A DNA stretch of 64,000 nucleotides from an uncultured Gammaproteobacteria bacterium (lineage in GTDB: Bacteria > Pseudomonadota > Gammaproteobacteria > CAVZZX01): NCBI GenBank assembly GCA_963779865.1, contig CAVZZX010000003.1, forward strand, positions 2,252,274-2,316,273. The letters are read 5' to 3'. This document shows positions 1 through 64,000 of the stretch, piece after piece (within the stretch, counting starts at the first letter, position 1; the number at the start of each line of letters is the position of its first letter). Below the pieces are notes generated by a model. The model saw only the letters and a list, made by a program, of their open reading frames with translations. It was not told the DNA's origin and made no database searches. Both the position numbers and the translations under genes were made by a program.

Positions 1-345
1 GAGCCCTGCGGGCTGAACCAGATGTACAGCCTGCGCTACGGCACGGTGCCGGTGGTGCGCCGCACCGGCGGTCTGGCGGACGCGGTGGTGGACGCCACCC
101 TCGAGAATCGCGCCAACGGCCGTGCGGACGGGGTGCTCTTCGACGCGGCCGCGGTGCCGGACCTGATGGAGGGCATGCGACGGGCGCTCGCGCTGCAGGC
201 GGATCCGCGCCAGTGGCGCCAGCTGCAGTCGACGGGCATGCGTCAGGATTTCTCCTGGCGACGCAGCGCCCGCGAGTACGAAGCGCTGTACGCGCGCCTG
301 CTGCAGACGCCCGCGCGCCCGCACGGCACGGCCGCAACCCGTTGA
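1..345 (+). CDS. glgA: glycogen synthase, C-terminal fragment (5' end lies outside the window)
   Basis: The frame is open from nt 1. The C-terminal sequence YGTVPVVRRTGGLADAVVD...LFDAA is the conserved GlgA (GT5) tail, and a stop follows at 343-345. Confidence 0.65.
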   Translation, partial: EPCGLNQMYSLRYGTVPVVRRTGGLADAVVDATLENRANGRADGVLFDAAAVPDLMEGMRRALALQADPRQWRQLQSTGMRQDFSWRRSAREYEALYARLLQTPARPHGTAATR

Positions 346-434
346 GCGGACACCGTTCATAAACGGGCGTCCATGCGCTATAGCTTTTAGCCCGAGGTAC
401 GCACTACCCCAACGACAAACCTGTGGAGGAGACG

Positions 435-1358
435 ATGAGACTGGCAATGATCGGCCTGGGCCGCATGGGCGGCAACATGGCGCGGCGCCTGTTGCGCGGC
501 GGGATCGAAGTGGCCGGCTACAACCGCTCCCAGGGCATTGTCAGACAGCTTGCCGAGGAAGAGGGCATGCGCCCCGCCCAGAGCGTCGCCCAGGCACTGC
601 AGCAATTGCCCGGCGGGGAGGGCGGTCCGCGAGTGGTGTGGCTGATGCTGCCCAGCGGCGCCCCCACCGAGGCCATGCTCGAGGAGGTCCTGCCCCTGCT
701 CGAGCCGGGCGACATCGTCGTCGACGGCGGCAACGCCAATTACCACGACTCCCAGCGCCGCGGCCGCCTGCTCGCGGACCGCGACCTGCAGTTTCTCGAC
801 GCCGGCGTCTCCGGCGGGGTGTGGGGGCTCAAGGAAGGCTACTGCATCATGATCGGCGGCGAGAGCGGCGCCGTCTCCAGCCTCGCGCCGGCGCTGCGCG
901 TGCTCGCCCCCGGGGCCGAGCGCGGCTGGGCGCACGTCGGGCCGGTGGGCGCCGGGCACTTCACCAAGATGATCCACAACGGCATCGAATACGGCATGAT
1001 GCAGGCCTTCGCCGAGGGCTTCGCCCTGCTGCGCGGCAAGGAGGAGTTCGACCTCGACCTGGCGCAGGTCTCCGAGCTGTGGCGGCACGGCTCGGTGGTG
1101 CGCAGCTGGCTGCTGGACCTGATGGCGGACTTCCTCGACCACGACCAGGACCTGGCGGGCATCGCCCCCCTCGTGGCGGATTCCGGGGAAGGACGCTGGA
1201 CCGTGCACGAGGCGGTCGACCAGGGCGTGGCCGCGCCGGTGCTGGCGCTGGCGCTGCACATGCGCTTCGCCAGCCAGGACAGCGAGGGCTACACCAACCG
1301 CCTGCTCGCCATGATGCGCAACGCCTTCGGCGGCCATGCCGTCAAGGAGCGCCAGTAA
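435..1358 (+). CDS. gnd: 6-phosphogluconate dehydrogenase (decarboxylating), short about 300-aa form
   Basis: The protein begins MRLAMIGLGRMGGNMARRL with a Rossmann GxGxxG motif and has the 6PGDH NAD-binding and C-terminal domains. A GGAGGAG ribosome-binding site sits at 426-432. An in-frame GTG at 423 is an alternative start. The stop TAA overlaps the zwf ATG. Confidence 0.8.
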   Translation: MRLAMIGLGRMGGNMARRLLRGGIEVAGYNRSQGIVRQLAEEEGMRPAQSVAQALQQLPGGEGGPRVVWLMLPSGAPTEAMLEEVLPLLEPGDIVVDGGNANYHDSQRRGRLLADRDLQFLDAGVSGGVWGLKEGYCIMIGGESGAVSSLAPALRVLAPGAERGWAHVGPVGAGHFTKMIHNGIEYGMMQAFAEGFALLRGKEEFDLDLAQVSELWRHGSVVRSWLLDLMADFLDHDQDLAGIAPLVADSGEGRWTVHEAVDQGVAAPVLALALHMRFASQDSEGYTNRLLAMMRNAFGGHAVKERQ

Positions 1359-2860
1359 TGGCGCTGCCTCGTCCCTGCCCCTGCACCTTCGTCATCTACG
1401 GCGCGACCGGCAATCTCGCCTGCACCAAACTGCTGCCCGCCCTGTACCACCTCGAGGAGGCCAAGCGCCTGCCCGCGGGCCTGAAGATCCTCGGCATCGG
1501 CCGCCGCGAGTGGAGCGACGAGCAGTGGCGCGAGAACGTCGCCGGCATGCTCGACACCCGCGCCCGCGGCGGGCTCAACCCCGAGATCTTCGAGCGGCTG
1601 CGTCAGCGGCTGCACTTCTTCAACGGCGACCTGCAGGACCGCGAGTCCTACCGCGCGCTGCGCAAGCGCATCGAGGAGGGGGAGGAATTCCCCAAGAGCA
1701 TGGTCTTCTACATGGCCATCCAGCCCTCGCAGTACGCGCCGGTGAGCCAGCTGATGGCCGACGCCGGGCTCAACGACGAGGCCACCGGCTTCCGCCGGCT
1801 GGTGATCGAGAAGCCCTTCGGCTACGACATCGAGAGCGCCAGCATCCTGGAGGAGCGCCTGCACCGCAACTTCGACGAGCGGCAGATCTTCCGCATCGAC
1901 CATTACCTGGGCAAGGCGATGGTGCAGAACGTGCTGGTGTTTCGCTTCGCCAATCTCATCACCGAGCCGCTCTGGCACCGCAACTACATCGACCACGTGC
2001 AGATCACGCATTCGGAGACCCAGGGCATTGCCGGGCGCGCCGGCTACTACGACGACGCCGGGGCAATGCGCGACATGATCCAGAGCCACCTGCTGCAGAT
2101 GCTCACCCTGGTGGCCATGGAGCCGCCGCCCACGCTCGACGCGGAGTCCTTGCGCGATGAGAAGGTGAAGGTGCTCAAGTCGATCCGCCCGATCCCGCGC
2201 AGCGCCGTACACGCACACGCCTTCCGCGCCCAGTACCGCGGCGGCACCGTCGGCGGCGAGTCGGTGCCCGGCTACCTCGAGGAGGAGGGCATCCCCCAGC
2301 AGAGCACCACCGAGACCTATGCCTCGCTGAAGCTGTACATCGACAATTGGCGCTGGCGCGACGTGCCCTTCTACCTGCGCACGGGCAAGCGCATGGCCAA
2401 GAACAGCTCGATGATCAGCATCCGCTTCAAGCACCCGCCGCAGCAGCTGTTTCGCCAGACCCAGATCGAACAACTCAAGCCGAACTGGATCTTCCTCAGC
2501 ATCCAGCCGCAGGAGTGCCTGCGCCTGGAGATGCAGGCCAAGGAGCCGGGGCTGGAGCTGCGCACCCACACCACCCAGCTCGACGCGAGCTATTGCGGCA
2601 TCCCGCGCTACCAGCTGGACGCCTACGAGGCGCTGCTGCTGGACGTCATCGAGGACGACCGCTCGCTGTTCCTGCGCTACGACGAGATCCGCTGGGCCTG
2701 GGAGGTGGTCGACCCCATCATCAAGGTGTGGTCCACGCAGCGCGACTACATCCACACCTATCCCGCCGGGAGCTGGGGGCCGCGCGAGGACAATCGCCTG
2801 TTCGACCGCGAGGACCACGAGTGGCGCAACGAACTGGAGGTCAACTCCGGCGGGCTCTAG
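1358..2860 (+). CDS. zwf: glucose-6-phosphate 1-dehydrogenase
   Basis: The N-terminus MALPRPCPCTFVIYGATGNLACTKLLPALY is the G6PD NADP-binding motif and the IDHYLGK active-site region is present. The start overlaps the gnd stop (taATG). The six-frame ORF 638..2860 is the same frame with a spurious N-terminal extension. Confidence 0.9.
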   Translation: MALPRPCPCTFVIYGATGNLACTKLLPALYHLEEAKRLPAGLKILGIGRREWSDEQWRENVAGMLDTRARGGLNPEIFERLRQRLHFFNGDLQDRESYRALRKRIEEGEEFPKSMVFYMAIQPSQYAPVSQLMADAGLNDEATGFRRLVIEKPFGYDIESASILEERLHRNFDERQIFRIDHYLGKAMVQNVLVFRFANLITEPLWHRNYIDHVQITHSETQGIAGRAGYYDDAGAMRDMIQSHLLQMLTLVAMEPPPTLDAESLRDEKVKVLKSIRPIPRSAVHAHAFRAQYRGGTVGGESVPGYLEEEGIPQQSTTETYASLKLYIDNWRWRDVPFYLRTGKRMAKNSSMISIRFKHPPQQLFRQTQIEQLKPNWIFLSIQPQECLRLEMQAKEPGLELRTHTTQLDASYCGIPRYQLDAYEALLLDVIEDDRSLFLRYDEIRWAWEVVDPIIKVWSTQRDYIHTYPAGSWGPREDNRLFDREDHEWRNELEVNSGGL

Positions 2861-2897
2861 CGCAGGCTGCGGCGCCCGCGGTGCGCCAGCGCGAGGC

Positions 2898-2924
2898 CCT
2901 GCCCGGGCTCAGCGCCCGGGCAGG
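2898..2924. terminator. GC-rich inverted repeat between convergent zwf and glk; possible bidirectional terminator
   Basis: The sequence cctgcccgggc-tcagc-gcccgggcagg forms an 11-bp stem that spans the glk stop codon. There is no U-tract, which is common in high-GC genomes. Confidence 0.3.
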
Positions 2925-3907
2925 CGGTGCGCCAGCTCGCAGGCGCCCAGCAGGCCCACCCGCTCCTCGAGAATCACGCGCACCGGGATGCTGTGCAGCA
3001 GCTCGCGCATCGGCGGCTTCGCGGTGAAGGCCTCCAGGAATCGTCCGTCCTGCAGCGCGGGGAGGATCTTCACGGCGATGCCGCCGGCGAGATACAGGCC
3101 GCCGCGCGGCACGCAGTTCAGGGCCAGGTTCCCGGCCTGGGCGCCATAGATGCTCACGAAGCGCTGCAGCGCCGCGGTGGCGGCGGGGTCGCGTCCGCCC
3201 AGGCCGGACTCGCTGATGAGCGGTGCCGGGTCGCCCCCCTGCGCCAGGGCCGCGGCCAGTTGCCGACCGGCGCGGGCGCGGCCGGTTTCCTGCACGAATT
3301 CGAAGATCCGCACCAGTCCCGCGCCGCAGAGCACGCTCTCGTAGCTCACCCGCCCGAGGCGTTCGCGCAGAAAGCCCAGCAGCGCACTCTCTTCGGGGCC
3401 GCGCGGCGCAAAATCCACGTGCCCGCCTTCGGTGGGCACCACCTCATAGCGCCCGGCACAGCGGCACAACAGCGCCTGACCCAGGCCCGTGCCCGCGCCC
3501 AGCAGCGCCCGGGTGCCGCCGGGCACCGGCTCGCCGGCCTGCAGCTCGACCCAGCCGCCGTCGGGCAGTGCCTCGAGGCCGTGGCCGATGCCCTCGAAGT
3601 CGTTGATCAGCTGCACGCGTGCGATCCCCAGCCGGCGCTGGAGCAGGTCGGCGTCCAGGCCCCAGGGAAGATTGGTGATGCGCGCCCGTCGGCCGTGGAC
3701 CGGCCCCGCGACCGCAAAGCAGGCGACCTGCGGCGGCTCCGCCGGCGCCTGCGCGGCGAGAAAATCCTCGACGATCACATCCAGATCGGAGTACAGGGTG
3801 CTGTCGTAGTGACGCTCGGCGAGCGGCCGCAGGCGCCCTGCCGCATCGGTCTCGGCGAGCAGCAGTCGGGTATGGGTGCCGCCGACGTCACCGCCGAGCA
3901 GACGCAT
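2909..3907 (-). CDS. glk: glucokinase
   Basis: The protein begins MRLLGGDVGGTHTRLLLAE and is in the ROK/glucokinase family. It overlaps the pgl stop by 20 nt, which is consistent with translational coupling. Confidence 0.85.
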   Translation of the reverse strand: MRLLGGDVGGTHTRLLLAETDAAGRLRPLAERHYDSTLYSDLDVIVEDFLAAQAPAEPPQVACFAVAGPVHGRRARITNLPWGLDADLLQRRLGIARVQLINDFEGIGHGLEALPDGGWVELQAGEPVPGGTRALLGAGTGLGQALLCRCAGRYEVVPTEGGHVDFAPRGPEESALLGFLRERLGRVSYESVLCGAGLVRIFEFVQETGRARAGRQLAAALAQGGDPAPLISESGLGGRDPAATAALQRFVSIYGAQAGNLALNCVPRGGLYLAGGIAVKILPALQDGRFLEAFTAKPPMRELLHSIPVRVILEERVGLLGACELAHRLPGR

Positions 3908-4643
3908 TGCGCAGCTCCTGCGGCAGCCGGGCCGCAGCCGCCTCGTCCAGGTACCAGAGGACTTCGCCCCGGGGGCGCACGCGCTGTGCCGGCAGGGGCT
4001 CGGCGGGCGCGGCGGCGAACAGCCGCTGCACGATGTCGGCCTTGCCCGCGCCGGCCACCAGGAACAGCGCCTCGCGGGCGCTGTCCAGGGCCGCGTAGGT
4101 CAGGCTCAGGCGCCAGGCGTCCAGGCGCGGCACATGGACGGCGGCGACCTGCCGCCGGCGCTCGTCCAGGATGTCGGTCCCGGGAAAGAGGGAGGCGGTG
4201 TGCCCGTCCTCGCCCAGGCCGAGCAGCACGAGGTCCAGCAGCGGCTGCCCGCCGGCGTCGGCAGGCACGGCCTGGGCGAGCGCCTGGGCATAACGCTGCG
4301 CCGCCTCGGGCAGCGGCAGCCCGGTGGTCTGCATGGGGTGCACCTGGTTCGGCGGGATGGGCACGTGATCGAGCAGCGCCTCTCGGGCCATCCGGTAGTT
4401 GCTCTCGGGGGCGTCCGGGGGGACGGCGCGCTCGTCGCCGAACCAGATGTGCACGCCGGCCCAGTTGACCCGCTCGCGGAAGTCCGGCCCGGCGAGCCGT
4501 TGGTAAAGACGTCGGGGCGTTGAACCGCCGGCCAGCGCAACGTGAAAGGCGCCCCGGGCGCTCTGGGCGGCCTCGGCGCTGGCCACCCAGTGCTCGGCGG
4601 CGGCGCGGCTGAGGGCATCGAGATCGGCGTAGATGCGGAACAT
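3888..4643 (-). CDS. pgl: 6-phosphogluconolactonase
   Basis: The sequence MFRIYADLDALSRAA...HVALAGGSTPRRLYQRLA matches the Pgl/DevB family. A GAAGGAG ribosome-binding site lies 8 nt upstream of the ATG at 4643. The six-frame ORF extends to 4694, so a longer N-terminus is possible. Confidence 0.8.
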   Translation of the reverse strand: MFRIYADLDALSRAAAEHWVASAEAAQSARGAFHVALAGGSTPRRLYQRLAGPDFRERVNWAGVHIWFGDERAVPPDAPESNYRMAREALLDHVPIPPNQVHPMQTTGLPLPEAAQRYAQALAQAVPADAGGQPLLDLVLLGLGEDGHTASLFPGTDILDERRRQVAAVHVPRLDAWRLSLTYAALDSAREALFLVAGAGKADIVQRLFAAAPAEPLPAQRVRPRGEVLWYLDEAAAARLPQELRNASARR

Positions 4644-4734
4644 GCGTGGGGCTCCTTCACGTGGCGCCGGCGGGGGCAACGCCGCGTGTGACAACTATAG
4701 CGCTTCGGGCCCACGTGCAGGCCCGGCTCCCGGC

Positions 4735-5376
4735 TCACCCAAGCGGCTGGCTGCGCTTGCTGCGCAGCCAGCGCAGCAGCGGCTCCCACTGCTCCAGATC
4801 CTGCCACACCAGAGAGGGCGCCAGCTCATGCAGGCCAAGACCGCGTTCGGCGGCGCGGATGTAGTTCTGCGTATCACGCAGCGAGGTGACGAAGGGGATC
4901 CTGAGCGCGCCCAGGAAGGCCTCGAGCCGGCGATAGATCAACGTGTACTCGCGCACTCGGTTGGCGACCACGGCCAGACGGGTCTGCTTGCGCGAAACCT
5001 TGCCGACCAGCAGCAGTTCCTCGATGAAGCGCGCCGCGGCACGGATGTCCATGGGCGAGGGCGTCACCGGGATGAGCGCGGTCTGCGCGCGGCGGACCAG
5101 GGCCGTGAGCTCCTTCTGGTGCGAGCGTGCCGGGGCGTCGAGGATCAGCACCTCGGTCCCGTGCGGGACGCGCAGCGCCTCGTCCCAGGCGGCAATGCCG
5201 TGGATGGCCGCGCGCTCCGGCGGGCGTGCCGCCAGCCACTCCATGCTCGAGCCCTGCGGGTCGAAGTCGGCCAGGGCGACGCGGCGTCCCTGTGCCGCGT
5301 AGTGCGCGGCGAGGTTGGTGGCGATGGTGCTCTTGCCGCAGCCGCCCTTCGCATTGAGCAGCATGATGGTGCGCAT
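4735..5376 (-). CDS. ParA/MinD-family P-loop ATPase (orphan)
   Basis: The protein begins MRTIMLLNAKGGCGKSTIATNLAA and carries the deviant Walker A motif KGGxGKS. A GGAGGGGA ribosome-binding site precedes the ATG at 5376. No parB-like partner gene is adjacent. Confidence 0.75.
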   Translation of the reverse strand: MRTIMLLNAKGGCGKSTIATNLAAHYAAQGRRVALADFDPQGSSMEWLAARPPERAAIHGIAAWDEALRVPHGTEVLILDAPARSHQKELTALVRRAQTALIPVTPSPMDIRAAARFIEELLLVGKVSRKQTRLAVVANRVREYTLIYRRLEAFLGALRIPFVTSLRDTQNYIRAAERGLGLHELAPSLVWQDLEQWEPLLRWLRSKRSQPLG

Positions 5377-5566
5377 CGATGTCCCCTCCATCCGGATGCG
5401 CCTTCCGGTGGCGAACCTATCCTTTTCTTTTCGCGAATTTTTTTGTTGAGGCAAGGGCTTTCCTAATTACCAGACTCGTGCGCCGCTGTCCACTCGGCAC
5501 GGCTTCGGCAGCCAGCAGATGCTGCTAGCCTTTCGGTGGAGCGCAAAGCAGACGGAGGAGACCGCC

Positions 5567-6454
5567 GTGGAGAGGATTGGCTTCGTCGGGCTGGGCCACA
5601 TGGGCGCGGCCATGGCCTGGAACATTCACCGCGCCGGCTACGAGCTCGGCGTGTACAACCGCAGCCCGGACAAGGCCGAGCCCTTCCGCGAGGCGGGGGT
5701 GCCGGTGTACGACGCACCCGCCGATCTGGCGCGCGACAGCGACATCGTGATCGTCATGGTCGCCGACCCCGCGGCCCTGCACGAGGTGGTCAGCGGGCGC
5801 AACGGACTGAGCTCGGGTCTGCAGTCCAACGCCCTGCTGGTGAACATGAGTACCGTCTCGCGCGAGGCGGTGCTCGCCACGCAGGCGGCCGTCTGCGAGG
5901 CCGGCGGGCGCTTTCTCGACGCCCCGGTGTCGGGCACCGTCAAGCCCGCCGAGGACGGCACGCTGCTGATCCTGGCCGGCGGCGACGGCGAAGACCTGGA
6001 ACGCGCGCGGCCGCTGCTGGAGGCCATGGGCAAGGGCGTGGTCCACTGCGGCGGCGTCGGGCAGGGCACGGCCATGAAGCTGGTGCTCAATCTGATGCTC
6101 GGCGGCATGATGCAGTGCCTGGCCGAGGCCCTGGTGCTGGGGCGCTCGCTGGAGCTCGACGGGGGCCAGGTGCTCGAGGCGATCGGCACCGGCCCCATGG
6201 GCGCGCCGCTGTTCCAGATGAAGGGCGGGGCCATCCGCGACGGGCGCTTCGCCAAGCAGTTCCCGGTCGACCTGATGTTCAAGGACCTCAACCTGGTGCT
6301 CGAGGCGGCAGGCAACGCGCGCGTGCCGCTTGCCCTGACCGGCGCGGTGCGCGAGGCCTACAGCGCGGCGCGCGCCCGCGGCCACGGCGATGAGGACATG
6401 GCCGCGGTGATCCGGGTGCTCGAGGCCCTCACCGGCCTGGAGGTGCGCGGCTGA
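5567..6454 (+). CDS. NAD(P)-dependent oxidoreductase, 3-hydroxyisobutyrate/beta-hydroxyacid dehydrogenase family
   Basis: VERIGFVGLGHMGAAMAWNI is a Rossmann motif and the 6PGDH-type NAD-binding fold follows. A GGAGGAG ribosome-binding site precedes the GTG at 5567. Confidence 0.75.
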   Translation: MERIGFVGLGHMGAAMAWNIHRAGYELGVYNRSPDKAEPFREAGVPVYDAPADLARDSDIVIVMVADPAALHEVVSGRNGLSSGLQSNALLVNMSTVSREAVLATQAAVCEAGGRFLDAPVSGTVKPAEDGTLLILAGGDGEDLERARPLLEAMGKGVVHCGGVGQGTAMKLVLNLMLGGMMQCLAEALVLGRSLELDGGQVLEAIGTGPMGAPLFQMKGGAIRDGRFAKQFPVDLMFKDLNLVLEAAGNARVPLALTGAVREAYSAARARGHGDEDMAAVIRVLEALTGLEVRG

Positions 6455-6517
6455 GGCGCCGCCCGGGCCCCCCGTCCCCTACAGGCCCGCTCCAGCATCA
6501 GGCCGGTTCGGTGGGCT

Positions 6518-7984
6518 TCACTCCAGGCCGAGTTCGTTCCACAGGGCGTCCACCCGCGCCTTGACCGCCGCGCTCATGGCGATCGGGCGGCCCCACTCGC
6601 GGGTGGTCTCGCCCGGCCACTTGTTGGTGGCGTCGAAGCCGACCTTGGAGCCGAGGCCGGAGACCGGCGAGGCGAAGTCGAGATAGTCGATGGGGGTGTT
6701 CTCGACCAGGGTGATGTCGCGCGCCGGGTCCATGCGCGTGGTCATGGCCCAGATCACGTCCTGCCAGTCGCGCACGTTCACGTCGTCGTCGGTGACCACC
6801 ACGAACTTGGTGTACATGAACTGGCGCAGGAAGGACCAGACGCCGAACATCACCCGCTTGGCGTGGCCGGGGTACTGCTTTTTCATGCTCACCACGGCCA
6901 TGCGGTAGGAGCAACCCTCCGGCGGCAGGTAGAAGTCGACGATCTCGGGAAACTGCTTCTGCAGGATGGGCACGAAGACCTCGTTCAGCGCCACGCCCAG
7001 CACGGCCGGCTCGTCCGGCGGACGGCCCGTGTAGGTGCTGTGATAGATGGGCTTCGTGCGATGGGTGATGCGCTCGATGGTGAACACCGGGAAGCGCTCC
7101 ACCTCGTTATAGTAACCGGTGTGGTCGCCAAACGGGCCTTCCGGGGCCTCCTCGCCGGGGTGGATGAGGCCCTCCAGGACGATCTCCGCCGAGGCCGGCA
7201 CCTGCAGGTCCGAGCCCAGGCATTTGACCACCTCGGTCTTCGACCCGCGCAACAGACCGGCGAAGCCGTATTCGGACAGGGTGTCCGGCACCGGCGTCAC
7301 CGCACCCAGGATGGTGGCCGGATCGGCCCCCAGCGCCACCGCCACCGGGAAGGGCTCGCCCGGATGCGCCCGCTGCCAGTCGCGCAAGTCCAGCGCCCCC
7401 CCGCGGTGGGCCAGCCAGCGCATGATCACCTTGTTGCGGCCGATCACCTGCTGGCGGTAGATCCCCAGGTTTTGCCGTTCCTTCTCGGGGCCGCGCGTGA
7501 CCACCAGCGCCCAGGTGATGAGCGGGCCGGCATCCTCCGGCCAGCAGGTCTGGATCGGCAGGCGCCCGAGGTCGACCGCATCGGCCTCGATCACGTTTTC
7601 CTGGCAGGGCGCGGACTTCACCACCTTGGGCGCCATGTTCAGCACCTGCTTGAACACGGGCAGCTTGTCCCAGGCGTCGCGCATGCCCTTGGGGGGGTCG
7701 GGTTCCTTGAGGAAGGCGAGCAGGCGGCCCACCTCGCGCAGTGCCTCGACCGAGTCCTGGCCCATGCCCAGGGCGACGCGCTCAGGGGTGCCGAACAGGT
7801 TGCCGAGCACGGGGATGTCGTGCCCTTTGGGGTTCTCGAAGAGAATGGCCGGGCCGCCCGCACGCAGGGTGCGATCGCAGATCTCGGTCATCTCCAGATA
7901 GGGATCGACCTCGACACCGATGCGTTTGAGCTCGCCCTCGCGCTCCAGCTTGGCAATGAAATCGCGCAGGTCCTTGTACTTCAT
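6518..7984 (-). CDS. ubiD: UbiD-family decarboxylase (4-hydroxy-3-polyprenylbenzoate decarboxylase)
   Basis: The protein begins [22 protein letters not shown] and shows full-length UbiD similarity. The six-frame ORF starts 4 codons further upstream. Confidence 0.85.
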
Positions 7985-8064
7985 CGGTGCTCGCAATCCG
8001 CCACAGGGAGCAAAAGCCTATCAAATCGCGCCGCCGTTTACCTGCGCCCCCGGACTACCGCAGG

Positions 8065-8130
8065 CGCTGTGCACCCGTGCACGGACACTGATAGGATGAA
8101 TCGCAGCGCCCGCAGTCCGGCGCTGCGCGC
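8065..8130. promoter_or_regulatory. divergent ubiD / WYL-regulator promoter region with two inverted repeats; candidate operator sites
   Basis: GTGCACCCGTGCAC at about 8068-8081 is one inverted repeat. CGCAGCGCC-N9-GGCGCTGCG at about 8101-8127 is a second, immediately upstream of the WYL gene start at 8150. Confidence 0.25.
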
Positions 8131-8149
8131 AAGGAAAACCCAACAGGAA

Positions 8150-9151
8150 ATGAACCGCGCAGAACGCATCTACCGGCTCCATTCCCTGCTGCGGCCGGGC
8201 CGTCCGGTCCCGCTGAGTCGGATAATGGACCAACTCGGGGCCTCGCGCGCCACGGTGAAACGCGACATCGCCTACCTGCGCGACTTCATGGACGCCCCCA
8301 TCCATTACGATCGCGAGCGCAACGGCTACCGCTACGCCCCCGACGCGCCGGAGTTCGAGCTGCCGGGGCTGTGGTTCAATCAGAGCGAGCTCTATGCCCT
8401 GCTCGCCAGCGAACAGCTTCTCGAGGGGGTTCAGCCCGGCCTGCTCGGGCCGTATATCGGGCCGCTCAAGGCGCGCATCCGGCGGCTGCTCGCCGAGAGT
8501 GGGCATGCCGCCGACACCGTGAGCACGCGGGTCATCCTGCAGCCCTTCGCGCAGCGCCACGTCGACCAGGGCCTGTTCGGCCGTGTCTCCGAGGCGGTGA
8601 TGGCTCGGCAGGTCCTCGATATCGAGTACGAGGGCCGCGAGCGCGGGGCGCTCACCCGGCGCCGCATCCATCCCTATCGCCTCCTGCACTACCGCGACAA
8701 CTGGTATGTGGTCGGCTGGTGTGAACGGGCCGGCGACCTGCGCACCTTTTCGCTGGATCGTCTCCGCCACGCCGAATTGGTCGAGGGCGCCGCCACGCCC
8801 GCCGACGCAGCCGCCCTGACCCGCTATCTCGGTGCGAGCTTCGGCATTTTCACCGGCGAGGCCGGTGCCTGGGCCGTGCTGCGCTTCACCGCCCAGCGCG
8901 CCCGCTGGGTCGCCGACGAGCAGTGGCACCCCGACCAAATCGGCCAGTGGGTGGACGGCGCCTACGATCTCCAGGTCCCGTATTCCGATCCGCGCGAACT
9001 GTTACTCGACATCCTCAAGTACGGCCCCGATGTCGAAGTCCTCGCCCCCACCGAGCTCCGTGAGCTGGTGGCCGGGCGGATTCGGGAGGCCGCGGCACGC
9101 TACGAGCGCGAACAGTCCGCAGAAATTGACGCCGGGTGGCTCAATCTGTGA
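8150..9151 (+). CDS. YafY-family transcriptional regulator with HTH, WYL and WCX domains
   Basis: The protein begins MNRAERIYRLHSLLRPGRPVPLSRIMDQLGASRATVKRDIAYLRD with an N-terminal HTH. The central region contains the WYL motif (YRDNWYVVGWC), followed by a C-terminal extension. The six-frame ORF 6863..9151 is the same frame extended antisense across ubiD. Confidence 0.85.
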   Translation: MNRAERIYRLHSLLRPGRPVPLSRIMDQLGASRATVKRDIAYLRDFMDAPIHYDRERNGYRYAPDAPEFELPGLWFNQSELYALLASEQLLEGVQPGLLGPYIGPLKARIRRLLAESGHAADTVSTRVILQPFAQRHVDQGLFGRVSEAVMARQVLDIEYEGRERGALTRRRIHPYRLLHYRDNWYVVGWCERAGDLRTFSLDRLRHAELVEGAATPADAAALTRYLGASFGIFTGEAGAWAVLRFTAQRARWVADEQWHPDQIGQWVDGAYDLQVPYSDPRELLLDILKYGPDVEVLAPTELRELVAGRIREAAARYEREQSAEIDAGWLNL

Positions 9152-9178
9152 GCCAGTGCCTGTGATACAAATTCGTCC

Positions 9179-9752
9179 ATGCGGCCAAAGGAAACCATCT
9201 TGCCCCGCAAGGCGCCACAACCCGTATTCCAGCTGATGGTCACGCTTCAGCACCGCCAGCCGACCATCTGGCGGCGGATTCACGTGCCAGCCGATATCCG
9301 CCTGGGCGAGCTGCACGAGGTCTTGCAAGTGGTCATGGGCTGGGAAGACGCGCACTTGCATGCCTTCCGGAACGGCGGCACCGAGTGCGGCGAACCGGAC
9401 CCACAGTTCCCGGGCGGCATGCGCACCGAGCGCAACGATCCGCTGGGGCAGGTCGCGAGCGTCGGCGACACCTTCTGGTACGAGTACGACTTCGGCGACG
9501 GCTGGCTCCACGCCATCCGTGTGGAGCAGACGCTGCCCGGCGACACGCCTCACCCCCGCTGCGTCGGCGGAGAGCGCGCCGCCCCGCCCGAGGACTGCGG
9601 CGGCCCGCCCGGCTACGCCAGCGCTGCTGGAGACCATCGCCGATCCGCGGCATCCGGACCGCAAGGAGATGCTGGAATGGATAGGCGAGGAGTTCGACCC
9701 CGAGGCCTTCGACATCGAGGCGGTGAATCAGAAGTTGGAGGGAGTCGGGTAA
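9179..9752 (+). pseudogene. pRiA4b ORF-3-like family protein (PF07929-like), with a frameshift at about 9610-9625
   Basis: The N-terminal part WRRIHVPADIRLGELHEVLQVVMGWEDAHLHAF...EDCGGPPGY is in frame 2. The family's C-terminus LLETIADPRHPDRKEMLEWIGEEFDPEAFDIEAVN continues in frame 0. The implied 1-nt indel falls in a gcccgcccggc run. Confidence 0.55.
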
Positions 9753-9780
9753 GGATGCACCACTCGGGACAAACAGACCG

Positions 9781-10291
9781 ATGAAACTGGCGAGCTTCGA
9801 GGCGATTGCGCGCGCTTTGCAAAATGCCGGCGTCCGCTATCTGGTGGCAGGAGGTCTGGCGGTCAATGCGCATGGATTCCTCCGCTTCACGAAAGATGTG
9901 GATCTCGTCATGGATCTCGCCCCCGAGAACGTCCGGCGCGCGTTCGATGCATTGGCGAGCCTGGGCTACCGTCCGCGTGTACCGATCACCGCGGACGAGT
10001 TCGCCGACGCCGATATGCGCCAAACCTGGATACGGGAGAAGGGGATGCAAGTCCTCCAGCTTTGGAGCGACGAACTATCGGGAGACACCCATCGACATCT
10101 TCGTCGCGGAGCCGTTCCCCTTCGATCAAGAACACCAAAGATCGCTAATCAAGCCTCTGTATGGGACCGTCGAGGTGCGATTTGTATCGATACCCACCCT
10201 GATTCAAATGAAAGAGGCCGCCGGACGCGAACAAGACCGGATCGATATCGAGCATCTCCGCATGAGGCTGGACAAGAATGGAACCGATTGA
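9781..10291 (+). pseudogene. nucleotidyltransferase-fold protein (MNT/AbiEii-like), with a frameshift at about 10070
   Basis: The sequence LVAGGLAVNAHGFLRFTKDVDLVMD matches the NTase G[GS]...D.D motif. The N-terminal half is in the frame of the 9781 ORF. The C-terminal half (ETPIDIFVAEPFPFDQEHQ...IQMKEAAGREQDRIDIEHL) is in the frame of the 9806 ORF. Confidence 0.5.
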
Positions 10292-10535
10292 GAATTCGTC
10301 TGCGGATATCGACTGGAGCCTTACCACCTGGGAAGGCTCCCGCCAGGAACAGATGCGACGCTGGGCGGAATTGCCTTTGGAGCGGATTGTCGCGGCGTTA
10401 GAGGAAATGGAGGAATTGGCGGCCGCGCTTGGCGGTTGTGCGGGCGCAGCGCATGCGGTGCCTGTCGGACGATGGATTACGTTCGTCGCCGGGCCTGCGC
10501 GGGGGCAGGACGTTAGGAGCGCAGTGCATTACTAA
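10278..10535 (+). CDS. hypothetical small protein overlapping the nucleotidyltransferase 3' end (possible partner or remnant)
   Basis: This is an 85-codon ORF, MEPIENSSADIDWSLTTWEGSRQEQMRRWAELPLERIVAALEEMEEL. No recognisable motif was found, and its coding status is uncertain. Confidence 0.2.
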   Translation: MEPIENSSADIDWSLTTWEGSRQEQMRRWAELPLERIVAALEEMEELAAALGGCAGAAHAVPVGRWITFVAGPARGQDVRSAVHY

Positions 10536-10908
10536 CAGCACAACAAAACCGAGCCCAACCACGAAAGTAATTGGTGAATACATTTTCCACGGCGCGTGTT
10601 GCTCGAATGAGGAGAATCAATAGCCGGAGCCACATGGTGGGCCGACTCCCTCGTGAGGATGACTTGTTGGAAATGGTAGACCATGGGCTTCAGGACTGTT
10701 GTTTGGTGGTGAGCGAAGTGGCCGTCCATAATTCCCTACAGGGGTCCCCAGAAGTTCCCCTCCCCATCGAAGCAGGACCGCTGTCTTGCAAGTTGTTGTC
10801 TGAAGAGCAATCTCCGCGGCCCACGTGCCGCGGCCTCATTGAAAAGCGCAAGCATTCGGACCACGTGCCCGAATAGGAAGAACCACATCTGCAACCCAAG
10901 GAGTCGTC

Positions 10909-12234
10909 ATGGCCGGTTCACTTAATCTCGATACTCTGTCCGCCGCGGTCAGCGGCTCCGCTGCCGCATTTCGGTGTCGTCGCAGGCTTCAGCCCGCCGG
11001 CGGTGAGGGCGACAAGGTCTTTCCGCCTACGTTCGCCGGCGCGGTCTACGCCGTAGAACAGCGACGGCTCCCCGGGCACGAAGAGCCGGTTACCTGCGTG
11101 CTGCTCGACAGTGTCCAGAGCCAGGCCAACCGCATGGAGCTGGCCTTGCAGCAGGCCTTCGACGCTGGGCGGTTCCGGATGCCGCTGGTGGAGGTGGACT
11201 TCTCTGAGCGCGACCCGACCGGTGACGTCGAAGCCGATCTCGAAGCGGGCCGCCTCATCGATGCGGTGGGCAGGCTTACAAGTCTGCAGGTGCCGCATCG
11301 CCTGGCCGACGCCATCCTGCGCGACAGCGAACTCGACGGAACGCCCTTTCGTCAGTCCGAGATCGGCAAGGCGCTCAATACCGTCAATCTCGCCAACGCC
11401 ACCCCACTCTTCGAACTCTGTCCCACTGCGCTTCTGTTCGGCATGTGGGATTCCACCGGTCCAAAAGGAGGGCTGGGGCCGAAGTTTGAACGGGCGATGG
11501 TTTCGGAGATCACGGGTGTCGGAGTAGATTTCGGGGTCAAGACCCAAAGCCGTGTCGATCCACTCATCGCTAAGACCACCGGAATTACTTTGTACGAGAA
11601 GAAAGGTGGTGGATGGACTCTGAATGAGGGAGAGGCGCTCAAGAAGGATGGGAAACCGGTCAAGCTTGGAAAAGATGGAAAGGCCTCTGAGGCCAACCTC
11701 GGGAATGTCACTCCAGCTTTCCACAAGTACGCAAAAGGCGCTGAAGGGGTAGACCCATTGACAGGCGAACAAGCCCGTGAAGGGAAGATCGCTCCGGGTG
11801 GCGTCACCATCGAGCATGCCGCACAGGTCACCACGCTTTCGCTAATCGCGCTGCGCCGGCTGCACTTCCCGCTCGATGGGGTGACGAACCGCGAAGTGGA
11901 TGAAGCTGCCCGTACGGTCCTCGCCGCGCTGGGCCTCTGCAGCGCCACTCTAGCCTTCGAGACGGGCGTGGGTCTGCGTTCCCGCAGCCTGCTGTGGCCG
12001 GACGGGCCGATGACATGGGAACTGCTCGAACGCCCAGGCGCGCAACCGCGAGCGTTCGAGCTGACCGGCGAGCAGGCGGTGGCCCTGCTGGAGGATGCGA
12101 TCGACATGGCTCGGCGCGCCGGGCTGAACTGGCGCGAGGAGCCCATTGGGCTCAAGCCCTCCAGTCAGTTACTTGAGCTGGTGCGCCGCAGCCAGAACCT
12201 GGCGCGTCACGAAGGTGCAGAGGGGGGGGCATAG
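10909..12234 (+). CDS. csb1: type I-G (I-U) Cas7, Csb1 family
   Basis: The N-terminal block KVFPPTFAGAVYAVEQRR...VLLDSVQSQANRMELAL is typical of Csb1/GSU0053 proteins as I recall them. A glycine-rich loop is present (GMWDSTGPKGGLGPKF). An AAGGAG ribosome-binding site precedes the ATG. Confidence 0.75.
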   Translation: MAGSLNLDTLSAAVSGSAAAFRCRRRLQPAGGEGDKVFPPTFAGAVYAVEQRRLPGHEEPVTCVLLDSVQSQANRMELALQQAFDAGRFRMPLVEVDFSERDPTGDVEADLEAGRLIDAVGRLTSLQVPHRLADAILRDSELDGTPFRQSEIGKALNTVNLANATPLFELCPTALLFGMWDSTGPKGGLGPKFERAMVSEITGVGVDFGVKTQSRVDPLIAKTTGITLYEKKGGGWTLNEGEALKKDGKPVKLGKDGKASEANLGNVTPAFHKYAKGAEGVDPLTGEQAREGKIAPGGVTIEHAAQVTTLSLIALRRLHFPLDGVTNREVDEAARTVLAALGLCSATLAFETGVGLRSRSLLWPDGPMTWELLERPGAQPRAFELTGEQAVALLEDAIDMARRAGLNWREEPIGLKPSSQLLELVRRSQNLARHEGAEGGA

Positions 12235-12238
12235 CGCC

Positions 12239-13804
12239 GTGTTGGCCTTCGGTATTCGCTACCTGAACGGCTTCGCCGCAGCCGCCGAGCCCGACGACCG
12301 AGGTTGCGCGGAATGGCCGCCGCACCCAGGCCGGGTGTTCATGGCAATGGCTGCCGCGCACTTTCAGACCGGGGCCGAGCCCGCCGAACGGGCGGCCCTC
12401 CTCTGGCTGGAAGGTTCGGGACGCGGCGACGAGGTCGACGCACCGCACCTGGCGGCGCCGGAGGGAACGCTGCGAGCGGTAGTCACGCATTATGTGCCGG
12501 TCAACGACAAGGCGGGACCGTCCAAGGCCGTGCTGCATTCGCTGCCGCTGACTCGCGAGCGCCAGGAGCGTACCTTCGCCCGTGCCTGGCTCGACAGCGA
12601 TACGGTTTATCTCATTTGGCCCGAGTTGAATCCGCCTCCGGAACACCGCCGCGCTTTGGAGGCCTTGTGCGCCAAGGTCACCCGCGTAGGCCACTCCAGC
12701 TCCCTGGTGCAGATGTGGCTGGCGGACAGCGCGGAGACTTACGAGCCGAACTGGGTGCCGGACGACACGCGAGGGACCATCCGCTTGCGCATTGCCGGTC
12801 CGGGGACCCTGGAACACCTCGAACAGGAGTACAACGCGATGGCGATGGAGGATTACGCCACCCTCAGGGTCGAGGCGGAAACGGCGCCGACGCCGAAGGA
12901 GAGGACGGCAGCGAGGCGGCGGCTCAAGCGGGACTACGACAACAATCCTCCACGGCAACAGCGGCCGATCTTGTCGCTCTATCAAGGTTACGCGGCGGCC
13001 ACGACCCTGGCGAAAAACCCAGGCGTGCCCGGGACGATCTACAGCCCGCATTTCATCGCGCTCAAGCTGGTCCCCGAGCAGGGCCCGTATCGCGAACTCG
13101 ATCTCGCCGCCACGCATGCCATCGTATTGCGCTGGCGCGAGGCGATCCTCAGTCACAGCAATGGGGAACCAGACCGGGTACGCAGCATCCTGAGCGGCCA
13201 CGATCGCGAGGGTGCACCGCTCAAGGAACCGCACCTGGCCTTCCTCCCGCTGCCCTTCGTCGACCACGAGCACGCCGACGGCCATCTGCTCGGCATAGGC
13301 CTCGTCTTGCCGGCGACGATCGAGCGGGACGAGCGGCGCGCCATCCTGCGCGTGCTCGGCCAAGTCCAGCGCCTCAAGCTTGGGCGCCTCGGGCTATGGA
13401 AGCTCGTCCCGGTCACCGAATCCCGCCCACCCTGGAACCTGCGGCCGGAAACCTGGACGGCCTACACGGACGGCGCCACCCACTGGACGTCAGTGACCCC
13501 TGTTGCCCTCGACCGCCACCCGAAGGCAAAAGGCGAGGCGGCCTACCGGCAAGAGCTGGCCCGCATGATTTCCCAAAGTTGCGAGCGCATCGGTCTCCCC
13601 CCACCGCGCGATGTGATACCCACCTTCGTGTCGACCCACCTCGGCGCGCCCCCAGCCCACGCTTTTCCAAAGCTCATGCGCAAGGACGGCAGCGAACGGC
13701 GTCACACCCACGCCATTCTGATATTCGACGAACCGGTGTGCGGGCCGCTGCTGATTGGGGCGGGGCGGTTCCGCGGGTACGGAGCGTTCCGACCGCAACT
13801 CTGA
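12239..13804 (+). CDS. csb2: type I-G Cas5-Cas6 fusion, Csb2 family
   Basis: The N-terminus VLAFGIRYLNGF...EWPPHPGRVFMAMAAA resembles the Csb2 signature that I recall as EWPPSP.RLF. The GTG start lies 5 nt after the csb1 stop and is preceded by an AGGGGGG ribosome-binding site. Confidence 0.75.
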   Translation: MLAFGIRYLNGFAAAAEPDDRGCAEWPPHPGRVFMAMAAAHFQTGAEPAERAALLWLEGSGRGDEVDAPHLAAPEGTLRAVVTHYVPVNDKAGPSKAVLHSLPLTRERQERTFARAWLDSDTVYLIWPELNPPPEHRRALEALCAKVTRVGHSSSLVQMWLADSAETYEPNWVPDDTRGTIRLRIAGPGTLEHLEQEYNAMAMEDYATLRVEAETAPTPKERTAARRRLKRDYDNNPPRQQRPILSLYQGYAAATTLAKNPGVPGTIYSPHFIALKLVPEQGPYRELDLAATHAIVLRWREAILSHSNGEPDRVRSILSGHDREGAPLKEPHLAFLPLPFVDHEHADGHLLGIGLVLPATIERDERRAILRVLGQVQRLKLGRLGLWKLVPVTESRPPWNLRPETWTAYTDGATHWTSVTPVALDRHPKAKGEAAYRQELARMISQSCERIGLPPPRDVIPTFVSTHLGAPPAHAFPKLMRKDGSERRHTHAILIFDEPVCGPLLIGAGRFRGYGAFRPQL

Positions 13805-13857
13805 GGAGAATCAGGCATGCGTGAACGGGAGCTTAGCCTTAAGAATGGGGTGATCGA

Positions 13858-16800
13858 GTGGAGACTGCCCGCAATGACGGGTTCGAGAAGATAACCAGAG
13901 GATGGGGACAGGAGATGATTCCATTGCCTGATTTCTCTTTGTGGTTCCATGCACTCTGGGGCCACTCTCCGTTTCCCTGGCAGCGCATACTCGCCGAGCG
14001 ATTGGTCAAGGGCGAGTGGCCCAAGGCTCTGGACCTGCCTACCGCCGCGGGCAAGACAGCCTGCATCGATGTCGCCGTCTATGCGCTGGCGACCCAGGCG
14101 GAGAAGCCAGTGTGGGAGCGGACGGCACCACGGCGCATCTGGTTCGTGGTGGATCGGCGCATCGTAGTCGATGAGGCGTTTGCGCGCGCGGAGCAGATCG
14201 CGCAGAAGCTTGCGACGGCGACGGATGGTCCTCTCAGGGCTGTTGCCGAGCGGCTATTGCGGGTGAGCGGAACGACCCGACCGCTGGCCACGGCAAGACT
14301 GCGCGGCGGTGTGTTGCGCGACGACGGGTGGGCGCGGCTACCTTCGCAGCCAGCGGTGATCACCTCCACGGTGGATCAGCTCGGCGCCCGCCTGCTATTC
14401 CGCGGTTATGGCCACAGCCCGAACACCGCCTCCATCTTTGCAGGCTTGGCGGCGCACGATAGTCTGATTTTGTTGGATGAAGCCCACCTATCAGTGCCGT
14501 TCATGCAGACGCTGCGGGCGGTAGAGCGCTATCGGGGGCCGGAGTGGGCTGAAGAGCCGATCCGAACGCCATTCGCCTTTGCCCTGCTGTCGGCGACACC
14601 TCCGTCCGATAGTGTCCCCACCGAGGTGTTTCCTGGTATTCGGCGCGCCGAAGCCCTGAATCACCCGGCCTTGCGGCAGCGCATACAGGCGCGAAAGCCG
14701 GCCGACCTGGTCGAGGTCACGGGGAGAAAATCGGACCCTTCCGATCCACTGGTCGCGGAAGCCGTTGCGCGTGCCAGGATGTTCACTATTAAGGGACGGC
14801 GGCGCGTCGCCGTGGTCGTCAATCGGGTGGGCACAGCGCAGGCAATCGCTCACGGCCTTCGCGAGGCAATCGGCGGCGATATGGACGTCGTGCTCCTCAC
14901 CGGAAGGCTGCGGCCCCTGGAACGCGACACCCTGGTGGAGCGCTGGCGGCCTTTGCTGCGGGCTAATGCACCAGCGGAACCGGAGCGCCCGATTGTGTTG
15001 GTCGCGACCCAGTGTATCGAAGTTGGAGCGGACTTCAGCTTCGACGCGTTGGTGAGCGAGGCGGCGAGCCTGGATGCGCTGCGCCAGCGCTTTGGCCGGC
15101 TGAATCGGCTAGGCATGGAAGAGACCGCACTGGCGGCGATCCTGATCCGTGCCGCGGATGCTAAAGACGATTCCGACGATCCGGTATACGGCACAGCCAT
15201 GTCTGCCTGCTGGCGGCTACTGAGCGAATTGGCAGAGGCGGATGGAGTCGGCAAGCGGGGAGGCAAGCGCATCGATTTCGGCATCGCCGCCTTGGACAGC
15301 CTCTTGGAACCGCTCAACGATTTCAGCCCCTATTTGGCACCAGTCACGGTTGCTCCGCTGCTCTTGCCTGCGCACCTTGACCTACTGTGCCAGACCGCGC
15401 CGCCGCCTCCGATAGAACCCGCCATCTCACTGTACCTCCATGGCGTCGACCGCGGACAGCCGGAAGTCCGAGTTGTCTGGCGCGCAGATCTGAGTACCGC
15501 GAGTGCCGGGGACTGGGCAGAAATCGTCGCCCTCTGCCCACCCAACAGCATGGAGTCGTTGTCGGTACCACTTACCCGCCTCCGCGGCTGGCTGGCGAAC
15601 CACGGCGCCGGTCAAGAAACGGCGGATGTGGAAGGCGGGAGCTGGGAGGCGCCTCCGATGGCGCCGCAAGAATTCCGGCCGGTTCTCGCGTGGCGGGGAC
15701 GCGAGCGCTCGCGGGTCGTTATGCAAGCTTCCGAGTTGCGGCCGGATGATCTGGTCGTGCTGCCGACTGGATATGGAATTGAAGGGCTCGGCCAGAGCGT
15801 CCCCACGACGGCCCTAGGCGGGCATCAGCTTGACATCTGGGAGCCGAGTCATAGGCAGAGCGGAAAACCGGCCACGCTGCGATTGCACCGCGAAGTGTTG
15901 CAACCGTGGCGGGACTGCCCACCGCTCGCCGAACTTATCGCTTTGGCCGAGGATCCGGATTGGGAGAGCGAAGCACTACAGGTTGCCATCGATGCCGTAC
16001 TCGATTACGTACCAGGCACGGATGAGGATCCGCCACCGCCACCGCCACCGCAGTGGCTGACGGATATGCTCCGGCAGGCTCGCAGCGGAAGGGTAGAGAA
16101 GCACCCTGCAAACGGCCTGATATTGTTTGCGCCCTCCGACAGGAATCAGAACGGTGAGGAGCAAGACCTGTTCGCCGACGACGACGACCTGCTCTCTGCC
16201 ACCGGCCGCGAGGTCAGTCTCGGTGTTCACAGTGCGTCAGTGGAACGGGCGGTCGGGCAATTAGCCCAGCGCTGCCTGCCCGAGCCCTTTTTCGCACCGC
16301 TGCGAGCGGCGGCCTACTGGCATGATGTCGGCAAGCTGGACGAGCGCTTCCAGATGTGGCTGCGCGAGGGCAACGAACTCGAGGTGCTCGCCGGCGAACC
16401 CTTGGCCAAGTCGAGGGGCATCGCCACTTCCCCGGAGCGACGCCGCCGGCTGCGCGAGGCGAGCGGCCTGCCCGAGCGCTTCCGGCACGAGATGCTTTCG
16501 ATGCAACTGGCCGAACGATATGGCCCTGCGCCTCACGGTGAGGGGACGGACGTCCTTGTCCTGCACGCCATCGCCAGCCATCACGGCTATGCGCGACCGT
16601 TTGCACCGCCGAGTCCCGACCCGCTTCCACCGCCGGTCCGCGGGCGGCATGCCGGCGCGGAGATCGACATCGACATTACAACCCGCGCGGGATGGCCGGT
16701 ACCGGCATCGATAGCCGCCGGCATGGCGGAACGGTTTTGGCGTCTTACACGACGTCACGGTTGGTGGGGGCTAGCCTACCTCGAGGCGATTCTCCGTTTG

Positions 16801-18048
16801 GGAGACTGGTACGGCAGCCAGCGAATCGTGGAGGAAGCACCCGTGGAGGGTTCAGCACCTGCGAAAGGTCCCGTCCGTGCGAAGCGCCCAACGTTACCGG
16901 GGACAGAGGTCCCACTCACCGGAGTCGATGGCGCGAACCCGTTGGGTTTTCTGTGCGCGCTCGGTACGATGGTGGTGTTGCACGAGGCGGGGCACGGCGA
17001 TGCGCGACTCTTATGGCGGCGCGAGGGATTGACATGGCGCCCCCTGCTGACGGGCCTGCCCACCGGGGATAGATCGGCTTTGGCACAAACCATCGCTGAT
17101 GGTTTACGCGGTTCGATCGTTTCCGCCGAAACCGAGGCGGCACGCAAGGACGCACAAATGCGCTTGGGCGAGGTGGAGAAGAAGGTCAAAGAGGCGCAAA
17201 AGGATATCAAGCTGCGAAGATTGCGAGGCAAGGAGCGCCAGCAGGCGTACGCCGCGGAGATTTCGCCGCTAGAAGCCGAACGTAAGCTGCTGCAGCAGGA
17301 TTTTCTGCGGGCACTGCGCCAAGCCGTTCCCCGCCCTGAACTCGCGCTAGGCAAGAACATCGACGCCACAGCCGCTGAGTATCGAGCCCTCACCGAGCCG
17401 CATGTCAGCAATGCCCGCTATAACGATCGCGAGTGCCTGGACTTGCTTGCTGCTTTCGCCAGCGATGGCTGTCTGCATCGCAGTCCGACCAAGCGCAAAG
17501 AAGGGAAGCTGGCGCCCACGCCTTTTTCCTTCATATCCGGTTCGGGCCACCAGGACTTCCTCGAGACCGTACGAGGGCTTCTTCAGCGGGTGACGCCGGA
17601 ACTTGTCAGCTCCACCTTGTTTTCGCCATGGCGGTACGATGAAGAAGGGCTGTCCATGCGCTGGGACCCGGTCGAAGATAGACGCTACGCCTTGATGGAC
17701 CGCGACCCCACGGCGAGCGACAACAAGCCTCGCACAGTCTGGATGGCTAACCTGCTGGCGTACCGGGCGCTCGCATTGTTTCCCTCCGCGCCGGGGCGCA
17801 GACGCCTGCTCACCACCGGCTGGGCCCGCGATGCCACTGGGGAATCCTTTGTCTGGCCACTTTGGATACACCCGGCCGATCGGGACACCATCCGTTCGCT
17901 GCTGCTGCTGCCGGAGCTATATTCGCCTGCGCCGGATCGACAGGTCTTGCGCACAAGAGGCGTGGAAGCAGTCTTCCGTGCACGCCGCATAAAAGTCGGA
18001 AGCGGTGCGAACTTCAAGATCAATTTCAGTGCAGCTCGCGAGGTCTAG
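13858..18048 (+). CDS. cas3: Cas3 helicase-HD nuclease with a roughly 470-aa C-terminal extension; putative Cas3-Cas8u (Csx17-like) fusion
   Basis: The N-terminus FHALWGHSPFPWQ...LPTAAGKTACID provides Walker A and LILLDEAH provides the DEAH box. An HD domain (YWHDVGKLDERFQ...IASHHGYARP) lies at about residues 815-920. The C-terminal extension then opens with GVDGANPLGFLCALGTMVVL, which resembles the Csx17 N-terminal PLGSYLKALGVLRLV block. The ORF is uninterrupted. Confidence 0.8.
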   Translation: METARNDGFEKITRGWGQEMIPLPDFSLWFHALWGHSPFPWQRILAERLVKGEWPKALDLPTAAGKTACIDVAVYALATQAEKPVWERTAPRRIWFVVDRRIVVDEAFARAEQIAQKLATATDGPLRAVAERLLRVSGTTRPLATARLRGGVLRDDGWARLPSQPAVITSTVDQLGARLLFRGYGHSPNTASIFAGLAAHDSLILLDEAHLSVPFMQTLRAVERYRGPEWAEEPIRTPFAFALLSATPPSDSVPTEVFPGIRRAEALNHPALRQRIQARKPADLVEVTGRKSDPSDPLVAEAVARARMFTIKGRRRVAVVVNRVGTAQAIAHGLREAIGGDMDVVLLTGRLRPLERDTLVERWRPLLRANAPAEPERPIVLVATQCIEVGADFSFDALVSEAASLDALRQRFGRLNRLGMEETALAAILIRAADAKDDSDDPVYGTAMSACWRLLSELAEADGVGKRGGKRIDFGIAALDSLLEPLNDFSPYLAPVTVAPLLLPAHLDLLCQTAPPPPIEPAISLYLHGVDRGQPEVRVVWRADLSTASAGDWAEIVALCPPNSMESLSVPLTRLRGWLANHGAGQETADVEGGSWEAPPMAPQEFRPVLAWRGRERSRVVMQASELRPDDLVVLPTGYGIEGLGQSVPTTALGGHQLDIWEPSHRQSGKPATLRLHREVLQPWRDCPPLAELIALAEDPDWESEALQVAIDAVLDYVPGTDEDPPPPPPPQWLTDMLRQARSGRVEKHPANGLILFAPSDRNQNGEEQDLFADDDDLLSATGREVSLGVHSASVERAVGQLAQRCLPEPFFAPLRAAAYWHDVGKLDERFQMWLREGNELEVLAGEPLAKSRGIATSPERRRRLREASGLPERFRHEMLSMQLAERYGPAPHGEGTDVLVLHAIASHHGYARPFAPPSPDPLPPPVRGRHAGAEIDIDITTRAGWPVPASIAAGMAERFWRLTRRHGWWGLAYLEAILRLGDWYGSQRIVEEAPVEGSAPAKGPVRAKRPTLPGTEVPLTGVDGANPLGFLCALGTMVVLHEAGHGDARLLWRREGLTWRPLLTGLPTGDRSALAQTIADGLRGSIVSAETEAARKDAQMRLGEVEKKVKEAQKDIKLRRLRGKERQQAYAAEISPLEAERKLLQQDFLRALRQAVPRPELALGKNIDATAAEYRALTEPHVSNARYNDRECLDLLAAFASDGCLHRSPTKRKEGKLAPTPFSFISGSGHQDFLETVRGLLQRVTPELVSSTLFSPWRYDEEGLSMRWDPVEDRRYALMDRDPTASDNKPRTVWMANLLAYRALALFPSAPGRRRLLTTGWARDATGESFVWPLWIHPADRDTIRSLLLLPELYSPAPDRQVLRTRGVEAVFRARRIKVGSGANFKINFSAAREV

Positions 18049-18260
18049 CATTGCCGGTGGCTTGCAGGTGCTACGCGAATGTGGCGGCACGTATAGATAG
18101 GCGTTTGGCGCCTGAGCTCGGCCGTGTTGATCTAACAGCAGTACGCCGAGACAGGTTTATCGGGCACGCATTCTCGGCTCTTTAACAACTTGGAACCTTC
18201 TATTCCGCGGCTCTCCGGAGCCGCGGCCTCATTGCCGTCGGCACGCCCTAGCGACCGCTT

Positions 18261-18382
18261 CAGTCCATCCCCAACAGCACGCGCACCGAGCGCTCAATGG
18301 CGGCCATTTCGTCGGGCTCCAGGCAGGTCAGCGGCCCCTCGCCGAAGCGGGTGTGGTCCAGCGCGCGTATCCGATCGGTCAT
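18261..18382 (-). other. 41-codon ORF in the cas3 / cas4-cas1 intergenic gap; possible gene remnant
   Basis: The translation is MTDRIRALDHTRFGEGPLTCLEPDEMAAIERSVRVLLGMD*. No family was recognised. It sits in a 770-bp gap that is otherwise non-coding. Confidence 0.15.
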
Positions 18383-18821
18383 AACGTGGGAGTCCTTGCG
18401 CAGCCGAGCCTCGTGCGGCCGGGCGTACGCGCAGGGGCGCGATGGATTTTTGTAGTAGCGTGATCAGAGGTGCCACCAGCACACAGTGGGTACGCCCTGT
18501 GCGGTAATGTAGTCGCCTTGCCGCATCACCACCGGGTGGACTTTTCCGATCCCCGCGGCGGTATTCCGATTGAGCCACCAGCCGGGCTTCGCCGCGGCGC
18601 GTCAATCCCACCACTTCTCTTCCGGTCCGCCAACCTGCTCGGCGATGCATAGAGTGCACCGATCACTTGCGACGAACTCTTCCGCGTGGCACCCATGCGA
18701 CAAGCCGTAACGTATGACGGATTCAGAGTCTTACTTGCCGAGGGGCAAGCGGGCAACGCACGCCGCTAAATCCCCAGGCGCCGTGCACCAGAGGATTCAT
18801 TGGACGGTCGGGGGGACCTGT

Positions 18822-20528
18822 ATGGAGGACCAGCACCAGGGCGAACTGCCCTTACCCTTTCCGGAGCTTTCCGGCGATATGCCGTTGCTCCCGGCGCGCA
18901 TGCTCAACGAGTTCGCCTACTGTCCACGGCTGGCCTACCTGGAGTGGGTACAGGGGGAATGGGCGGATTCAGGGGACACGGTCGAGGGGCGGCATGTGCA
19001 CCGCCGGGTCGACCAGCCGTCCAAGGGCATGCCTTCTGCGGAGGACGCCACGGAGCGCTTCCATGCCCGGTCGATCACACTGTCCTCGAACCGGCTGGGG
19101 CTGATCGCGAAGATGGACCTTATCGAAGGCGACGGCGAGCGGGTCACGCCCGTGGACTACAAGCGGGGCAAACGCCCGCACGTCCCGAAGGGCGCCTACG
19201 AGCCCGAACGTGTGCAACTCTGCGTGCAGGGGCTGATCCTCCAGGAGCACGGCTACACCTGCGCCGAGGGTGTGCTCTACTTCGCCGCCTCGAAGGAGCG
19301 GGTGCGGGTGGTTTTCGACGAGGAGTTGCGGGAGCAGACGCTGGCGGCGGTCAACGGCCTGCGCTTCATCGCCGCCGGCGGGCAGATGCCGCCGCCGCTG
19401 GAAGACAGCCCGAAATGTCCGCGCTGCTCGCTGGTGGGGATCTGCCTGCCGGACGAGGTGAACTATTTCCGCAAGGGTCAGGACAGTCCCCGACCGCTCG
19501 CGGTCGGCCGCGAGGAGGCGATGCCGGTCTACGTGCAGGCCAATCGCGCCAAGGTCACCAAGAAGGGCGAGTTGCTCGAGGTCAGCATCGAAGACAAGCC
19601 CGTTACCACCGCCCGTTTAGCGGAGGTCTCGCAGCTCGCGCTGATGGGCAACGTCTATCTGACCACGCCCTGCCTGCACGAGCTCATGCGCCGCGATATC
19701 CCGGTGAGCTGGCATTCCTTCGGCGGCTGGTTCCTGGGGCACACCGTGGGCACCGGACACAAGAACGTCGAGCTGCGTACCGCGCAGTATCGGGCGAGCT
19801 TCGATCAGCGTGCCTGCCTGCATTTGGCCAAGGGGCTGGTGCAGACCAAGATCCTCAACAGCCGCACACTGCTTCGGCGCAACTGGCGCGGCGAGGACGA
19901 TCCGAAGGCGCTGCTTCAGGACATGCAGCGCGATGCCAGACAGGCGGCCCGTGCGGAGAGCCTCTCCGAGCTGCTTGGCATCGAAGGCGCGGCGGCGGCT
20001 CGCTATTTCGGCCGATTCGACCGACTAATAAAGAAGAACGCGGACACCGAAAGCTTCAGCTTCGACTTCAATCGACGCAACCGGCGCCCGCCGACCGATC
20101 CAGTCAACGCCCTGTTGTCCTACGCCTATACCATTCTGGTGCGGAGCTGGACCGTCGCCCTCTCCGCCGTGGGCTTCGATCCCTATCGCGGCTTTTACCA
20201 CCAGCCACGGTATGGGCGACCGGCACTGGCGCTGGATATGATGGAGCCGTTTCGCCCCTTGATCGCCGAATCGGCGGTGTTGTCCGCCATCAACAATGGC
20301 GAGGTCCGCCCTAGTGACTTCATCGCGGCCGCGGGCAGCGTGGCTCTGACCCCGGACGGCCGCAAGCGGTTCATTGCGGTTGTCGAACGCAGACTCAGTC
20401 AGGAAATCACGCATCCGCTGTTCGGATACAAGGCCAGCTATCGGCGTATTCTCGAGATACAGGCTCGGTTGCTCGGGCGGTATCTACTGGGGGATATACA
20501 GGACTTCCCGGGCTTTACGACGAGGTGA
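18822..20528 (+). CDS. cas4-cas1: Cas4-Cas1 fusion protein
   Basis: The N-terminal Cas4 part has an N-terminal Cys (CPRLAYLEW), a RecB-nuclease DxnExK block (DLIEGDGERVTPVDYKRGK) and a C-terminal CPRCSLVGIC Fe-S motif. The Cas1 part follows (YLTTPCLHELMRRDIPVSWHSFGGWF...). A GGGGGGA ribosome-binding site precedes the ATG at 18822. The six-frame ORF starts at 18714. Confidence 0.9.
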   Translation: MEDQHQGELPLPFPELSGDMPLLPARMLNEFAYCPRLAYLEWVQGEWADSGDTVEGRHVHRRVDQPSKGMPSAEDATERFHARSITLSSNRLGLIAKMDLIEGDGERVTPVDYKRGKRPHVPKGAYEPERVQLCVQGLILQEHGYTCAEGVLYFAASKERVRVVFDEELREQTLAAVNGLRFIAAGGQMPPPLEDSPKCPRCSLVGICLPDEVNYFRKGQDSPRPLAVGREEAMPVYVQANRAKVTKKGELLEVSIEDKPVTTARLAEVSQLALMGNVYLTTPCLHELMRRDIPVSWHSFGGWFLGHTVGTGHKNVELRTAQYRASFDQRACLHLAKGLVQTKILNSRTLLRRNWRGEDDPKALLQDMQRDARQAARAESLSELLGIEGAAAARYFGRFDRLIKKNADTESFSFDFNRRNRRPPTDPVNALLSYAYTILVRSWTVALSAVGFDPYRGFYHQPRYGRPALALDMMEPFRPLIAESAVLSAINNGEVRPSDFIAAAGSVALTPDGRKRFIAVVERRLSQEITHPLFGYKASYRRILEIQARLLGRYLLGDIQDFPGFTTR

Positions 20529-20531
20529 ATC

Positions 20532-20825
20532 GTGGACGAGCACCTGTACGTGGTCACCTACGACATCGCAGACCAGAAGCGCTGGAGGGCGGTCTTCAAG
20601 TTGATGCACGGCTACGGGGAATGGCTGCAGCTTTCCGTGTTTCAGTGCCGACTCAGCCGCAAGCGCCATGCCGAACTGCTCGCCACGCTTGACCAGATCA
20701 TCCATCACGACGAGGATCACATACTGATGCTGGACGTCGGCGCCGCCGAGAACGTCCGGCCAAGAGTCGTCAGTCTCGGAAAGGCAGGCTTCGAGCCCGT
20801 GGACCGCAAGCCGATAATCGTGTGA
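20532..20825 (+). CDS. cas2: Cas2
   Basis: The protein begins VDEHLYVVTYDIADQKRWRAVFKLMHGYGEWLQLSVFQC. It has a GTG start 4 nt after the cas4-cas1 stop. Confidence 0.9.
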   Translation: MDEHLYVVTYDIADQKRWRAVFKLMHGYGEWLQLSVFQCRLSRKRHAELLATLDQIIHHDEDHILMLDVGAAENVRPRVVSLGKAGFEPVDRKPIIV

Positions 20826-21029
20826 TTTTCGCCTTCGGCCTGCGAGCGCTCCGCTGCTGCCGCAATCCCGGGGAGCGCTCGCAGCACCGCAAGTGATTGG
20901 CGAAGCGGAAATTAATCCTCAAAGTGTTGCCCAAAACCTGGCGAAGGGAGGGAATGTGATGGCCTCGCAAGCACAGCGCTCGAAAAGGATGCCTCAAACG
21001 CGCCCCGCCACTGGTCTCCCGTGGAAGCG
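20826..21029 (+). promoter_or_regulatory. CRISPR leader
   Basis: A 204-bp non-coding stretch lies between cas2 and the first repeat and contains an AT-richer segment (gaaattaatcctcaaagtgttgcccaaaacc). The degenerate terminal repeat is at the distal end of the array, which is consistent with this orientation. Confidence 0.5.
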
Positions 21030-23123
21030 GTTATCCGCGGCATAACGCCGCGGCCTCATTGAAGCTTGACGATCTCGTTGCCCAGCTCGTAGAGGCTCTT
21101 GGTTATCCGCGGCATAACGCCGCGGCCTCATTGAAGCTCCGCCGGCAAGCTCGACGCCGAGGCCCTGCCGCTGGGTTATCCGCGGCATAACGCCGCGGCC
21201 TCATTGAAGCGTGATCTCGTTGTCGCGGGCCTGCCGGGTCAGCTGCGTTATCCGCGGCATAACGCCGCGGCCTCATTGAAGCGCATCGCTACTGGCGCGG
21301 CAATTGCCAAGGTCGCCGGCGGTTATCCGCGGCATAACGCCGCGGCCTCATTGAAGCGACGCGAAGCTCGCCGAACAGTGCGCAGCGCCAGCGTTATCCG
21401 CGGCATAACGCCGCGGCCTCATTGAAGCTCATCCTGCTCGGTGTGCTTCGCGGAATGTGCATCCATGTTATCCGCGGCATAACGCCGCGGCCTCATTGAA
21501 GCACCGAGGCTGCACGCACGACGACTGGCGCAGCCTGTGCGTTATCCGCGGCATAACGCCGCGGCCTCATTGAAGCCAACGGGTACACGACTGTCTGCAC
21601 TGAGCCTGTCAGTGTTATCCGCGGCATAACGCCGCGGCCTCATTGAAGCCGGACATTCAGCCGACCGCCGCAAGCCGATGTAGCGCGCGTTATCCGCGGC
21701 ATAACGCCGCGGCCTCATTGAAGCCATGTAGTTCGTCACGATCGGACGCTAATATTCTCACGCGTTATCCGCGGCATAACGCCGCGGCCTCATTGAAGCT
21801 TGTCGTGGTACGCACTCAGGTATTCCCTGGCTGTGGTTATCCGCGGCATAACGCCGCGGCCTCATTGAAGCCGAACCGGCGATCGGCTGGTACCCGGACC
21901 GCTTCTCGGTTATCCGCGGCATAACGCCGCGGCCTCATTGAAGCATGATCGTCCAGGTAATCGCGTCGTCGGAGATCGCCAGTTATCCGCGGCATAACGC
22001 CGCGGCCTCATTGAAGCTTCCGCTACTGGGACGATCCGTGCCAGCCGACGCAAGCGTTATCCGCGGCATAACGCCGCGGCCTCATTGAAGCCAGCAGCGT
22101 GTCAAGCGGCTTTGCGTCGATGGCGATGTTATCCGCGGCATAACGCCGCGGCCTCATTGAAGCGACGGTAGCTATCTCGACTACCACGACGCTCGCGGAC
22201 GTTATCCGCGGCATAACGCCGCGGCCTCATTGAAGCCGCATGCGGCATCGAGGAAGTCGTCGAACAGCGTTCCGGTTATCCGCGGCATAACGCCGCGGCC
22301 TCATTGAAGCGTCGGTACAATGACCGAGTCGCCTAACTAGTAGCGCTCATGTTATCCGCGGCATAACGCCGCGGCCTCATTGAAGCGACGCCTCCGGCGC
22401 CGAGACTTTGCTCGATCAAGGGTTATCCGCGGCATAACGCCGCGGCCTCATTGAAGCGCACGAGATACGCGGTCCTCGACTGTCCCGACGCGGACGTTAT
22501 CCGCGGCATAACGCCGCGGCCTCATTGAAGCGAGCTCCGGATCCGCTCGCACTCGCGCGTCGCGCGACTGTGGTTATCCGCGGCATAACGCCGCGGCCTC
22601 ATTGAAGCACTCCCTTGGCGATTGATCAGGCGCATGTCGCTACGTCACCAGGTTATCCGCGGCATAACGCCGCGGCCTCATTGAAGCATCGCCGAGCGCT
22701 TGAGCAGCGCCACCCTGCCCTTGGTTATCCGCGGCATAACGCCGCGGCCTCATTGAAGCTCCCATTTCACGTAAGCGGGGACATCACCCGTGTACGTGTT
22801 ATCCGCGGCATAACGCCGCGGCCTCATTGAAGCTTGTGTTGTCACTTCTCTGCCTTTCTTTTCGGCCGGCGTTATCCGCGGCATAACGCCGCGGCCTCAT
22901 TGAAGCATGAGCACCAGCGCATCGCCGGAGGCGGCATCCGCGTTATCCGCGGCATAACGCCGCGGCCTCATTGAAGCGCCAGCTATCGTAGCTACCTTGC
23001 GGGCAATGCGGCCGTTATCCGCGGCATAACGCCGCGGCCTCATTGAAGCACCCCGGAGCAGGACGGGCTGCACCAGAACTGGATACGTTATCCGCGGCAT
23101 ATTCGCCGCGGCCTCATTGAGGC
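21030..23123 (+). CRISPR. CRISPR array of 29 repeats of 36 bp (GTTATCCGCGGCATAACGCCGCGGCCTCATTGAAGC) and 28 spacers of 35-39 bp; the terminal repeat is degenerate
   Basis: Repeat starts were read at 21030, 21102, 21175, 21247, 21322, 21394, 21467, 21541, 21614, 21689, 21764, 21836, 21909, 21982, 22056, 22128, 22201, 22275, 22351, 22422, 22496, 22573, 22652, 22724, 22798, 22871, 22942, 23014 and 23087. The last repeat reads gttatccgcggcatattcgccgcggcctcattgaggc. Each repeat contains the palindrome CCGCGGC-ATAAC-GCCGCGG. The ATTGAAGC tail resembles I-C/I-G repeats. Confidence 0.97.
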
Positions 23124-23349
23124 GTTTATACCGAAGCGGGGGGCATGGGGCGAACCGGTCGAGGCGGCTTTAGGCAGTAAGCGGCAGCGGGCGCAATTCC
23201 CGTTTGCGAGCGACCCTTCATCGCGCGCCGCCCCGCGGGCGTAGCGGGCAACCGGAATAGCACCGCGTCATGCAGGCCGCTTCTGGATCATGCGCCGCGC
23301 GCGCGCTGGAGTGAACCCGCGGGGGAGAGTGCGACCCGGCGGCCGGCGA

Positions 23350-30544
<7,195 letters not shown>

Positions 30545-30730
30545 AGCGGGCTTCCCTAAGGTTTTTAAATGGGGTCGGCCTCGCGAATCTACGGGAGGCC
30601 GGCGCGGAAGAAAAGCCGAATGCACTGAAAACACGAGGGATCTGCCCGGAAATACGGGCGCGTCCGGAGCTGCATCAGGGTTATCCCTTAGGGGTTTTCC
30701 CGGGGACGTGCAGGGACACGGCCGCGGCCC

Positions 30731-31504
30731 TCAGGCGGCGAATTCCGCCAGCACCGGGGCATGATCGGAGGGCCGCTCCCAGCGGCGCGGCGCCACGTCG
30801 ATGGTGCTGCTGCGGCAGGACGCGGCCATCGCAGCGCTGGCCAGCACGTGATCGATGCGCAGGCCGCGGTTGCGGCGGAACGCCCCCTGGCGATAGTCCC
30901 ACCAGCTGAACGACGCCTCCTCCTGGTCGAAGAGCCGGAAGGTGTCGACGAGGCCGAGCCCGAAGAGATCGTGCAGCGCGGCGCGCTCGGGTTCGGAAAA
31001 CAGGACCTGACCGTCCCATAGTTCCGGGTCGTGGACATCGCCGGCGGCCGGGGCGATGTTGAAGTCGCCCACGACGACCAGCTTCGCATGCTGCGCGAGT
31101 TGCACCGCGAGGTAATCGTGCAGCTTGCCCAGCCATTGGAGCTTATAGGTGTACTTGTCGCTGCCCACCGAGCCGCCGTTGGGCACGTACAGGTTGATGA
31201 ATCGAATGTCGCCATAAGTGGCGGCGAGCACCCGCCTCTGCGGGTCGGGCATGCCCGGCAGCTCGGTCACCACGTCCTGCGGCGCCGCGTCCAGCCGGCT
31301 GAGGATCGCCACCCCGTTGTACGTCTTCTGGCCGCTGAAGATCACGCGATAGCCGCTCGCCTCGATGTCCGCGAGCGGAAAGGCCTCGTCCCCGCACTTG
31401 GTTTCCTGCAGGCCCAACAGGTCGGGGCGCGCCGCCTCCAGCCATTGCAGCAGGTGCGGCATGCGGACCTTGAGCGAATTGACGTTCCAGGAGGCGATCT
31501 TCAT
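30731..31504 (-). CDS. xthA: exodeoxyribonuclease III
   Basis: The protein begins MKIASWNVNSLKVRMPHLLQWLEAARPDLLGLQETK and is in the AP endonuclease/ExoIII family. Confidence 0.9.
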   Translation of the reverse strand: MKIASWNVNSLKVRMPHLLQWLEAARPDLLGLQETKCGDEAFPLADIEASGYRVIFSGQKTYNGVAILSRLDAAPQDVVTELPGMPDPQRRVLAATYGDIRFINLYVPNGGSVGSDKYTYKLQWLGKLHDYLAVQLAQHAKLVVVGDFNIAPAAGDVHDPELWDGQVLFSEPERAALHDLFGLGLVDTFRLFDQEEASFSWWDYRQGAFRRNRGLRIDHVLASAAMAASCRSSTIDVAPRRWERPSDHAPVLAEFAA

Positions 31505-31563
31505 GAGTGAGCGGCGGCGGCTTTGTCCCGACGGGGGTGTGACATTCTAGCCGATCGGCCGCC

Positions 31564-33607
31564 TCAGGCGGCGATGCCGCTGTGCCGCAGCAGGGCGTCG
31601 ATGCGCGGCTCGCGGCCGCGGAAGGCCACGAACAGCTCCATGGCATCGCGCGAGCCGCCCTGTTCGAGGATGTCGTGCAGGAAGGCGCGGCCGGTATCCG
31701 CATCGAAGATGCCGTTCTCCTCGAACTTGGAGAAGGCGTCGGCCGAGAGCACCTCGGCCCACTTGTAGCTGTAATAGCCCGCCGCATAGCCGCCCGCGAA
31801 GATGTGCGAGAAGCCGTGCTGAAAGCGGTTGTACGCCGGTTGCGGCACCACGGCCACCTCGTCGCGCGCGGCGTCGAGCGTCGCCTGGATGCGCGCCCCG
31901 CGGGTCGGCTCGTACTCCAGGTGCAGGCGAAAGTCGAACAGCGAGAACTCCAGCTGGCGCACCATCTGCATGCCGGCACCGAAATTGCGCGCCGCGTACA
32001 TCTTCTCGTACAACGCCTGGGGCAGGGCCTCGCCGGTCTCGTAATGGCCGCTGATGAGGTCCAGCGCCTCGCGCTCCCAGCACCAGTTCTCCATGAACTG
32101 GCTGGGCAGCTCCACCGCGTCCCAGGCCACGCCGTTGATGCCCGAGACGTCGATGTAATCGACCCGGGTCAGCATGTGGTGCAGACCGTGGCCGAATTCG
32201 TGGAACAGGGTGGTGACCTCATCGTGGGTGAACAGCGCCGGCTTGCCGTCCACCGGCGGGGTGAGGTTGCACACCAGGTAGGCGGCCGGGATCTGCAGCT
32301 GGCCGTCGGCGTGGCGCAGGCGGCCCATGCAGTCGTCCATCCAGGCGCCGCCGCGCTTGCGCGGCGCGCGCGTAGAGGTCAAGATAGAAGCGCCCGCGCA
32401 GCACGCCTTCGGCGTCGCGGATCTCGTAGAAGCGCACGTCCGGGTGCCAGCTCTGCACGCCCTCGACCCGCTCGATGGACACCCCATAGAGGCGCCGCAC
32501 CACCTCGAACATGCCGGGGACGACGCGGCTCTCGGGGAAATAGGGCTTGAGGTCCTCCTGGCTGAAGTCGAAGCGCTGCTCACGCAGCTTCTCCGCGTAG
32601 TAGGCCACGTCCCAGGCCTCCAGCCGCTCCAGGGCGTCGCGTTCGCGGGCAAAGGCCTCCAGGTCCGCGAACTCCCGCTCGGCCTGCGGTTTGGAGCGGT
32701 CGGCCAGGTCGAGCAGGAAGCTGAGCACCTGCGCCGGGTTGTCGGCCATCTTGGTGGCCAGCGAGTACTCGGCGTAGCTGGCGAAGCCGAGCAGCTCGGC
32801 CTCCTCGTGGCGCAGGGCGAGGATCTCCTCCATGAGCGCGCCGTTGTCCCACTGCCCGCCATGGGGCCCGCGCTCGGAGGCGCGCGTGGCGTAGGCCTCG
32901 TGCAGCTCACGGCGCAGGGCGCGATCCTCAGCGAAGCTGATCACGGCGTAATACGAGGGAAAATCCAGCGTCAGCAGCCAGCCCTCCACGCCCTTTTCGC
33001 GCGCCGCCTGCGCCGCCATGGCAAGCGCCGATTCGGGCAGCCCGGCGAGGGCGGCGCGGTCGCTGACCTGCTTGCTCCAGGCATTGGTGGCGTCGAGGAG
33101 GTTCTCCTCGTACTTGGTCCCGAGCTGGGAGAGGCGCTGCTCGATGGCCTTGAAGCGCGCCTTGCGCTCGGCCGAGAGGTCCACACCAGAGAGGTGGAAG
33201 TCGCGCAGGGCGTTGTCGATCACCTTGCGCTGGGCGGTGTCCAGGGCCGCGTACGCCGGCCCGTCCTTGATGCTGCGGTAGGCCGCGTAGAGGCGTTCGT
33301 TCTGGCCGAGCTCGGTGGCGTAATCGCTCAGCCGGGGCAGGCAGGCATTGTAGGCGGCGCGCAGGGCATCGCTGTTGACGACCGCGTTCATATGGCTCAC
33401 GGGCGACCAGATCCGCGCCAGCCGGTCTTCCATCTCCTGGAGCGGTTGCACCAGGTTGGCCCAGGTGAAGGGGGGCTCCTGCGCCAGCAGCCGTTCCAGG
33501 CCGGCGCGGTTGTCCGCCAGCACGGCGTCCACGGCGGGCTCGACGTGGGCGGGCTCGATGGCCGCGAAGGGCGGCAGGTCCTGCATGTCCAGCAGCGGAT
33601 TCGCCAT
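31564..33607 (-). CDS. prlC: oligopeptidase A (M3 family), interrupted by a frameshift at about 32365-32395
   Basis: ORF 32219..33607 carries the N-terminal 460 aa (MANPLLDMQDLPPFAA...RGRFYLDLYAR). The ORF ending at 32910 carries the C-terminal part (KRGGAWMDDCMG...HEFGHGLHHML zinc motif...). The two halves join at a gcgcgcgccgcg run with a 1-nt indel. Confidence 0.8.
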
Positions 33608-33713
33608 GAGTTCCTCTCGAGGCTAGGCAAAACGGCCTCGTAATTTATCATGGGCCGCAGAGGGCCAACAAAAGCGGCGCGCCCCTCCCGCCCACACGCC
33701 CCCCGGAGACCAC

Positions 33714-34715
33714 ATGGAACACGCCGCACACCCCTATGAGTCGCTCACGCCCGACACCGTCCTGGACGCGGTGGAGGCCACGGGCCGCCGCTGCGACGGG
33801 CGGGTACTGGCGCTCAACAGCTACGAGAACCGCGTCTACCAGGTGGGAATCGAGGAGGCCACGCCGATCATTGCCAAGTTCTACCGGCCGGGGCGCTGGT
33901 CGGACGCGGCCATCCTGGAAGAGCACGCCTTCGCCCTCGAGCTGGCCGAGCACGAGATCCCGGTGGTCGCCCCCCTGGCCGACGCGGCCGGGCAGACCAT
34001 GCTGCGCCACGCGGGCTTTCGCTTCGCCCTGTTTCCGCGCCGGGGCGGCCGCGCCCCCGAGCCCGACGACCCCGAGCAGCTCGAGGTGCTCGGGCGCTTC
34101 ATCGGCCGCATTCACGCCGTGGGGGGCATCCGTCCCTTCACGCACCGCGCGCGGCTGACGGTGGAGCGCTTCGGCGAGACCCCCTTGCGCGAACTGCTCG
34201 ACTCGGGCCTCGTGCAGGCGGAGGTGGCGCACAACTACCGGCTTGCCGCCGAGGCGGTGCTCGAAGCGGTGCGCGCCGCCTTCGACATGGTGGGGCCGCT
34301 GCCGCGGCTGCGCCTGCACGGCGACTGCCACCTGGGCAACGTGCTGTGGACCGCCACGGGACCGCACTTCGTGGACCTCGACGACGCGGTGAGCGGGCCT
34401 GCGGTGCAGGATCTGTGGATGCTGCTCTCGGGGACGCGCGCCGATATGGAACGCCAACTGCAGGCGGTGCTCACCGGCTATCGCCAGTTTCGCGACTTCG
34501 ACCCCCTGGAGCTCCACCTGGTCGAGCCGCTGCGCGGCCTGCGCCTCATCAACTACGCCGCCTGGCTGGCACGGCGCTGGGACGACCCGGCCTTCCCCTT
34601 TCACTTTCCCTGGTTCGGCACGCCCCGCTACTGGGAGGAGCAGATGCTCACCCTGCGCGAGCAGCTCGAACGCCTGCAGAGCCCGCCCGCTGGAGCTGCG
34701 TTAAGCGGGCGTTAA
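33714..34715 (+). CDS. srkA: stress-response kinase SrkA/YihE family (protein kinase-like fold)
   Basis: The protein begins MEHAAHPYESLTPDTVLDAVEA...LNSYENRVYQVGIEE and contains the DCHLGNVLW catalytic-loop motif. Confidence 0.8.
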   Translation: MEHAAHPYESLTPDTVLDAVEATGRRCDGRVLALNSYENRVYQVGIEEATPIIAKFYRPGRWSDAAILEEHAFALELAEHEIPVVAPLADAAGQTMLRHAGFRFALFPRRGGRAPEPDDPEQLEVLGRFIGRIHAVGGIRPFTHRARLTVERFGETPLRELLDSGLVQAEVAHNYRLAAEAVLEAVRAAFDMVGPLPRLRLHGDCHLGNVLWTATGPHFVDLDDAVSGPAVQDLWMLLSGTRADMERQLQAVLTGYRQFRDFDPLELHLVEPLRGLRLINYAAWLARRWDDPAFPFHFPWFGTPRYWEEQMLTLREQLERLQSPPAGAALSGR

Positions 34716-34908
34716 TAATTTTCCCCCAAGGAAAGTGAAATAATCCGTTCGCCTTCGGCGACTTTCTCGGCACCAACAGCCGCGCCCAAAGCAGGCACGG
34801 CAAGACGTCGAGGAGGAGAAATGAAACAGCGGACAACGCCTGCCCAGGCCTCCTCGGACCGGATCCCCGCGCTCCATCGAGAGTGCGGATCACCACCGAG
34901 GAGGACCC

Positions 34909-35901
34909 ATGAAACGCAGACAATTCCTGAAGATCGGCGGCGGCGCCGCTGCCGCCCTGGCGGGCGGCGGCGGCGCGCTGACCTGGTCGCGGCGCGCCCG
35001 CGCGCAGGCCGTGCAGCGGACGCTGTACATCACTGACGGCTTCATCGACCAGCCTGACGGCCAGCAGGTCTATTGCGGCTACAGCCGCACCAGCGGCAGC
35101 CTGGGCGTCCCCGCCCGCCCGATGATCGTCCAGGAGGCCGACACGATGGAGATCACGTCGTGAACACCCGGCAGCGCCCACAGCTTCGTCATCGACGGCG
35201 CGGTGGACAGCGGCGCAATCGCAGGCGGGGCGACGCAGACCGTCAGCTTCGCCGCCCCGGCCGCCGGTTCCTACCTGTTCTACGACAGCGTGGACGGGCC
35301 GATGAATCGACTCGCCGGCCTGCACGGCGGCCTGGCGGTGATGCCCGCCGGCAGTGCCAACGAGCTCTATGCGGGCAGTCCGAGCTTCGTGCAGCAGTAT
35401 TTCTGGGTCGTCAACGACATCGACCCGCGCTGGCACGAGGCGGCGCGCACCGGCCGCACACCGCCCTCGGGCTTCGTGCCGCGCTACTTCACCCTCAACG
35501 GCCAGAGCAGCCGCCCGCCCGGCGCCGCCGGCGCCGGCGATCCGGCGGTGGACGCGATGGCCAACCCGAACACCGTGCTGCACGGCAGCATTGGGGATCG
35601 CACCCTCATCCGGCTTCTCAACGCCGGCCTGTGCACCCATTCGGTCCACTGGCACGCGAACCACGTGGAATGGCTCACCGCCAACGGCCAGGTGCGCCCC
35701 GCCGTCTGGCTCAAGGACATCGTGCCGCTGCGCAACAACCGCGGCGGCGCAGACGTGATCTACCCCTACGAGATGCCGCCCGACGCGTGGCCGCCGGTCA
35801 CCACCGGCATGTATCCCATGCACCTGCATGACGAGATGAGCCAGACGGCGGGCGGCGGCTCGTATCTGTTCGGCGCCATGACCGACATCCATTTCGAATA
35901 G
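34909..35901 (+). CDS. Tat-secreted multicopper-oxidase-like protein of about 330 aa with two cupredoxin domains; an in-frame TGA lies at 35161-35163
   Basis: The N-terminus carries a Tat signal (MKRRQFLKIGGGAAAALAGG). HSVHWHANH and MHLHDEM HxH motifs are in the C-terminal domain. No HCH type-1 copper motif is present. The frame continues unchanged across the TGA (..MEITS*TPGSAHSFVIDG..). Confidence 0.55.
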
Positions 35902-35913
35902 GGGGAGATCGAT

Positions 35914-36894
35914 ATGAGCATGACCAATGCCTGTTACGTCTATCCGGGCGCGCCGGCCACACCGGGTCTGGTGACGCCGGACGTGGTGTTTCGCCGCGGC
36001 ATCTACATGAATGGCATCCTCAACCTCGATGACGGCAATGCCGTGACGGTATGGGGGTTCACCGACCTCGACGCCGGGGGCGGGCATGATGGGCGGCGGC
36101 GGCATGGGGGGCCAGTTCCCCTCGCCGGCGATCCGCGTGACCGAAGGGCAGGTGGTCCACACCGAGCTCAGCGGTCAACGGCGACATGTGGCTGCACACG
36201 ATCCACCATCACGGCATCGAGCCGGCCTGGCAGAACGACGGCGTCGGGCACATCTCCTGGGACGTGAACGGGACCTATACCTACCAGTGGCGCCCGCAGC
36301 ACGCCGGCACGTACTTCTACCATTGCCATACCAACACGGTGCTGCACGCGGAGATGGGCATGTACGGGGCGCTGATCGTCGATCCGGCGCCGGACGCCAA
36401 CGGCGTGGTGCGCGCCTTCGCCGGCGGCCCCGCCTACGACGTGGAGGTGGTGTGGGCCTGCGACGAGATCGACTCGTCCTGGCACACGCTGAACTGGGCG
36501 GCGGGCACCTGCGGCGGCGACGTCGGACTGAACGACCTCAATCCCGACTACTTCGTCATCACCGGGGTGGACGGCGCGCAGTCGGCACTGACGGCGCCGG
36601 GCGTGGCGGTGCAGATGAGCCGCGGGCAGACCCTGCTGGCGCGCTACATCTGCGCCGGCTATTACCCGCAGCGCGATCGACTTCGGCGGCCTGACCGCCC
36701 AGGTGATCGCCTCCGACGGGCGACCGCTGCCGCAGGCCTTCTCCGCCACCTCTCTGGAGGCGACTGCCGCCGAGCGCTACGACTGCCTGTTCACGCCCAC
36801 GCAGGCGGGCGAGTACACGGTGTCGGTGGACTTCCTGCACTGGGTGACGGGGGCGGTGCTCGGCACCGCGCGCACGCGCATCACGGTGGTGTGA
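35914..36894 (+). pseudogene. multicopper-oxidase-like protein of about 325 aa, with a Met/Gly-rich segment and HxH plus HCHxxxHxxxxM type-1 copper motifs; three apparent frameshifts
   Basis: The coding pieces run in the frame of 35914..about 36075 (MSMTNACYVYPGAP...), then the frame of the 36086 ORF (GGGMMGGGGMGGQFPSPAIRVTEGQVVHTELSG), then the frame of the 36186 ORF (NGDMWLHTIHHHG...YFYHCHTNTVLHAEMGMYGALIV...), then the frame of the 36703 ORF (AIDFGG...DFLHWVTG..RITVV*). The shifts sit in G-runs and a gcgcg run. Confidence 0.5.
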
Positions 36895-36945
36895 GACGAC
36901 TCCGGGGCCGGCGACCGGCCGGCCCCGCGAACTCCTTGCTGCCGC

Positions 36946-37269
36946 CTACTGGCGCGGTCCCGCGTGCCAGACCCCGGTCGCGGGGCCGGTGCGCTCCTCC
37001 CAGCCCTCGGGCGCGGCGGCGCGCGGCTGCCTGCCCTGCTGCGACTGCTTCGACTGCTCGCCGAGCACGTGCCGCGCCAGGCCGTGGAGCTGATCGAGGA
37101 TATCGTTCTTCTCCTCGGCGCTGGTCGGAAACTGGGCGGTCATCAGCCCCACCACCGCCGCCAGGTACTGCACCGTCACCACCTGGTTGCCGACCGCCTC
37201 CGGCTCGTGCTCCTCGATGAGCTTCTGCACGCCTTCGAGCAGGTCCGGCGTTAGCTTGATATCTGACAC
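36946..37269 (-). CDS. hypothetical small protein of 107 aa, divergent from gor
   Basis: A GTG start is preceded by a GGAGGGAG ribosome-binding site (..ggagggagacgcatccGTGtcagatatcaag on the minus strand). The product reads [70 protein letters not shown]... and no family was recognised. Confidence 0.4.
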
Positions 37270-37395
37270 GGATGCGTCTCCCTCCTCTCTGGGCCATTTT
37301 GCACAATGGCGCCTATGGTAACCTTCCCGATAGGGTACACCACAGGGGCCGGCCGCGTCGGCGGCCCCGCCGGGACAACACGAGCAAGGGGACCC

Positions 37396-38748
37396 ATGGA
37401 GCGGCACTACGATCTCATTGCCATCGGCGCCGGCAGCGGCGGGCTCTCGGCCGCCGAACGCGCCGCCGAATACGGCGCGCGCTGCGCCATCGTCGAGCGC
37501 GATGAGCGCCTGGGCGGCACCTGCGTCAACCGCGGCTGCGTCCCCAAGAAGGTCATGTGGTTCGCCGCCGACGTGGCCCACGCGCTCGACTCGGCCTCCG
37601 GCTACGGCTTCACGCTCGGCGAACGCGAGTTCGACTGGGCACACCTGGTGGCCGCGCGCGAGCGCTACATCCAGGGCATCAATGACTGGTACGGCAACTA
37701 TCTCGCCGACTCGAAGATCGATCTCATCCGCGGCAGCGCGCGCTTCGTCGATGCGCACACCCTGGAGGTGGGCGGCGAGCGCTACAGCGCCGACCACATC
37801 GTCATCGCGCCCGGCGGGCAGCCCGACGTCCCCGACGTGCCCGGCGCCGAGCACGGCCTGACCTCCGACGGCTTCTTCGAGCTGGAGGACCAGCCGCGCC
37901 GCGTCGTGGTGGTGGGCGCCGGCTACATCGCCGTGGAGCTCGCCGGCCTGCTCAACGGATTGGGCAGCGAGGTGACCATGCTGCTGCGCCGCGACCACTT
38001 CCTGTCGAGCTTCGACGCCATGCTGCGCGAGACGCTCATGGAGCAGATGGTCATCGACGGCGTGACCATCGTGCCGCGCGTCAGCGTCGAGCGCGTGGAG
38101 CGGGGCGGCGACGGCAAGCTCACCGTACGCTGCCAGGGCGGCGTCGTGCTCGAGCAGCACGACGCGCTGATCTGGGCCATCGGCCGCAGTCCGCTCAGCG
38201 CGGGGCTCGACCTCGCGGCGGCCGGCGTGCACACCGATGCGCAGGGTTTCGTCCCCACCGACGCGTACCAGAACACCAACGTGTCCGGCGTGTATGCCGT
38301 GGGCGACGTCACCGGCCGCGCGCCACTCACGCCCGTGGCCATCGCGGCGGCGCGGCGCCTGGCCGACCGCCTGTTCGACAATCGCCCGGAGCGGCGCCTC
38401 GACTACGAGAACATCCCCACGGTCATCTTCAGCCATCCCCCGATCGGCACCGTGGGCCTCAGCGAGGGCCGTGCCCGCGAGCTGCACGGCGAGGCGGTGA
38501 AGGTCTATCAGACGCGCTTCACGGACATGTACCACTCGCTCGCCGCGCATCAGCAACGCACCGCCATGAAGCTCGTCTGCGTGGGCGCCGAGGAGCGGGT
38601 GGTCGGCTGCCACATCATCGGCAAGGGGGCGGACGAGATGCTGCAGGGCTTCGCTGTCGCCGTGCGCATGGGCGCGACCAAGAAGGATTTCGACAACACC
38701 GTCGCCATCCATCCGACCAGTTCCGAAGAGCTGGTGACGCTTCGCTGA
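37396..38748 (+). CDS. gor: glutathione-disulfide reductase
   Basis: The sequence [34 protein letters not shown]...[13 protein letters not shown] contains the redox-active CxxxxC, and the C-terminal HPT motif is present. Confidence 0.9.
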
Positions 38749-38759
38749 GGCGCCGCGCC

Positions 38760-39842
38760 ATGGCCTATTTCACCAAGCGCTATCACCCGCCCGGCACGCC
38801 GCCGGGGACGCTGGTCGCGGGCGGGGCCCCGCCGGGCCTGCCGCTGCAGCTGCGCGTGGTGGATTATTCGGGCGAGGAGTTCACCGTGCACGAGCTGGCC
38901 AGCGCCGAGGATGCGCGGGGCTATCTGCAGCGCGACACGATCACCTGGGTCGACGTGCAGGGCAGCGTGGCGGCCGACTCCCTGGATCACCTGGGCGAGG
39001 TATTCGGGCTGCACCGTTTGGCGCTGGAGGACGTGGTCAATACCGGCCAGCGTCCCAAGGTCGATGCCTACGAGGGGCAGACCTTCATCGCCATGGCGTT
39101 CCCGGTGTGGAGCGACGGCGCCCTGCATGTCGAGCAGGTGAGCCTGTTCGTGGGGCAGAACTTCCTGATCAGCTTCTACAGCGGCCTCGGCGATCCCTTC
39201 GCCCCGGTGCGCCAGCGCCTGCAGGGCAACGCCAACCGCGTGCGGCGGCGGCCCATCGACTATCTACTCTATGCGCTGATCGACCTGACCATCGATCAGG
39301 GCTTTCCGGTGCTGGAGCGCTTCGGCGACGCGCTCGAGGCCCTCGAGGAAGAGGTGCTCACGCAGCCGGACCGAGGCACGCTGTCGCGCATTCACGAGCT
39401 GCGCCGCGAGCTGGTGCTGCTGCGCAAGGTGCTGTGGCCGCAGCGCGAGGTCGTCAACGTGCTGCTGCGCGACGACGTGGGAATGATCGCGCGCGAGACG
39501 CACCTGTACCTGCGCGACTGCTACGACCATGCCGTGCAGATCATCGACCTCATCGAGACCTACCGCGAGGTCACCACCGGCCTGCTCGACGTCTACCTGT
39601 CCAGCATCAGCAACCGCACCAACGAGGTCATGCGGGTGCTCACCATCATCGCCACCATCTTCATTCCGCTGACCTTCATCGTCGGCGTGTACGGCATGAA
39701 CTTCGGCAGCCGCAGCGAGCACCCGAGCCCCTGGGCCATGCCCGAGCTGGACTGGGCCTACGGCTATCCGATGATCTGGCTGGTGATGGTCGCGCTGGCC
39801 CTGGGTATGCTGGTGTACTTCAAGCGCAAAGACTGGATGTAG
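38760..39842 (+). CDS. corA: magnesium/cobalt transporter CorA
   Basis: The C-terminal region has two transmembrane helices and the YGMNF signature. Confidence 0.9.
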   Translation: MAYFTKRYHPPGTPPGTLVAGGAPPGLPLQLRVVDYSGEEFTVHELASAEDARGYLQRDTITWVDVQGSVAADSLDHLGEVFGLHRLALEDVVNTGQRPKVDAYEGQTFIAMAFPVWSDGALHVEQVSLFVGQNFLISFYSGLGDPFAPVRQRLQGNANRVRRRPIDYLLYALIDLTIDQGFPVLERFGDALEALEEEVLTQPDRGTLSRIHELRRELVLLRKVLWPQREVVNVLLRDDVGMIARETHLYLRDCYDHAVQIIDLIETYREVTTGLLDVYLSSISNRTNEVMRVLTIIATIFIPLTFIVGVYGMNFGSRSEHPSPWAMPELDWAYGYPMIWLVMVALALGMLVYFKRKDWM

Positions 39843-39861
39843 GCACGAGGAGATATCGCAG

Positions 39862-40395
39862 GTGCGAACCAGACGCTTTGAGGATCATGCGCCGGAGGTC
39901 GGCGCCAACGTGTTCATCGACGACAGCGCCGTCGTGCTGGGGCAGGTGACGATCGGCGAGGACAGCTCGGTGTGGCCGCACTGCACCCTGCGCGGCGACG
40001 TGAACACCATCACCATCGGCCGGCGCACCAACGTCCAGGACGGCTCGGTCTTCCACACCACTGGCGACAGCCCGCATCATCCCGGCGGCTCGGCCCTGCT
40101 GGTCGGCGAGGAGGTGACGGTCGGCCATCGCGTGATCCTGCACGGCTGCACCGTAGGGGATCGCTGCCTGATCGGCATGGGCGCCATCGTGCTCGACGGC
40201 GCCGTGCTGGGCGAGGGCGTGCTGCTGGGGGCCGGCAGCCTGGTGCCGCCGGGGCGTGAGCTCGAGGGCGGCTATCTCTGGCTGGGCAGCCCGGTGCGCC
40301 GGGTGCGCGCGCTCACCGAGCAGGAGCGCGCGGCCCTGGTGGAGTCGGCCGACCACTACGTGCGGCTGAAGGACCGCCACCTGAAGTCGCTGTGA
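39862..40395 (+). CDS. gamma-carbonic-anhydrase-family protein (hexapeptide repeat; YrdA/PaaY-like)
   Basis: The left-handed beta-helix repeats are visible in ANVFIDDSAVVLGQVTIGEDSSVWPHCTLRGD...HRVILHGCTVGDRCLIGMGAIVLDGA. A GTG start is preceded by an AGGAG ribosome-binding site. Confidence 0.8.
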   Translation: MRTRRFEDHAPEVGANVFIDDSAVVLGQVTIGEDSSVWPHCTLRGDVNTITIGRRTNVQDGSVFHTTGDSPHHPGGSALLVGEEVTVGHRVILHGCTVGDRCLIGMGAIVLDGAVLGEGVLLGAGSLVPPGRELEGGYLWLGSPVRRVRALTEQERAALVESADHYVRLKDRHLKSL

Positions 40396-40435
40396 GCGGC
40401 GGCCCGCGCGCCCGGCACCGCCTGCGCGCCCCGGC

Positions 40436-41284
40436 CTAGGCGCGCATCTCCGCGCGCAGCGCCGCGATCACCGGCGCCGTCTGCGGCCGCACCCCACGCC
40501 AGACGTGGAACGACTCGGCCGCCTGCTCCACCAGCATGCCGAGCCCGTCCACCGCCTGCGCGGCGCCCTGCGCCCGGGCCCATGCCACGAACGCGGTGGG
40601 CGCCGCCGCGTACATCATGTCGTAGCAAAAGGCATCGGGCGCGAGCACGCGCTCGGGCACGTCCGGCACGCGGCCGTCCAGGCTGGCGGCAGTGGCGTTG
40701 ATGACCACATCGAACTGCATCCCGGCCAGCGCCTCGAAGCCGCAACCCTCCACCGGGCCGAGGTCGCCGAAGGCGGCGGCCAGCTCGCGCGCCTTCTCGG
40801 GCGTGCGGTTGGCGATGAGCAGCCGGGCCGGCGCGCGCTCGAGCAGCGGTGCGAGCACCCCGCGCGCGGCACCGCCGGCGCCGAGCAGCAGCACGCGCCG
40901 GCCGCTCAGGCCCACGCCATGGTTGGCCAGGTCGGCCACCAGCCCCACGCCGTCGGTGTTGTCGCCGACGCGGCGCCCGTCCTCCAGCGCGATGGTGTTC
41001 ACCGCGCCGGCCCGGGCGGCGCGCGCACTGCGCGCGTCCATCAGGTCGAAGGCGTCCTGCTTGAAGGGGACGGTGACGTTCAGGCCCTTGCCGCCGGCCA
41101 CCTCGAAATTACCCACCGCCTGGGGGAAACCGCCGATATCCACCTGGATGGCGCGGTACTCCATGCGTTGGCCGGTCTGCTCGGCGAACAGCGTGTGGAT
41201 GCGCGGGGACTTGGAATGGGCGATGGGGTTGCCCATCACCGCGTAGAGATCGATACGCGGTCCGAAATCGAAGATGTCCGCCAT
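40436..41284 (-). CDS. aroE: shikimate dehydrogenase
   Basis: The sequence MADIFDFGPRIDLYAVMGNPIAHSKSPRIHTLFAEQTG matches the AroE N-terminus and the GAGGAARGV NADP-binding motif is present. A GGAGG ribosome-binding site lies 7 nt upstream of the ATG at 41284. Confidence 0.85.
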   Translation of the reverse strand: MADIFDFGPRIDLYAVMGNPIAHSKSPRIHTLFAEQTGQRMEYRAIQVDIGGFPQAVGNFEVAGGKGLNVTVPFKQDAFDLMDARSARAARAGAVNTIALEDGRRVGDNTDGVGLVADLANHGVGLSGRRVLLLGAGGAARGVLAPLLERAPARLLIANRTPEKARELAAAFGDLGPVEGCGFEALAGMQFDVVINATAASLDGRVPDVPERVLAPDAFCYDMMYAAAPTAFVAWARAQGAAQAVDGLGMLVEQAAESFHVWRGVRPQTAPVIAALRAEMRA

Positions 41285-41616
41285 GAATGCGCCTCCGCCG
41301 CAGAGGCTCCCCGCCGGACGGGAAGCCGGTTTTGCTGCGCGCATTATAGAGACGCGCCCCGCCGACCCCAATGCCGCGCTGCACCATCGGCGGGCAACGC
41401 TTGCCGTGTCTGCCCCAGGGTGTGGCGGCCGGTGCAGCGGCGGGCCTTCCAAGGCACTGAAAAACAAAGGCCCGCCCTCTGGCACGTTCCCTGCTCAAGC
41501 CCTTGCGAGGATGGCCCCGGCCATCGTCGACTCTCCTCTGGTCCTTGGGGGTGCCCCGTTGGCGCCCCCCTTTTTTCGACCGGACCACCACGGCAGGGAG
41601 GTGTCGGGTGTCGAAC

Positions 41617-42585
41617 ATGAGCCACATCAGCGTCATCGAGCGCTATCACGAGCTGCGCGAGGCCATCGACGAGCTCCTCGCCTCGCTGCTGGCCGGGGTC
41701 GCCGAGGCACGGCTCATCGAGGACCCCGCGAACCTCCGCCGCGCCGTGGCCTGGCTGTCACGGCATTACCCGTTTGTCGACATCCTCTTCACCCTGGATG
41801 CCGCCGGCCTGCAGACCAGCGACAACGTGGCTGCGGCGCGCGATGGCAGCCGCGAGCTGGCGCCCGCCCAGGGCAAGGACCGCAGCCAACGGCCGTACTT
41901 CCGCCTGGCGCGGGAGGCCGCGACGGTGGTGGTGACCGCCCCCTACCTGTCCAGCGCCAATCACAAGCTATGCCTCTCGGCCGCCCAGCGGCTCGCCGAC
42001 GCGGCAGGCGCCCCCCTGGGCTATGTGGTGCTCGACGTGGATCTGGCCGAGACGGTCGGCTTTCTCATGGGCGACACCCTGCGACGCCGCGTGCAGCCGC
42101 TGTTCAAGGCGATCTACAGCCTGATCGCCGCCGGCCTGTTCGCGGTGGTCGGCGTGCTGATGTACGCGGGCTTCAGCGAGATCCTGTCCCTCTTCCAGCC
42201 GGGCGGCACCGCCGACCTGCACCTCAAGCCCTTCGGGGTCATCGTCTTTCTCACCCTGGCACTGGCCGTGTTTGACCTGGGCAAGACCACCCTCGAGGAG
42301 GAGGTCCTGATGCACAAGGACATCTTCCGGCACAGCTCCACCCGGCGCACTATCACGCGCTTTATCGCCGCCATTCTCATCGCGGTGTCGATCGAGTCGC
42401 TGCTGCTGATGTTCAAGTCGGTGCTCGGCGACGGCAGCCATCTGTTCCGCGCGGTGGCGATGATGGGGACGGCCATCGGCCTGCTCATCGGGCTGGGGCT
42501 GTACGTCTACCTGGGCGCGCGGGCCGAGGCGATCCTCTTGAACTCTCGGCATGATTTCCCCGGTCTGCGGCAAGAGTCGTCCTGA
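41617..42585 (+). CDS. hypothetical membrane protein with an N-terminal soluble, sensor-like domain and at least 4 C-terminal transmembrane helices
   Basis: The protein begins MSHISVIERYHELREAIDELLASLLAG. The central part resembles a Cache/PDC-like domain. Hydrophobic segments include IYSLIAAGLFAVVGVLMYAGF, FGVIVFLTLALAVF, FIAAILIAVSIESLLLMF and MGTAIGLLIGLGLYVYL. No output domain was found. Confidence 0.55.
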   Translation: MSHISVIERYHELREAIDELLASLLAGVAEARLIEDPANLRRAVAWLSRHYPFVDILFTLDAAGLQTSDNVAAARDGSRELAPAQGKDRSQRPYFRLAREAATVVVTAPYLSSANHKLCLSAAQRLADAAGAPLGYVVLDVDLAETVGFLMGDTLRRRVQPLFKAIYSLIAAGLFAVVGVLMYAGFSEILSLFQPGGTADLHLKPFGVIVFLTLALAVFDLGKTTLEEEVLMHKDIFRHSSTRRTITRFIAAILIAVSIESLLLMFKSVLGDGSHLFRAVAMMGTAIGLLIGLGLYVYLGARAEAILLNSRHDFPGLRQESS

Positions 42586-42671
42586 CGGCATCCGTCGCGA
42601 TTGACAATCATTATCATTCGCATTAGTCTCATCCATAGAGCAAGGAAACCAGCCTGAGGACGAGACCAGCC

Positions 42672-42875
42672 ATGTACGTCTGTCTATGCCGCGGCGTCAC
42701 CGACCGGGAAATCCGCAACGAGGTGGACAAGGGCGCCACACACCTGCGCGACCTGCGCCGGGAGCTGGGCGTGGCCACCGAATGCGGCCGCTGCGCCAGC
42801 TGTGCCCGCACGGTGCTCAAGGAGGCACTGGCCGAGCAGCGCGCCGCCGAAACCCTCCTGCCGATCAGCGCCTGA
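42672..42875 (+). CDS. bfd: bacterioferritin-associated ferredoxin
   Basis: [15 protein letters not shown]...CGRCASC gives the four-Cys [2Fe-2S] BFD motif. Confidence 0.8.
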
Positions 42876-42960
42876 CGCACGGCGCACCCGCCCACGCCCC
42901 CGGCTCCGCACGTGGGCTATGCTTGCGGGGTCGCGTTTTTACTCCAGGGGAGAGTCGAGA

Positions 42961-43425
42961 ATGCAAGGGGACAAGAAAGTCATCGACTATCTCAACCGGG
43001 CGCTCACCAACGAGCTCACCGCCATCAACCAGTACTTCCTGCACGCCCGCATGTTCCGCAATTGGGGGCTGCACAAGCTCGACGAGAAGGAATACGAGGA
43101 GTCGATCGACGAGATGAAGCACGCCGATCGGCTCATCGAGCGCATCCTCTTTCTGGAGGGGCTGCCCAATCTGCAGAATCTGGGCAAGCTGCTGGTCGGC
43201 GAGAACACCCGCGAGGTGCTCGAGTGCGACCTCAAGCTCGAGCGGGACGGCGTGCCGCTGCTGCGCGAGGCAATCGCCCATTGCGAGACGGTCGCGGACT
43301 ACACCTCGCGCGGGCTGTTCAGCGACATCCTCGCGAGCGAGGAGGAGCACATCGATTGGCTGGAGACCCAGCTCGACCTGATCGGCCGGGTGGGCATCGA
43401 GAATTACCAACAGTCGATGATGTAG
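42961..43425 (+). CDS. bfr: bacterioferritin
   Basis: The sequence [36 protein letters not shown] has the haem-binding Met and the ferroxidase E/H ligands. Confidence 0.9.
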
Positions 43426-43430
43426 CCCCG

Positions 43431-43450
43431 CCCCGGCCGGCCGGCCGGGG
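43431..43450. terminator. perfect 20-nt GC palindrome between convergent bfr and hemB; likely bidirectional terminator
   Basis: CCCCGGCCGGCCGGCCGGGG starts 6 nt after the bfr stop and 4 nt before the hemB stop. Confidence 0.5.
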
Positions 43451-43453
43451 CGC

Positions 43454-44653
<1,200 letters not shown>

Positions 44654-44701
44654 TCACCTCAGGGAACGATCAGCAGACAAGGACGCCACGGAGAGAAGGC
44701 A

Positions 44702-45361
44702 ATGACGCCCACTGGCTTGACTCGCCCCTTCGCACTCCTCGCGCTGTGGGCCGCCCTGGCGCTGCCGGTCCACGCAGCGAGCGAAGCGCCCGTTTCGCCG
44801 CCCGACCGCATGCTCCAGCAGACCGCGCACGAGATGTTCGCCGCCCTGGACGCGAACCGGGCCCGTCTCCAGGCCGACCCGCGGGCGATCTACGGCATCG
44901 TCGAACAGATCCTGGTGCCGCACGTGGATCTCCGGCATGCCTGCCGTTGGGTGCTCGGCACGCACTGGCGCAGCGCCAGCCCCGAACAGCGGCGCCGATT
45001 CACCGAGGAGTTCCGCACCCACCTGATCCGCTTTTACTCGCACGCCCTGGTCAACTACATGAACCTCAGCGGCGATGTCGACGAAGACATCATCGCCTTC
45101 CAGCCCAGCCCCCGGGTGACCGCGCAGAGCCTCGCGCACGCCGATGCCACGGTACGCACCACGGTGCAGCGCCGCGAGGGGCCGCCCGTGCCGGTGAACT
45201 ACCGCCTGCATCGGGTGGACGGCGCCTGGCAGGTCTACGACGTCGTGCTCAACGGCGTGAGCGTAGTGAGCGCCTACCGCTCGGTATTGTCCTCGCAGGT
45301 CGACCGGCGCGGCCTCGATGCCGTCATCCGGGAGCTGGTCGAGCGCAATCGGCGCCTCTAG
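44702..45361 (+). CDS. MlaC/Ttg2D-family periplasmic lipid-binding protein, paralogue 1
   Basis: A signal peptide (LALWAALALPVHA) is followed by the conserved blocks ILVPHVDLRHACRWVLGTHWRSASPEQRRRFTEEFRTHLIRFYS and WQVYDVVLNGVSVVSAYRS. Confidence 0.65.
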   Translation: MTPTGLTRPFALLALWAALALPVHAASEAPVSPPDRMLQQTAHEMFAALDANRARLQADPRAIYGIVEQILVPHVDLRHACRWVLGTHWRSASPEQRRRFTEEFRTHLIRFYSHALVNYMNLSGDVDEDIIAFQPSPRVTAQSLAHADATVRTTVQRREGPPVPVNYRLHRVDGAWQVYDVVLNGVSVVSAYRSVLSSQVDRRGLDAVIRELVERNRRL

Positions 45362-45445
45362 CGCCCGCCAGCGCCGCGCGGCACTACCCGCCGGTGCGGT
45401 GGAGCGGCTAAGATGTGCGCACACTCCAGAGCAGGATCCCGGCCA

Positions 45446-46126
45446 ATGACCCGACTCGCCGCATTCCATTCGTCCGCGCGCGCCTGGCGCTGGCTGACGC
45501 TGGTGCTCACCCTGGCGCTGCTGCCCGGCGCCTGGGCCGAGGGCTCGACAAACGGCCCGCGCCAGATCCTCGAGAGCACGCTCGACCAGATGATCGGCGC
45601 CCTGCGCGACCACCGCGCCGAACTGCAGAAGAACCCCGACCTCATCTACCCGATCGTGCGCCGCATCCTGGTGCCCCAGGTGGATTTCCAACGCGCCTCG
45701 CACTGGGTGCTGGGTCGCTACTGGCGCAGCGCCTCCCCGGACCAGCAGCGGCGATTCATCGACGAATTCCGCAAGCTGCTGATCCGCTTCTACTCCACCG
45801 CGCTGGCGGAATACATCACCAAGAACGAGGTCCCCGACCCCGACATCATCCGCTTTCTGCCCGTGCGCGCGGCCCCCGATGAGAAGGACGTCACCGTGCG
45901 CTCGGAGGTCCGCCAGCCCGGCGGCAGCAGCATCCCGGTGCAGTATCAGATGTACCACACTGCCGACGGCTGGAAGGTCTATGACGTGAGCGTGCAGGGC
46001 ATCAGCATGGTGGTGAGCTACCGCTCCAGCTTCGCCGACGAGATCCGCCGCGGCGGTCTGGACGGGTTGATCCAAACCCTCCAGAAACGCAACCAGGACC
46101 TGGCGGCGAAGTCCGGTACCGGCTGA
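45446..46126 (+). CDS. MlaC/Ttg2D-family periplasmic lipid-binding protein, paralogue 2
   Basis: A signal peptide is followed by ILVPQVDFQRASHWVLGRYWRSASPDQQRRFIDEFRKLLIRFYS and WKVYDVSVQGISMVVSYRS, which are about 55% identical to paralogue 1. Confidence 0.65.
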   Translation: MTRLAAFHSSARAWRWLTLVLTLALLPGAWAEGSTNGPRQILESTLDQMIGALRDHRAELQKNPDLIYPIVRRILVPQVDFQRASHWVLGRYWRSASPDQQRRFIDEFRKLLIRFYSTALAEYITKNEVPDPDIIRFLPVRAAPDEKDVTVRSEVRQPGGSSIPVQYQMYHTADGWKVYDVSVQGISMVVSYRSSFADEIRRGGLDGLIQTLQKRNQDLAAKSGTG

Positions 46127-46166
46127 GGCGCTGGCCGGGCCGGCCGCGGGTCTTTACAATCGGCGC

Positions 46167-47108
46167 ATGCCCGTTTTCCGTCTGATCGCCAGCGGCCTGG
46201 CCCCCCTGACGCTGCTCGGCGCCGTGCTCGCCTACCTGCATCCCGAGTGGTTCATGGTGTTCGGCGCGCTGTTCAAGTGGCTGTTCGCCGCCACCATGCT
46301 CGCACTGGGCCTCGTGCTGCAGCCTGAGGACCTGAACGCCACCCTGGCGCGTCCCGGGCGCATCGCCGCCGGCGTGGCCACCCAGTTCACCGTGATGCCG
46401 CTGCTCGGGTTTGCGATCGCCTACTTCGGCGGCTTGTCGCCGGCGCTCGCGCTGGGCTTCGTGGTCGTGGCCTGCGCCCCGGGGGCCATGGCGAGCAACG
46501 TCATCGTCTATCTGGCGGGCGGCGCCGTGGCCTACTCGGTGGCGCTCACCACGGCGGCCACGCTGTTGGCGCCCCTGCTGACCCCCACCCTGGTGGAATG
46601 GATCGGCGGGGTATTCCTGCCCATCCCCTTCTGGCCCATGGTGCAGACCATCGTGCTGATTGTCGTGCTGCCACTCCTGGGGGGCATGCTGCTGCGGCGC
46701 CGCCTCGGGCGCGCACGCGCGGCCGCCGAGGCCCTGGCCCCCGCCGTGGCCACGCTGGCCATCGTGGTGATCTGCAGCTACGCCGTGGCGGCCAACCAGG
46801 CCCGCATCGCCGAGGTGGGCGCGCGGCTGTTCCTCTACGTGGTGGCCCTCAACGCGGCCGGCTACGCGAGCGGCTGGCTGCTCGCCCGGCTGTACGGCTT
46901 CGACCACCGCCACCGGCTGACCCTGGCCATCGAGATCGGCATGCAAAATGCCGGGCTGGGCGTGGTGCTCGCCCTGGAGCACTTTGCCGACCGGCCCGAG
47001 ACGGCGCTCCCCGGCGCCCTGTTCGCCGTCTGGTGCATCCTCACCTCGGCCGGGGCCACCACCTGGCTGCGCCGCGCCCGCAGCCGTGCCGAGTTGGCCG
47101 TCAGCTGA
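46167..47108 (+). CDS. bile acid:sodium symporter (BASS) family transporter
   Basis: The protein has about 9 transmembrane segments and shows BASS-family similarity throughout. Confidence 0.75.
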   Translation: MPVFRLIASGLAPLTLLGAVLAYLHPEWFMVFGALFKWLFAATMLALGLVLQPEDLNATLARPGRIAAGVATQFTVMPLLGFAIAYFGGLSPALALGFVVVACAPGAMASNVIVYLAGGAVAYSVALTTAATLLAPLLTPTLVEWIGGVFLPIPFWPMVQTIVLIVVLPLLGGMLLRRRLGRARAAAEALAPAVATLAIVVICSYAVAANQARIAEVGARLFLYVVALNAAGYASGWLLARLYGFDHRHRLTLAIEIGMQNAGLGVVLALEHFADRPETALPGALFAVWCILTSAGATTWLRRARSRAELAVS

Positions 47109-47235
47109 AGCATTTCACAGTTGTGAGCGCCGGGGGCGGCTGCTAGCATGGCCTCGTTCCTGGGCCTCCCGGCGATGCGCCCGCATCGTCCGCAACGAAA
47201 AACATAAGGCGCCCGGCAGGGGAATCTCGCACGAC

Positions 47236-49785
47236 ATGTCACGCCTGCTGCTCATCGAGCCCTCCGCCACCTTGCGCCGCGTCCTCGCCAAGCAACTCCA
47301 GAACTCCGGGTACCGCGTCACCGCCGTCGCCGACTTTCAGGACGGCAGCGCCGCCCTGCAGACACAGAGCGAGGCGCCCGAGGCCGTCGTGCTCGGCTGG
47401 CCGGCCTATGCGGATGCGGCCGGCCGCGGCCTGCTGGGCCTGCTGAGCGAGGGCGCGCAGCGCGAGTGCCCGCTGGCGCTGGTCGCCCACCATACCGAGC
47501 CCGAGGCCATGGAATGGGCGCAGCCGCGGGCGGACACCATCGCCCTGACCTGGGACGAGATCGGCCGGCTCCCCGAGGAACTCGCGCGACTGCTGGCCCG
47601 TCCGCATTCGCGCTCGCGCATCATCCCCTCGCCGCTGCGCGAGCGCGACGATCGGATCCGGGTGCTGATCGTGGACGACTCGGAGACGATCCGCTACGCC
47701 TACGGCCGCCTGCTCGAACAGAACGGCTACCTCACCCAGACGGTCGCGACGCTCAAGGAGGCGGTGGCCGCCGCCATCGGCGAGCCGTACGACATCGCCA
47801 TCGTGGACTACTACCTGGACGACGGCCGGGGCGACACGCTGGTGCGGCGCCTGCGCGAGGACCCGCGCACGGCCGCCATCTCCGTCGCCGTGCTCACCGG
47901 CACCTATCGCGATCAGGTGATCTGCGATTCGCTCGCCGCCGGGGCCGTCGAATGCATGTTCAAGAACGAGGCCTCGGAGCTGTTCCTCGCCCGGGTGGCG
48001 GCCATGAGCCGCACCGTGCGGGTCACCCGCAAGATCGAACGCGAGCGCCAGCGCCTGGCGGGCATCCTGGGCTCGGTCGGCGACGGCGTGTTCGGCGTCG
48101 ACGGTGCCGGGCGCATCACCTTCGTCAACCCGGCCGCGCTGCGCCTGCTGGGGCTGGCCGAGGACGCCAGTCTCGGCGGGGTCTCCGCCGAAGTCCTGTT
48201 CGGCGGCGAGAACGGCGCGGCCGATCTGCGCTTCCTCAAGGCGGCCTACGAGGACGGCGTGGCCCTCAACGCCGTGGAGACCGCCTTTCGCCACCGCACC
48301 GGCAGCATGGTGCCGGTCGAGTGCACCATCTACCCGCTGCGCATCGACGACTGCCTGGAAGGCTCCGTCATCGCCTTCCGCGACATCTCCGAGCGCAAGC
48401 TCCTCGAGGAGGAGCTCAAGTGGCAGGTCAATCACGACAGCCTGACCAAGCTGTTCAATCGAAAGTATTTCGAAGAGGCGCTCGACCACGAGGTCCGGCG
48501 CCTGAAGCGCAGCCACGAGCGCAGCGCCGTGCTGGTGGTGGACCTGGAGCGCATCGAGGCGATCAGTGATGCCGCCGCCGCCGACGAGCTGCTGGTGGAG
48601 GTGGCACAGCGGCTGCGCACCCGGCTGCGCCAGGCCGACGTCCTGGCACGGCTTGCCGGCGCCGAGTTCGGGCTGTTGCTGCGCAATGTCTGCCGCCCGG
48701 ACCTGGAGGACGTGGCCGGGGAATTCAGCGCCGTGCTCCAGTGCGGGGGCTTCCAGCACGCGGGCCGCAGCGTCACGCTCGCCGGCAGCATCGGGGTGGC
48801 GCTGATCGATCAGGACACGCGCTCGGCGTCCACAGCGCTGGCCGACGCCGCCGTCGCCCGCCATCTCGCCAGGGGCAAGGGGCGCAACCGGGTCCATGTC
48901 TACGAACCGAAGCGCGATGCGAAGGTGGCGCTGGACATGCAGCGCGGCTGGGCGACGCGCCTGCATCAGGCGCTCGAGCGCGATCAGTTCGCCCTGCAGT
49001 TCCAGCCCATGATCCCGCTCGTCGAGGTCGATGCAACACGGCTGCCGGAGGCCCGCGGGGCGCTCTGGACCCACCTGCTCGAACAGGGGCTCGGCGCGCG
49101 GGCGATGTTCGAGGTCCTGTTGCGCCTGCCCGACGCCCGCGGCCAGTTCATCGCGCCGAACGCCTTTCTGCCCACCGCCGAGCGCCTGAACCTGATGCGG
49201 CCCATCGACCGCTGGGTGGTGACCCACGCCCTGGAGGCGCTCGCGGCGGCAAAGCGCAGCGGCGAGGTTCTGAGCTTCAGCATCAATCTCTCCGGGCAGA
49301 GCATCGATGACGAGCACCTCGTGGGGCACATCGCAAGCACCCTCCAGCGCCTGGATCTCAACCCCGAGCAGGTCATCTTCGAGGTGACCGAAACCTACGC
49401 CATCGCCAATTTGGACAAGGCACGCGACATCATGACGCAACTGCGTGAGGTGGGGTGCCGGTTCGCGCTGGACGACTTCGGCACGGGCTACAGCTCCTTT
49501 CCGCACCTCAAACACCTGCCGGTGGATTTCATCAAGATCGACGGCGCCTTCGTGCAGGGGCTGGCCAGCGATCCCATGGATCGGGCCATCGTTACCGCCA
49601 TCAACGACATCGCCCACTCGCTGGGCAAGCTCACCATCGCCGAGGCAGTGGAAAGCGCCGAAGACGTGCGCCGGCTCAAGGCCTGCGGCGTGGACTACAT
49701 CCAGGGCTTCTATCTCGCCGAGCCAAGTTCGGCCGAGGCCTCGCGGACGCGGAGCGCCCCGGCGCAGCACGCCACCTCCCGTTGA
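47236..49785 (+). CDS. response-regulator-linked c-di-GMP enzyme with REC, REC, PAS, GGDEF and EAL domains
   Basis: There are two receiver domains (LLIEPSATLRRVL.. and VLIVDDSETIRYAY..DYYLDDGRG). A PAS domain follows. The GGDEF domain shows a degenerate AGAEFG in place of GG[DE]EF. The EAL domain has the EVTE and DDFGTGYSS motifs. Confidence 0.85.
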   Translation: MSRLLLIEPSATLRRVLAKQLQNSGYRVTAVADFQDGSAALQTQSEAPEAVVLGWPAYADAAGRGLLGLLSEGAQRECPLALVAHHTEPEAMEWAQPRADTIALTWDEIGRLPEELARLLARPHSRSRIIPSPLRERDDRIRVLIVDDSETIRYAYGRLLEQNGYLTQTVATLKEAVAAAIGEPYDIAIVDYYLDDGRGDTLVRRLREDPRTAAISVAVLTGTYRDQVICDSLAAGAVECMFKNEASELFLARVAAMSRTVRVTRKIERERQRLAGILGSVGDGVFGVDGAGRITFVNPAALRLLGLAEDASLGGVSAEVLFGGENGAADLRFLKAAYEDGVALNAVETAFRHRTGSMVPVECTIYPLRIDDCLEGSVIAFRDISERKLLEEELKWQVNHDSLTKLFNRKYFEEALDHEVRRLKRSHERSAVLVVDLERIEAISDAAAADELLVEVAQRLRTRLRQADVLARLAGAEFGLLLRNVCRPDLEDVAGEFSAVLQCGGFQHAGRSVTLAGSIGVALIDQDTRSASTALADAAVARHLARGKGRNRVHVYEPKRDAKVALDMQRGWATRLHQALERDQFALQFQPMIPLVEVDATRLPEARGALWTHLLEQGLGARAMFEVLLRLPDARGQFIAPNAFLPTAERLNLMRPIDRWVVTHALEALAAAKRSGEVLSFSINLSGQSIDDEHLVGHIASTLQRLDLNPEQVIFEVTETYAIANLDKARDIMTQLREVGCRFALDDFGTGYSSFPHLKHLPVDFIKIDGAFVQGLASDPMDRAIVTAINDIAHSLGKLTIAEAVESAEDVRRLKACGVDYIQGFYLAEPSSAEASRTRSAPAQHATSR

Positions 49786-49816
49786 AACCCGCGCCCCTCG
49801 CCCCCATCCTCTACGA

Positions 49817-50098
49817 ATGAGCCGAGCCGAGTCCGCGGCCCCGATCCGCATCGACCGCTGCGTCTGCAAGGAGCGCCCCTTCCGCGAGCTGCTCGTGCTC
49901 GCCGAGGAGCTGGGCGGCGACATCGACCTGGTGGCACTGGCCACCGGGGCCAGCATCGACTGCGCGACCTGCCGCCCGTGGCTGGAACGCGCCCTGGCGA
50001 GCGGCCGGTCCTGCTTCGAGCTGGACGCCGAGCGCCTCGCGCCCGAGGAGGCGCAGCGGCTCGCCGCCCACTTCGGCACCGGCCACTGCGGCGGCTGA
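49817..50098 (+). CDS. small BFD-like [2Fe-2S]-binding domain protein
   Basis: The ORF has 93 codons. [17 protein letters not shown]...[14 protein letters not shown] gives a CxC...CxxC pattern as in the Bfd/NifU/NirB BFD domain. Confidence 0.5.
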
Positions 50099-50178
50099 GC
50101 GGGTGTGGGTCCGCTGTCTGCCCGGGGCCGGCCCTTGGTGTACAATCGGCCATCTTTGACGACGGCAGGGAATCGAGC

Positions 50179-50721
50179 GTGGAACAGTATCGAGGGACGA
50201 CCATTCTTTCCGTGCGGCGCGGCGAGCGCGTCGTGATCGGCGGCGACGGTCAGGTAAGCCTCGGCAACACGGTCATGAAGTCCAATGCCCGCAAGGTGCG
50301 TCGCCTCCACAATGATCAGGTGATTGCCGGCTTCGCCGGCGGCACCGCCGATGCCTTCACCCTGTTCGAACGCTTCGAGGGCAAGCTGGAGAAACATCAG
50401 GGGAACCTCACCCGGTCCGCCGTCGAGCTGGCCAAGGACTGGCGCACCGACCGCATGCTGCGCCGCCTGGAGGCCCTGCTCGCGGTGGCCGATGCGAGCG
50501 CCTCGCTCATCATCTCCGGCAACGGCGACGTCATCGAGCCCGAGGGCGGGCTCATCGCCATCGGTTCGGGCGGCCCCTTCGCCCAGGCGGCGGCGCGGGC
50601 GCTGCTCGAGAACACCGAGCTCGACGCGCGCAGCATCGTCGAGAAGGGGCTGCGCATCGCCGCGGACATCTGTATCTATACTAACCAGAACCTCACGCTC
50701 GAAGAGCTGGAAATCGGCTGA
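50179..50721 (+). CDS. hslV: ATP-dependent protease subunit HslV
   Basis: The protein begins [34 protein letters not shown] and has the catalytic TT. A GTG start is preceded by an AGGGAA ribosome-binding site. A 5-aa propeptide precedes the catalytic Thr. Confidence 0.9.
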
Positions 50722-50735
50722 CTCGGTCCCCACGC

Positions 50736-52076
<1,341 letters not shown>

Positions 52077-52164
52077 GCGCGGCGGGGCACACGCGCGCGG
52101 CGGCGTACCCGCCGTCGCGCCCAGCGGCCGCGGCGCCGCCCTACCGACCCGACAGGAACTTCGC

Positions 52165-52536
52165 ATGGCCGAAAAGAAGGTACGACCCACCGACATCAAG
52201 CTGCACCAGAAGTCGCGGGCGCTCGAGATCGCCTTCGACGACGGCAGCCGTTTCCGCCTCCCCGTCGAGCTGCTGCGCGTGTATTCCCCCTCGGCGGAGG
52301 TCCGCGGTCACGGCCCGGGGCAGGAGGTGCTGCAGATCGGCAAGGAGAACGTGAACATCACCGATCTGCGCCAGGTCGGCAACTACGCCATCCAGCCCAC
52401 CTTTGACGACGGCCACGACACGGGCATCTTCGACTGGAACCTCCTGTACCGGATGGGCCTGAATCAGGACCGGCTCTGGGACGACTACCTCGAGCGCCTG
52501 CGCCAGGCCGGCTACGAACGCAAGGAACCGCGCTGA
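52165..52536 (+). CDS. DUF971-family protein
   Basis: This is a 123-aa protein between hslU and ubiE. The motif [11 protein letters not shown] is present. Confidence 0.65.
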
Positions 52537-52558
52537 GGCGCAGGGGAGGGCAAGGGCC

Positions 52559-53308
52559 ATGACAGAGCACAAGACCACCGATTTCGGCTATCAGCAGGTC
52601 CCGGTCGGCGAGAAGGTGCGCCGCGTCGCCGACGTCTTTCATTCGGTGGCCGGTCGCTATGACCTGATGAACGACCTCATGTCGTTGGGGGTGCATCGGC
52701 TGTGGAAGCGCATCACGGTGGAGATGAGCGGGGTGCGCCGCGGCGACAGCGTGCTCGACCTGGCCGGCGGCACCGGCGACCTGGCGGCGCGCTTCTCCGC
52801 CCTGGTGGGCCCGCAGGGCAAGGTGGTGCTCGCCGACATCAACGCCTCCATGCTGGAGGTCGGCCGCAGCCGCCTGGCGGACGCGGGCGTGGCAGGCAAT
52901 GTGGAGTACGTGCAGGCCAACGCCGAGGCGCTCCCCTTCCCCGACGAGCACTTCGACTGTGTCAGCATCGGCTTCGGCCTGCGCAACGTCACTGACAAGC
53001 CGCGGGCGCTGGCCTCCATGTACCGGGTGCTCAAACCCGGCCATCCCTTGCTGGTGCTGGAGTTCTCCAAGCCCGTGGCGCCGGGCGTGGGCCCGCTCTA
53101 CGACCTGTACTCCTTCAACGTCCTGCCGGCCATCGGCAAGCTGATCGCCCGGGACGCGGACAGCTACCGCTATCTGGCGGAGTCGATCCGCATGCACCCG
53201 GACCAGGAGACGCTCAAGTCCACGATGGAGGAGGTGGGTTTCGAGCGCTGCGAGTACTTCAACCTCAGCGGCGGCATCGTCGCCCTGCACCGCGGATACA
53301 AGCTGTGA
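52559..53308 (+). CDS. ubiE: ubiquinone/menaquinone biosynthesis C-methyltransferase
   Basis: The protein begins [51 protein letters not shown] and has the SAM-binding motif [10 protein letters not shown]. Confidence 0.9.
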
Positions 53309-53339
53309 CGGGCAGCCGCCGCACCGCAAGGCGCGCGGC

Positions 53340-54005
53340 ATGAGGGAGGAGGCGCAGGCGGCGCTGCTCGGCGCGCTCGAGGCAGGCGTCGAGCGCCTGC
53401 TGCGTCTGGACCCCGAGGCCCCGTCGCGGCTGGCCCCCCTGGCCGGGCGAGTGATCGCCGTGGAGCTGGTCGGCGCCCGCGATGCGGGCGGGGAGGAGGC
53501 GATCCTGCGCCTCTACCTGCTGCCCCACCCCGGCGGCATGCAGGTCCTCGGCCGCTACGCGGGCGAGGTTCACACGGTGCTGCGCGGCACCCCACTGGGC
53601 CTGGCGCGCCTGGCGCTGCCTGGGGACGATACACGCGGTCTGTTCGCCGGCGAAGTGAGTATCGCGGGGGATGTGGAGACCGGCCAACGGCTCAAGCGGC
53701 TGCTCGCGGGTCTGGAGCTCGACTGGGAAGAGCAGCTCTCGCGGGTGCTGGGCGACGCCGCGGCCCATCGGGCCGGGCACACGGTCCGGGCACTGCGCGG
53801 TTGGGGCGAGCGCACGCGCGATGCGCTCGCCCACACCGTGAGCGAATACCTGCAGCACGAACGCCGCGCCCTGCCCACGCGCGAGGAAGTCAGCCAATGG
53901 CTCGCCGCCGTCGACACCCTGCGCGACGACGCCGAACGGCTCGAGGCGCGGGTGCGGCGACTGGACGCCGGCCGCGCCGCCGGCACTGGCCCCGCTGCCC
54001 GGTGA
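53340..54005 (+). CDS. ubiJ: ubiquinone biosynthesis accessory factor UbiJ (SCP2-like)
   Basis: It sits between ubiE and ubiB, as in the conserved ubiE-ubiJ-ubiB operon. An N-terminal SCP2-like region is followed by a C-terminal coiled coil. Confidence 0.65.
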   Translation: MREEAQAALLGALEAGVERLLRLDPEAPSRLAPLAGRVIAVELVGARDAGGEEAILRLYLLPHPGGMQVLGRYAGEVHTVLRGTPLGLARLALPGDDTRGLFAGEVSIAGDVETGQRLKRLLAGLELDWEEQLSRVLGDAAAHRAGHTVRALRGWGERTRDALAHTVSEYLQHERRALPTREEVSQWLAAVDTLRDDAERLEARVRRLDAGRAAGTGPAAR

Positions 54006-54089
54006 TCCCGCCCGCCGGCGGCACGAGCGGCCCCTTCCGTGGTATGGTCGGGTCCGCTTCGTAGGGCAGCCGCCGAGACCGTATAGGCC

Positions 54090-55748
54090 GTGAATCCGCT
54101 CAGTCAGTTCTTCCGGATGATGCACATCGGCTGGGTGCTGTGGCGCCATGGCCTGGACGAACTGCTGCTCGCGAGTCACCTGTTCCGGCCGTTGCGCTTC
54201 CTGCGCTACGTGCTCCCCTGGATGTGGATTCCCTGGCGGCGCGCCAGCCGCGGCGAGCGCATCCGCCGCGCCCTGGAAGAGCTCGGGCCGGTGTACATCA
54301 AGTTCGGCCAGATCCTCTCCACGCGGCGCGACGTCATCCCCGACGATATCGCCGAGGAGCTCAGCCGCCTGCAGGACAAGGTCCCGCCCTTCGCCAACGA
54401 GCAGGCGCGGGCCCTGATCGAGCAGGCCTATGGGCAGACGCTGGAGGAGACCTTCGCCGAGTTCGACGCGCAACCCTTCGCCTCCGCCTCCATCGCCCAG
54501 GTGCACGGCGCCCGCCTGCACGACGGGCGCGAGGTGGTGGTCAAGGTGGTGCGTCCCAATATTCGACGCGTCATCCGCCGGGACGTGAGCTTGCTGTACA
54601 ACCTGGCGGACAAGATCGAGCGCTACTGGCCCGACGGGCGGCGCTTTCGCGCGCGCGAGGTGGTCGGCGAGTTCGAAAAGACCATCCTGGACGAACTGGA
54701 CCTGTTGCGCGAGGCGGCCAATGCCAGCCAGCTGCGGCGCAACTTCCTGGACTCGGACATCCTCTACGTCCCCGACATCGACTGGCCGCACACGCGCCGC
54801 AACGTCATGGTCATGGAGCGGGTCAGCGGCATCCCCATCAGCAACATCGCCGCCCTGCGGGCGGCCGGCATCAACCTGCAGGAACTCGCCGAGACCGGCG
54901 TGGAGATCTTCTTCACCCAGGTGTTTCGCGACAGCTTCTTCCATGCCGACATGCACCCGGGGAACGTCTTCGTCTCCCCCAAAGGCAGCTACATCGCCGT
55001 GGACTTCGGCATCATGGGCTCGCTCAGCCCCACCGATCTGCGCTACCTGGCGGAGAACTTCCTGGCCTTCTTCAACCGCGATTACCGGCGCGTCGCCGAG
55101 CTGCACGTGGCCTCCGGCTGGGTGCCGCGCGAGACGCGGGTGGACGAGTTCGAGGCGGCCATCCGCACGGTCTGCGAACCGATCTTCGAGCGCCCGCTCA
55201 AGGACATCTCCTTCGGTCAGCTGCTGGTACGGCTGTTCTCCACGGCACGGCGCTTCAACATGGAGGTGCAGCCGCAGCTGGTGCTGCTGCAGAAGACGCT
55301 GCTCAACATCGAGGGCCTGGGCCGTCAGCTGTATCCGGACCTGGACCTGTGGCAGACGGCCAAGCCCTTCCTGGAGCGCTGGGTGGCCGACCAGTTCGGG
55401 CCGCGCGCCATCTACCGGCAGCTGCGCCGCAACGTCCCCCAGTGGCTGGAGCACCTGCCCGAGGTGCCCAACCTGCTGCACTCGGTGCTCACCGAGCTGC
55501 ACGAGGGCCGCTTCGATCAGGGCTCCCCGCGCCAGGAACTCGAACGCCTGCGCCGCGAGCTGCGACGCAGCAACCGGCGGCTGTTCGGTGCGATCAGCGG
55601 CGGTGCCCTGCTGATCGCCGCGGCCGTGCTCACCGCCCTGGACGGTTACGCACCGCTGATGCTCGGCAACGCTCCGGCGCTGGCGTGGATCCTGGGGGCG
55701 GGCGGGGTGATCAGCCTGGTGGTGAACTGGCCGGCGGATTCGGACTGA
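54090..55748 (+). CDS. ubiB: ubiquinone biosynthesis regulatory protein kinase UbiB
   Basis: The N-terminus [57 protein letters not shown] matches UbiB. An ABC1 kinase-like domain and C-terminal transmembrane segments are present. The start is GTG. Confidence 0.9.
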
Positions 55749-55751
55749 GCG

Positions 55752-56750
55752 TCAGCCGGCGGCGAGCAGCTGCTGGCGTACGTAGATGGCGCCGGCCAGC
55801 ACCGTGAGGGCGACGAGCCAGACCAGGAGGTAGGCCACCATGGATTGGCGGGCCTGGCGTTTTTCCAGCCAGGTGCGGGGCCTCACACCCTGGTACAGAA
55901 ACACGAGCTTGGCGGCGAGGTTCACGCAGACCACGTTCACGGCCAGCAGCAATCCCGCCCCCAGCGCCAGGTGCGTCTGCCCGGCGCCGAGCATCAACCC
56001 CAGGGTCGCGGTCGGCGGCAGCAGGGCCACCGCCACCATTACCCCGACCAGCGCCGTCGGCAGACCCGTGGTCAACGACAGCACCGCGGCGGCGCCCGAG
56101 GCGAGCGCCAGGGCGATGCTGTCCATGGCCACGTCGGTGCGCGCGGCGAGCTCGGCACTGCCGATGTTCACCGGCAGGATCATCCCGATCAGGGCGGCCA
56201 GACCGGCGGCGAGCGCCAGGCCCGCCAGATTGGTGCGCAGCGCCTGCCACATCAGCTCCCGATCGCCCAGCGCGGTGGCCAGGGCGAGGGCGAGATTGGG
56301 CCCCAGAAGGGGGGCGATCACCATGGCCCCGATCACCACCGCCACGTTGTCCTCCAGCAGCCCGATGGCCGCCACGATGGTGGAGAACAGGACCATCAGC
56401 AGGAAGTAGCTGTCCAGGCGGGCGCCGGACTGGATCTCGTCGTAGAGGGCTTCGCGGGTGCGGCGGGTGCGGGCGTAGCGCTCGGCCTCGTCCTCCTCGA
56501 GCTCGGCGGGCCGGGGCAGGGTCGCCTCCACCGGCAGGATCAGGATGCGCGTGTGCTCGAGCTTGCCCAGCGCCGACTGCAGGGCGTCGAGCACCGCCTG
56601 CTGCTTCTCCGGGCGCACCAGCAGGTACATCGCGCGACGTCCGTCCTCGCTGGTCCAGCCGGCCCAGTAGTCCGCCACGCTGTGCTGCTCGGCGATGCCG
56701 CGCACGGTGGACTCATGCCCACCGTCGGCCACCACCTCGATGATGCGCAC
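55752..56750 (-). CDS. DUF389/TIGR00341-family membrane protein
   Basis: VRIIEVVADGGHESTVRGIAEQH...MYLLVRPEKQQAVLDALQ shows the N-terminal duplicated alpha/beta motif, and a hydrophobic C-terminal half follows. GTG at 56750 was taken as start. The six-frame ORF 55752..57365 is this frame read through antisense dctP sequence. Confidence 0.55.
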   Translation of the reverse strand: MRIIEVVADGGHESTVRGIAEQHSVADYWAGWTSEDGRRAMYLLVRPEKQQAVLDALQSALGKLEHTRILILPVEATLPRPAELEEDEAERYARTRRTREALYDEIQSGARLDSYFLLMVLFSTIVAAIGLLEDNVAVVIGAMVIAPLLGPNLALALATALGDRELMWQALRTNLAGLALAAGLAALIGMILPVNIGSAELAARTDVAMDSIALALASGAAAVLSLTTGLPTALVGVMVAVALLPPTATLGLMLGAGQTHLALGAGLLLAVNVVCVNLAAKLVFLYQGVRPRTWLEKRQARQSMVAYLLVWLVALTVLAGAIYVRQQLLAAG

Positions 56751-56773
56751 GGCCGACGGCGCCCGAGGGCCGC

Positions 56774-57817
56774 TTAGCGCTGTGCCTGGGCGGCCTGCGG
56801 CTGGGCGCTCTCCAGGGCCTTTCGCTCGGCGAGGAACTGCGTGAGGATCTGCTTGCCGCGCGTACCGGCCAGCTGCACATAGGTGTCGCGCACCGGCAGG
56901 CTCAGCTTGCGGAAGCGCTCGCGCTGGGCGGCGCTGAGGTGCTCGATCTTGATGTCGCTCTGGGCGCGGATGCGTTTCAGGCGCTCGGAGTTGTAGCGCT
57001 CCTGCTTGGCGTAGATGTAATCCTGCAGCTCGGCCACGGTCTGGCGCACCAGCTTCTGCTGCTTCTTCGGCAGGCTGGCGAAGAACTGCGGGTTGGTGAT
57101 CAGGCTGGTGACGAAAGGCAGTTGCTTGGCGAAGGTCATGTAGTTCTGCACCTCGTAGAAGCTCATCTCCTCGATGGCGAACACCGGATTGACCTCCCCG
57201 TCGATCATGTGCAGCTGCAGCCCGCCGTAGACCTCGGAGTAGGCCATCGGCGTGGGATTGGCACCGTAGGCCTTGTACGTGTCGAGCAACAACGGGGACA
57301 CCATGGTGCGGATCTTGAAGCCCTGGAAATCCTCGGGCGTGTGCAGGGGCCGGTTGCTGGTCCACACCATCCAGCCTTCGGGAATATAGCTGAGCACCTG
57401 CAGGCCCTTGTCCCGGTAGGCCTGCGCCAGGGGACCGTGCAGGGCCTTGCTATCGTCGAGCAGCTTGCGGTTGACCGCGTCATCGTCGGAGAACACGAAG
57501 TGCAGCGTCAACAGCTGCACCTCCGGGATCACCGAGCCCAGATGCCCCGGCGAGGCGAAGGCGAACTGCAGGGCGCCGTTCTGCACCTGCTCGGTCATTT
57601 GCGCCGAGGTGCCGAGCGCGCCGTAGGGATAGACGGTGACCTTGATCTTGCCGTCGCTGTTCTGCTCGATCAGCGACTTGAATTTCTGCGCGTAGGCATC
57701 CTGCACGCTGCCGGGGATCTCCTCGATGGCAAAGCGCCATTCGCGCGGGCCGCTGGGCTCGGAACACCCGGCGAGCAGCAGGACGGTGGCGAGAATCAGA
57801 ACGAGCAACTTAGGCAT
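56774..57817 (-). CDS. dctP: TRAP transporter substrate-binding protein (DctP family), lipoprotein
   Basis: The protein begins MPKLLVLILATVLLLAGCSEP with a lipobox LAGC, and the rest is a DctP-family domain. Confidence 0.85.
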   Translation of the reverse strand: MPKLLVLILATVLLLAGCSEPSGPREWRFAIEEIPGSVQDAYAQKFKSLIEQNSDGKIKVTVYPYGALGTSAQMTEQVQNGALQFAFASPGHLGSVIPEVQLLTLHFVFSDDDAVNRKLLDDSKALHGPLAQAYRDKGLQVLSYIPEGWMVWTSNRPLHTPEDFQGFKIRTMVSPLLLDTYKAYGANPTPMAYSEVYGGLQLHMIDGEVNPVFAIEEMSFYEVQNYMTFAKQLPFVTSLITNPQFFASLPKKQQKLVRQTVAELQDYIYAKQERYNSERLKRIRAQSDIKIEHLSAAQRERFRKLSLPVRDTYVQLAGTRGKQILTQFLAERKALESAQPQAAQAQR

Positions 57818-57982
57818 AGTCGGGCGTTTTCGTGGCGCGGACACAGCGTCTTACCCTATCACATCCCTCCACGCCGCTGGAGAGTAGCGCCGGGCGACCG
57901 GGGACCACCGGGCGGAGGCCGCGGCCGTGCAATCGGCGCGCCGGGCGGGTAAGCTAGCCGCACCTCCGCATGCAAGGGGCCG

Positions 57983-58549
57983 ATGAGCGCGCCTGACCAG
58001 CCAAGCCGACTGATCCGCATCCTGCGCCGAGCGGACGCCGTCGTGGAGACGATCGAACGCCTGGTGCTGACCGGCGGCATCCTGCTGATGGCGGCGATCA
58101 CCATCGCCAACGTCATCGCCCGCAACCTGTTCCTGCACAGCCTCAGCTTCGCCGACGAGATCAATCAGCTGCTCATCGTGCTGATCACGTTCATCGGCAT
58201 CGGCTACGGGGTGCGCCACGCGCGTCACATCCGCATGGCTGCGCTGCACGATCAGCTCGGGCCGAAGGGGCGTAAGGCACTGGTGCTGCTCGTTTCCATC
58301 GGCACCGCGGCGCTGCTGCTGGCGCTCAGCTGGTACGCCCTGCGCTACGTCGGGCGCATGCAGACGCTCGGCAGCGTCACCCCGGCGCTGCAGATCCCCC
58401 TCTGGCTGATCTACGCCTGGGCGCCGCTGGGCTTTCTCATCGGCGCGATTCAATACATCCTGGCGGCCGCTCGCAACCTGATGAGCGAGGAGGTGTACCT
58501 CTCCTTCACCCGCAAGGACGAATACGACGAGGGGCCGCCCGGTGTCTGA
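57983..58549 (+). CDS. dctQ: TRAP transporter small permease
   Basis: It has four transmembrane helices and lies divergent from dctP and immediately upstream of dctM. Confidence 0.8.
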   Translation: MSAPDQPSRLIRILRRADAVVETIERLVLTGGILLMAAITIANVIARNLFLHSLSFADEINQLLIVLITFIGIGYGVRHARHIRMAALHDQLGPKGRKALVLLVSIGTAALLLALSWYALRYVGRMQTLGSVTPALQIPLWLIYAWAPLGFLIGAIQYILAAARNLMSEEVYLSFTRKDEYDEGPPGV

Positions 58550-58567
58550 GCGCAGGGGAACGGGCGC

Positions 58568-59851
58568 ATGCTGATCCTCGTGGTCACGGTGATGGTGGTC
58601 CTGCTGGTGCTGGGCTTCCCCATGATGGTGCCGCTGATCGCCGCGGCGCTGGCGCTGTTGCTGGGGTATTTTCCCTACACCGACCCGGCGCTGCTGGTGC
58701 AGCAGATGATCGGGGGGGTACAGCCGCCGGTGCTGATCGCGGTGCCGATGTTCATCCTCGCCGCGGACATCATGACCCGCGGCCACACCGCCGACCGCCT
58801 GCTGGACCTGGTGATGCGCTTCGTCGGCCACCTGCGCGGCGGCCTGCCGATCGCCACGGCGCTGTCCTGCACGCTGTTCGGCGCGGTGTCCGGCTCCACC
58901 CAGGCGACGGTGGTCGCCATGGGCGGGCCCCTGCGGCCGAAGCTGCTGGAGGCCGGCTACAGCGACGCCTTCAGCATCGCTCTCATCATCAACGCGAGCG
59001 ACATCGCCCTGCTGATTCCGCCCAGCATCGGCATGATCATCTACGGCGTCGTGTCGGGCACCTCGGTGGGCGAGCTGTTCATCGCCGGCATCGGTCCGGG
59101 GCTGCTCATCCTGGTGCTGTTTTCCATCTACTGCTACATCGCCTCCAACTGGCAGCGCATTCCGCGGCTGCCGCGGGCGAGCTGGGCGCAACGTCTGAAG
59201 GCGGTGCGCGGGGCGCTGCTCCCCTCGGGCTTCCCGGTGATCATCATCGGCGGCATCTACAGCGGCGTGTTCAGCCCCACCGAGGCCGCCGCCGTGTCGG
59301 TGCTCTACGCACTGGTCCTGGAGCTGCTGGTGTTCCGCGCGGTACGCTGGCGGGAAATCCCGGACATCGCCCTGTCCACGGGGCTGATCACGGCGGTGGT
59401 GTTCATCCTGGTGGCGGCGGGCACCGCCTTCTCCTGGGCCATCTCCTTCGCGCAGCTCCCCACCCATGTGGTGGGCGATCTGCTGGCGAGCGCGGGCGGC
59501 AACCCCACCCTGGTGCTGATCGTGATCGCGGTCTCGTTCTTTGTCGGCTGCATGTTCGTCGACCCGATCGTGGTCATCCTCATCCTGACCCCGATCTTCG
59601 CCCCGGTGGTCGACCGCGCCGGCATCGACCCGGTGCTGGTGGGCACGCTGGTGACCCTGCAGGCGGCCATCGGCTCGGCCACCCCGCCCTTCGGCGTGGA
59701 CATCTTCACGGCCATGGCGATCTTCCGCCGCCCGTACCTGGACGTGATTCGCGGGACACCGCCCTTCGTGCTGATGCTGATCGGCGTGACGGCATTGCTG
59801 ATCGCCTTCCCGCCGATCGCGCTGTTCCTCCGCGATCTCGCCTTCCGCTAA
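58568..59851 (+). CDS. dctM: TRAP transporter large permease
   Basis: The 427-aa polytopic protein begins MLILVVTVMVVLLVLGFPMMVPLIAAALALL, which is typical of DctM. Confidence 0.9.
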   Translation: MLILVVTVMVVLLVLGFPMMVPLIAAALALLLGYFPYTDPALLVQQMIGGVQPPVLIAVPMFILAADIMTRGHTADRLLDLVMRFVGHLRGGLPIATALSCTLFGAVSGSTQATVVAMGGPLRPKLLEAGYSDAFSIALIINASDIALLIPPSIGMIIYGVVSGTSVGELFIAGIGPGLLILVLFSIYCYIASNWQRIPRLPRASWAQRLKAVRGALLPSGFPVIIIGGIYSGVFSPTEAAAVSVLYALVLELLVFRAVRWREIPDIALSTGLITAVVFILVAAGTAFSWAISFAQLPTHVVGDLLASAGGNPTLVLIVIAVSFFVGCMFVDPIVVILILTPIFAPVVDRAGIDPVLVGTLVTLQAAIGSATPPFGVDIFTAMAIFRRPYLDVIRGTPPFVLMLIGVTALLIAFPPIALFLRDLAFR

Positions 59852-59897
59852 CCGGCGGCAGGCACGGTGGCTGGCGCCCGGTCCCGGCCGCCGTCCC

Positions 59898-60449
59898 TCA
59901 GGGGCGCTGCAGGGCGGCCTCGACCTCGTCGCGGCGCGCCTTGCCGGCCAACGTCTCGACCAGGGTGAGGGCGAAATCCATGGCGGTGCCGGGCCCGCGC
60001 GAGGTGATCACCGTGCCGTCGGTCACCACCGGGGCCTCTTCATAGCGCAGCCCGCTCACGCCCCGCCCATCCAACCAGCCCGGAAAGCTCGTGGCCCGCT
60101 TGCCCTCCAGCAGACCGGCGCTGGCCAGCACGCTGGGCGCGGCGCAGATGGCCGCCGTGTAGGCGCCCGCGGCGGCCATGCGCTGCAGCAGGTCGTGGAT
60201 GCGCGGGTCGGCGTCGAGGTTCTTCGCCCCCGGGCCGCCGCCGGGCAGCACGACCATGTCGTAGCGACGTTGCAGCGCCTCCTCGAGCGTGGTATCGGGC
60301 ACCAGCACCGTGCCGCGGCTGGCGCGCACCGGCGCGGCGTCGAGCCCGGCGCTGACGACCTCGATCTCGGCCCGGCGCAACAGGTCGATGATGGTTACCG
60401 CCTCGAGCTCTTCACAGCCCTGGGCGAGGGGGACAAGGACACACGCCAT
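59898..60449 (-). CDS. DJ-1/PfpI-family protein (YajL/ThiJ-like)
   Basis: The protein begins MACVLVPLAQGCEELEAVTIIDLLRRAEIEV and has the nucleophile-elbow Cys (AAICAAP). A GGGAGG ribosome-binding site is present. Confidence 0.8.
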   Translation of the reverse strand: MACVLVPLAQGCEELEAVTIIDLLRRAEIEVVSAGLDAAPVRASRGTVLVPDTTLEEALQRRYDMVVLPGGGPGAKNLDADPRIHDLLQRMAAAGAYTAAICAAPSVLASAGLLEGKRATSFPGWLDGRGVSGLRYEEAPVVTDGTVITSRGPGTAMDFALTLVETLAGKARRDEVEAALQRP

Positions 60450-61219
60450 CTCTGCGGCCTCCCGCGTTCCTGTTCGATACGAATGAGTTCCGATACGGGC
60501 ACCAGCCGTACGCCGGCCTGACGCAGCGTGGGCAGCACGCGGGCCAGCACGCGCAGGGTGGCGGGATGGGGATGGCCGATCGCGAGCGCGGCGCCGCGAT
60601 GGCGCGCCTTGGCAATCAGCGCACGCAGCTGCGCGGCGACCGCGGCGTCCTCGGCGACGTTGTCCAGGAAGACGTCGCGGCGGGTGTTGGGCACGCCGTC
60701 CTCGTGGGCCACCATCTGCGCCACCGTGGCACGGGTGGTGCGACTGTCCACGAAGTATAGCGAGCCGGTTTGGTGCAGGGCCTGCATCAGCCAGTCCATG
60801 TGCCCCGGATGGCGGGTGAGCAGGCTGCCCATGTGGTTGTTCACACCGCTCACGTAGGGAATGGCGGCGAGCGAGTCGCGCAGGCTGTGCAAAAACTCGG
60901 TCTGCGTCATGTGCAGCGTCAGCCCGCCGGGGCCCAGCCGCTGGCCGTCGACCGCCTGCATGGGCAGGTGCAGCATCACCTCCTTGCCCGCCCTGTGGGC
61001 GCGGCGCGCCAGCCGGGCAGCATAGGGGGTGTGGGGCAGGAAGGCGCACGTGACCGGCCCCGGCAGGTCGACCGCCCGCACATCGAGATCATGGCTGTTG
61101 CCGAGGTCATCGATGACGATCGCCACCGCCGGCAGCGAGCCGCGGGCCGCGGGCGTCTCGGCGGCGAGGGCCGAGACGCTACACAGAAGGAGCAGCGGAA
61201 GGACAAGCCTCAAGAACAC
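60395..61219 (-). CDS. divergent polysaccharide deacetylase family protein (YibQ-like)
   Basis: A signal peptide is followed by AIVIDDLGNSH and HLPMQ motifs. The 3' end overlaps the DJ-1 gene start by 55 nt in a different frame. Confidence 0.7.
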   Translation of the reverse strand: MFLRLVLPLLLLCSVSALAAETPAARGSLPAVAIVIDDLGNSHDLDVRAVDLPGPVTCAFLPHTPYAARLARRAHRAGKEVMLHLPMQAVDGQRLGPGGLTLHMTQTEFLHSLRDSLAAIPYVSGVNNHMGSLLTRHPGHMDWLMQALHQTGSLYFVDSRTTRATVAQMVAHEDGVPNTRRDVFLDNVAEDAAVAAQLRALIAKARHRGAALAIGHPHPATLRVLARVLPTLRQAGVRLVPVSELIRIEQERGRPQRWRVSLSPSPRAVKSSRR

Positions 61220-61297
61220 CCCCGGTTGCTGTTGTTCTTCGGGGAAAAACGCCCGGGTCAGCGTAACGCCGACCCGGGCGCGGAGGCCAGCGGACGA

Positions 61298-62614
61298 TCA
61301 GCGGGCGCTGACCAGGGTCAGCCCCTTGAGCAGGTTGAGGGCCTCGTACAGCGGGTAGTCCTTGCTGGCGAGCGGGCGCTCGTCCTTGTCGTTCTCGTCG
61401 CTCGCTTCGCCGTCGGCAGACAGGGCCTTCTTGAGGGTGTCGTTTTCCAGATGCCGGGCCAAGTCGGCTTCCTTCAGGGTGTCGATCGCCGGCGAGTCGG
61501 CCGCGGCCACCTTGACGTTGTCGAGCTGGATGTCCGGGGTGATCCCCTCGGCCTGGATGGAGCGCCCCGAAGGCGTGTAGTAACGGGCGGTGGTGATCTT
61601 CACCGCGGTGCGCCCGTCAAGCGGCAGGATGGTCTGCACCGAACCCTTGCCGAAGGTCTGCTTGCCCATGATGATGGCGCGCTTGTCGTCCTGCAGGGCG
61701 CCGGCGACGATCTCCGAGGCCGAGGCCGAGCCGCCGTTGACCAGCACCACCATGGGCGCCCCGTTCATCAGGTCGTCCGGATTGGCCTGGCGCTTGAGGC
61801 TGTCGTGGCGGCCTTCCACCGACACGATGGGGCCCTTGCGCAAAAAGGCGTCGGCCACGTTGACGGCCGAGTCGAGCAGACCGCCCGGGTTGTTGCGCAG
61901 GTCGAGCACCAGCCCGCGCAGCGGCGCGCCATTCTCCTTCTTCAACTTGTTGATCGCCTCGCGCACGTCGTGGCCAGTGCGCTCCTGGAACTGCGAGATG
62001 CGCACGTAGCCGAAGCCCGGCTCGAGCATCCGGTCCTTGACGCTCTGCACGGTGATGCGGTCGCGGGTGACGGTGACCTTCAGCGGCTTGTCCACGCCCT
62101 GGCGCACCACGGTCAGGGTGATATCGGTGCCGCGCTTGCCACGCATGTGCTTGACCGCGTCGCTGAGGCTCATGCCCTTCACCGGCGTGTCGTCCAGGCG
62201 GATGATGAGGTCGCCCGCCTTGATCCCGGCACGGTCGGCCGGCGTGCCGTCGATCGGGGAGATGACCTTCACGAAGCCGTCTTCCATGCCCACTTCGATG
62301 CCCAGCCCGCCGAACTCGCCGGAGGTGCCGATGCGCATCTCATTGAAGGCGTCCGCATCGAGATAGGTGGAGTGGGGGTCCAGGCCGCTCAGCATTCCGC
62401 GGATGGCACTTTCGATCAGGGTCTTGTCGTCGACGTTCTCGACGTAGTTCGCCTTGATCTTGCCGAACACCTCGCTCAGCTGACGCAACTCGTCGAGCGG
62501 GAGTGCGTCGGCAGAATTCGACTTGTCCGCCAGCACGCCTTGGCCGACGGCCAGCATCAGGCCGAACACCAGCCCGGTCATGAGGATGAGGAGGTTTCTT
62601 CCGAACGGCTTCAT
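61298..62614 (-). CDS. ctpA: carboxy-terminal processing protease (S41A)
   Basis: A PDZ domain is followed by the S41 domain with GGSASASE and the catalytic K in the GKQTFGKGSVQ region. Confidence 0.9.
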   Translation of the reverse strand: MKPFGRNLLILMTGLVFGLMLAVGQGVLADKSNSADALPLDELRQLSEVFGKIKANYVENVDDKTLIESAIRGMLSGLDPHSTYLDADAFNEMRIGTSGEFGGLGIEVGMEDGFVKVISPIDGTPADRAGIKAGDLIIRLDDTPVKGMSLSDAVKHMRGKRGTDITLTVVRQGVDKPLKVTVTRDRITVQSVKDRMLEPGFGYVRISQFQERTGHDVREAINKLKKENGAPLRGLVLDLRNNPGGLLDSAVNVADAFLRKGPIVSVEGRHDSLKRQANPDDLMNGAPMVVLVNGGSASASEIVAGALQDDKRAIIMGKQTFGKGSVQTILPLDGRTAVKITTARYYTPSGRSIQAEGITPDIQLDNVKVAAADSPAIDTLKEADLARHLENDTLKKALSADGEASDENDKDERPLASKDYPLYEALNLLKGLTLVSAR

Positions 62615-62792
62615 TCAATGGCTCCCGGGCGTGTTCCGCCCACGCGTATGGATTGAAAGACGGGAGAAGCAGACAGGCAGTCTAATGTCTTTTTCCCGGG
62701 TCGAAAACAATGGGGTTCTCACTGCGGGCGGTTCCCCCACGGGCCGCAGGTCGCTTCTATGACCACGGCGCGGCCGAAGAGTTGCACCGGCC

Positions 62793-63989
62793 TCAGCCAT
62801 GGCACCAGCGCGCCGGATTCGCGGGGCGCCCGTTATGGCGAATCTCGAAGTACAGGGCAGTACGCTCCTGGCCGCCGCTGCGTCCGACGGCGGCAATGCG
62901 CTCGCCGGCCTCCACCCAGTCTCCGGTTTCCTTGTAGAGGGTCTGGTTGTGCCCGTACAGGCTCATGTAGCCGTCACCATGGTCGATGATAATGAGCATG
63001 CCATAGCCGCGCAGCCAGTCGGCGAACGCCACCCGCCCGCGGGAGACGGCCCGCACCTCGCGACCCTCGCGGGCGTCGATGCGCACGCCCTTCCAGCGTA
63101 CCCCGCCGACGCCGCGCGGCTTGCCGAACAGGGGTTCGACGCGTCCGGCAACCGGCCACGGCAGCTTGCCACGCAACTGGGCAAAGGGCCGCTGGTTGCC
63201 GGCCTCGGGCGGGATATCGGCGAGCACCTGCTTGAGGCGCTCGACCAGGTCGCCGAGGCGCTTCTCGTCGGCGCGCAGCCGGGCCAGTTCCGCGCCCTTG
63301 TCATGCAGGTCACGGTCCAGCCGGGTCATCACCCGGCTGCGATCGGCATAGGCCCCCTCGAGGGCTGCCTTGTCGCGCGCCTGACGCGCGCGCTTCTCCT
63401 GCAGGGCCGCGGTCTCGTCCTGGATGCGGGTCTGCACCGCGGCGAGCTGCTGCAGGGTGGCGCGGGCGGCGTCGATCTGTTGGCTGCGGGCCCGATGGAA
63501 GTAATCGTAGTAGCGCAGCATGCGGCCCACTGCGGCCGGCTCTTCCTGGTTGAGCAGCATCTTGAGGTACTCCTGTCGGCCAATCGCGTAGGCGGCGCGG
63601 ACCTGTTCGGCCAGCAGCTTGCGTTGCACGGCCAGCTGCTGCCGGTAGTGCCGGCGTTCGCTCTGCAGGCGGGCGAGTTCTTTCCGGTGCTCGCCGATCT
63701 CCCCTTCGAGCCGCTCCAGCGCCCGCGCCTGCGCGGCGATCCGGGTTTCGGTGTCGCGCAGCTCGCTGCGCAACGCATCATGCCTGGAGCGCACGCTGTC
63801 GAGGTGCTCCTGCAGCGATTTGATGCGCTCACGCAGCCGCGCCAGTTCCTCGACCTTCTCGCGGCGGCGCGCATCGGGCGCCGTGTCGGGGAAGGCCGGC
63901 CCCGGCATCAGGCCGCCGAGCAGCAGCGCCGTCGCCAGCGCGGCGGCCCCGCGCCGCCTGCGGCGGGCCCGAAGCGGCGCGCCGCTCAC
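62793..63989 (-). CDS. envC: murein hydrolase activator EnvC-like (coiled coil plus M23/LytM domain)
   Basis: The protein has a signal peptide, a long coiled coil (EELARLRERIKSLQEHL...) and a C-terminal M23 domain (IIIDHGDGYMSLYGHN). The start is GTG. Confidence 0.8.
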   Translation of the reverse strand: MSGAPLRARRRRRGAAALATALLLGGLMPGPAFPDTAPDARRREKVEELARLRERIKSLQEHLDSVRSRHDALRSELRDTETRIAAQARALERLEGEIGEHRKELARLQSERRHYRQQLAVQRKLLAEQVRAAYAIGRQEYLKMLLNQEEPAAVGRMLRYYDYFHRARSQQIDAARATLQQLAAVQTRIQDETAALQEKRARQARDKAALEGAYADRSRVMTRLDRDLHDKGAELARLRADEKRLGDLVERLKQVLADIPPEAGNQRPFAQLRGKLPWPVAGRVEPLFGKPRGVGGVRWKGVRIDAREGREVRAVSRGRVAFADWLRGYGMLIIIDHGDGYMSLYGHNQTLYKETGDWVEAGERIAAVGRSGGQERTALYFEIRHNGRPANPARWCHG

Positions 63990-64000
63990 GCCTTGACGTG

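Follow-up and report, generated by a model that had tools for sequence, protein, structure and literature searches.

The 64-kb window, meaning the whole stretch of DNA that was analysed, carries at 10909-23123 what is, judging by its sequence, an intact and ordinary type I-G CRISPR-Cas locus of a widespread variant, one with a short Cas8g-like large subunit joined to the Cas3 nuclease. Read jointly with the region upstream, positions 8150-23123 very probably hold a complete, apparently functional type I-G system, for which autoregulation by a degenerate mini-array and control by a WYL-type regulator are proposed. The elements listed in a first-pass annotation of the same DNA are all found where it had placed them, all on the plus strand.

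The operon opens with csb1 (cas7g; 10909-12234, 441 aa), coding for the backbone subunit: NCBIfam profile TIGR02570 scores 63.7 bits (cut-off 38), in agreement with Pfam (Cas_GSU0053, PF09617; 1.4e-54, 185 bits) and PADLOC (Cas7g; 1.1e-51). It is followed by csb2 (12239-13804, 521 aa), a Cas5-Cas6 fusion annotated as the pre-crRNA endonuclease, which matches TIGR02165 with 282 bits over profile positions 2-491 of 492, and the PADLOC profile Cas56g with 1.1e-116; its start is likely the GTG at 12239, the longest open reading frame beginning at 12146. Downstream of cas3 lies the cas4g-cas1g fusion (18822-20528). Since the longest open reading frame (18714-20528) aligns with the family profile only from residue 58 onward, the protein likely starts at the ATG at 18822, for a length of 568 aa. 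Cas2 (20532-20825, 97 aa) completes the set, as recognized by TIGR01573, Pfam CRISPR_Cas2 and PADLOC (Cas2g; 8.1e-28). The adaptation module had been described as intact, and this is borne out: the Cas4g/Cas1g profile NF049935 is matched end to end (positions 1-546 of 546) with 832 bits, where the cut-off is 560, PADLOC reports Cas1g at 5.5e-193, and a motif search finds the Cys and DYK motifs of Cas4 as well as the conserved motifs of Cas1.

Typing was based on three HMM libraries (NCBIfam, Pfam and PADLOC), which led to subtype I-G for every gene. NCBIfam identifies Cas7g/Csb1, Csb2, Cas3g, Cas4g/Cas1g and Cas2, each above its curated cut-off, thus upholding the subtype first proposed; PADLOC calls Cas7g, Cas56g, Cas3g, Cas8g, Cas1g and Cas2g. 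No more open reading frames with a Cas profile, such as a separate cas11 or cas5/cas6, were detected by NCBIfam or PADLOC within 10909-20825. A locus of another subtype, for example I-C, can practically be dismissed: generic Cas1, Cas3 and Cas4 profiles of other subtypes match too, yet below their cut-offs or with far lower scores, while in both NCBIfam and PADLOC the best match of every gene is to an I-G-specific profile, above cut-off, and the locus carries the Csb2 and the Cas4g/Cas1g fusions, which are signature features of I-G.

The gene order had been regarded as non-canonical, a view not supported by comparison with 160 related loci. The order csb1-csb2-cas3-extension(-cas4/1-cas2) is the dominant one: csb1-csb2-cas3-extension occurs in at least 100 of the 160, spread over many phyla, while the cas3-extension pair precedes csb1 in only about 8. 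The arrangement found here is, in terms of sequence, normal for a large I-G variant, featuring an effector operon cas7g(csb1)-csb2-cas3-cas8g(short).

The closest known systems are those, formerly named I-U, of Thioalkalivibrio sulfidiphilus HL-EbGr7 (Shangguan et al. 2022, PMC9638904) and Geobacter sulfurreducens. For the former, the Csb2 cleavage rule, a Cas8g-Cas3 bridge and a TTN PAM have been reported (PMC9638904). The locus shares with them Cas7g/Csb1, the Csb2 Cas5-Cas6 fusion, the Cas4-Cas1 fusion and Cas2, a Cas3g with the HD domain placed after the helicase, the absence of cas11, and a 36-nt repeat with a GC-rich hairpin, and a predicted cut 4 nt past the stem that would leave an 8-nt handle; a TTN PAM may be shared too, with indirect support from the mini-array targets of related loci. 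It differs in gene order (cas7-csb2-cas3-large subunit, instead of cas3-cas8g-cas7-csb2) and in the large subunit, which is shorter (about 390 aa, against about 650), related to theirs by profile and fold match only, with undetectable sequence similarity, and, unlike theirs, fused to Cas3.

Cas3 and its extension are encoded by one open reading frame of 1396 aa (13858-18048; an alternative ATG is found at 13915). The cas3g portion (13858-16869) matches TIGR02621 with 696.5 bits (cut-off 400) over profile positions 1-853 of 854. Helicase motifs occupy residues 63-420 (AAGKT at 63, DEAH at 207) and are followed by those of a C-terminal HD nuclease, at 821-907 (WHDVGK at 821, SHHG at 907). The remainder (16870-18048, residues ~1005-1396) continues in frame, without any stop codon in between. 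The extension had not been named as the large subunit in the first-pass annotation, and the locus is otherwise devoid of cas8.

On the basis of profiles and of a structural model, the extension is the large subunit of this locus, a short Cas8g-like one. That it may be instead an accessory domain, with no kinship to large subunits, in an effector working without any Cas8, is very unlikely. Such a reading may appeal to the NCBIfam label, which for the matching family (NF049934, 230.7 bits) is merely "Cas3-extension family", to the lack of a PDB match at the sequence level, and to size, as about 390 aa are to be compared with the 649 residues of the best structural match. Against it, the PADLOC profile PDLC01514, labelled "Cas8g, CAS-I-U effector_LS", fits the extension with an E value of 2.7e-76. 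Moreover, when the AlphaFold model of the extension (pLDDT 75.7, pTM 0.78) is searched by Foldseek, 8b2x, the T. sulfidiphilus type I-G effector, is the one PDB entry matched significantly (E 2.1e-4, probability 1.0; TM 0.44, rmsd 12.8 A); the chain matched there is in turn a model derived from AlphaFold and docked in a map of ~8 A. No other large-subunit candidate is present in the locus, or among the six gene families searched in the 160 relatives; Csx17 (TIGR04113), searched by NCBIfam, has no match in the locus.

Genomic context points in the same direction: in related loci, the extension gene always lies directly 3' of cas3. Most members of the family described by NF049934 and PDLC01514 stand alone, as genes of about 380 aa; the window features the fused form. 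At 50% identity the family comprises 2067 clusters, including both stand-alone and Cas3-fused members; 12 of the best 150 cluster representatives are fused. An in-frame fusion is observed in 36 of 123 related loci (29%), including the closest relatives (L001, L002, L004).

The CRISPR array (21030-23123, plus strand), defined by repeat analysis and by Rfam CRISPR-DR16, is composed of 29 repeats and 28 unique spacers. Twenty-eight repeats are identical copies of a 36-nt sequence, GTTATCCGCGGCATAACGCCGCGGCCTCATTGAAGC, scoring 39.2 bits each on the plus strand, above the gathering score; the terminal one (23087-23123, 37 nt) differs by two loop changes and a single change at its 3' end, and scores 30.6 bits. 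Within the repeat, a 7-bp stem is followed by CCTC and then by ATTGAAGC, fitting with a cut 4 nt 3' of the stem. A 15-nt repeat core occurs in 31 exact copies, against 0.86 expected by chance (with up to 2 mismatches). The earlier description of uniform spacers, with the terminal repeat alone degenerate, is accurate as to the repeats; the spacers range from 35 to 43 nt and are not of one length. The 204 nt between cas2 and the first repeat (20826-21029) are taken as the leader, the degenerate repeat being located at the far end of the array; a promoter scan gave no consensus promoter there.

Array protospacers were not found in 50,697 phage records or in 72,556 plasmid records, and three spacers scanned against IMG/VR had no exact match. 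The proposal that the system was recently active is, for this reason, unproven, although activity would fit with the identical repeats and the intact genes. That the locus is now silent or decaying, an island no longer providing immunity, seems unlikely. In its favor, besides the unmatched spacers, are the presence of a pseudogene within the locus and a GC content below that of the flanks, suggesting a horizontally acquired island. On the other hand, all six cas open reading frames are full length and retain their catalytic motifs, 28 of the 29 repeats are identical, and no two spacers are the same; in environmental bacteria, absent protospacers are the norm.

Upstream of the operon, at 10737-10847, 61 nt from the csb1 ATG, a degenerate mini-CRISPR is found, composed of two repeats (PsiR1, PsiR2) and a spacer-like sequence (PsiS), all on the plus strand. 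PsiR1 (10737-10773) retains a 5-bp stem, followed by 4 nt and by the 8-nt handle ATCGAAGC; its score with a custom scanner is 20.2, of which 16.2 are contributed by the handle. By RNA folding, its hairpin is predicted to be kept in register for a Csb2 cut 4 nt 3' of the stem. PsiR1 starts exactly 74 nt, one array period, ahead of PsiR2; between them, at normal array spacing, lies PsiS (10774-10810, 37 nt, AGGACCGCTGTCTTGCAAGTTGTTGTCTGAAGAGCAA). PsiR2 (10811-10847) features a perfect 7-bp stem, the same as in the array repeat, with a loop of its own and 2 nt inserted in the 3' handle; it includes an exact copy of the 15-nt core, GCCGCGGCCTCATTG, and is recognized by covariance model R1 (33.6 bits, E 4.8e-7) and by Rfam CRISPR-DR16 (25.4 bits). 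Decay is selective: the handle is retained in PsiR1 and the hairpin in PsiR2, these being the parts needed by a mature guide.

Among the 3272 TTN-flanked sites of the 64-kb window, the best match to PsiS is located 45 nt upstream of PsiR1, where a TTC PAM (10689-10691, plus strand) precedes a partial protospacer of 17 nt (10692-10708). Leaving out every sixth position, 11 of 15 positions match (1-5, 7, 9-11, 13 and 15), with a mismatch at 8, and the match is weak. Since a best-in-locus score of 11/15 is reached by 31 of 150 random spacers, the match is notable solely for its position: within the 507-nt intergenic region, an equal or better match is obtained in 31 cases out of 5000 with shuffled spacers and in 84 out of 5000 with random 37-mers (p ~0.006-0.017). 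A putative promoter (TTGGTG, 19-nt spacer, CATAAT; 10703-10733, plus strand) was recognized by eye; its -35 box is poor, the spacer is 19 nt long, and a strict sigma-70 scan gave no promoter at these positions.

Pairing is far stronger in relatives. In 13 distinct related loci (15 when two near-duplicate contig pairs are counted), the sequence adjacent to the degenerate repeat has a TTN-flanked match upstream of csb1 that agrees at 13-15 of the 15 positions, a score reached by only 2 of 150 random spacers. In some of them (L068, L150/151), mismatches within the first 12 positions fall only at 6 and 12. When no PAM filter is applied, 17 of about 30 non-array matches of mini-arrays in related loci have TT at -3, -2. 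L108 has a perfect TTGACA -35 box directly beside the target; TAACCT comes after another 17 nt, immediately ahead of the first degenerate repeat. The layout is co-directional as in the window, where the geometry of the putative promoter mirrors it. In the closest syntenic relatives, L001 and L087, no mini-array is detectable, which indicates that the element is not universal.

A third solo repeat-like hairpin, SRU2, is located between cas3 and cas4/1 (18202-18238, plus strand). Its stem and CCTCATTG are intact, while the distal handle has degenerated. The hairpin includes an exact copy of the 15-nt core, scores 22.1 bits (E 7e-4) with R1 and 21.2 bits with Rfam, and folds at -20.5 kcal/mol. 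A target search for SRU2 found none. Next to it, in the same interval, lies a mazF/pemK toxin pseudogene (18260-18601, minus strand), interrupted by an in-frame stop at 18464-18466 and lacking a clear start codon; with the stop read as X, it matches positions 7-108 of the 109 in the Pfam profile PemK_toxin (33.9 bits, E 3.8e-8). Relatives have intact toxin-antitoxin genes at this place. Neither the mini-CRISPR nor SRU2, the pseudogene or the WYL regulator figured in the first-pass annotation.

The mini-array probably enables the system to repress its own promoter, in the manner of CreR, as suggested by sequence and by analogy. Its rival, somewhat short of an even chance, is that the elements at 10737-10847 and 18202-18238 are non-functional debris of arrays or recombination, with a coincidental PsiS match. 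The match in the window is only 11/15, and the element is absent from the closest relatives; SRU2, with no detectable target and a decayed toxin gene at its side, shows that the region does gather relics, and decayed upstream arrays are plausible, as some relatives (L078, L079) carry true arrays upstream of csb1. Against debris speak the selective decay, the location of the best TTN match of 64 kb 45 nt away, the identical geometry of L108, and the recurrence of this design in 13 distinct other loci, where pairing is far stronger and TTN is enriched.

A degenerate mini-array guiding Cascade to repress a nearby promoter is also a feature of CreTA, CRISPR-repressed toxin-antitoxin RNA pairs. Downstream of the target, where the mini-array and csb1 lie, inspection by Rfam and of the sequence revealed neither an Rfam family nor a small toxin RNA gene of the CreTA type; the sole toxin-like gene is the mazF pseudogene, of protein type, 7.5 kb off and unmatched by PsiS, and CreTA was rejected. 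Likeness to CreR lies in the two degenerate repeats around a spacer-like sequence beside the effector operon, in the selective decay of the repeats and in the predicted pairing, partial and PAM-proximal, with a PAM-flanked site where the cas promoter is presumed to lie. In contrast to CreR, the match is weaker than typical (11/15) and the guided effector has Cas3 covalently attached. CreR mini-CRISPRs, which repress cas promoters, have been experimentally demonstrated only for I-B, I-E and V-A; for I-U, creA-like elements are mentioned only as manually found examples (Liu et al. 2023, bioRxiv 10.1101/2023.03.10.532045). A similar regulatory mini-array has been demonstrated for I-F1 (Shmakov et al. 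2023, PMC10120712).

Further upstream, a gene starting with the ATG at 8150 (8150-9151, plus strand) codes for a WYL-type protein: Pfam reports WYL (2.5e-21), WCX (7.4e-16) and HTH_11 (1.2e-7), and PADLOC "WYL, CAS associated_signaling" (7.6e-44). At least 16 related loci have a homologue upstream of csb1 (for example L087, 70% identity, and L001, 47%), and the protein is likely an accessory regulator of the locus. Two small genes on the same strand separate it from the cas operon: a PRiA4_ORF3-like one (9179-9784; Pfam, 7.4e-47), which follows the WYL gene also in L087 and L097, and an NTP_transf_5-like one (9781-10401; Pfam, 2.9e-4, weak and below cut-off), which recurs in L023, L045 and L091. 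Both (9179-10401) are only possible members of the system.

By analogy with the T. sulfidiphilus system, the array would be transcribed from the leader; Csb2 would cut the repeats 4 nt 3' of the CCGCGGC/GCCGCGG hairpin, generating the 8-nt 5' handle, and remain bound to the 3' hairpin, while the spacer would be coated by a Cas7g polymer. The large subunit would then recruit Cas3 to TTN-flanked targets, the Cas8g-like part bridging Cas3 to the backbone. As the large subunit is here formed by the last 390 residues of the Cas3 protein, the helicase-nuclease is covalently part of the effector. New spacers would be added by Cas4-Cas1 and Cas2. Less certain is the regulatory part: PsiR1-PsiS-PsiR2 may be processed to a crRNA-like RNA that, by pairing to a limited extent next to the PAM, would guide the effector to the TTC site at 10689-10708, a site overlapping what is likely the promoter of both the mini-array and the cas operon. 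The outcome would be a negative autoregulation of the CreR type, leaving the DNA uncut, with the upstream WYL regulator probably acting as a second layer of control.

Five long, closely spaced ORFs were called on the plus strand of the window between positions 10909 and 20825. A 204 nt leader follows the last cas ORF on the same strand, and precedes a CRISPR array (21030-23123, plus strand) made of 28 identical 36 nt repeats (GTTATCCGCGGCATAACGCCGCGGCCTCATTGAAGC) and one terminal copy; the latter, 37 nt long (23087-23123), departs from the others by two changes within its loop and a third in its 3' end. No two of the 28 spacers are alike, and their lengths are 35-43 nt. All identical repeats are matched by the Rfam family CRISPR-DR16 on the plus strand, above the gathering score: this fixes the direction of array transcription, and makes the degenerate repeat the distal one. 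The complete locus and array described by the first-pass annotation are confirmed, all parts being present on the plus strand.

The assignment to subtype I-G also stands: the products fall in I-G-specific NCBIfam families, above the curated cut-offs, and Pfam concurs. Cas7g/Csb1 scores 63.7 bits (cut-off 38), Csb2 282 bits over its full length, Cas3g 696 bits (profile positions 1-853 of 854) and Cas4g/Cas1g 832 bits (positions 1-546 of 546); Cas2 is recognised too, above its curated cut-off. The labels given by PADLOC are Cas7g, Cas56g, Cas3g, Cas1g and Cas2g, so that none of the three resources types the locus to another subtype. The adaptation module, previously annotated as intact, is so, the Cas4g/Cas1g profile being matched end to end; a motif search found the Cys and DYK motifs of Cas4 and, for Cas1, all the conserved sequence motifs searched for, along with the catalytic motifs of Cas3 (Walker A AAGKT, DEAH, and the HD motifs WHDVGK and SHHG). 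The likely starts of csb2 and cas4/1 are a GTG at 12239 and an ATG at 18822, and for Cas3 the ATG at 13915 is a possible start. The locus is one more complete, intact I-G system, of a variant which is widespread and already included in curated profile and HMM libraries; by itself, it adds little.

Gene order was compared in 160 related loci, indicated by L numbers: 80 from genomes, collected through an alignment of the Cas3 extension described below, and 80 from metagenomes, collected through Csb1. The dominant order is csb1-csb2-cas3-extension, usually followed by cas4/1-cas2 and then by the array; cas3-extension lies ahead of csb1 in only about 8 loci. The order in the window, which had been considered non-canonical, is therefore the standard one for this variant, and unusual only with respect to the textbook examples from Geobacter and Thioalkalivibrio, whose gene order differs from csb1-csb2-cas3-extension. 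Hosts include Acidobacteriota, Planctomycetota, Verrucomicrobiota, Nitrospira, Gammaproteobacteria and even Methanomassiliicoccaceae. No public assembly contained an exact copy of the Csb1 protein of the window. The nearest Cas proteins (63-78% identity) are those of a Chromatiales MAG (L001), followed by Wenzhouxiangella and Ectothiorhodospira; no relatives above 67% identity were returned by the genome and metagenome scans, and the intergenic regions of the window do not align with those of the relatives.

No separate cas8 gene is present in the locus. The C-terminal part of Cas3 (residues ~1005-1396 of 1396; 16870-18048, plus strand) matches the NCBIfam family NF049934, "Cas3-extension family", and, over the same residues, the PADLOC profile "Cas8g, CAS-I-U effector_LS" (E = 2.7e-76). 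An AlphaFold model of this extension, built from 26 homologues (pLDDT 75.7, pTM 0.78), was used in a fold search, which gave a single significant PDB match, a 649-residue chain of 8b2x (E = 2.1e-4, probability 1.0, TM 0.44), an entry entitled "Structure of the type I-G CRISPR effector"; a sequence search against PDB chains gave none. Going by chain length alone, the matched chain fits Cas8g rather than Cas7. Profile match and predicted fold together identify the protein named "Cas3-extension" by NCBI as the Cas8g-type large subunit. The T. sulfidiphilus effector retains Cas3 through Cas8g (PMC9638904), and a covalent Cas3-Cas8g fusion is therefore a natural variation; it agrees with the observation that Cas3 of I-G systems belongs stably to the effector, and takes it further.

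The extension family includes 2067 clusters at 50% identity, and most members are stand-alone proteins of ~380 aa. In many members, just 300-325 aa long, the match is confined to profile positions ~150-383: the beta-domain at the N-terminus is missing from this short form, as is part of the long helical hairpin. An in-frame fusion of Cas3 and extension occurs in 36 of 123 related loci, including the closest relatives, L001, L002 (Wenzhouxiangella) and L004 (Ectothiorhodospira mobilis). The Cas8g identity of the extension is made explicit here, together with its fusion to Cas3, seen in about one related locus in three. Like the gene order, the long Cas3 of the window is standard for the variant.

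Outside the array, the exact 15 nt repeat core GCCGCGGCCTCATTG is found twice, at 10827 and 18220. For a covariance model, 32 repeats of the family were used; their stems co-vary from one locus to another. The model scores 33.6 bits (E = 4.8e-7) at 10810-10847 and 22.1 bits (E = 7e-4) at 18205-18234; the Rfam scores of the two solo elements (10811-10847 and 18202-18238) are below threshold. A more degenerate copy, detected by a handle-plus-stem scanner at 10737-10773, begins exactly 74 nt, one array period, ahead of the element at 10811-10847. These two degenerate repeats, PsiR1 (10737-10773) and PsiR2 (10811-10847, ending 61 nt before the csb1 ATG), flank a spacer-like sequence, PsiS (10774-10810), in a mini-CRISPR lying on the plus strand upstream of csb1. 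PsiR1 has lost the canonical stem, and keeps a 5 bp stem, 4 nt and the 8 nt handle ATCGAAGC in the register of Csb2 cleavage, according to the published rule (PMC9638904); PsiR2 keeps a perfect hairpin, with the 3' handle broken by a 2 nt insertion. Decay is selective, the retained pieces being exactly those expected in a mature guide. Array crRNAs would be ~70 nt long and begin with ATTGAAGC; the mini-array would produce a ~72 nt RNA, over about 10766-10837, beginning with AUCGAAGC.

PsiS was scored against each of the 3272 sites in the window that have a TTN flank, ignoring every sixth position. The top site, at 10692, is preceded by a TTC PAM (10689-10691) and lies 45 nt upstream of PsiR1; PsiS matches this predicted target at positions 1-5, 7, 9-11, 13 and 15. 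Matches of equal or better quality within the 507 nt intergenic region were obtained for 31 of 5000 shuffled spacers, and for 84 of 5000 random 37-mers. The sequence following PsiR2 has no convincing TTN-flanked match. The predicted target overlaps a weak promoter-like pair, TTGGTG (10703-10708) and CATAAT (10728-10733), separated by 19 nt. Read by eye, this is a putative promoter, which would start transcription at PsiR1; it was not reported by a strict promoter scan, and neither sigma-70 nor terminator scans yielded anything informative for the cas promoter, the leader or the interval between cas3 and cas4. We lean slightly towards the window mini-array being a working autoregulator; PsiS pairing is weak, and no mini-array was detected in the nearest syntenic relatives.

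The same target test was run on every non-array repeat-like element of the 160 loci. A strict search for the repeat core of each locus outside its own array found almost nothing: degenerate elements surfaced only with the handle-plus-stem scanner, while in a covariance-model search over all loci array matches predominate, swamping solo elements. In 13 distinct loci (L013, L055, L058, L068, L083, L084, L094/95, L108, L134, L135, L145, L149, L150/151) 13-15 of 15 positions match a TTN-flanked site, which for most of them lies within 400 nt upstream of csb1; 13 matches were reached by just 2 of 150 random spacers. For L068 and L150/151 the first 12 positions mismatch solely at 6 and 12. When the PAM filter was removed, 17 of about 30 non-array matches had TT at -3 and -2. 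L108 shows the same co-directional layout as the window: TTT and a 16 nt match, a perfect TTGACA, 17 nt, TAACCT, PsiR1, PsiS, PsiR2, a ribosome-binding site and csb1. Fused Cas3 and a strong mini-array target occur together in L108, L134, L135, L149 and L150/151. Two-repeat degenerate mini-arrays were also observed at most 270 nt upstream of csb1 in L009 (3065-3175), L012 (3996-4101) and L086 (1080-1187); none has a convincing TTN-flanked target within the retrieved locus sequence, PsiS of L009 and L012 showing no clear target, and their targets may lie elsewhere, or the PAM may be different.

The layout found in the window, in L108 and across the 13 loci appears to be that of CreR, for which experiments exist in I-B, I-E and V-A, and which a manual search also noted for I-U (bioRxiv 10.1101/2023.03.10.532045). 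Similar regulatory mini-arrays have been described for I-B, I-D, I-E and I-F1. Until now I-G has been mentioned only in passing in the CreR literature. CreR-like mini-arrays, with partial targets flanked by TTN, recur here upstream of csb1 across the variant.

A WYL-HTH-WCX regulator (8150-9151, plus strand; Pfam, PADLOC) probably belongs to the I-G system, since at least 16 related loci carry a homologue upstream of csb1. In the window it is followed, within 8150-10401 (plus strand), by a PRiA4_ORF3-like and an NTP_transf_5-like gene; a PRiA4 gene accompanies the WYL gene in L087 and L097.

The gap between cas3 and cas4/1 (670-770 nt) contains a mazF/pemK pseudogene (18260-18601, minus strand), interrupted by an in-frame stop and matched over nearly the whole Pfam profile (33.9 bits); a CcdB-like reading was dropped for PemK/MazF after the Pfam scan. 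The gap is a cargo hotspot inside I-G loci, since relatives hold intact toxin-antitoxin genes there: CcdAB in L001 (11155-11778), PIN in L017, ParE-like in L076 and HEPN in L021. A third solo repeat-like hairpin, SRU2 (18202-18238, plus strand), lies 22 nt from the end of the pseudogene, with stem and CCTCATTG intact and the distal handle degenerate. Its flanks, upstream and downstream, have no convincing TTN-flanked match; SRU2 may be the relic of a mini-array that formerly controlled the toxin. Extra ORFs of ~200-340 aa were also noticed between the large-subunit gene and cas4 in L038 (11248-12087), L063 (12015-13040) and L117 (16952-18477). The L038 product, the sole one compared, has no Pfam match and shares with Csb2 a single short W-S-TP-L-R-PK motif (E = 0.018); these ORFs may encode an accessory RAMP-like protein that is so far uncharacterised.

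Intact genes and identical repeats are consistent with an active system. Comparison of the whole array gave only chance-level matches with isolated phages (E >= 0.2) and, with plasmids, only repeat-driven matches to other arrays; three spacers had no exact match in IMG/VR, and no self-target was found in the window. Along the locus (10001-22000) GC content falls to 60-66%, from 68-71% in the flanking regions, which fits horizontal acquisition; there are no tRNAs in the window, and no integrase was seen near the locus. Two hybrid kinases are encoded on the minus strand downstream of the array, at 23350-25311 and 25295-30634. The latter, a 1779 aa histidine kinase, contains 8 HAMP units, encoded by a 276 nt tandem repeat (28226-30107; 6.8 copies, 94% identity), which is an unusually recent internal amplification.

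The most interesting content of the locus is the CreR-like mini-array together with a covalently tethered Cas3. That the mini-CRISPR guides to its own promoter an effector in which the Cas3 helicase-nuclease is covalently fused to the large subunit is a tentative proposal, which we hold with slightly more doubt than belief. With Cas3 fused, it becomes a sharper question how self-targeting guides escape cleavage, which is relevant to compact I-G tools for genome editing and CRISPRi. If the proposal is true, the mini-array would be a family-wide I-G feature, so far without a systematic survey; a nuclease-armed Cascade would act as a natural transcriptional repressor on 11-17 nt matches, and Cas3 would be licensed by how far the R-loop extends rather than by its recruitment, allowing self-repression without self-destruction.

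Follow-up and report, generated by a model that had tools for sequence, protein, structure and literature searches.

A Cas3 joined to a predicted short Cas8g-like large subunit in a type I-G CRISPR-Cas locus

The window, that is, the whole 64,000-nucleotide stretch of DNA analysed here, carries a type I-G CRISPR-Cas locus with csb1 and csb2, a Cas3g, a Cas4-Cas1 fusion, cas2 and a CRISPR array (Table 1). We consider it probable that its cas3 gene encodes a natural fusion of Cas3g (residues ~20-987), a flexible linker of ~30 residues and a domain of the NF049934 family, this domain being the only candidate large subunit of the effector. The evidence comes from domain identities, fold-level homology, gene order, recurrence of the fusion in relatives and the lack of any other large subunit. 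The window shares with typical NF049934 loci the architecture csb1-csb2-cas3g-X-cas4/1-cas2, with X after cas3g or fused to it. We read it as a variant in which X is usually encoded by itself, its start abutting or overlapping the stop of cas3g; here the two frames are joined.

Table 1. Features of the type I-G locus and of the fused gene, in window coordinates
Feature	Position	Strand	Evidence or description
HTH-WYL-WCX regulator (CasR-like), upstream of the cas operon	8177..9151	+	Pfam HTH_11, WYL, WCX
csb1 / cas7g (Cascade backbone)	10909..12234	+	TIGR02570, PF09617, 185 bits
csb2 (Cas5-Cas6 fusion, type I-G signature)	12146..13804	+	TIGR02165, 282 bits, residues 33-550
Cas3g portion, aa 1-987	13858..16818	+	SF2 helicase, then C-terminal HD nuclease; end ...LGDWYGSQRI
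Linker, aa 988-1017	16819..16908	+	~30 aa, Pro/Ala/Arg/Glu-rich, not conserved in the alignment
Putative internal start in the linker: GGAGG, 8 nt, in-frame GTG (codon 996, 16843)	16830..16845	+	Read from the sequence
Predicted Cas8g-like short large-subunit domain, aa 1018-1396 and stop	16909..18048	+	NF049934, ~380 aa
Two-helix hairpin (coiled-coil) insertion in the Cas8g-like domain, aa ~1090-1155	17125..17322	+	AF2 model
cas4g/cas1g fusion	18714..20528	+	NF049935, 832 bits, residues 58-604
cas2	20532..20825	+	TIGR01573, PF09827
CRISPR array, ~28 copies of GTTATCCGCGGCATAACGCCGCGGCCTCATTGAAGC	~21029..23052	+	36-nt repeat, Tandem Repeats Finder, period ~73

The tail of the array repeat (...TTGAAGC) matches the I-G repeat type of PMC11237760. 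The true start of csb2 is probably near 12240. The HTH_11, WYL and WCX matches of the regulator correspond to residues 439-744 of an ORF at 6863-9151, and homologues of this WYL gene lie upstream of csb1 in nine related loci. The 670 nt that separate the fused gene from cas4/cas1 are not conserved in relatives, and a sequence search of the PDB with the window's Csb1 found nothing. No homologue of Csx17 or Cas8g2 was detected among the six-frame ORFs of at least 50 aa in the whole 64-kb window, using hmmsearch with a Csx17 HMM and phmmer with a Cas8g2 sequence (both E<=10), which upholds the claim of the first-pass annotation that a separate large-subunit gene is missing. The ORFs flanking the cas genes are without match to cas large-subunit families. 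A large-subunit gene hidden upstream was considered and rejected, ORF 9179-9784 being PRiA4_ORF3-like and ORF 9781-10401 weakly nucleotidyltransferase-like; the upstream ORF 10571-10876 has no family match.

The 1396 codons of the fused gene (13858..18048, plus strand) form one open frame, uninterrupted as first described. TIGR02621 (cas3_GSU0051) aligns end to end with its Cas3g portion (696.5 bits, residues 25-987 against model positions 1-853 of 854), and Pfam Cas3-like_C_2 and Cas3_HD both match, the helicase core (200-424) preceding Cas3_HD (797-919). The extension had been described as ~470 aa starting near residue 920; with the Cas3g model running to 987, it shrinks to ~409 aa (~30 of linker and ~380 of domain). 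Most of the linker has an AF2 pLDDT below 50 (model residues 1-13 and 21-24; block means 44, 49 and 61). The motif VDGANPLGFLCALGTMVVL starts at residue 1023. In the model, the two helices of the hairpin insertion (residues 103-132 and 137-168) have pLDDT values above 90; this insertion of ~65 aa is present in a ~380-aa size class of the family and missing in a ~305-325-aa class, which the profile matches in two stretches. The exact 1396-aa protein was not found in a collection of 15 billion proteins, where fused relatives are labelled simply 'Cas3'.

The extension falls in a family that is already catalogued; the locus exemplifies a known variant and reveals no new kind of system. NF049934 (adjac_Cas3_IG; 'type I-G CRISPR-associated protein, Cas3-extension family') scores 230.7 bits on the whole ORF and 237.1 bits on the tail alone (cut-off 65), and the domain is fused to cas3g, members lying directly 3' of that gene or fused to it. 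The model has 299 positions and is without the hairpin insertion carried by the window's extension. A csb1-csb2-cas3-cas8u1 order is one of the two I-G arrangements described previously (PMC11237760; PMC5529391), and the NF049934 gene is probably the cas8u1 of both descriptions. The novelty implied by the first-pass annotation was therefore overstated, the curated family being named for exactly such an arrangement. Stand-alone genes include one on a Streptomyces avidinii plasmid (258 bits) and one on pTTJL1802 of Thermus thermophilus JL-18, whose 59 bits fall below the cut-off. In pRMAR01 of Rhodothermus marinus, an unannotated gap of ~1 kb spans the record origin, where an NF049934-type gene would sit. 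Our literature search found no experiment on any member of the family.

Fold comparison points to a kinship of the extension with Csx17. In a Foldseek search with its AlphaFold model, the comparison with Cas8g structures proposed at first pass, the top PDB match and the only one at E<=0.001 was 8b2x_M (E 2.6e-5), which is Csx17/Cas8g (Cas8g1) in the type I-G Cascade of Thioalkalivibrio sulfidiphilus (PMC9638904). The top two matches are the Cascade large subunits Csx17 and Cas8a, well over background. The 8b2x_M chain was in its turn modelled with AlphaFold and fitted into density of ~8 A (PMC9638904), so the comparison is one of model against model. Searched against 177,635 PDB sequences, the family profile matched 8b2x_M alone at E<=10 (E 0.15), in a collinear alignment of the N-terminal and PLWERP/WPIW segments that falls exactly on PLAAYLKALGVLRLV, the block already likened to the Csx17 N-terminus; an earlier, shallow profile had returned only noise from the PDB. 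In hhalign against 25 Csx17 sequences, the family reached a probability of 68% (P 4.7e-5) at the N-terminus, and the extended alignment maps it to Csx17 ~11-399 of 737, in agreement with the earlier proposal of a shortened large subunit. The full-length Csx17 genes were taken from metagenome loci; a protein-database search with 8b2x_M fragments gave only truncated N-termini. Neither TIGR04113 (Csx17) nor TIGR04106 (Cas8g2) matched the ORF among NCBIfam models at E<=0.1, nor did the Csx17 HMM built here at E<=10, so that the sequence support is weak and lies in profile-profile comparison together with structure prediction.

By these comparisons, the extension is best described as a short Cas8g-like large subunit without the Cas11-like C-terminal domain. 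It contains the mixed alpha/beta large-subunit domain of the Csx17 N-terminus and lacks the C-terminal Cas11-like helical bundle (~300 aa); at about half the size of Csx17, it has no counterpart of Csx17 ~400-737. A Cas11-like small subunit, suggested earlier for the last ~130 residues, was rejected, as the C-terminal third is beta-rich in the AF2 model and part of the same fold, with no helical bundle, and the alignment ends at Csx17 ~399. The want of a Cas11-like part to fill the Cascade 'belly' was counted against the explanation we prefer.

Csx17 lies directly after cas3g in all Csx17-type metagenomic loci with the upstream gene on the contig (~70 of the 80 fetched); in none of these 80 was it fused to Cas3g. 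In tandem loci, each cas3g has one, and only one, of Csx17, Cas8g2 and the NF049934 family after it; where Csx17 and an NF049934 gene occur together, each directly follows its own cas3g. This gene order bears on an alternative in which the extension is an accessory Cas3 module, serving for example in DNA clamping or regulation, and no Cascade subunit, the system being a variant without large subunit like I-F2. Such a module would fit the curators' choice of 'Cas3-extension' over Cas8 as a name, the constant association of the domain with cas3g, fused or abutting, and its lack of both a Cas11-like domain and HMM-level similarity to Cas8 families; Cascades without a large subunit do exist, as type I-F2 illustrates (PMC12956352). 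We regard it as unlikely all the same: the best fold matches are large subunits, Csx17 holds the same position directly after cas3g, and the tandem loci place just one of the three families after every cas3g. Moreover, binding of Cas3 to the I-G Cascade needs Cas8g (PMC9638904), and a Cas8-less variant would call for a new recruitment route.

Cas8g2 (TIGR04106, cas8c_GSU0052; cas8u2 of Geobacter sulfurreducens) is also short (~282 aa) and directly follows cas3g in a further I-G variant, on a Cereibacter plasmid. The 'Geobacter type' subunit had been taken for a Csx17 of ~700 aa; GSU0052 is in fact a 282-aa member of this family. Cas8g2 and the extension have a faintly similar N-terminal motif, D.aNP....a.LG, but hhalign of the two families gave probabilities of only 1-6% (single sequences and a small Cas8g2 alignment), with no NCBIfam match, and the order cas3g-cas8g2-csb1-csb2 is unlike that of the window. 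Comparison of the family with Actinomyces 'Csb3-like' sequences by hhalign yielded nothing informative.

The NF049934 domain lies directly after cas3g in all 80 species-level relatives. Whether it is usually a separate gene, a question raised at first pass, is answered by the counts: it is separate and abutting in 65 and fused in 15, so that the window, of the ~380-aa size class, represents the minority state. In split loci, the first aligned family residue lies a median of 17 nt past the cas3g stop, while the linkers of all 15 fused relatives are in-frame, 30-40 aa long and unrelated in sequence. In a neighbour-joining tree, the fused loci are spread across at least four or five branches, and fusion seems to have taken place repeatedly. 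Full-length fused cluster representatives number nine (1311-1466 aa) among the best 150. The occurrence of the fusion in 15 of 80 relatives and several separate lineages makes a sequencing artefact an unlikely source.

We also considered that the fusion might be only apparent, a stop or frameshift having been lost through error or recent mutation, or an internal start in the linker also yielding a free Cas8-like protein. The two states are indeed close, as 65 of the 80 relatives are split by a mere overlapping stop and start and one base change switches between them. In the window, the linker GTG has a good Shine-Dalgarno-like site (Table 1), which counts against the predicted single-polypeptide product; internal initiation is known inside large-subunit genes of types I-B, I-C and I-D, and McBride et al. 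found no internal start in Cas8u2 (bioRxiv 10.1101/2020.04.18.045682). Yet fusion is found in each of the five relatives nearest to the window (L001-L005: Chromatiales, Wenzhouxiangella, Ectothiorhodospira mobilis DSM 237 and two Acidobacteriota), whose linkers are alike in length and different in sequence, and the independent metagenomic proteins P0002, P0004, P0005, P0091, P0098 and P0117 are fused as well. A linker scan of the 15 fused relatives found a comparable site only in L001, and in 13 of them the linker lacks any start codon with a Shine-Dalgarno-like site. No start is conserved among the 15, and conserved internal initiation in the linker was rejected. A merely apparent fusion is, on balance, very improbable.

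In a natural fusion of Cas3g with a large subunit, Csb2 would cut the pre-crRNA and remain on the 3' hairpin, Csb1/Cas7g would polymerise along the guide, and the Cas8-like domain would dock on the first Cas7 subunits at the 5' end, with a role in PAM and target recognition. After R-loop formation, Cas3g would be delivered in cis, because it is covalently attached, and would load onto the displaced strand. We infer this docking, PAM reading and cis activation of Cas3g, while the fold, the gene position and the lack of another candidate suggest the general functions of a Cascade large subunit (incorporation, PAM recognition and Cas3 recruitment). In the Thioalkalivibrio I-G system, Cas3 co-purifies with target-free Cascade only when Cas8g is present (PMC9638904); the fusion would hard-wire an association that is already constitutive and Cas8g-dependent there. 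Cas3-Cse1 (Cas3-Cas8e) fusions occur naturally in type I-E, and an engineered E. coli fusion is incorporated into Cascade and confers immunity (PMC3890593; PMC6547450). The principle of covalently joining the nuclease-helicase to the large subunit that recruits it is common to both, although the subtype differs and the protein families have no detectable homology. As the domain order of Cas3g is reversed (helicase, then HD), it is the HD nuclease end that adjoins the large subunit here. The type I-A Cascade with integral Cas3 (PDB 7r2k and related) differs in its non-covalent association and its separate Cas11, Cas5 and Cas6 subunits. More tentatively, and with considerable doubt on our part, the fused Cas3g-Cas8-like protein, Csb1 and Csb2 could form a complete three-protein interference machine in which the Cas11-like half has been lost and the conserved hairpin of the ~380-aa class takes its role at the belly or on the non-target strand. 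If so, selection for an obligatory delivery of Cas3 in cis would explain why fusion occurred repeatedly and independently in at least four lineages, and the compact, pre-assembled Cascade-Cas3 would have an activation logic unlike that of trans-recruiting systems.

To our knowledge, no type I subtype is less well characterised than I-G, and only the Csx17 variant of I-G has been reconstituted. Natural three-gene interference modules (csb1, csb2, cas3-cas8) may be of use as compact long-range deletion tools, with Ectothiorhodospira mobilis DSM 237 and Natronospira elongata as cultured sources. For the family itself, the computed evidence suggests a truncated homologue of Cas8g behind NCBI's neutral name 'Cas3-extension family'. 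The gene order further shows that just one of three alternative large-subunit families comes after cas3g in every case. The short family is fused to Cas3 in about one fifth of species, and such a fusion agrees with the published constitutive, Cas8g-dependent presence of Cas3 in the I-G effector.

The type I-G locus that holds the fused cas3 gene is complete, and its features are collected in the table. As the first-pass annotation had stated, the gene is a single uninterrupted reading frame. The curated Cas3g model TIGR02621 covers residues 25-987, up to its final model position, and the extension is therefore about 409 aa long rather than the roughly 470 aa first proposed. It consists of a linker (residues 988-1017) followed by a domain (residues 1018-1396), with the motif noted earlier (VDGANPLGFL...) present from residue 1023.

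Features of the type I-G locus and the ORFs upstream of it (window positions)
Feature	Position	Strand	Remarks
HTH-WYL-WCX regulator (CasR-like), upstream of cas operon	domains 8177-9151 in ORF 6863-9151	+	
PRiA4_ORF3-like protein	9179-9784	+	E 7e-47
Nucleotidyltransferase-like ORF	9781-10401	+	weak match
csb1/cas7g	10909-12234		family HMM matches
csb2	12146-13804		family HMM match
cas3 fused ORF	13858-18048	+	1396 codons, one open frame
cas4g/cas1g	18714-20528		family HMM match
cas2	20532-20825		family HMM match
CRISPR array	~21029-23052		~28 repeats; 36-nt repeat ending in ATTGAAGC

Upstream of csb1 are ORFs for a WYL regulator, a PRiA4_ORF3-like protein and a weakly nucleotidyltransferase-like protein. 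The listed 762-aa frame of the WYL ORF is probably over-extended. Homologous WYL genes precede csb1 in 9/80 related loci, while the two ORFs lying between the regulator and csb1 were not seen in the related loci. The G+C content of the cas locus (about 10000-24000) is 0.60-0.66, against 0.68-0.72 in the flanks, and this lower value would fit horizontal acquisition. The roughly 670 nt (18049-18713) that separate the fused gene from cas4/cas1 hold no convincing ORF; this spacing is not kept in related loci, in some of which the two genes abut. A 1779-aa multi-PAS hybrid histidine kinase/response regulator, unrelated to the fusion, is encoded 3′ of the array (25295-30634, minus strand).

The tail strongly matched one NCBIfam model, NF049934 (adjac_Cas3_IG, "type I-G CRISPR-associated protein, Cas3-extension family"), with 231 bits for a cut-off of 65. 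No match to Csx17 (TIGR04113) or Cas8g2 (TIGR04106) was found among the NCBIfam models, nor to any Pfam family, so that the likeness to Csx17 claimed in the first-pass annotation failed with these HMMs but received weak support from profile-profile comparison (see below). A protein database search with residues 988-1396 returned 769 relatives, the best of which are mostly stand-alone proteins of 375-385 aa with 50-64% identity. The closest relatives (P0002, P0004, P0005, P0091, P0098 and P0117) have, ahead of the extension domain, a C-terminal portion of the Cas3 HD domain and a variable linker. An exhaustive profile search gave 2069 cluster representatives, which fall into two size classes: about 380 aa, and about 305-325 aa with a central segment missing. 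Nine full-length fused proteins (1311-1466 aa) were present among the best 150 of these 2069 representatives.

We surveyed the gene context in 80 species-representative genomes encoding the NF049934 family. The domain lies directly 3′ of cas3g in all 80 loci, most commonly in the order csb1-csb2-cas3g-X-cas4/1-cas2 (X being the NF049934 gene), with cas3g-X-csb1-csb2 in 4/80. X is a reading frame of its own in 65/80 loci, in which its first aligned residue falls at a median of 17 nt past the cas3g stop, so that the two genes abut or overlap. The other 15 have a single stop-to-stop frame that spans both cas3g and X; Ectothiorhodospira mobilis DSM 237 and Natronospira elongata are cultured members of this set. 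Because relatives are fused too, it is unlikely that the fusion was created by the assembly. A rough neighbour-joining tree places fused forms in at least 4-5 separate groups amid split forms, the window's own group comprising L001-L005 (all fused) and L041. The linkers of the 15 fused relatives are 30-40 aa long, unrelated in sequence and devoid of a conserved internal start. An additional product initiated within the window's linker is possible, as a GGAGG at 16830 lies 8 nt before an in-frame GTG at 16843 (codon 996; site 16830-16845), but a comparable site occurs in only one of those relatives (L001).

In 80 Csx17-type loci, the gene directly 5′ of csx17 is cas3g in every case where the contig extends that far, and none of them shows a csx17-cas3g fusion. 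Two I-G sets stand in tandem in several loci, and there every cas3g is followed by a Csx17, Cas8g2 or NF049934 gene of its own. Side-by-side sets with NF049934 next to Csx17 or Cas8g2 occur in the genome loci L005, L019, L027, L034, L037, L040 and L058; on a short contig (L117:2-1678), the C-terminus of an NF049934 gene is followed 300 nt on by a Csx17 gene. The 64-kb window itself contains no Csx17 or Cas8g2 homologue, in agreement with the earlier claim that a separate large-subunit gene is missing.

Other layouts were also encountered. Three loci arranged as cas3g-(NF049934 or Cas8g2)-csb1-csb2 (L079:11802-14744, L080:11966-14812 and L081:9907-11994) have csb2 frames of 695-980 aa, against about 500-550 aa in the window's variant, and this length suggests an extra Csb2 domain. 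An Actinomyces oris plasmid (L087:10771-12282) encodes, in this order, cas3g, a 303-aa hypothetical protein without a family match, a 191-aa protein annotated as Cas6e-like, cas7g and csb2. Possibly this is the 'Csb3' type of Bifidobacterium; hhalign showed no significant relation between it and NF049934.

AlphaFold, given a 35-sequence alignment, modelled the tail confidently (mean pLDDT 79.7, pTM 0.80), except that the first ~24 residues, belonging to the linker, are mostly of low confidence. The body of the model is mixed alpha/beta; residues 103-168 of the model form a long hairpin of two helices, and the C-terminal third is beta-rich. The top PDB fold match is 8b2x_M, the Csx17/Cas8g chain of the Thioalkalivibrio sulfidiphilus Cascade, whose coordinates are themselves an AlphaFold model placed in ~8 A density (PMC9638904). 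When a 96-sequence profile of the extension family was searched against 177,635 distinct PDB sequences, 8b2x_M was also the sole chain at E<=10 (E 0.15), in a collinear alignment through the N-terminal block (Csx17 7-48, ...PTPLAAYLKALGVLRLV...) and the PLWERPASLPELRVLL block; this sequence similarity points weakly but specifically to kinship with Csx17. Aligned by hhalign with 25 full-length Csx17 genes taken from metagenome loci, the family gave a probability of 68% (P 4.7e-5) over 64 N-terminal columns. When the settings were relaxed, family positions 1-318 spanned Csx17 11-399 of 737, which makes the N-terminal half of Cas8g the counterpart of the domain. The core of the first-pass proposal, a Cas3 fused to a shortened Cas8g-like large subunit, is thus upheld. 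In contrast to Cas8g, the domain lacks a Cas11-like C-terminal half and, its last third being beta-rich, the suggested Cas11-like tail is not supported. The Geobacter reference for a ~700-aa Csx17 was likewise mistaken: GSU0052 belongs to the Cas8g2 family and has 282 aa. Similarity between Cas8g2 and the extension family was not significant by hhalign. In three N-terminal Csx17 fragments from metagenomes (P0271-P0273), the PWNG motif is followed by an insertion that is charged and probably helical (e.g., ...RLRARAKRLKDASKSLKGEEKRRNEAE...), similar to the hairpin inserted in the ~380-aa NF049934 class. The main alternative, in which the domain serves Cas3 as an accessory and is not itself part of Cascade, fits less well with the fold matches and with the pattern of one large subunit per cas3g.

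In myxobacteria, csb1-csb2-cas3-cas8u1 is one of two I-G layouts (PMC11237760), and a comparative-genomics table of Thermus strains lists cas7, csb2gr5, cas3 and cas8U1 (PMC5529391). Since the gene 3′ of cas3 in Thermus JL-18 is a divergent NF049934 member (59 bits, slightly below the cut-off), we infer cas8u1 to be the label used for this family. Makarova et al. (2011) had earlier pointed out that these systems have several variants of the large subunit (PMC3150331). Our literature search found no description of an I-G fusion and no experiment on the NF049934 family. Type I-E has both natural and engineered Cas3-Cse1 fusions (PMC3890593; PMC6547450), a precedent for joining Cas3 to a large subunit. 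Shangguan et al. reported that, without target, Cas3 co-purifies with I-G Cascade only if Cas8g is present (PMC9638904).

Alongside the observed domain identities, homology, gene order and recurrence of the fusion, the best-supported reading is that Cas3g is covalently tethered to the large subunit as one effector. Csb2 would process and cap the crRNA and Csb1 would form the backbone, while the Cas8-like domain would dock at the 5′ end and share in PAM and target recognition; the pre-attached Cas3g, activated in cis, would then load onto the displaced strand. The arrangement is part of a curated, widespread family, the name of which already reflects a Cas3 extension, and the value of the fusion lies mostly in its being an uncharacterised, compact I-G variant.

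Follow-up and report, generated by a model that had tools for sequence, protein, structure and literature searches.

Two adjacent genes on the forward strand of a 64,000-nucleotide window from an uncultured gammaproteobacterium, gene 1 at 34909–35901 and gene 2 at 35914–36894, probably form a conserved two-gene operon for a heteromeric multicopper oxidase, the copy of which is here either damaged or mis-sequenced. Multicopper oxidases are classed as two-, three- or six-domain proteins and, to our knowledge, all copper ligands of every member described so far are provided by a single gene product. Compared at the sequence level, the two genes are a conserved and previously undescribed bacterial pair, nearest to the type-C two-domain multicopper oxidases (3G5W). 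Their products, subunits A and B, currently carry no annotation beyond "multicopper oxidase domain-containing protein" or hypothetical protein, and literature searches on heteromeric, split or four-domain multicopper oxidases and on Tat hitchhiking of multicopper oxidases brought up no relevant work. A broader reading, which we regard as slightly favoured, is that the pair represents an unrecognised, widespread class of four-cupredoxin-domain oxidases with a single type-1 plus trinuclear unit, encoded in a single chain or divided between two complementary paralogous subunits, in which the centre would lie at a heterologous interface and the signal-less subunit would become periplasmic by Tat hitchhiking.

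Gene 1 encodes two cupredoxin domains behind a Tat signal, as judged from its translation, from its intact orthologue (332 aa) on L001, a contig with 95% DNA identity to the window copy, and from an AF2 model of a family member with TM values of 0.68–0.72 to 3G5W and 2ZWN, those to 3G5W alone being 0.68–0.71. The signal peptide (34909–35004; MKRRQFLKIGGG...ARA, with the motif MKRRQFLK) matches Pfam TAT_signal below the curated cut-off (E 9e-4) and follows the pattern RRxF[LI]K, residues R3, R4 and F6 being invariant in 83 homologues. Domain 2 carries two HxH motifs, both of them 100% conserved. The first, HSVHWHANH (35638–35664; 83 homologues), contains H249 and H251 (numbered as in L001), which, along with the invariant N253 and H254, are proposed as ligands of the trinuclear centre; it matches HAIHTHGH in domain 2 of 3G5W when alignments are chained. 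The second, MHLHDEM (35818–35838; H307 and H309), is retained in the fused and Geobacter relatives as well. Profile searches with gene 1 against PDB sequences aligned domain 1 only and gave no sequence match for domain 2. The type-1 Cys is absent from gene 1, as the first-pass annotation had stated, and an Asp occupies its position; the description of the N-terminal domain as ligand-free has to be amended, since conserved H93, D128, N135 and H141 are found there at type-1-site positions.

Gene 2 starts 12 nt past gene 1, has its own ribosome-binding site (GGGGGAG) and encodes two cupredoxin domains with no signal peptide. Its assignment rests on Pfam Cu-oxidase_3 (E 1.3e-13), with further matches to Cu-oxidase_2 and Cu-oxidase, and on the intact protein P0001 (328 aa). 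Its closest solved structures are the two-domain enzymes 3G5W (5.8e-19) and 2ZWN. The putative ligands of gene 2 are concentrated in domain 1, where HTIHHHG (36195–36215), aligned with HTIHWHG of 3G5W, contributes the type-1 His H97 and the HxH pair H100/H102, and where HCHTNTVLHAEMGM (36321–36362), aligned with HCHVNVNEHVTMRGM of 3G5W, contributes the candidate trinuclear ligands H139 and H141, the type-1 residues C140 and H147 and an axial Met, either M150 or M152. Both motifs, and the type-1 set H97/C140/H147/M150-or-M152 (71 homologues), are 99–100% conserved. Conservation of the pair C7/C202 throughout the superfamily fits a periplasmic disulfide. Ahead of the FPSP strand of domain 1 lies the Gly/Met-rich loop GGGMMGGGGMGG (about 36073–36114), confirming the Met/Gly-rich stretch noticed earlier. 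Its length and sequence vary among homologues while its character is kept; of 41 parsed homologues, 40 have one or more Met there (medians over 15 residues: 2 Met, 9 Gly), and the N-terminal tails of the gene-2 homologues are likewise Gly/Met-rich; its likeness to CueO is one of composition only.

The copper ligands of the two proteins are complementary. All putative ligands are 99–100% conserved across 83 gene-1 and 71 gene-2 homologues, and the trinuclear His residues are distributed as H100, H102, H139 and H141 in gene 2 and H249, H251, H307 and H309 in gene 1, so that neither protein holds more than four and the eight His in four HxH motifs are reached by both proteins jointly only. This motif pattern is far beyond chance. 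Profile–profile comparison with hhalign relates the gene-1 and gene-2 families to each other (probability 98.8%, E 1e-16) and identifies them as paralogues, the ligand motifs of each family aligning opposite ligand-free stretches of the other. In the proposed model, A and B would descend from a type-C two-domain oxidase. Subunit A would have lost all copper ligands of domain 1 and kept the two HxH pairs of domain 2, while B would have kept the type-1 site (His, Cys, His, Met), the HxH pair and the HCH triplet of domain 1 and lost the ligands of domain 2. A and B would pair 1:1, the second domain of A and the first of B jointly forming one trinuclear copper centre that would be joined to the sole type-1 copper through a Cys-His bridge.

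The pair is not confined to this genome. Relatives were sought among 185,579 species genomes, of which 146 contained them, and 83 related loci, mostly from sulfur-oxidising Gamma- and Betaproteobacteria, were compared. In the 73 loci where the sequence reaches far enough downstream to judge, gene 1 is always followed by a gene-2 homologue; in the remaining 10 the contig ends less than 800 nt past gene 1. The gaps between the genes are short, and no fusion of gene 1 and gene 2 occurs among the 83 loci. L001 has both genes intact and the synteny of the window, and the split pair is also found in Sulfuriflexus, Thiobacillus and Geobacter. More distant relatives (P0283, P0396–P0407, P0258 and P0251) are fused in the order A then B behind a single Tat signal and keep all motifs, an arrangement that lends support to 1:1 pairing of A and B and to their export together. 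These fused proteins are only about 36–46% identical, whereas relatives at least 56% identical are all split and have their own start sites; the split is thus a conserved state, and a single broken fused gene, which would have undone the earlier proposal, is rejected. Linkage in 73 of 73 loci, paralogy, the fusions and the split layout in Geobacter together uphold the heteromeric split oxidase put forward in the first-pass annotation.

We infer from these observations the A–B complex, the geometry of its copper centre, its joint export and its substrate and, from homology and the fusions in particular, a trinuclear centre across the A–B interface. Alternatively, A and B might be merely co-expressed and form no complex, each assembling into a separate homo-oligomer with incomplete, non-canonical copper sites. 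Two-domain oxidases, like nitrite reductases, are known to form homotrimers, and H93/D128/N135/H141 in domain 1 of gene 1 could form a separate metal site; this is nevertheless very improbable, given that no B homologue has an export signal, that the co-occurrence of A and B is strict, that the fusions unite both halves in a single polypeptide whose domain arrangement is modelled with confidence (AF2 model of a fused relative, pTM 0.85) and that eight conserved His residues unable to meet would be hard to account for. Under the preferred heteromeric model, the folded A–B complex would leave the cytoplasm through Tat on the signal peptide of A. A signal peptide was found in none of the gene-2 homologues, while the twin-arginine motif of gene 1 is invariant and the fusions carry one Tat signal, so that the earlier suggestion of Tat hitchhiking by gene 2 gains support from the families as well. 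In the periplasm the complex would oxidise a one-electron donor and reduce O2 to water.

The first-pass annotation correctly placed all motifs of the two adjacent genes, but neither open reading frame is intact, a point it did not mention. Gene 1 is interrupted by an in-frame TGA at 35161–35163 and is recovered by the ORF finder as pieces of 84 and 232 aa. Relative to L001 it has 3-, 1- and 2-nt deletions, the latter two lying 11 nt apart at the disruption site (35158–35170) and converting ...ITLVNTLGS... into ...ITS*TPGS.... Gene 2 is broken by three frame changes at about 36083, 36173 and 36675 and runs through frames 1 (35914 to ~36084), 2 (to ~36172), 0 (to ~36675) and 1 (to 36894). Relative to the intact 328-aa copy of L001 it has 2- and 6-nt deletions and two 1-nt insertions; its conceptual protein is 94% identical to P0001 over 100% of the length. 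The operon as written in the window could produce neither full-length A nor full-length B.

Between a local sequence error and true decay, error is somewhat more likely. The reading to which we give the greater weight is that the interruptions arose in sequencing or assembly and that both genes are intact, the oxidase being made in the living organism. Seven frame-changing indels fall within 4.3 kb (at ~32365, 34689, 35158, 35169, 36083, 36173 and 36675) and affect three unrelated units, namely prlC, the tail of an srkA-like kinase and the oxidase pair, while gor and corA (2.7 kb) show no indels against L001. With indels ignored, dN/dS against L001 is as low in the pair (0.07 for gene 2, 0.22 for gene 1) as in the housekeeping neighbours (0.06 for gor, 0.12 for corA), and the net frame is regained in both genes. 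Frameshifts elsewhere in the window were considered and rejected, the five other suspect GC3-phase switches that were tested being the ordinary gene borders glk/pgl, bfd/bfr, SBF/GGDEF-EAL, GBBH-like/ubiE and hslV/hslU. Against an error, a public contig of 3.4 Mb yields an identical 232-aa fragment, and the stop codon is thus present in the deposited genome; in addition, the indels lie outside long homopolymers, and the phase switches at about 8–22 kb, where the window is lower in GC, were verified in part only. A link between the errors and GATC methylation was dropped; three of the indels are near GATC, a site that occurs every 168 nt, and the enrichment is weak.

The pair may instead be a recently inactivated pseudogene pair in the source strain, the enzyme being no longer made, a reading we consider appreciably less probable. 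It would account for the in-frame stop of gene 1 and the three frame changes of gene 2, all inside 2 kb, and for the somewhat raised dN/dS of gene 1 with its extra 3-nt deletion, and the presence of the pair in just 146 of about 185,000 species genomes marks it as dispensable. However, the dN/dS of gene 2 means that any decay would be very recent, frame-restoring sets of indels are not expected under decay, and the lesions in the unrelated prlC and kinase genes would find no explanation in selection on the oxidase.

The weakest step of the model is the donor, which would most likely be Cu(I), with the flexible Gly/Met-rich segments of B serving to capture it. These loops suggest a Cu(I) substrate, as do the CusBA efflux genes that accompany the pair at about 20% of loci. 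Of the 83 loci, 17 have a CusA-like and 12 a CusB-like gene adjoining the pair, and in Betaproteobacteria these genes lie immediately downstream on the same strand. The nearby copper regulator or resistance genes that had been looked to for confirmation did not materialise in the window, which shares the lack of copper genes near the pair with about 80% of loci, and neighbour clustering of the loci revealed no CueR/CopR-type regulator; the Gly/Met-rich segments are also absent from the fused and Geobacter relatives. It is possible, though we would put it forward tentatively, that the heteromeric oxidase uses a donor other than Cu(I), such as Fe(II), Mn(II), hydroxylamine or an NO-related species, a reduced sulfur compound or an electron-carrier protein. 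The closest solved relatives are the two-domain oxidases of nitrifiers, a related archaeal enzyme oxidises hydroxylamine, and the hosts are mostly sulfur oxidisers. In Thiobacillus the genes upstream of the pair include qNOR and one for an Rrf2 (NsrR/RirA-like) regulator, Crp/Fnr-type regulators adjoin it in 17 loci, and a MauG/CCP-like haem protein is encoded downstream of the split pair in Geobacter. None of these neighbours is constant across loci, however, and the Gly/Met-rich segments and the same-strand CusBA of Betaproteobacteria point to copper. An FNR box (TTGAT-N4-ATCAA, at most 1 mismatch) was present in only 3 of 81 regions upstream of the pair, and a scan returned no promoter-like sites and two terminator-like sites, the latter within the range of shuffled sequence.

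If true, the division of eight trinuclear His residues over two paralogous subunits, accompanied by fused relatives, would be a new multicopper-oxidase architecture, and in the four-domain class a living intermediate would link the homotrimeric two-domain oxidases with ceruloplasmin and other six-domain enzymes. The split pair would exemplify natural complementary degeneration after duplication of a metalloenzyme gene, would be a candidate for the first Tat-hitchhiking copper oxidase and would flag a periplasmic oxidase in environmentally important sulfur-oxidising bacteria. Gene-by-gene annotation pipelines would call both A and B inactive.

Several known systems bear comparison with the pair. 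The copper nitrite reductase NirK has a three-His type-2 site, with two His in domain 1, including the one before the Cys, and one in domain 2, and lacks the HCH triplet. The pair does not fit this pattern: gene 2 has HxxHxH and HCH as in oxidases, domain 2 of gene 1 has two HxH pairs, and NCBIfam Cu_nitrite_red gives 15–36 bits against a cut-off of 296. CueO, PcoA and CopA resemble the pair in Tat export, which is predicted for the pair, and may also do so in Met-rich segments and, in some genomes, in a genetic link to Cus efflux. They are single chains of three domains, in contrast to two chains of two, and their Met-rich helix or loop covers the type-1 site of domain 3, whereas the pair has a low-complexity loop rich in Gly, and a tail at the N terminus; NCBIfam scores are 31 against a 525-bit cut-off for CueO and 61 against 479 bits for copper_res_A. 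Fungal heterodimeric laccases (POXA3/NLAC with a small subunit) also consist of two different polypeptides, but there the large subunit by itself makes up a complete oxidase of three domains, while the small one is no cupredoxin protein and supplies no copper ligands.

The proposed export arrangement parallels that of established Tat hitchhikers, such as the hydrogenase small and large subunits, DmsAB, NxrAB and the Streptomyces tyrosinase MelC1-MelC2, in which one partner only carries the twin-arginine motif and the signal-less partner, encoded adjacently, is thought to be exported in a folded, cofactor-loaded complex. None of those known so far is a multicopper oxidase, and MelC1 is a chaperone that stays outside the final enzyme, whereas both A and B would give ligands to the catalytic centre.

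The best matches in both sequence and fold are the type-C two-domain oxidases, represented by the blue copper oxidase of Nitrosomonas europaea (3G5W) and metagenomic mgLAC (2ZWN), which like A and B have two cupredoxin domains in about 300 aa. Their domain 1 combines the type-1 site with HxxHxH and HCH, as does gene 2 and not gene 1, their domain 2 has HxxHxH-type and HxH motifs, as does gene 1, and their trinuclear centre forms where domain 1 of one chain meets domain 2 of a second chain. In these enzymes one chain holds both ligand sets and the homotrimer has three centres; in the pair the sets are divided, so that only the A–B interface can be complete, and A alone has a signal peptide. Two-domain oxidases are trimeric rings, of which an A–B pair would occupy just four of the six positions. 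Ceruloplasmin and MnxG of the Bacillus Mnx complex are cupredoxin rings in which most interfaces are ligand-free and there is one trinuclear centre. They differ in having six domains per chain, as opposed to four (fused) or two plus two (split), in placing the trinuclear centre between the first and last domains and not between domains adjacent in sequence and, in ceruloplasmin, in several type-1 sites. The model of the fused relative gives an indirect hint of a ring, for it is nearest to these six-domain rings, its best PDB matches being MnxG, ceruloplasmin and factors V and VIII (TMq 0.50–0.53, against only 0.26–0.29 for three-domain oxidases), and resembles four of their six domains.

Translation of positions 34909–35901 (+) yields the twin-arginine motif MKRRQFLK and, close to the C-terminus, the motifs HSVHWHANH and MHLHDEM, with a type-1 Cys absent from this translation of gene 1. 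Codon 85 is a TGA (35161–35163), and for this reason the gene appears only as pieces of 84 and 232 residues in an ORF finder. Gene 2 (35914–36894, +) is similarly not a single ORF upon ORF finding and translation: the N-terminus is read in frame 1 (35914 to ~36084), the Gly/Met-rich stretch in frame 2, HTIHHHG and HCHTNTVLHAEMGM in frame 0 (~36174–36675) and the C-terminal domain in frame 1 again. Thus, the motifs listed in the first-pass annotation are real, but the two adjacent genes that carry them are conceptual only in the window.

An intact counterpart is encoded on the 5.5-kb contig L001. A protein search with the conceptual gene-2 protein returned more than 1000 relatives, all of ~330 residues, the best being the L001 protein (94% identical, full length). 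The intact L001 genes for proteins of 332 and 328 residues are followed by a 106-aa gene, glutathione reductase (gor) and CorA, the same order as in the window, and the aligned DNA is 95% identical across the pair region and 92% overall. Relative to L001, gene 1 carries a 3-nt deletion and further deletions of 1 and 2 nt located 11 nt apart, the latter two creating the TGA, while gene 2 has lost 2 and 6 nt at two sites and gained a single nucleotide at two others. Five of these events in the oxidase pair change the frame. The prlC gene (oligopeptidase A; 31564–33607, −) is split by a frameshift near 32358–32372 (~32365) in a GCGCGCGCG-rich stretch, confirmed by tblastn with an orthologue, which changes frame there (residues 1–411, then 416–679). 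The srkA/yihE-like kinase gene (33714–34715) has a 1-nt insertion relative to L001 at 34689, within the local indel cluster, which alters the last four residues and lengthens the protein (RLQSPPLELR to RLQSPPAGAALSGR, each followed by a stop). In total, seven frame-changing indels fall inside 4.3 kb. Relative to L001, gor and corA (2.7 kb) are free of indels, and no frame-changing indel is evident elsewhere in the window by GC3-phase segmentation, in which phase switches lacking stop codons were flagged; five such switches were rejected as frameshifts because Pfam matches revealed ordinary borders between different genes. Computed against L001 without regard to the indels, dN/dS is 0.22 in gene 1, 0.07 in gene 2, 0.06 in gor and 0.12 in corA. 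Since the cluster extends over genes with no relation to each other and the coding signal is preserved in other respects, a local sequence-quality problem is favoured over selective decay, and the pair was probably interrupted by such an error. Against this, the 232-residue fragment of gene 1 is on record from a public 3.4-Mb contig, so the stop codon belongs to the deposited genome; recent inactivation of the pair is a less probable, though appreciable, alternative.

Copper-ligand conservation was counted in 83 gene-1 and 71 gene-2 homologues, with residues numbered as in the L001 proteins. The putative ligands of gene 1, H249, H251, H307 and H309, are 99–100% conserved, as are N253, H254, M306 and E311; in gene 2 the same holds for H97, H100, H101, H102, H115, H139, C140, H141, H147, M150 and M152. 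Either protein alone holds at most four of the eight trinuclear His, and both combined hold the predicted ligands of one type-1 site and of one trinuclear centre with eight His, in agreement with the complementarity proposed earlier. Domain 1 of gene 1, previously described as ligand-free, is not blank. It displays H93, D128, N135 and H141 (35185–35347) at the positions expected of a type-1 copper site, with D128 replacing the type-1 Cys, and this set is retained even in the most distant relatives (the fused and Geobacter forms described below); instead of being empty, the domain may hold a remodelled metal site. In gene 2, C7 and C202 are invariant and also occur in the fusions, which fits a periplasmic disulfide.

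Gene 2 matches Pfam Cu-oxidase_3 (1.3e-13), Cu-oxidase_2 and Cu-oxidase, and reaches no NCBIfam model. Among solved structures it is closest to the type-C two-domain oxidases 3G5W (Nitrosomonas europaea; 5.8e-19) and 2ZWN (metagenomic mgLAC), HTIHHHG aligning with HTIHWHG of 3G5W and HCH...H...M with HCH...H...M. The gene-1 family is hardly recognisable from sequence; the AF2 model of one member (pLDDT 77, pTM 0.80) superposes on both domains of the same two structures (TM 0.68–0.72), which are the best matches in sequence and fold. In profile–profile comparison the gene-1 and gene-2 families prove to be paralogues, aligning over 239 columns (probability 98.8%, E 1e-16, 26% identity), and the ligand motifs of each sit opposite segments of the other that lack ligands: HTIHHHG and YHCH (gene 2) pair with t-H-SF and FYD (gene 1), and HSVHWH (gene 1) pairs with PQRIDF (gene 2), itself aligned with HAIHTH of 3G5W.

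A gene-1 scan of 185,579 species genomes gave 146 relatives, for which 80 loci were fetched; pair counts derive from 83 loci. Most hosts are sulfur oxidisers, either Gammaproteobacteria (Sedimenticola, Thiogranum, Thiohalobacter, Thioalkalispiraceae, Ectothiorhodospiraceae and Acidiferrobacterales) or Betaproteobacteria (Thiobacillus, Sulfuriferula and Sulfuricellaceae). A gene-2 homologue lies directly downstream on the same strand in 73 of the 83 loci, and the contig ends less than 800 nt past gene 1 in the other 10, four of which still display the gene-2 start. The same pair is present in Sulfuriflexus mobilis and Thiobacillus genomes. Among close relatives the pair is conserved and in every case encoded as two separate genes; public annotation labels its products 'multicopper oxidase domain-containing protein' or hypothetical.

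More distant relatives include fused forms. When 1.84 billion representative proteins were searched with a profile, 149 relatives scored E <1e-30, some of them proteins of 600–930 residues in which a gene-2 part comes after a gene-1 part, and a follow-up search identified ~15 fusions from Deltaproteobacteria, Calditrichaeota, Krumholzibacteria and other MAGs. All aligned fusions have a single N-terminal Tat signal, two HxH motifs in part A, a 60–90-aa linker and, in part B, the conserved Cys, HT[IV]H[WL]HG and YHCH...H...M. The order of the parts matches the gene order of the split operons, Rosetta-stone evidence that supports a putative 1:1 physical complex of the two products, and the one Tat signal per fusion supports joint passage of both halves across the membrane by means of that signal. 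A distant split pair, its ligands divided likewise, is present in Geobacter sp. DSM 9736, where a 465-aa type-A protein with a Tat signal precedes a 443-aa type-B protein that has HTIHHHG and YHCH and no signal. The split-oxidase reading holds for the gene family (conserved pair, complementary ligands, fusions), with the window copy interrupted. Other arrangements exist: in the 745-aa relative P0271 the order is reversed, a complete type-C-like two-domain unit leading a second two-domain unit without a type-1 site and a C-terminal plastocyanin-like domain. The fused four-domain proteins P0258 and P0405–P0407 bear one or two additional C-terminal repeats of ~100 residues (...GKWKFKKKNS...) that look like Ig-like modules.

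Every gene-1 homologue retains R3, R4 and F6 of the Tat motif, and gene-2 N-termini are variable tails rich in Gly/Ser/Thr/Met without a hydrophobic core. Together with the single-signal fusions, these features make joint export by Tat hitchhiking the simplest reading, as had been suggested from the window alone. Five gene-1-type proteins (P0256, P0260, P0270, P0274 and P0276) carry an N-terminal extension of 160–340 residues with many hydrophobic stretches, which looks like a membrane domain; its position ahead of a Tat-like RRxFL motif is unusual.

The complete ligand set implies a putative oxidase that reduces O2. Copper as substrate is suggested by Gly/Met segments and neighbouring genes. 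Of 41 parsed homologues, 40 have Met in the gene-2 loop ahead of FPSP (medians of 2 Met and 9 Gly per 15 residues), and the N-terminal tail has a similar composition. CusA-like genes adjoin the pair in 17/83 loci and CusB-like genes in 12/83, in Betaproteobacteria directly downstream on the same strand; around the window pair, however, the neighbours are housekeeping genes only. The copper link is further weakened by a Crp/Fnr-type regulator adjoining the pair in 17 loci, by the Rrf2 (NsrR/RirA-like) regulator and qNOR upstream of it in Thiobacillus, by the MauG-like neighbour in Geobacter and by the lack of Gly/Met segments in the fused and Geobacter forms. On balance Cu(I) oxidation ranks first, tentatively, at about the level of all other donors taken together. 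The Geobacter neighbour, directly after the distant split pair (locus L085, 9086–11227), encodes a 713-aa MauG/di-haem cytochrome c peroxidase-like protein that might serve in maturation of the oxidase of that lineage or as its redox partner.

Between the window pair and gor, and convergent to the pair, lies a gene for a small conserved protein of ~106–118 residues (~36946–37270, −) with no match in Pfam or NCBIfam, found at that place in the window, L001 and at least seven related loci. A 1779-aa hybrid sensor histidine kinase (25295–30634, −) comprises an N-terminal half of many near-identical ~92-aa HAMP-like repeats, then GAF, kinase and several receiver domains. The region ~10000–22000, with G+C of 0.60–0.66 (0.68–0.72 elsewhere in the window) and a noisy GC3 phase signal, may have been acquired.

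Full-text literature searches yielded no account of bacterial multicopper oxidases that are heteromeric or split, of any with four domains, or of Tat hitchhiking by such an enzyme. Two cases that did emerge are only loosely related: fungal laccases whose small subunit is not a cupredoxin protein, and the ααα′ trimer of Nmar_1354, produced by proteolysis. The AF2 model of the fusion P0283 (pLDDT 80, pTM 0.85, indicating confident relative placement of its four domains) was compared with the PDB by Foldseek and scored highest with the six-domain ring proteins factor V, MnxG, ceruloplasmin and factor VIII (TMq 0.46–0.53), followed by two-domain 3G5W (0.31) and three-domain oxidases (0.26–0.29). 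Type-C two-domain multicopper oxidases form the closest family, although the gene pair lacks their defining property, a single chain with both ligand sets forming a homotrimer with three centres. The pair would resemble a type-C oxidase in action, at a single interface, and, like the six-domain oxidases, retains only one centre.
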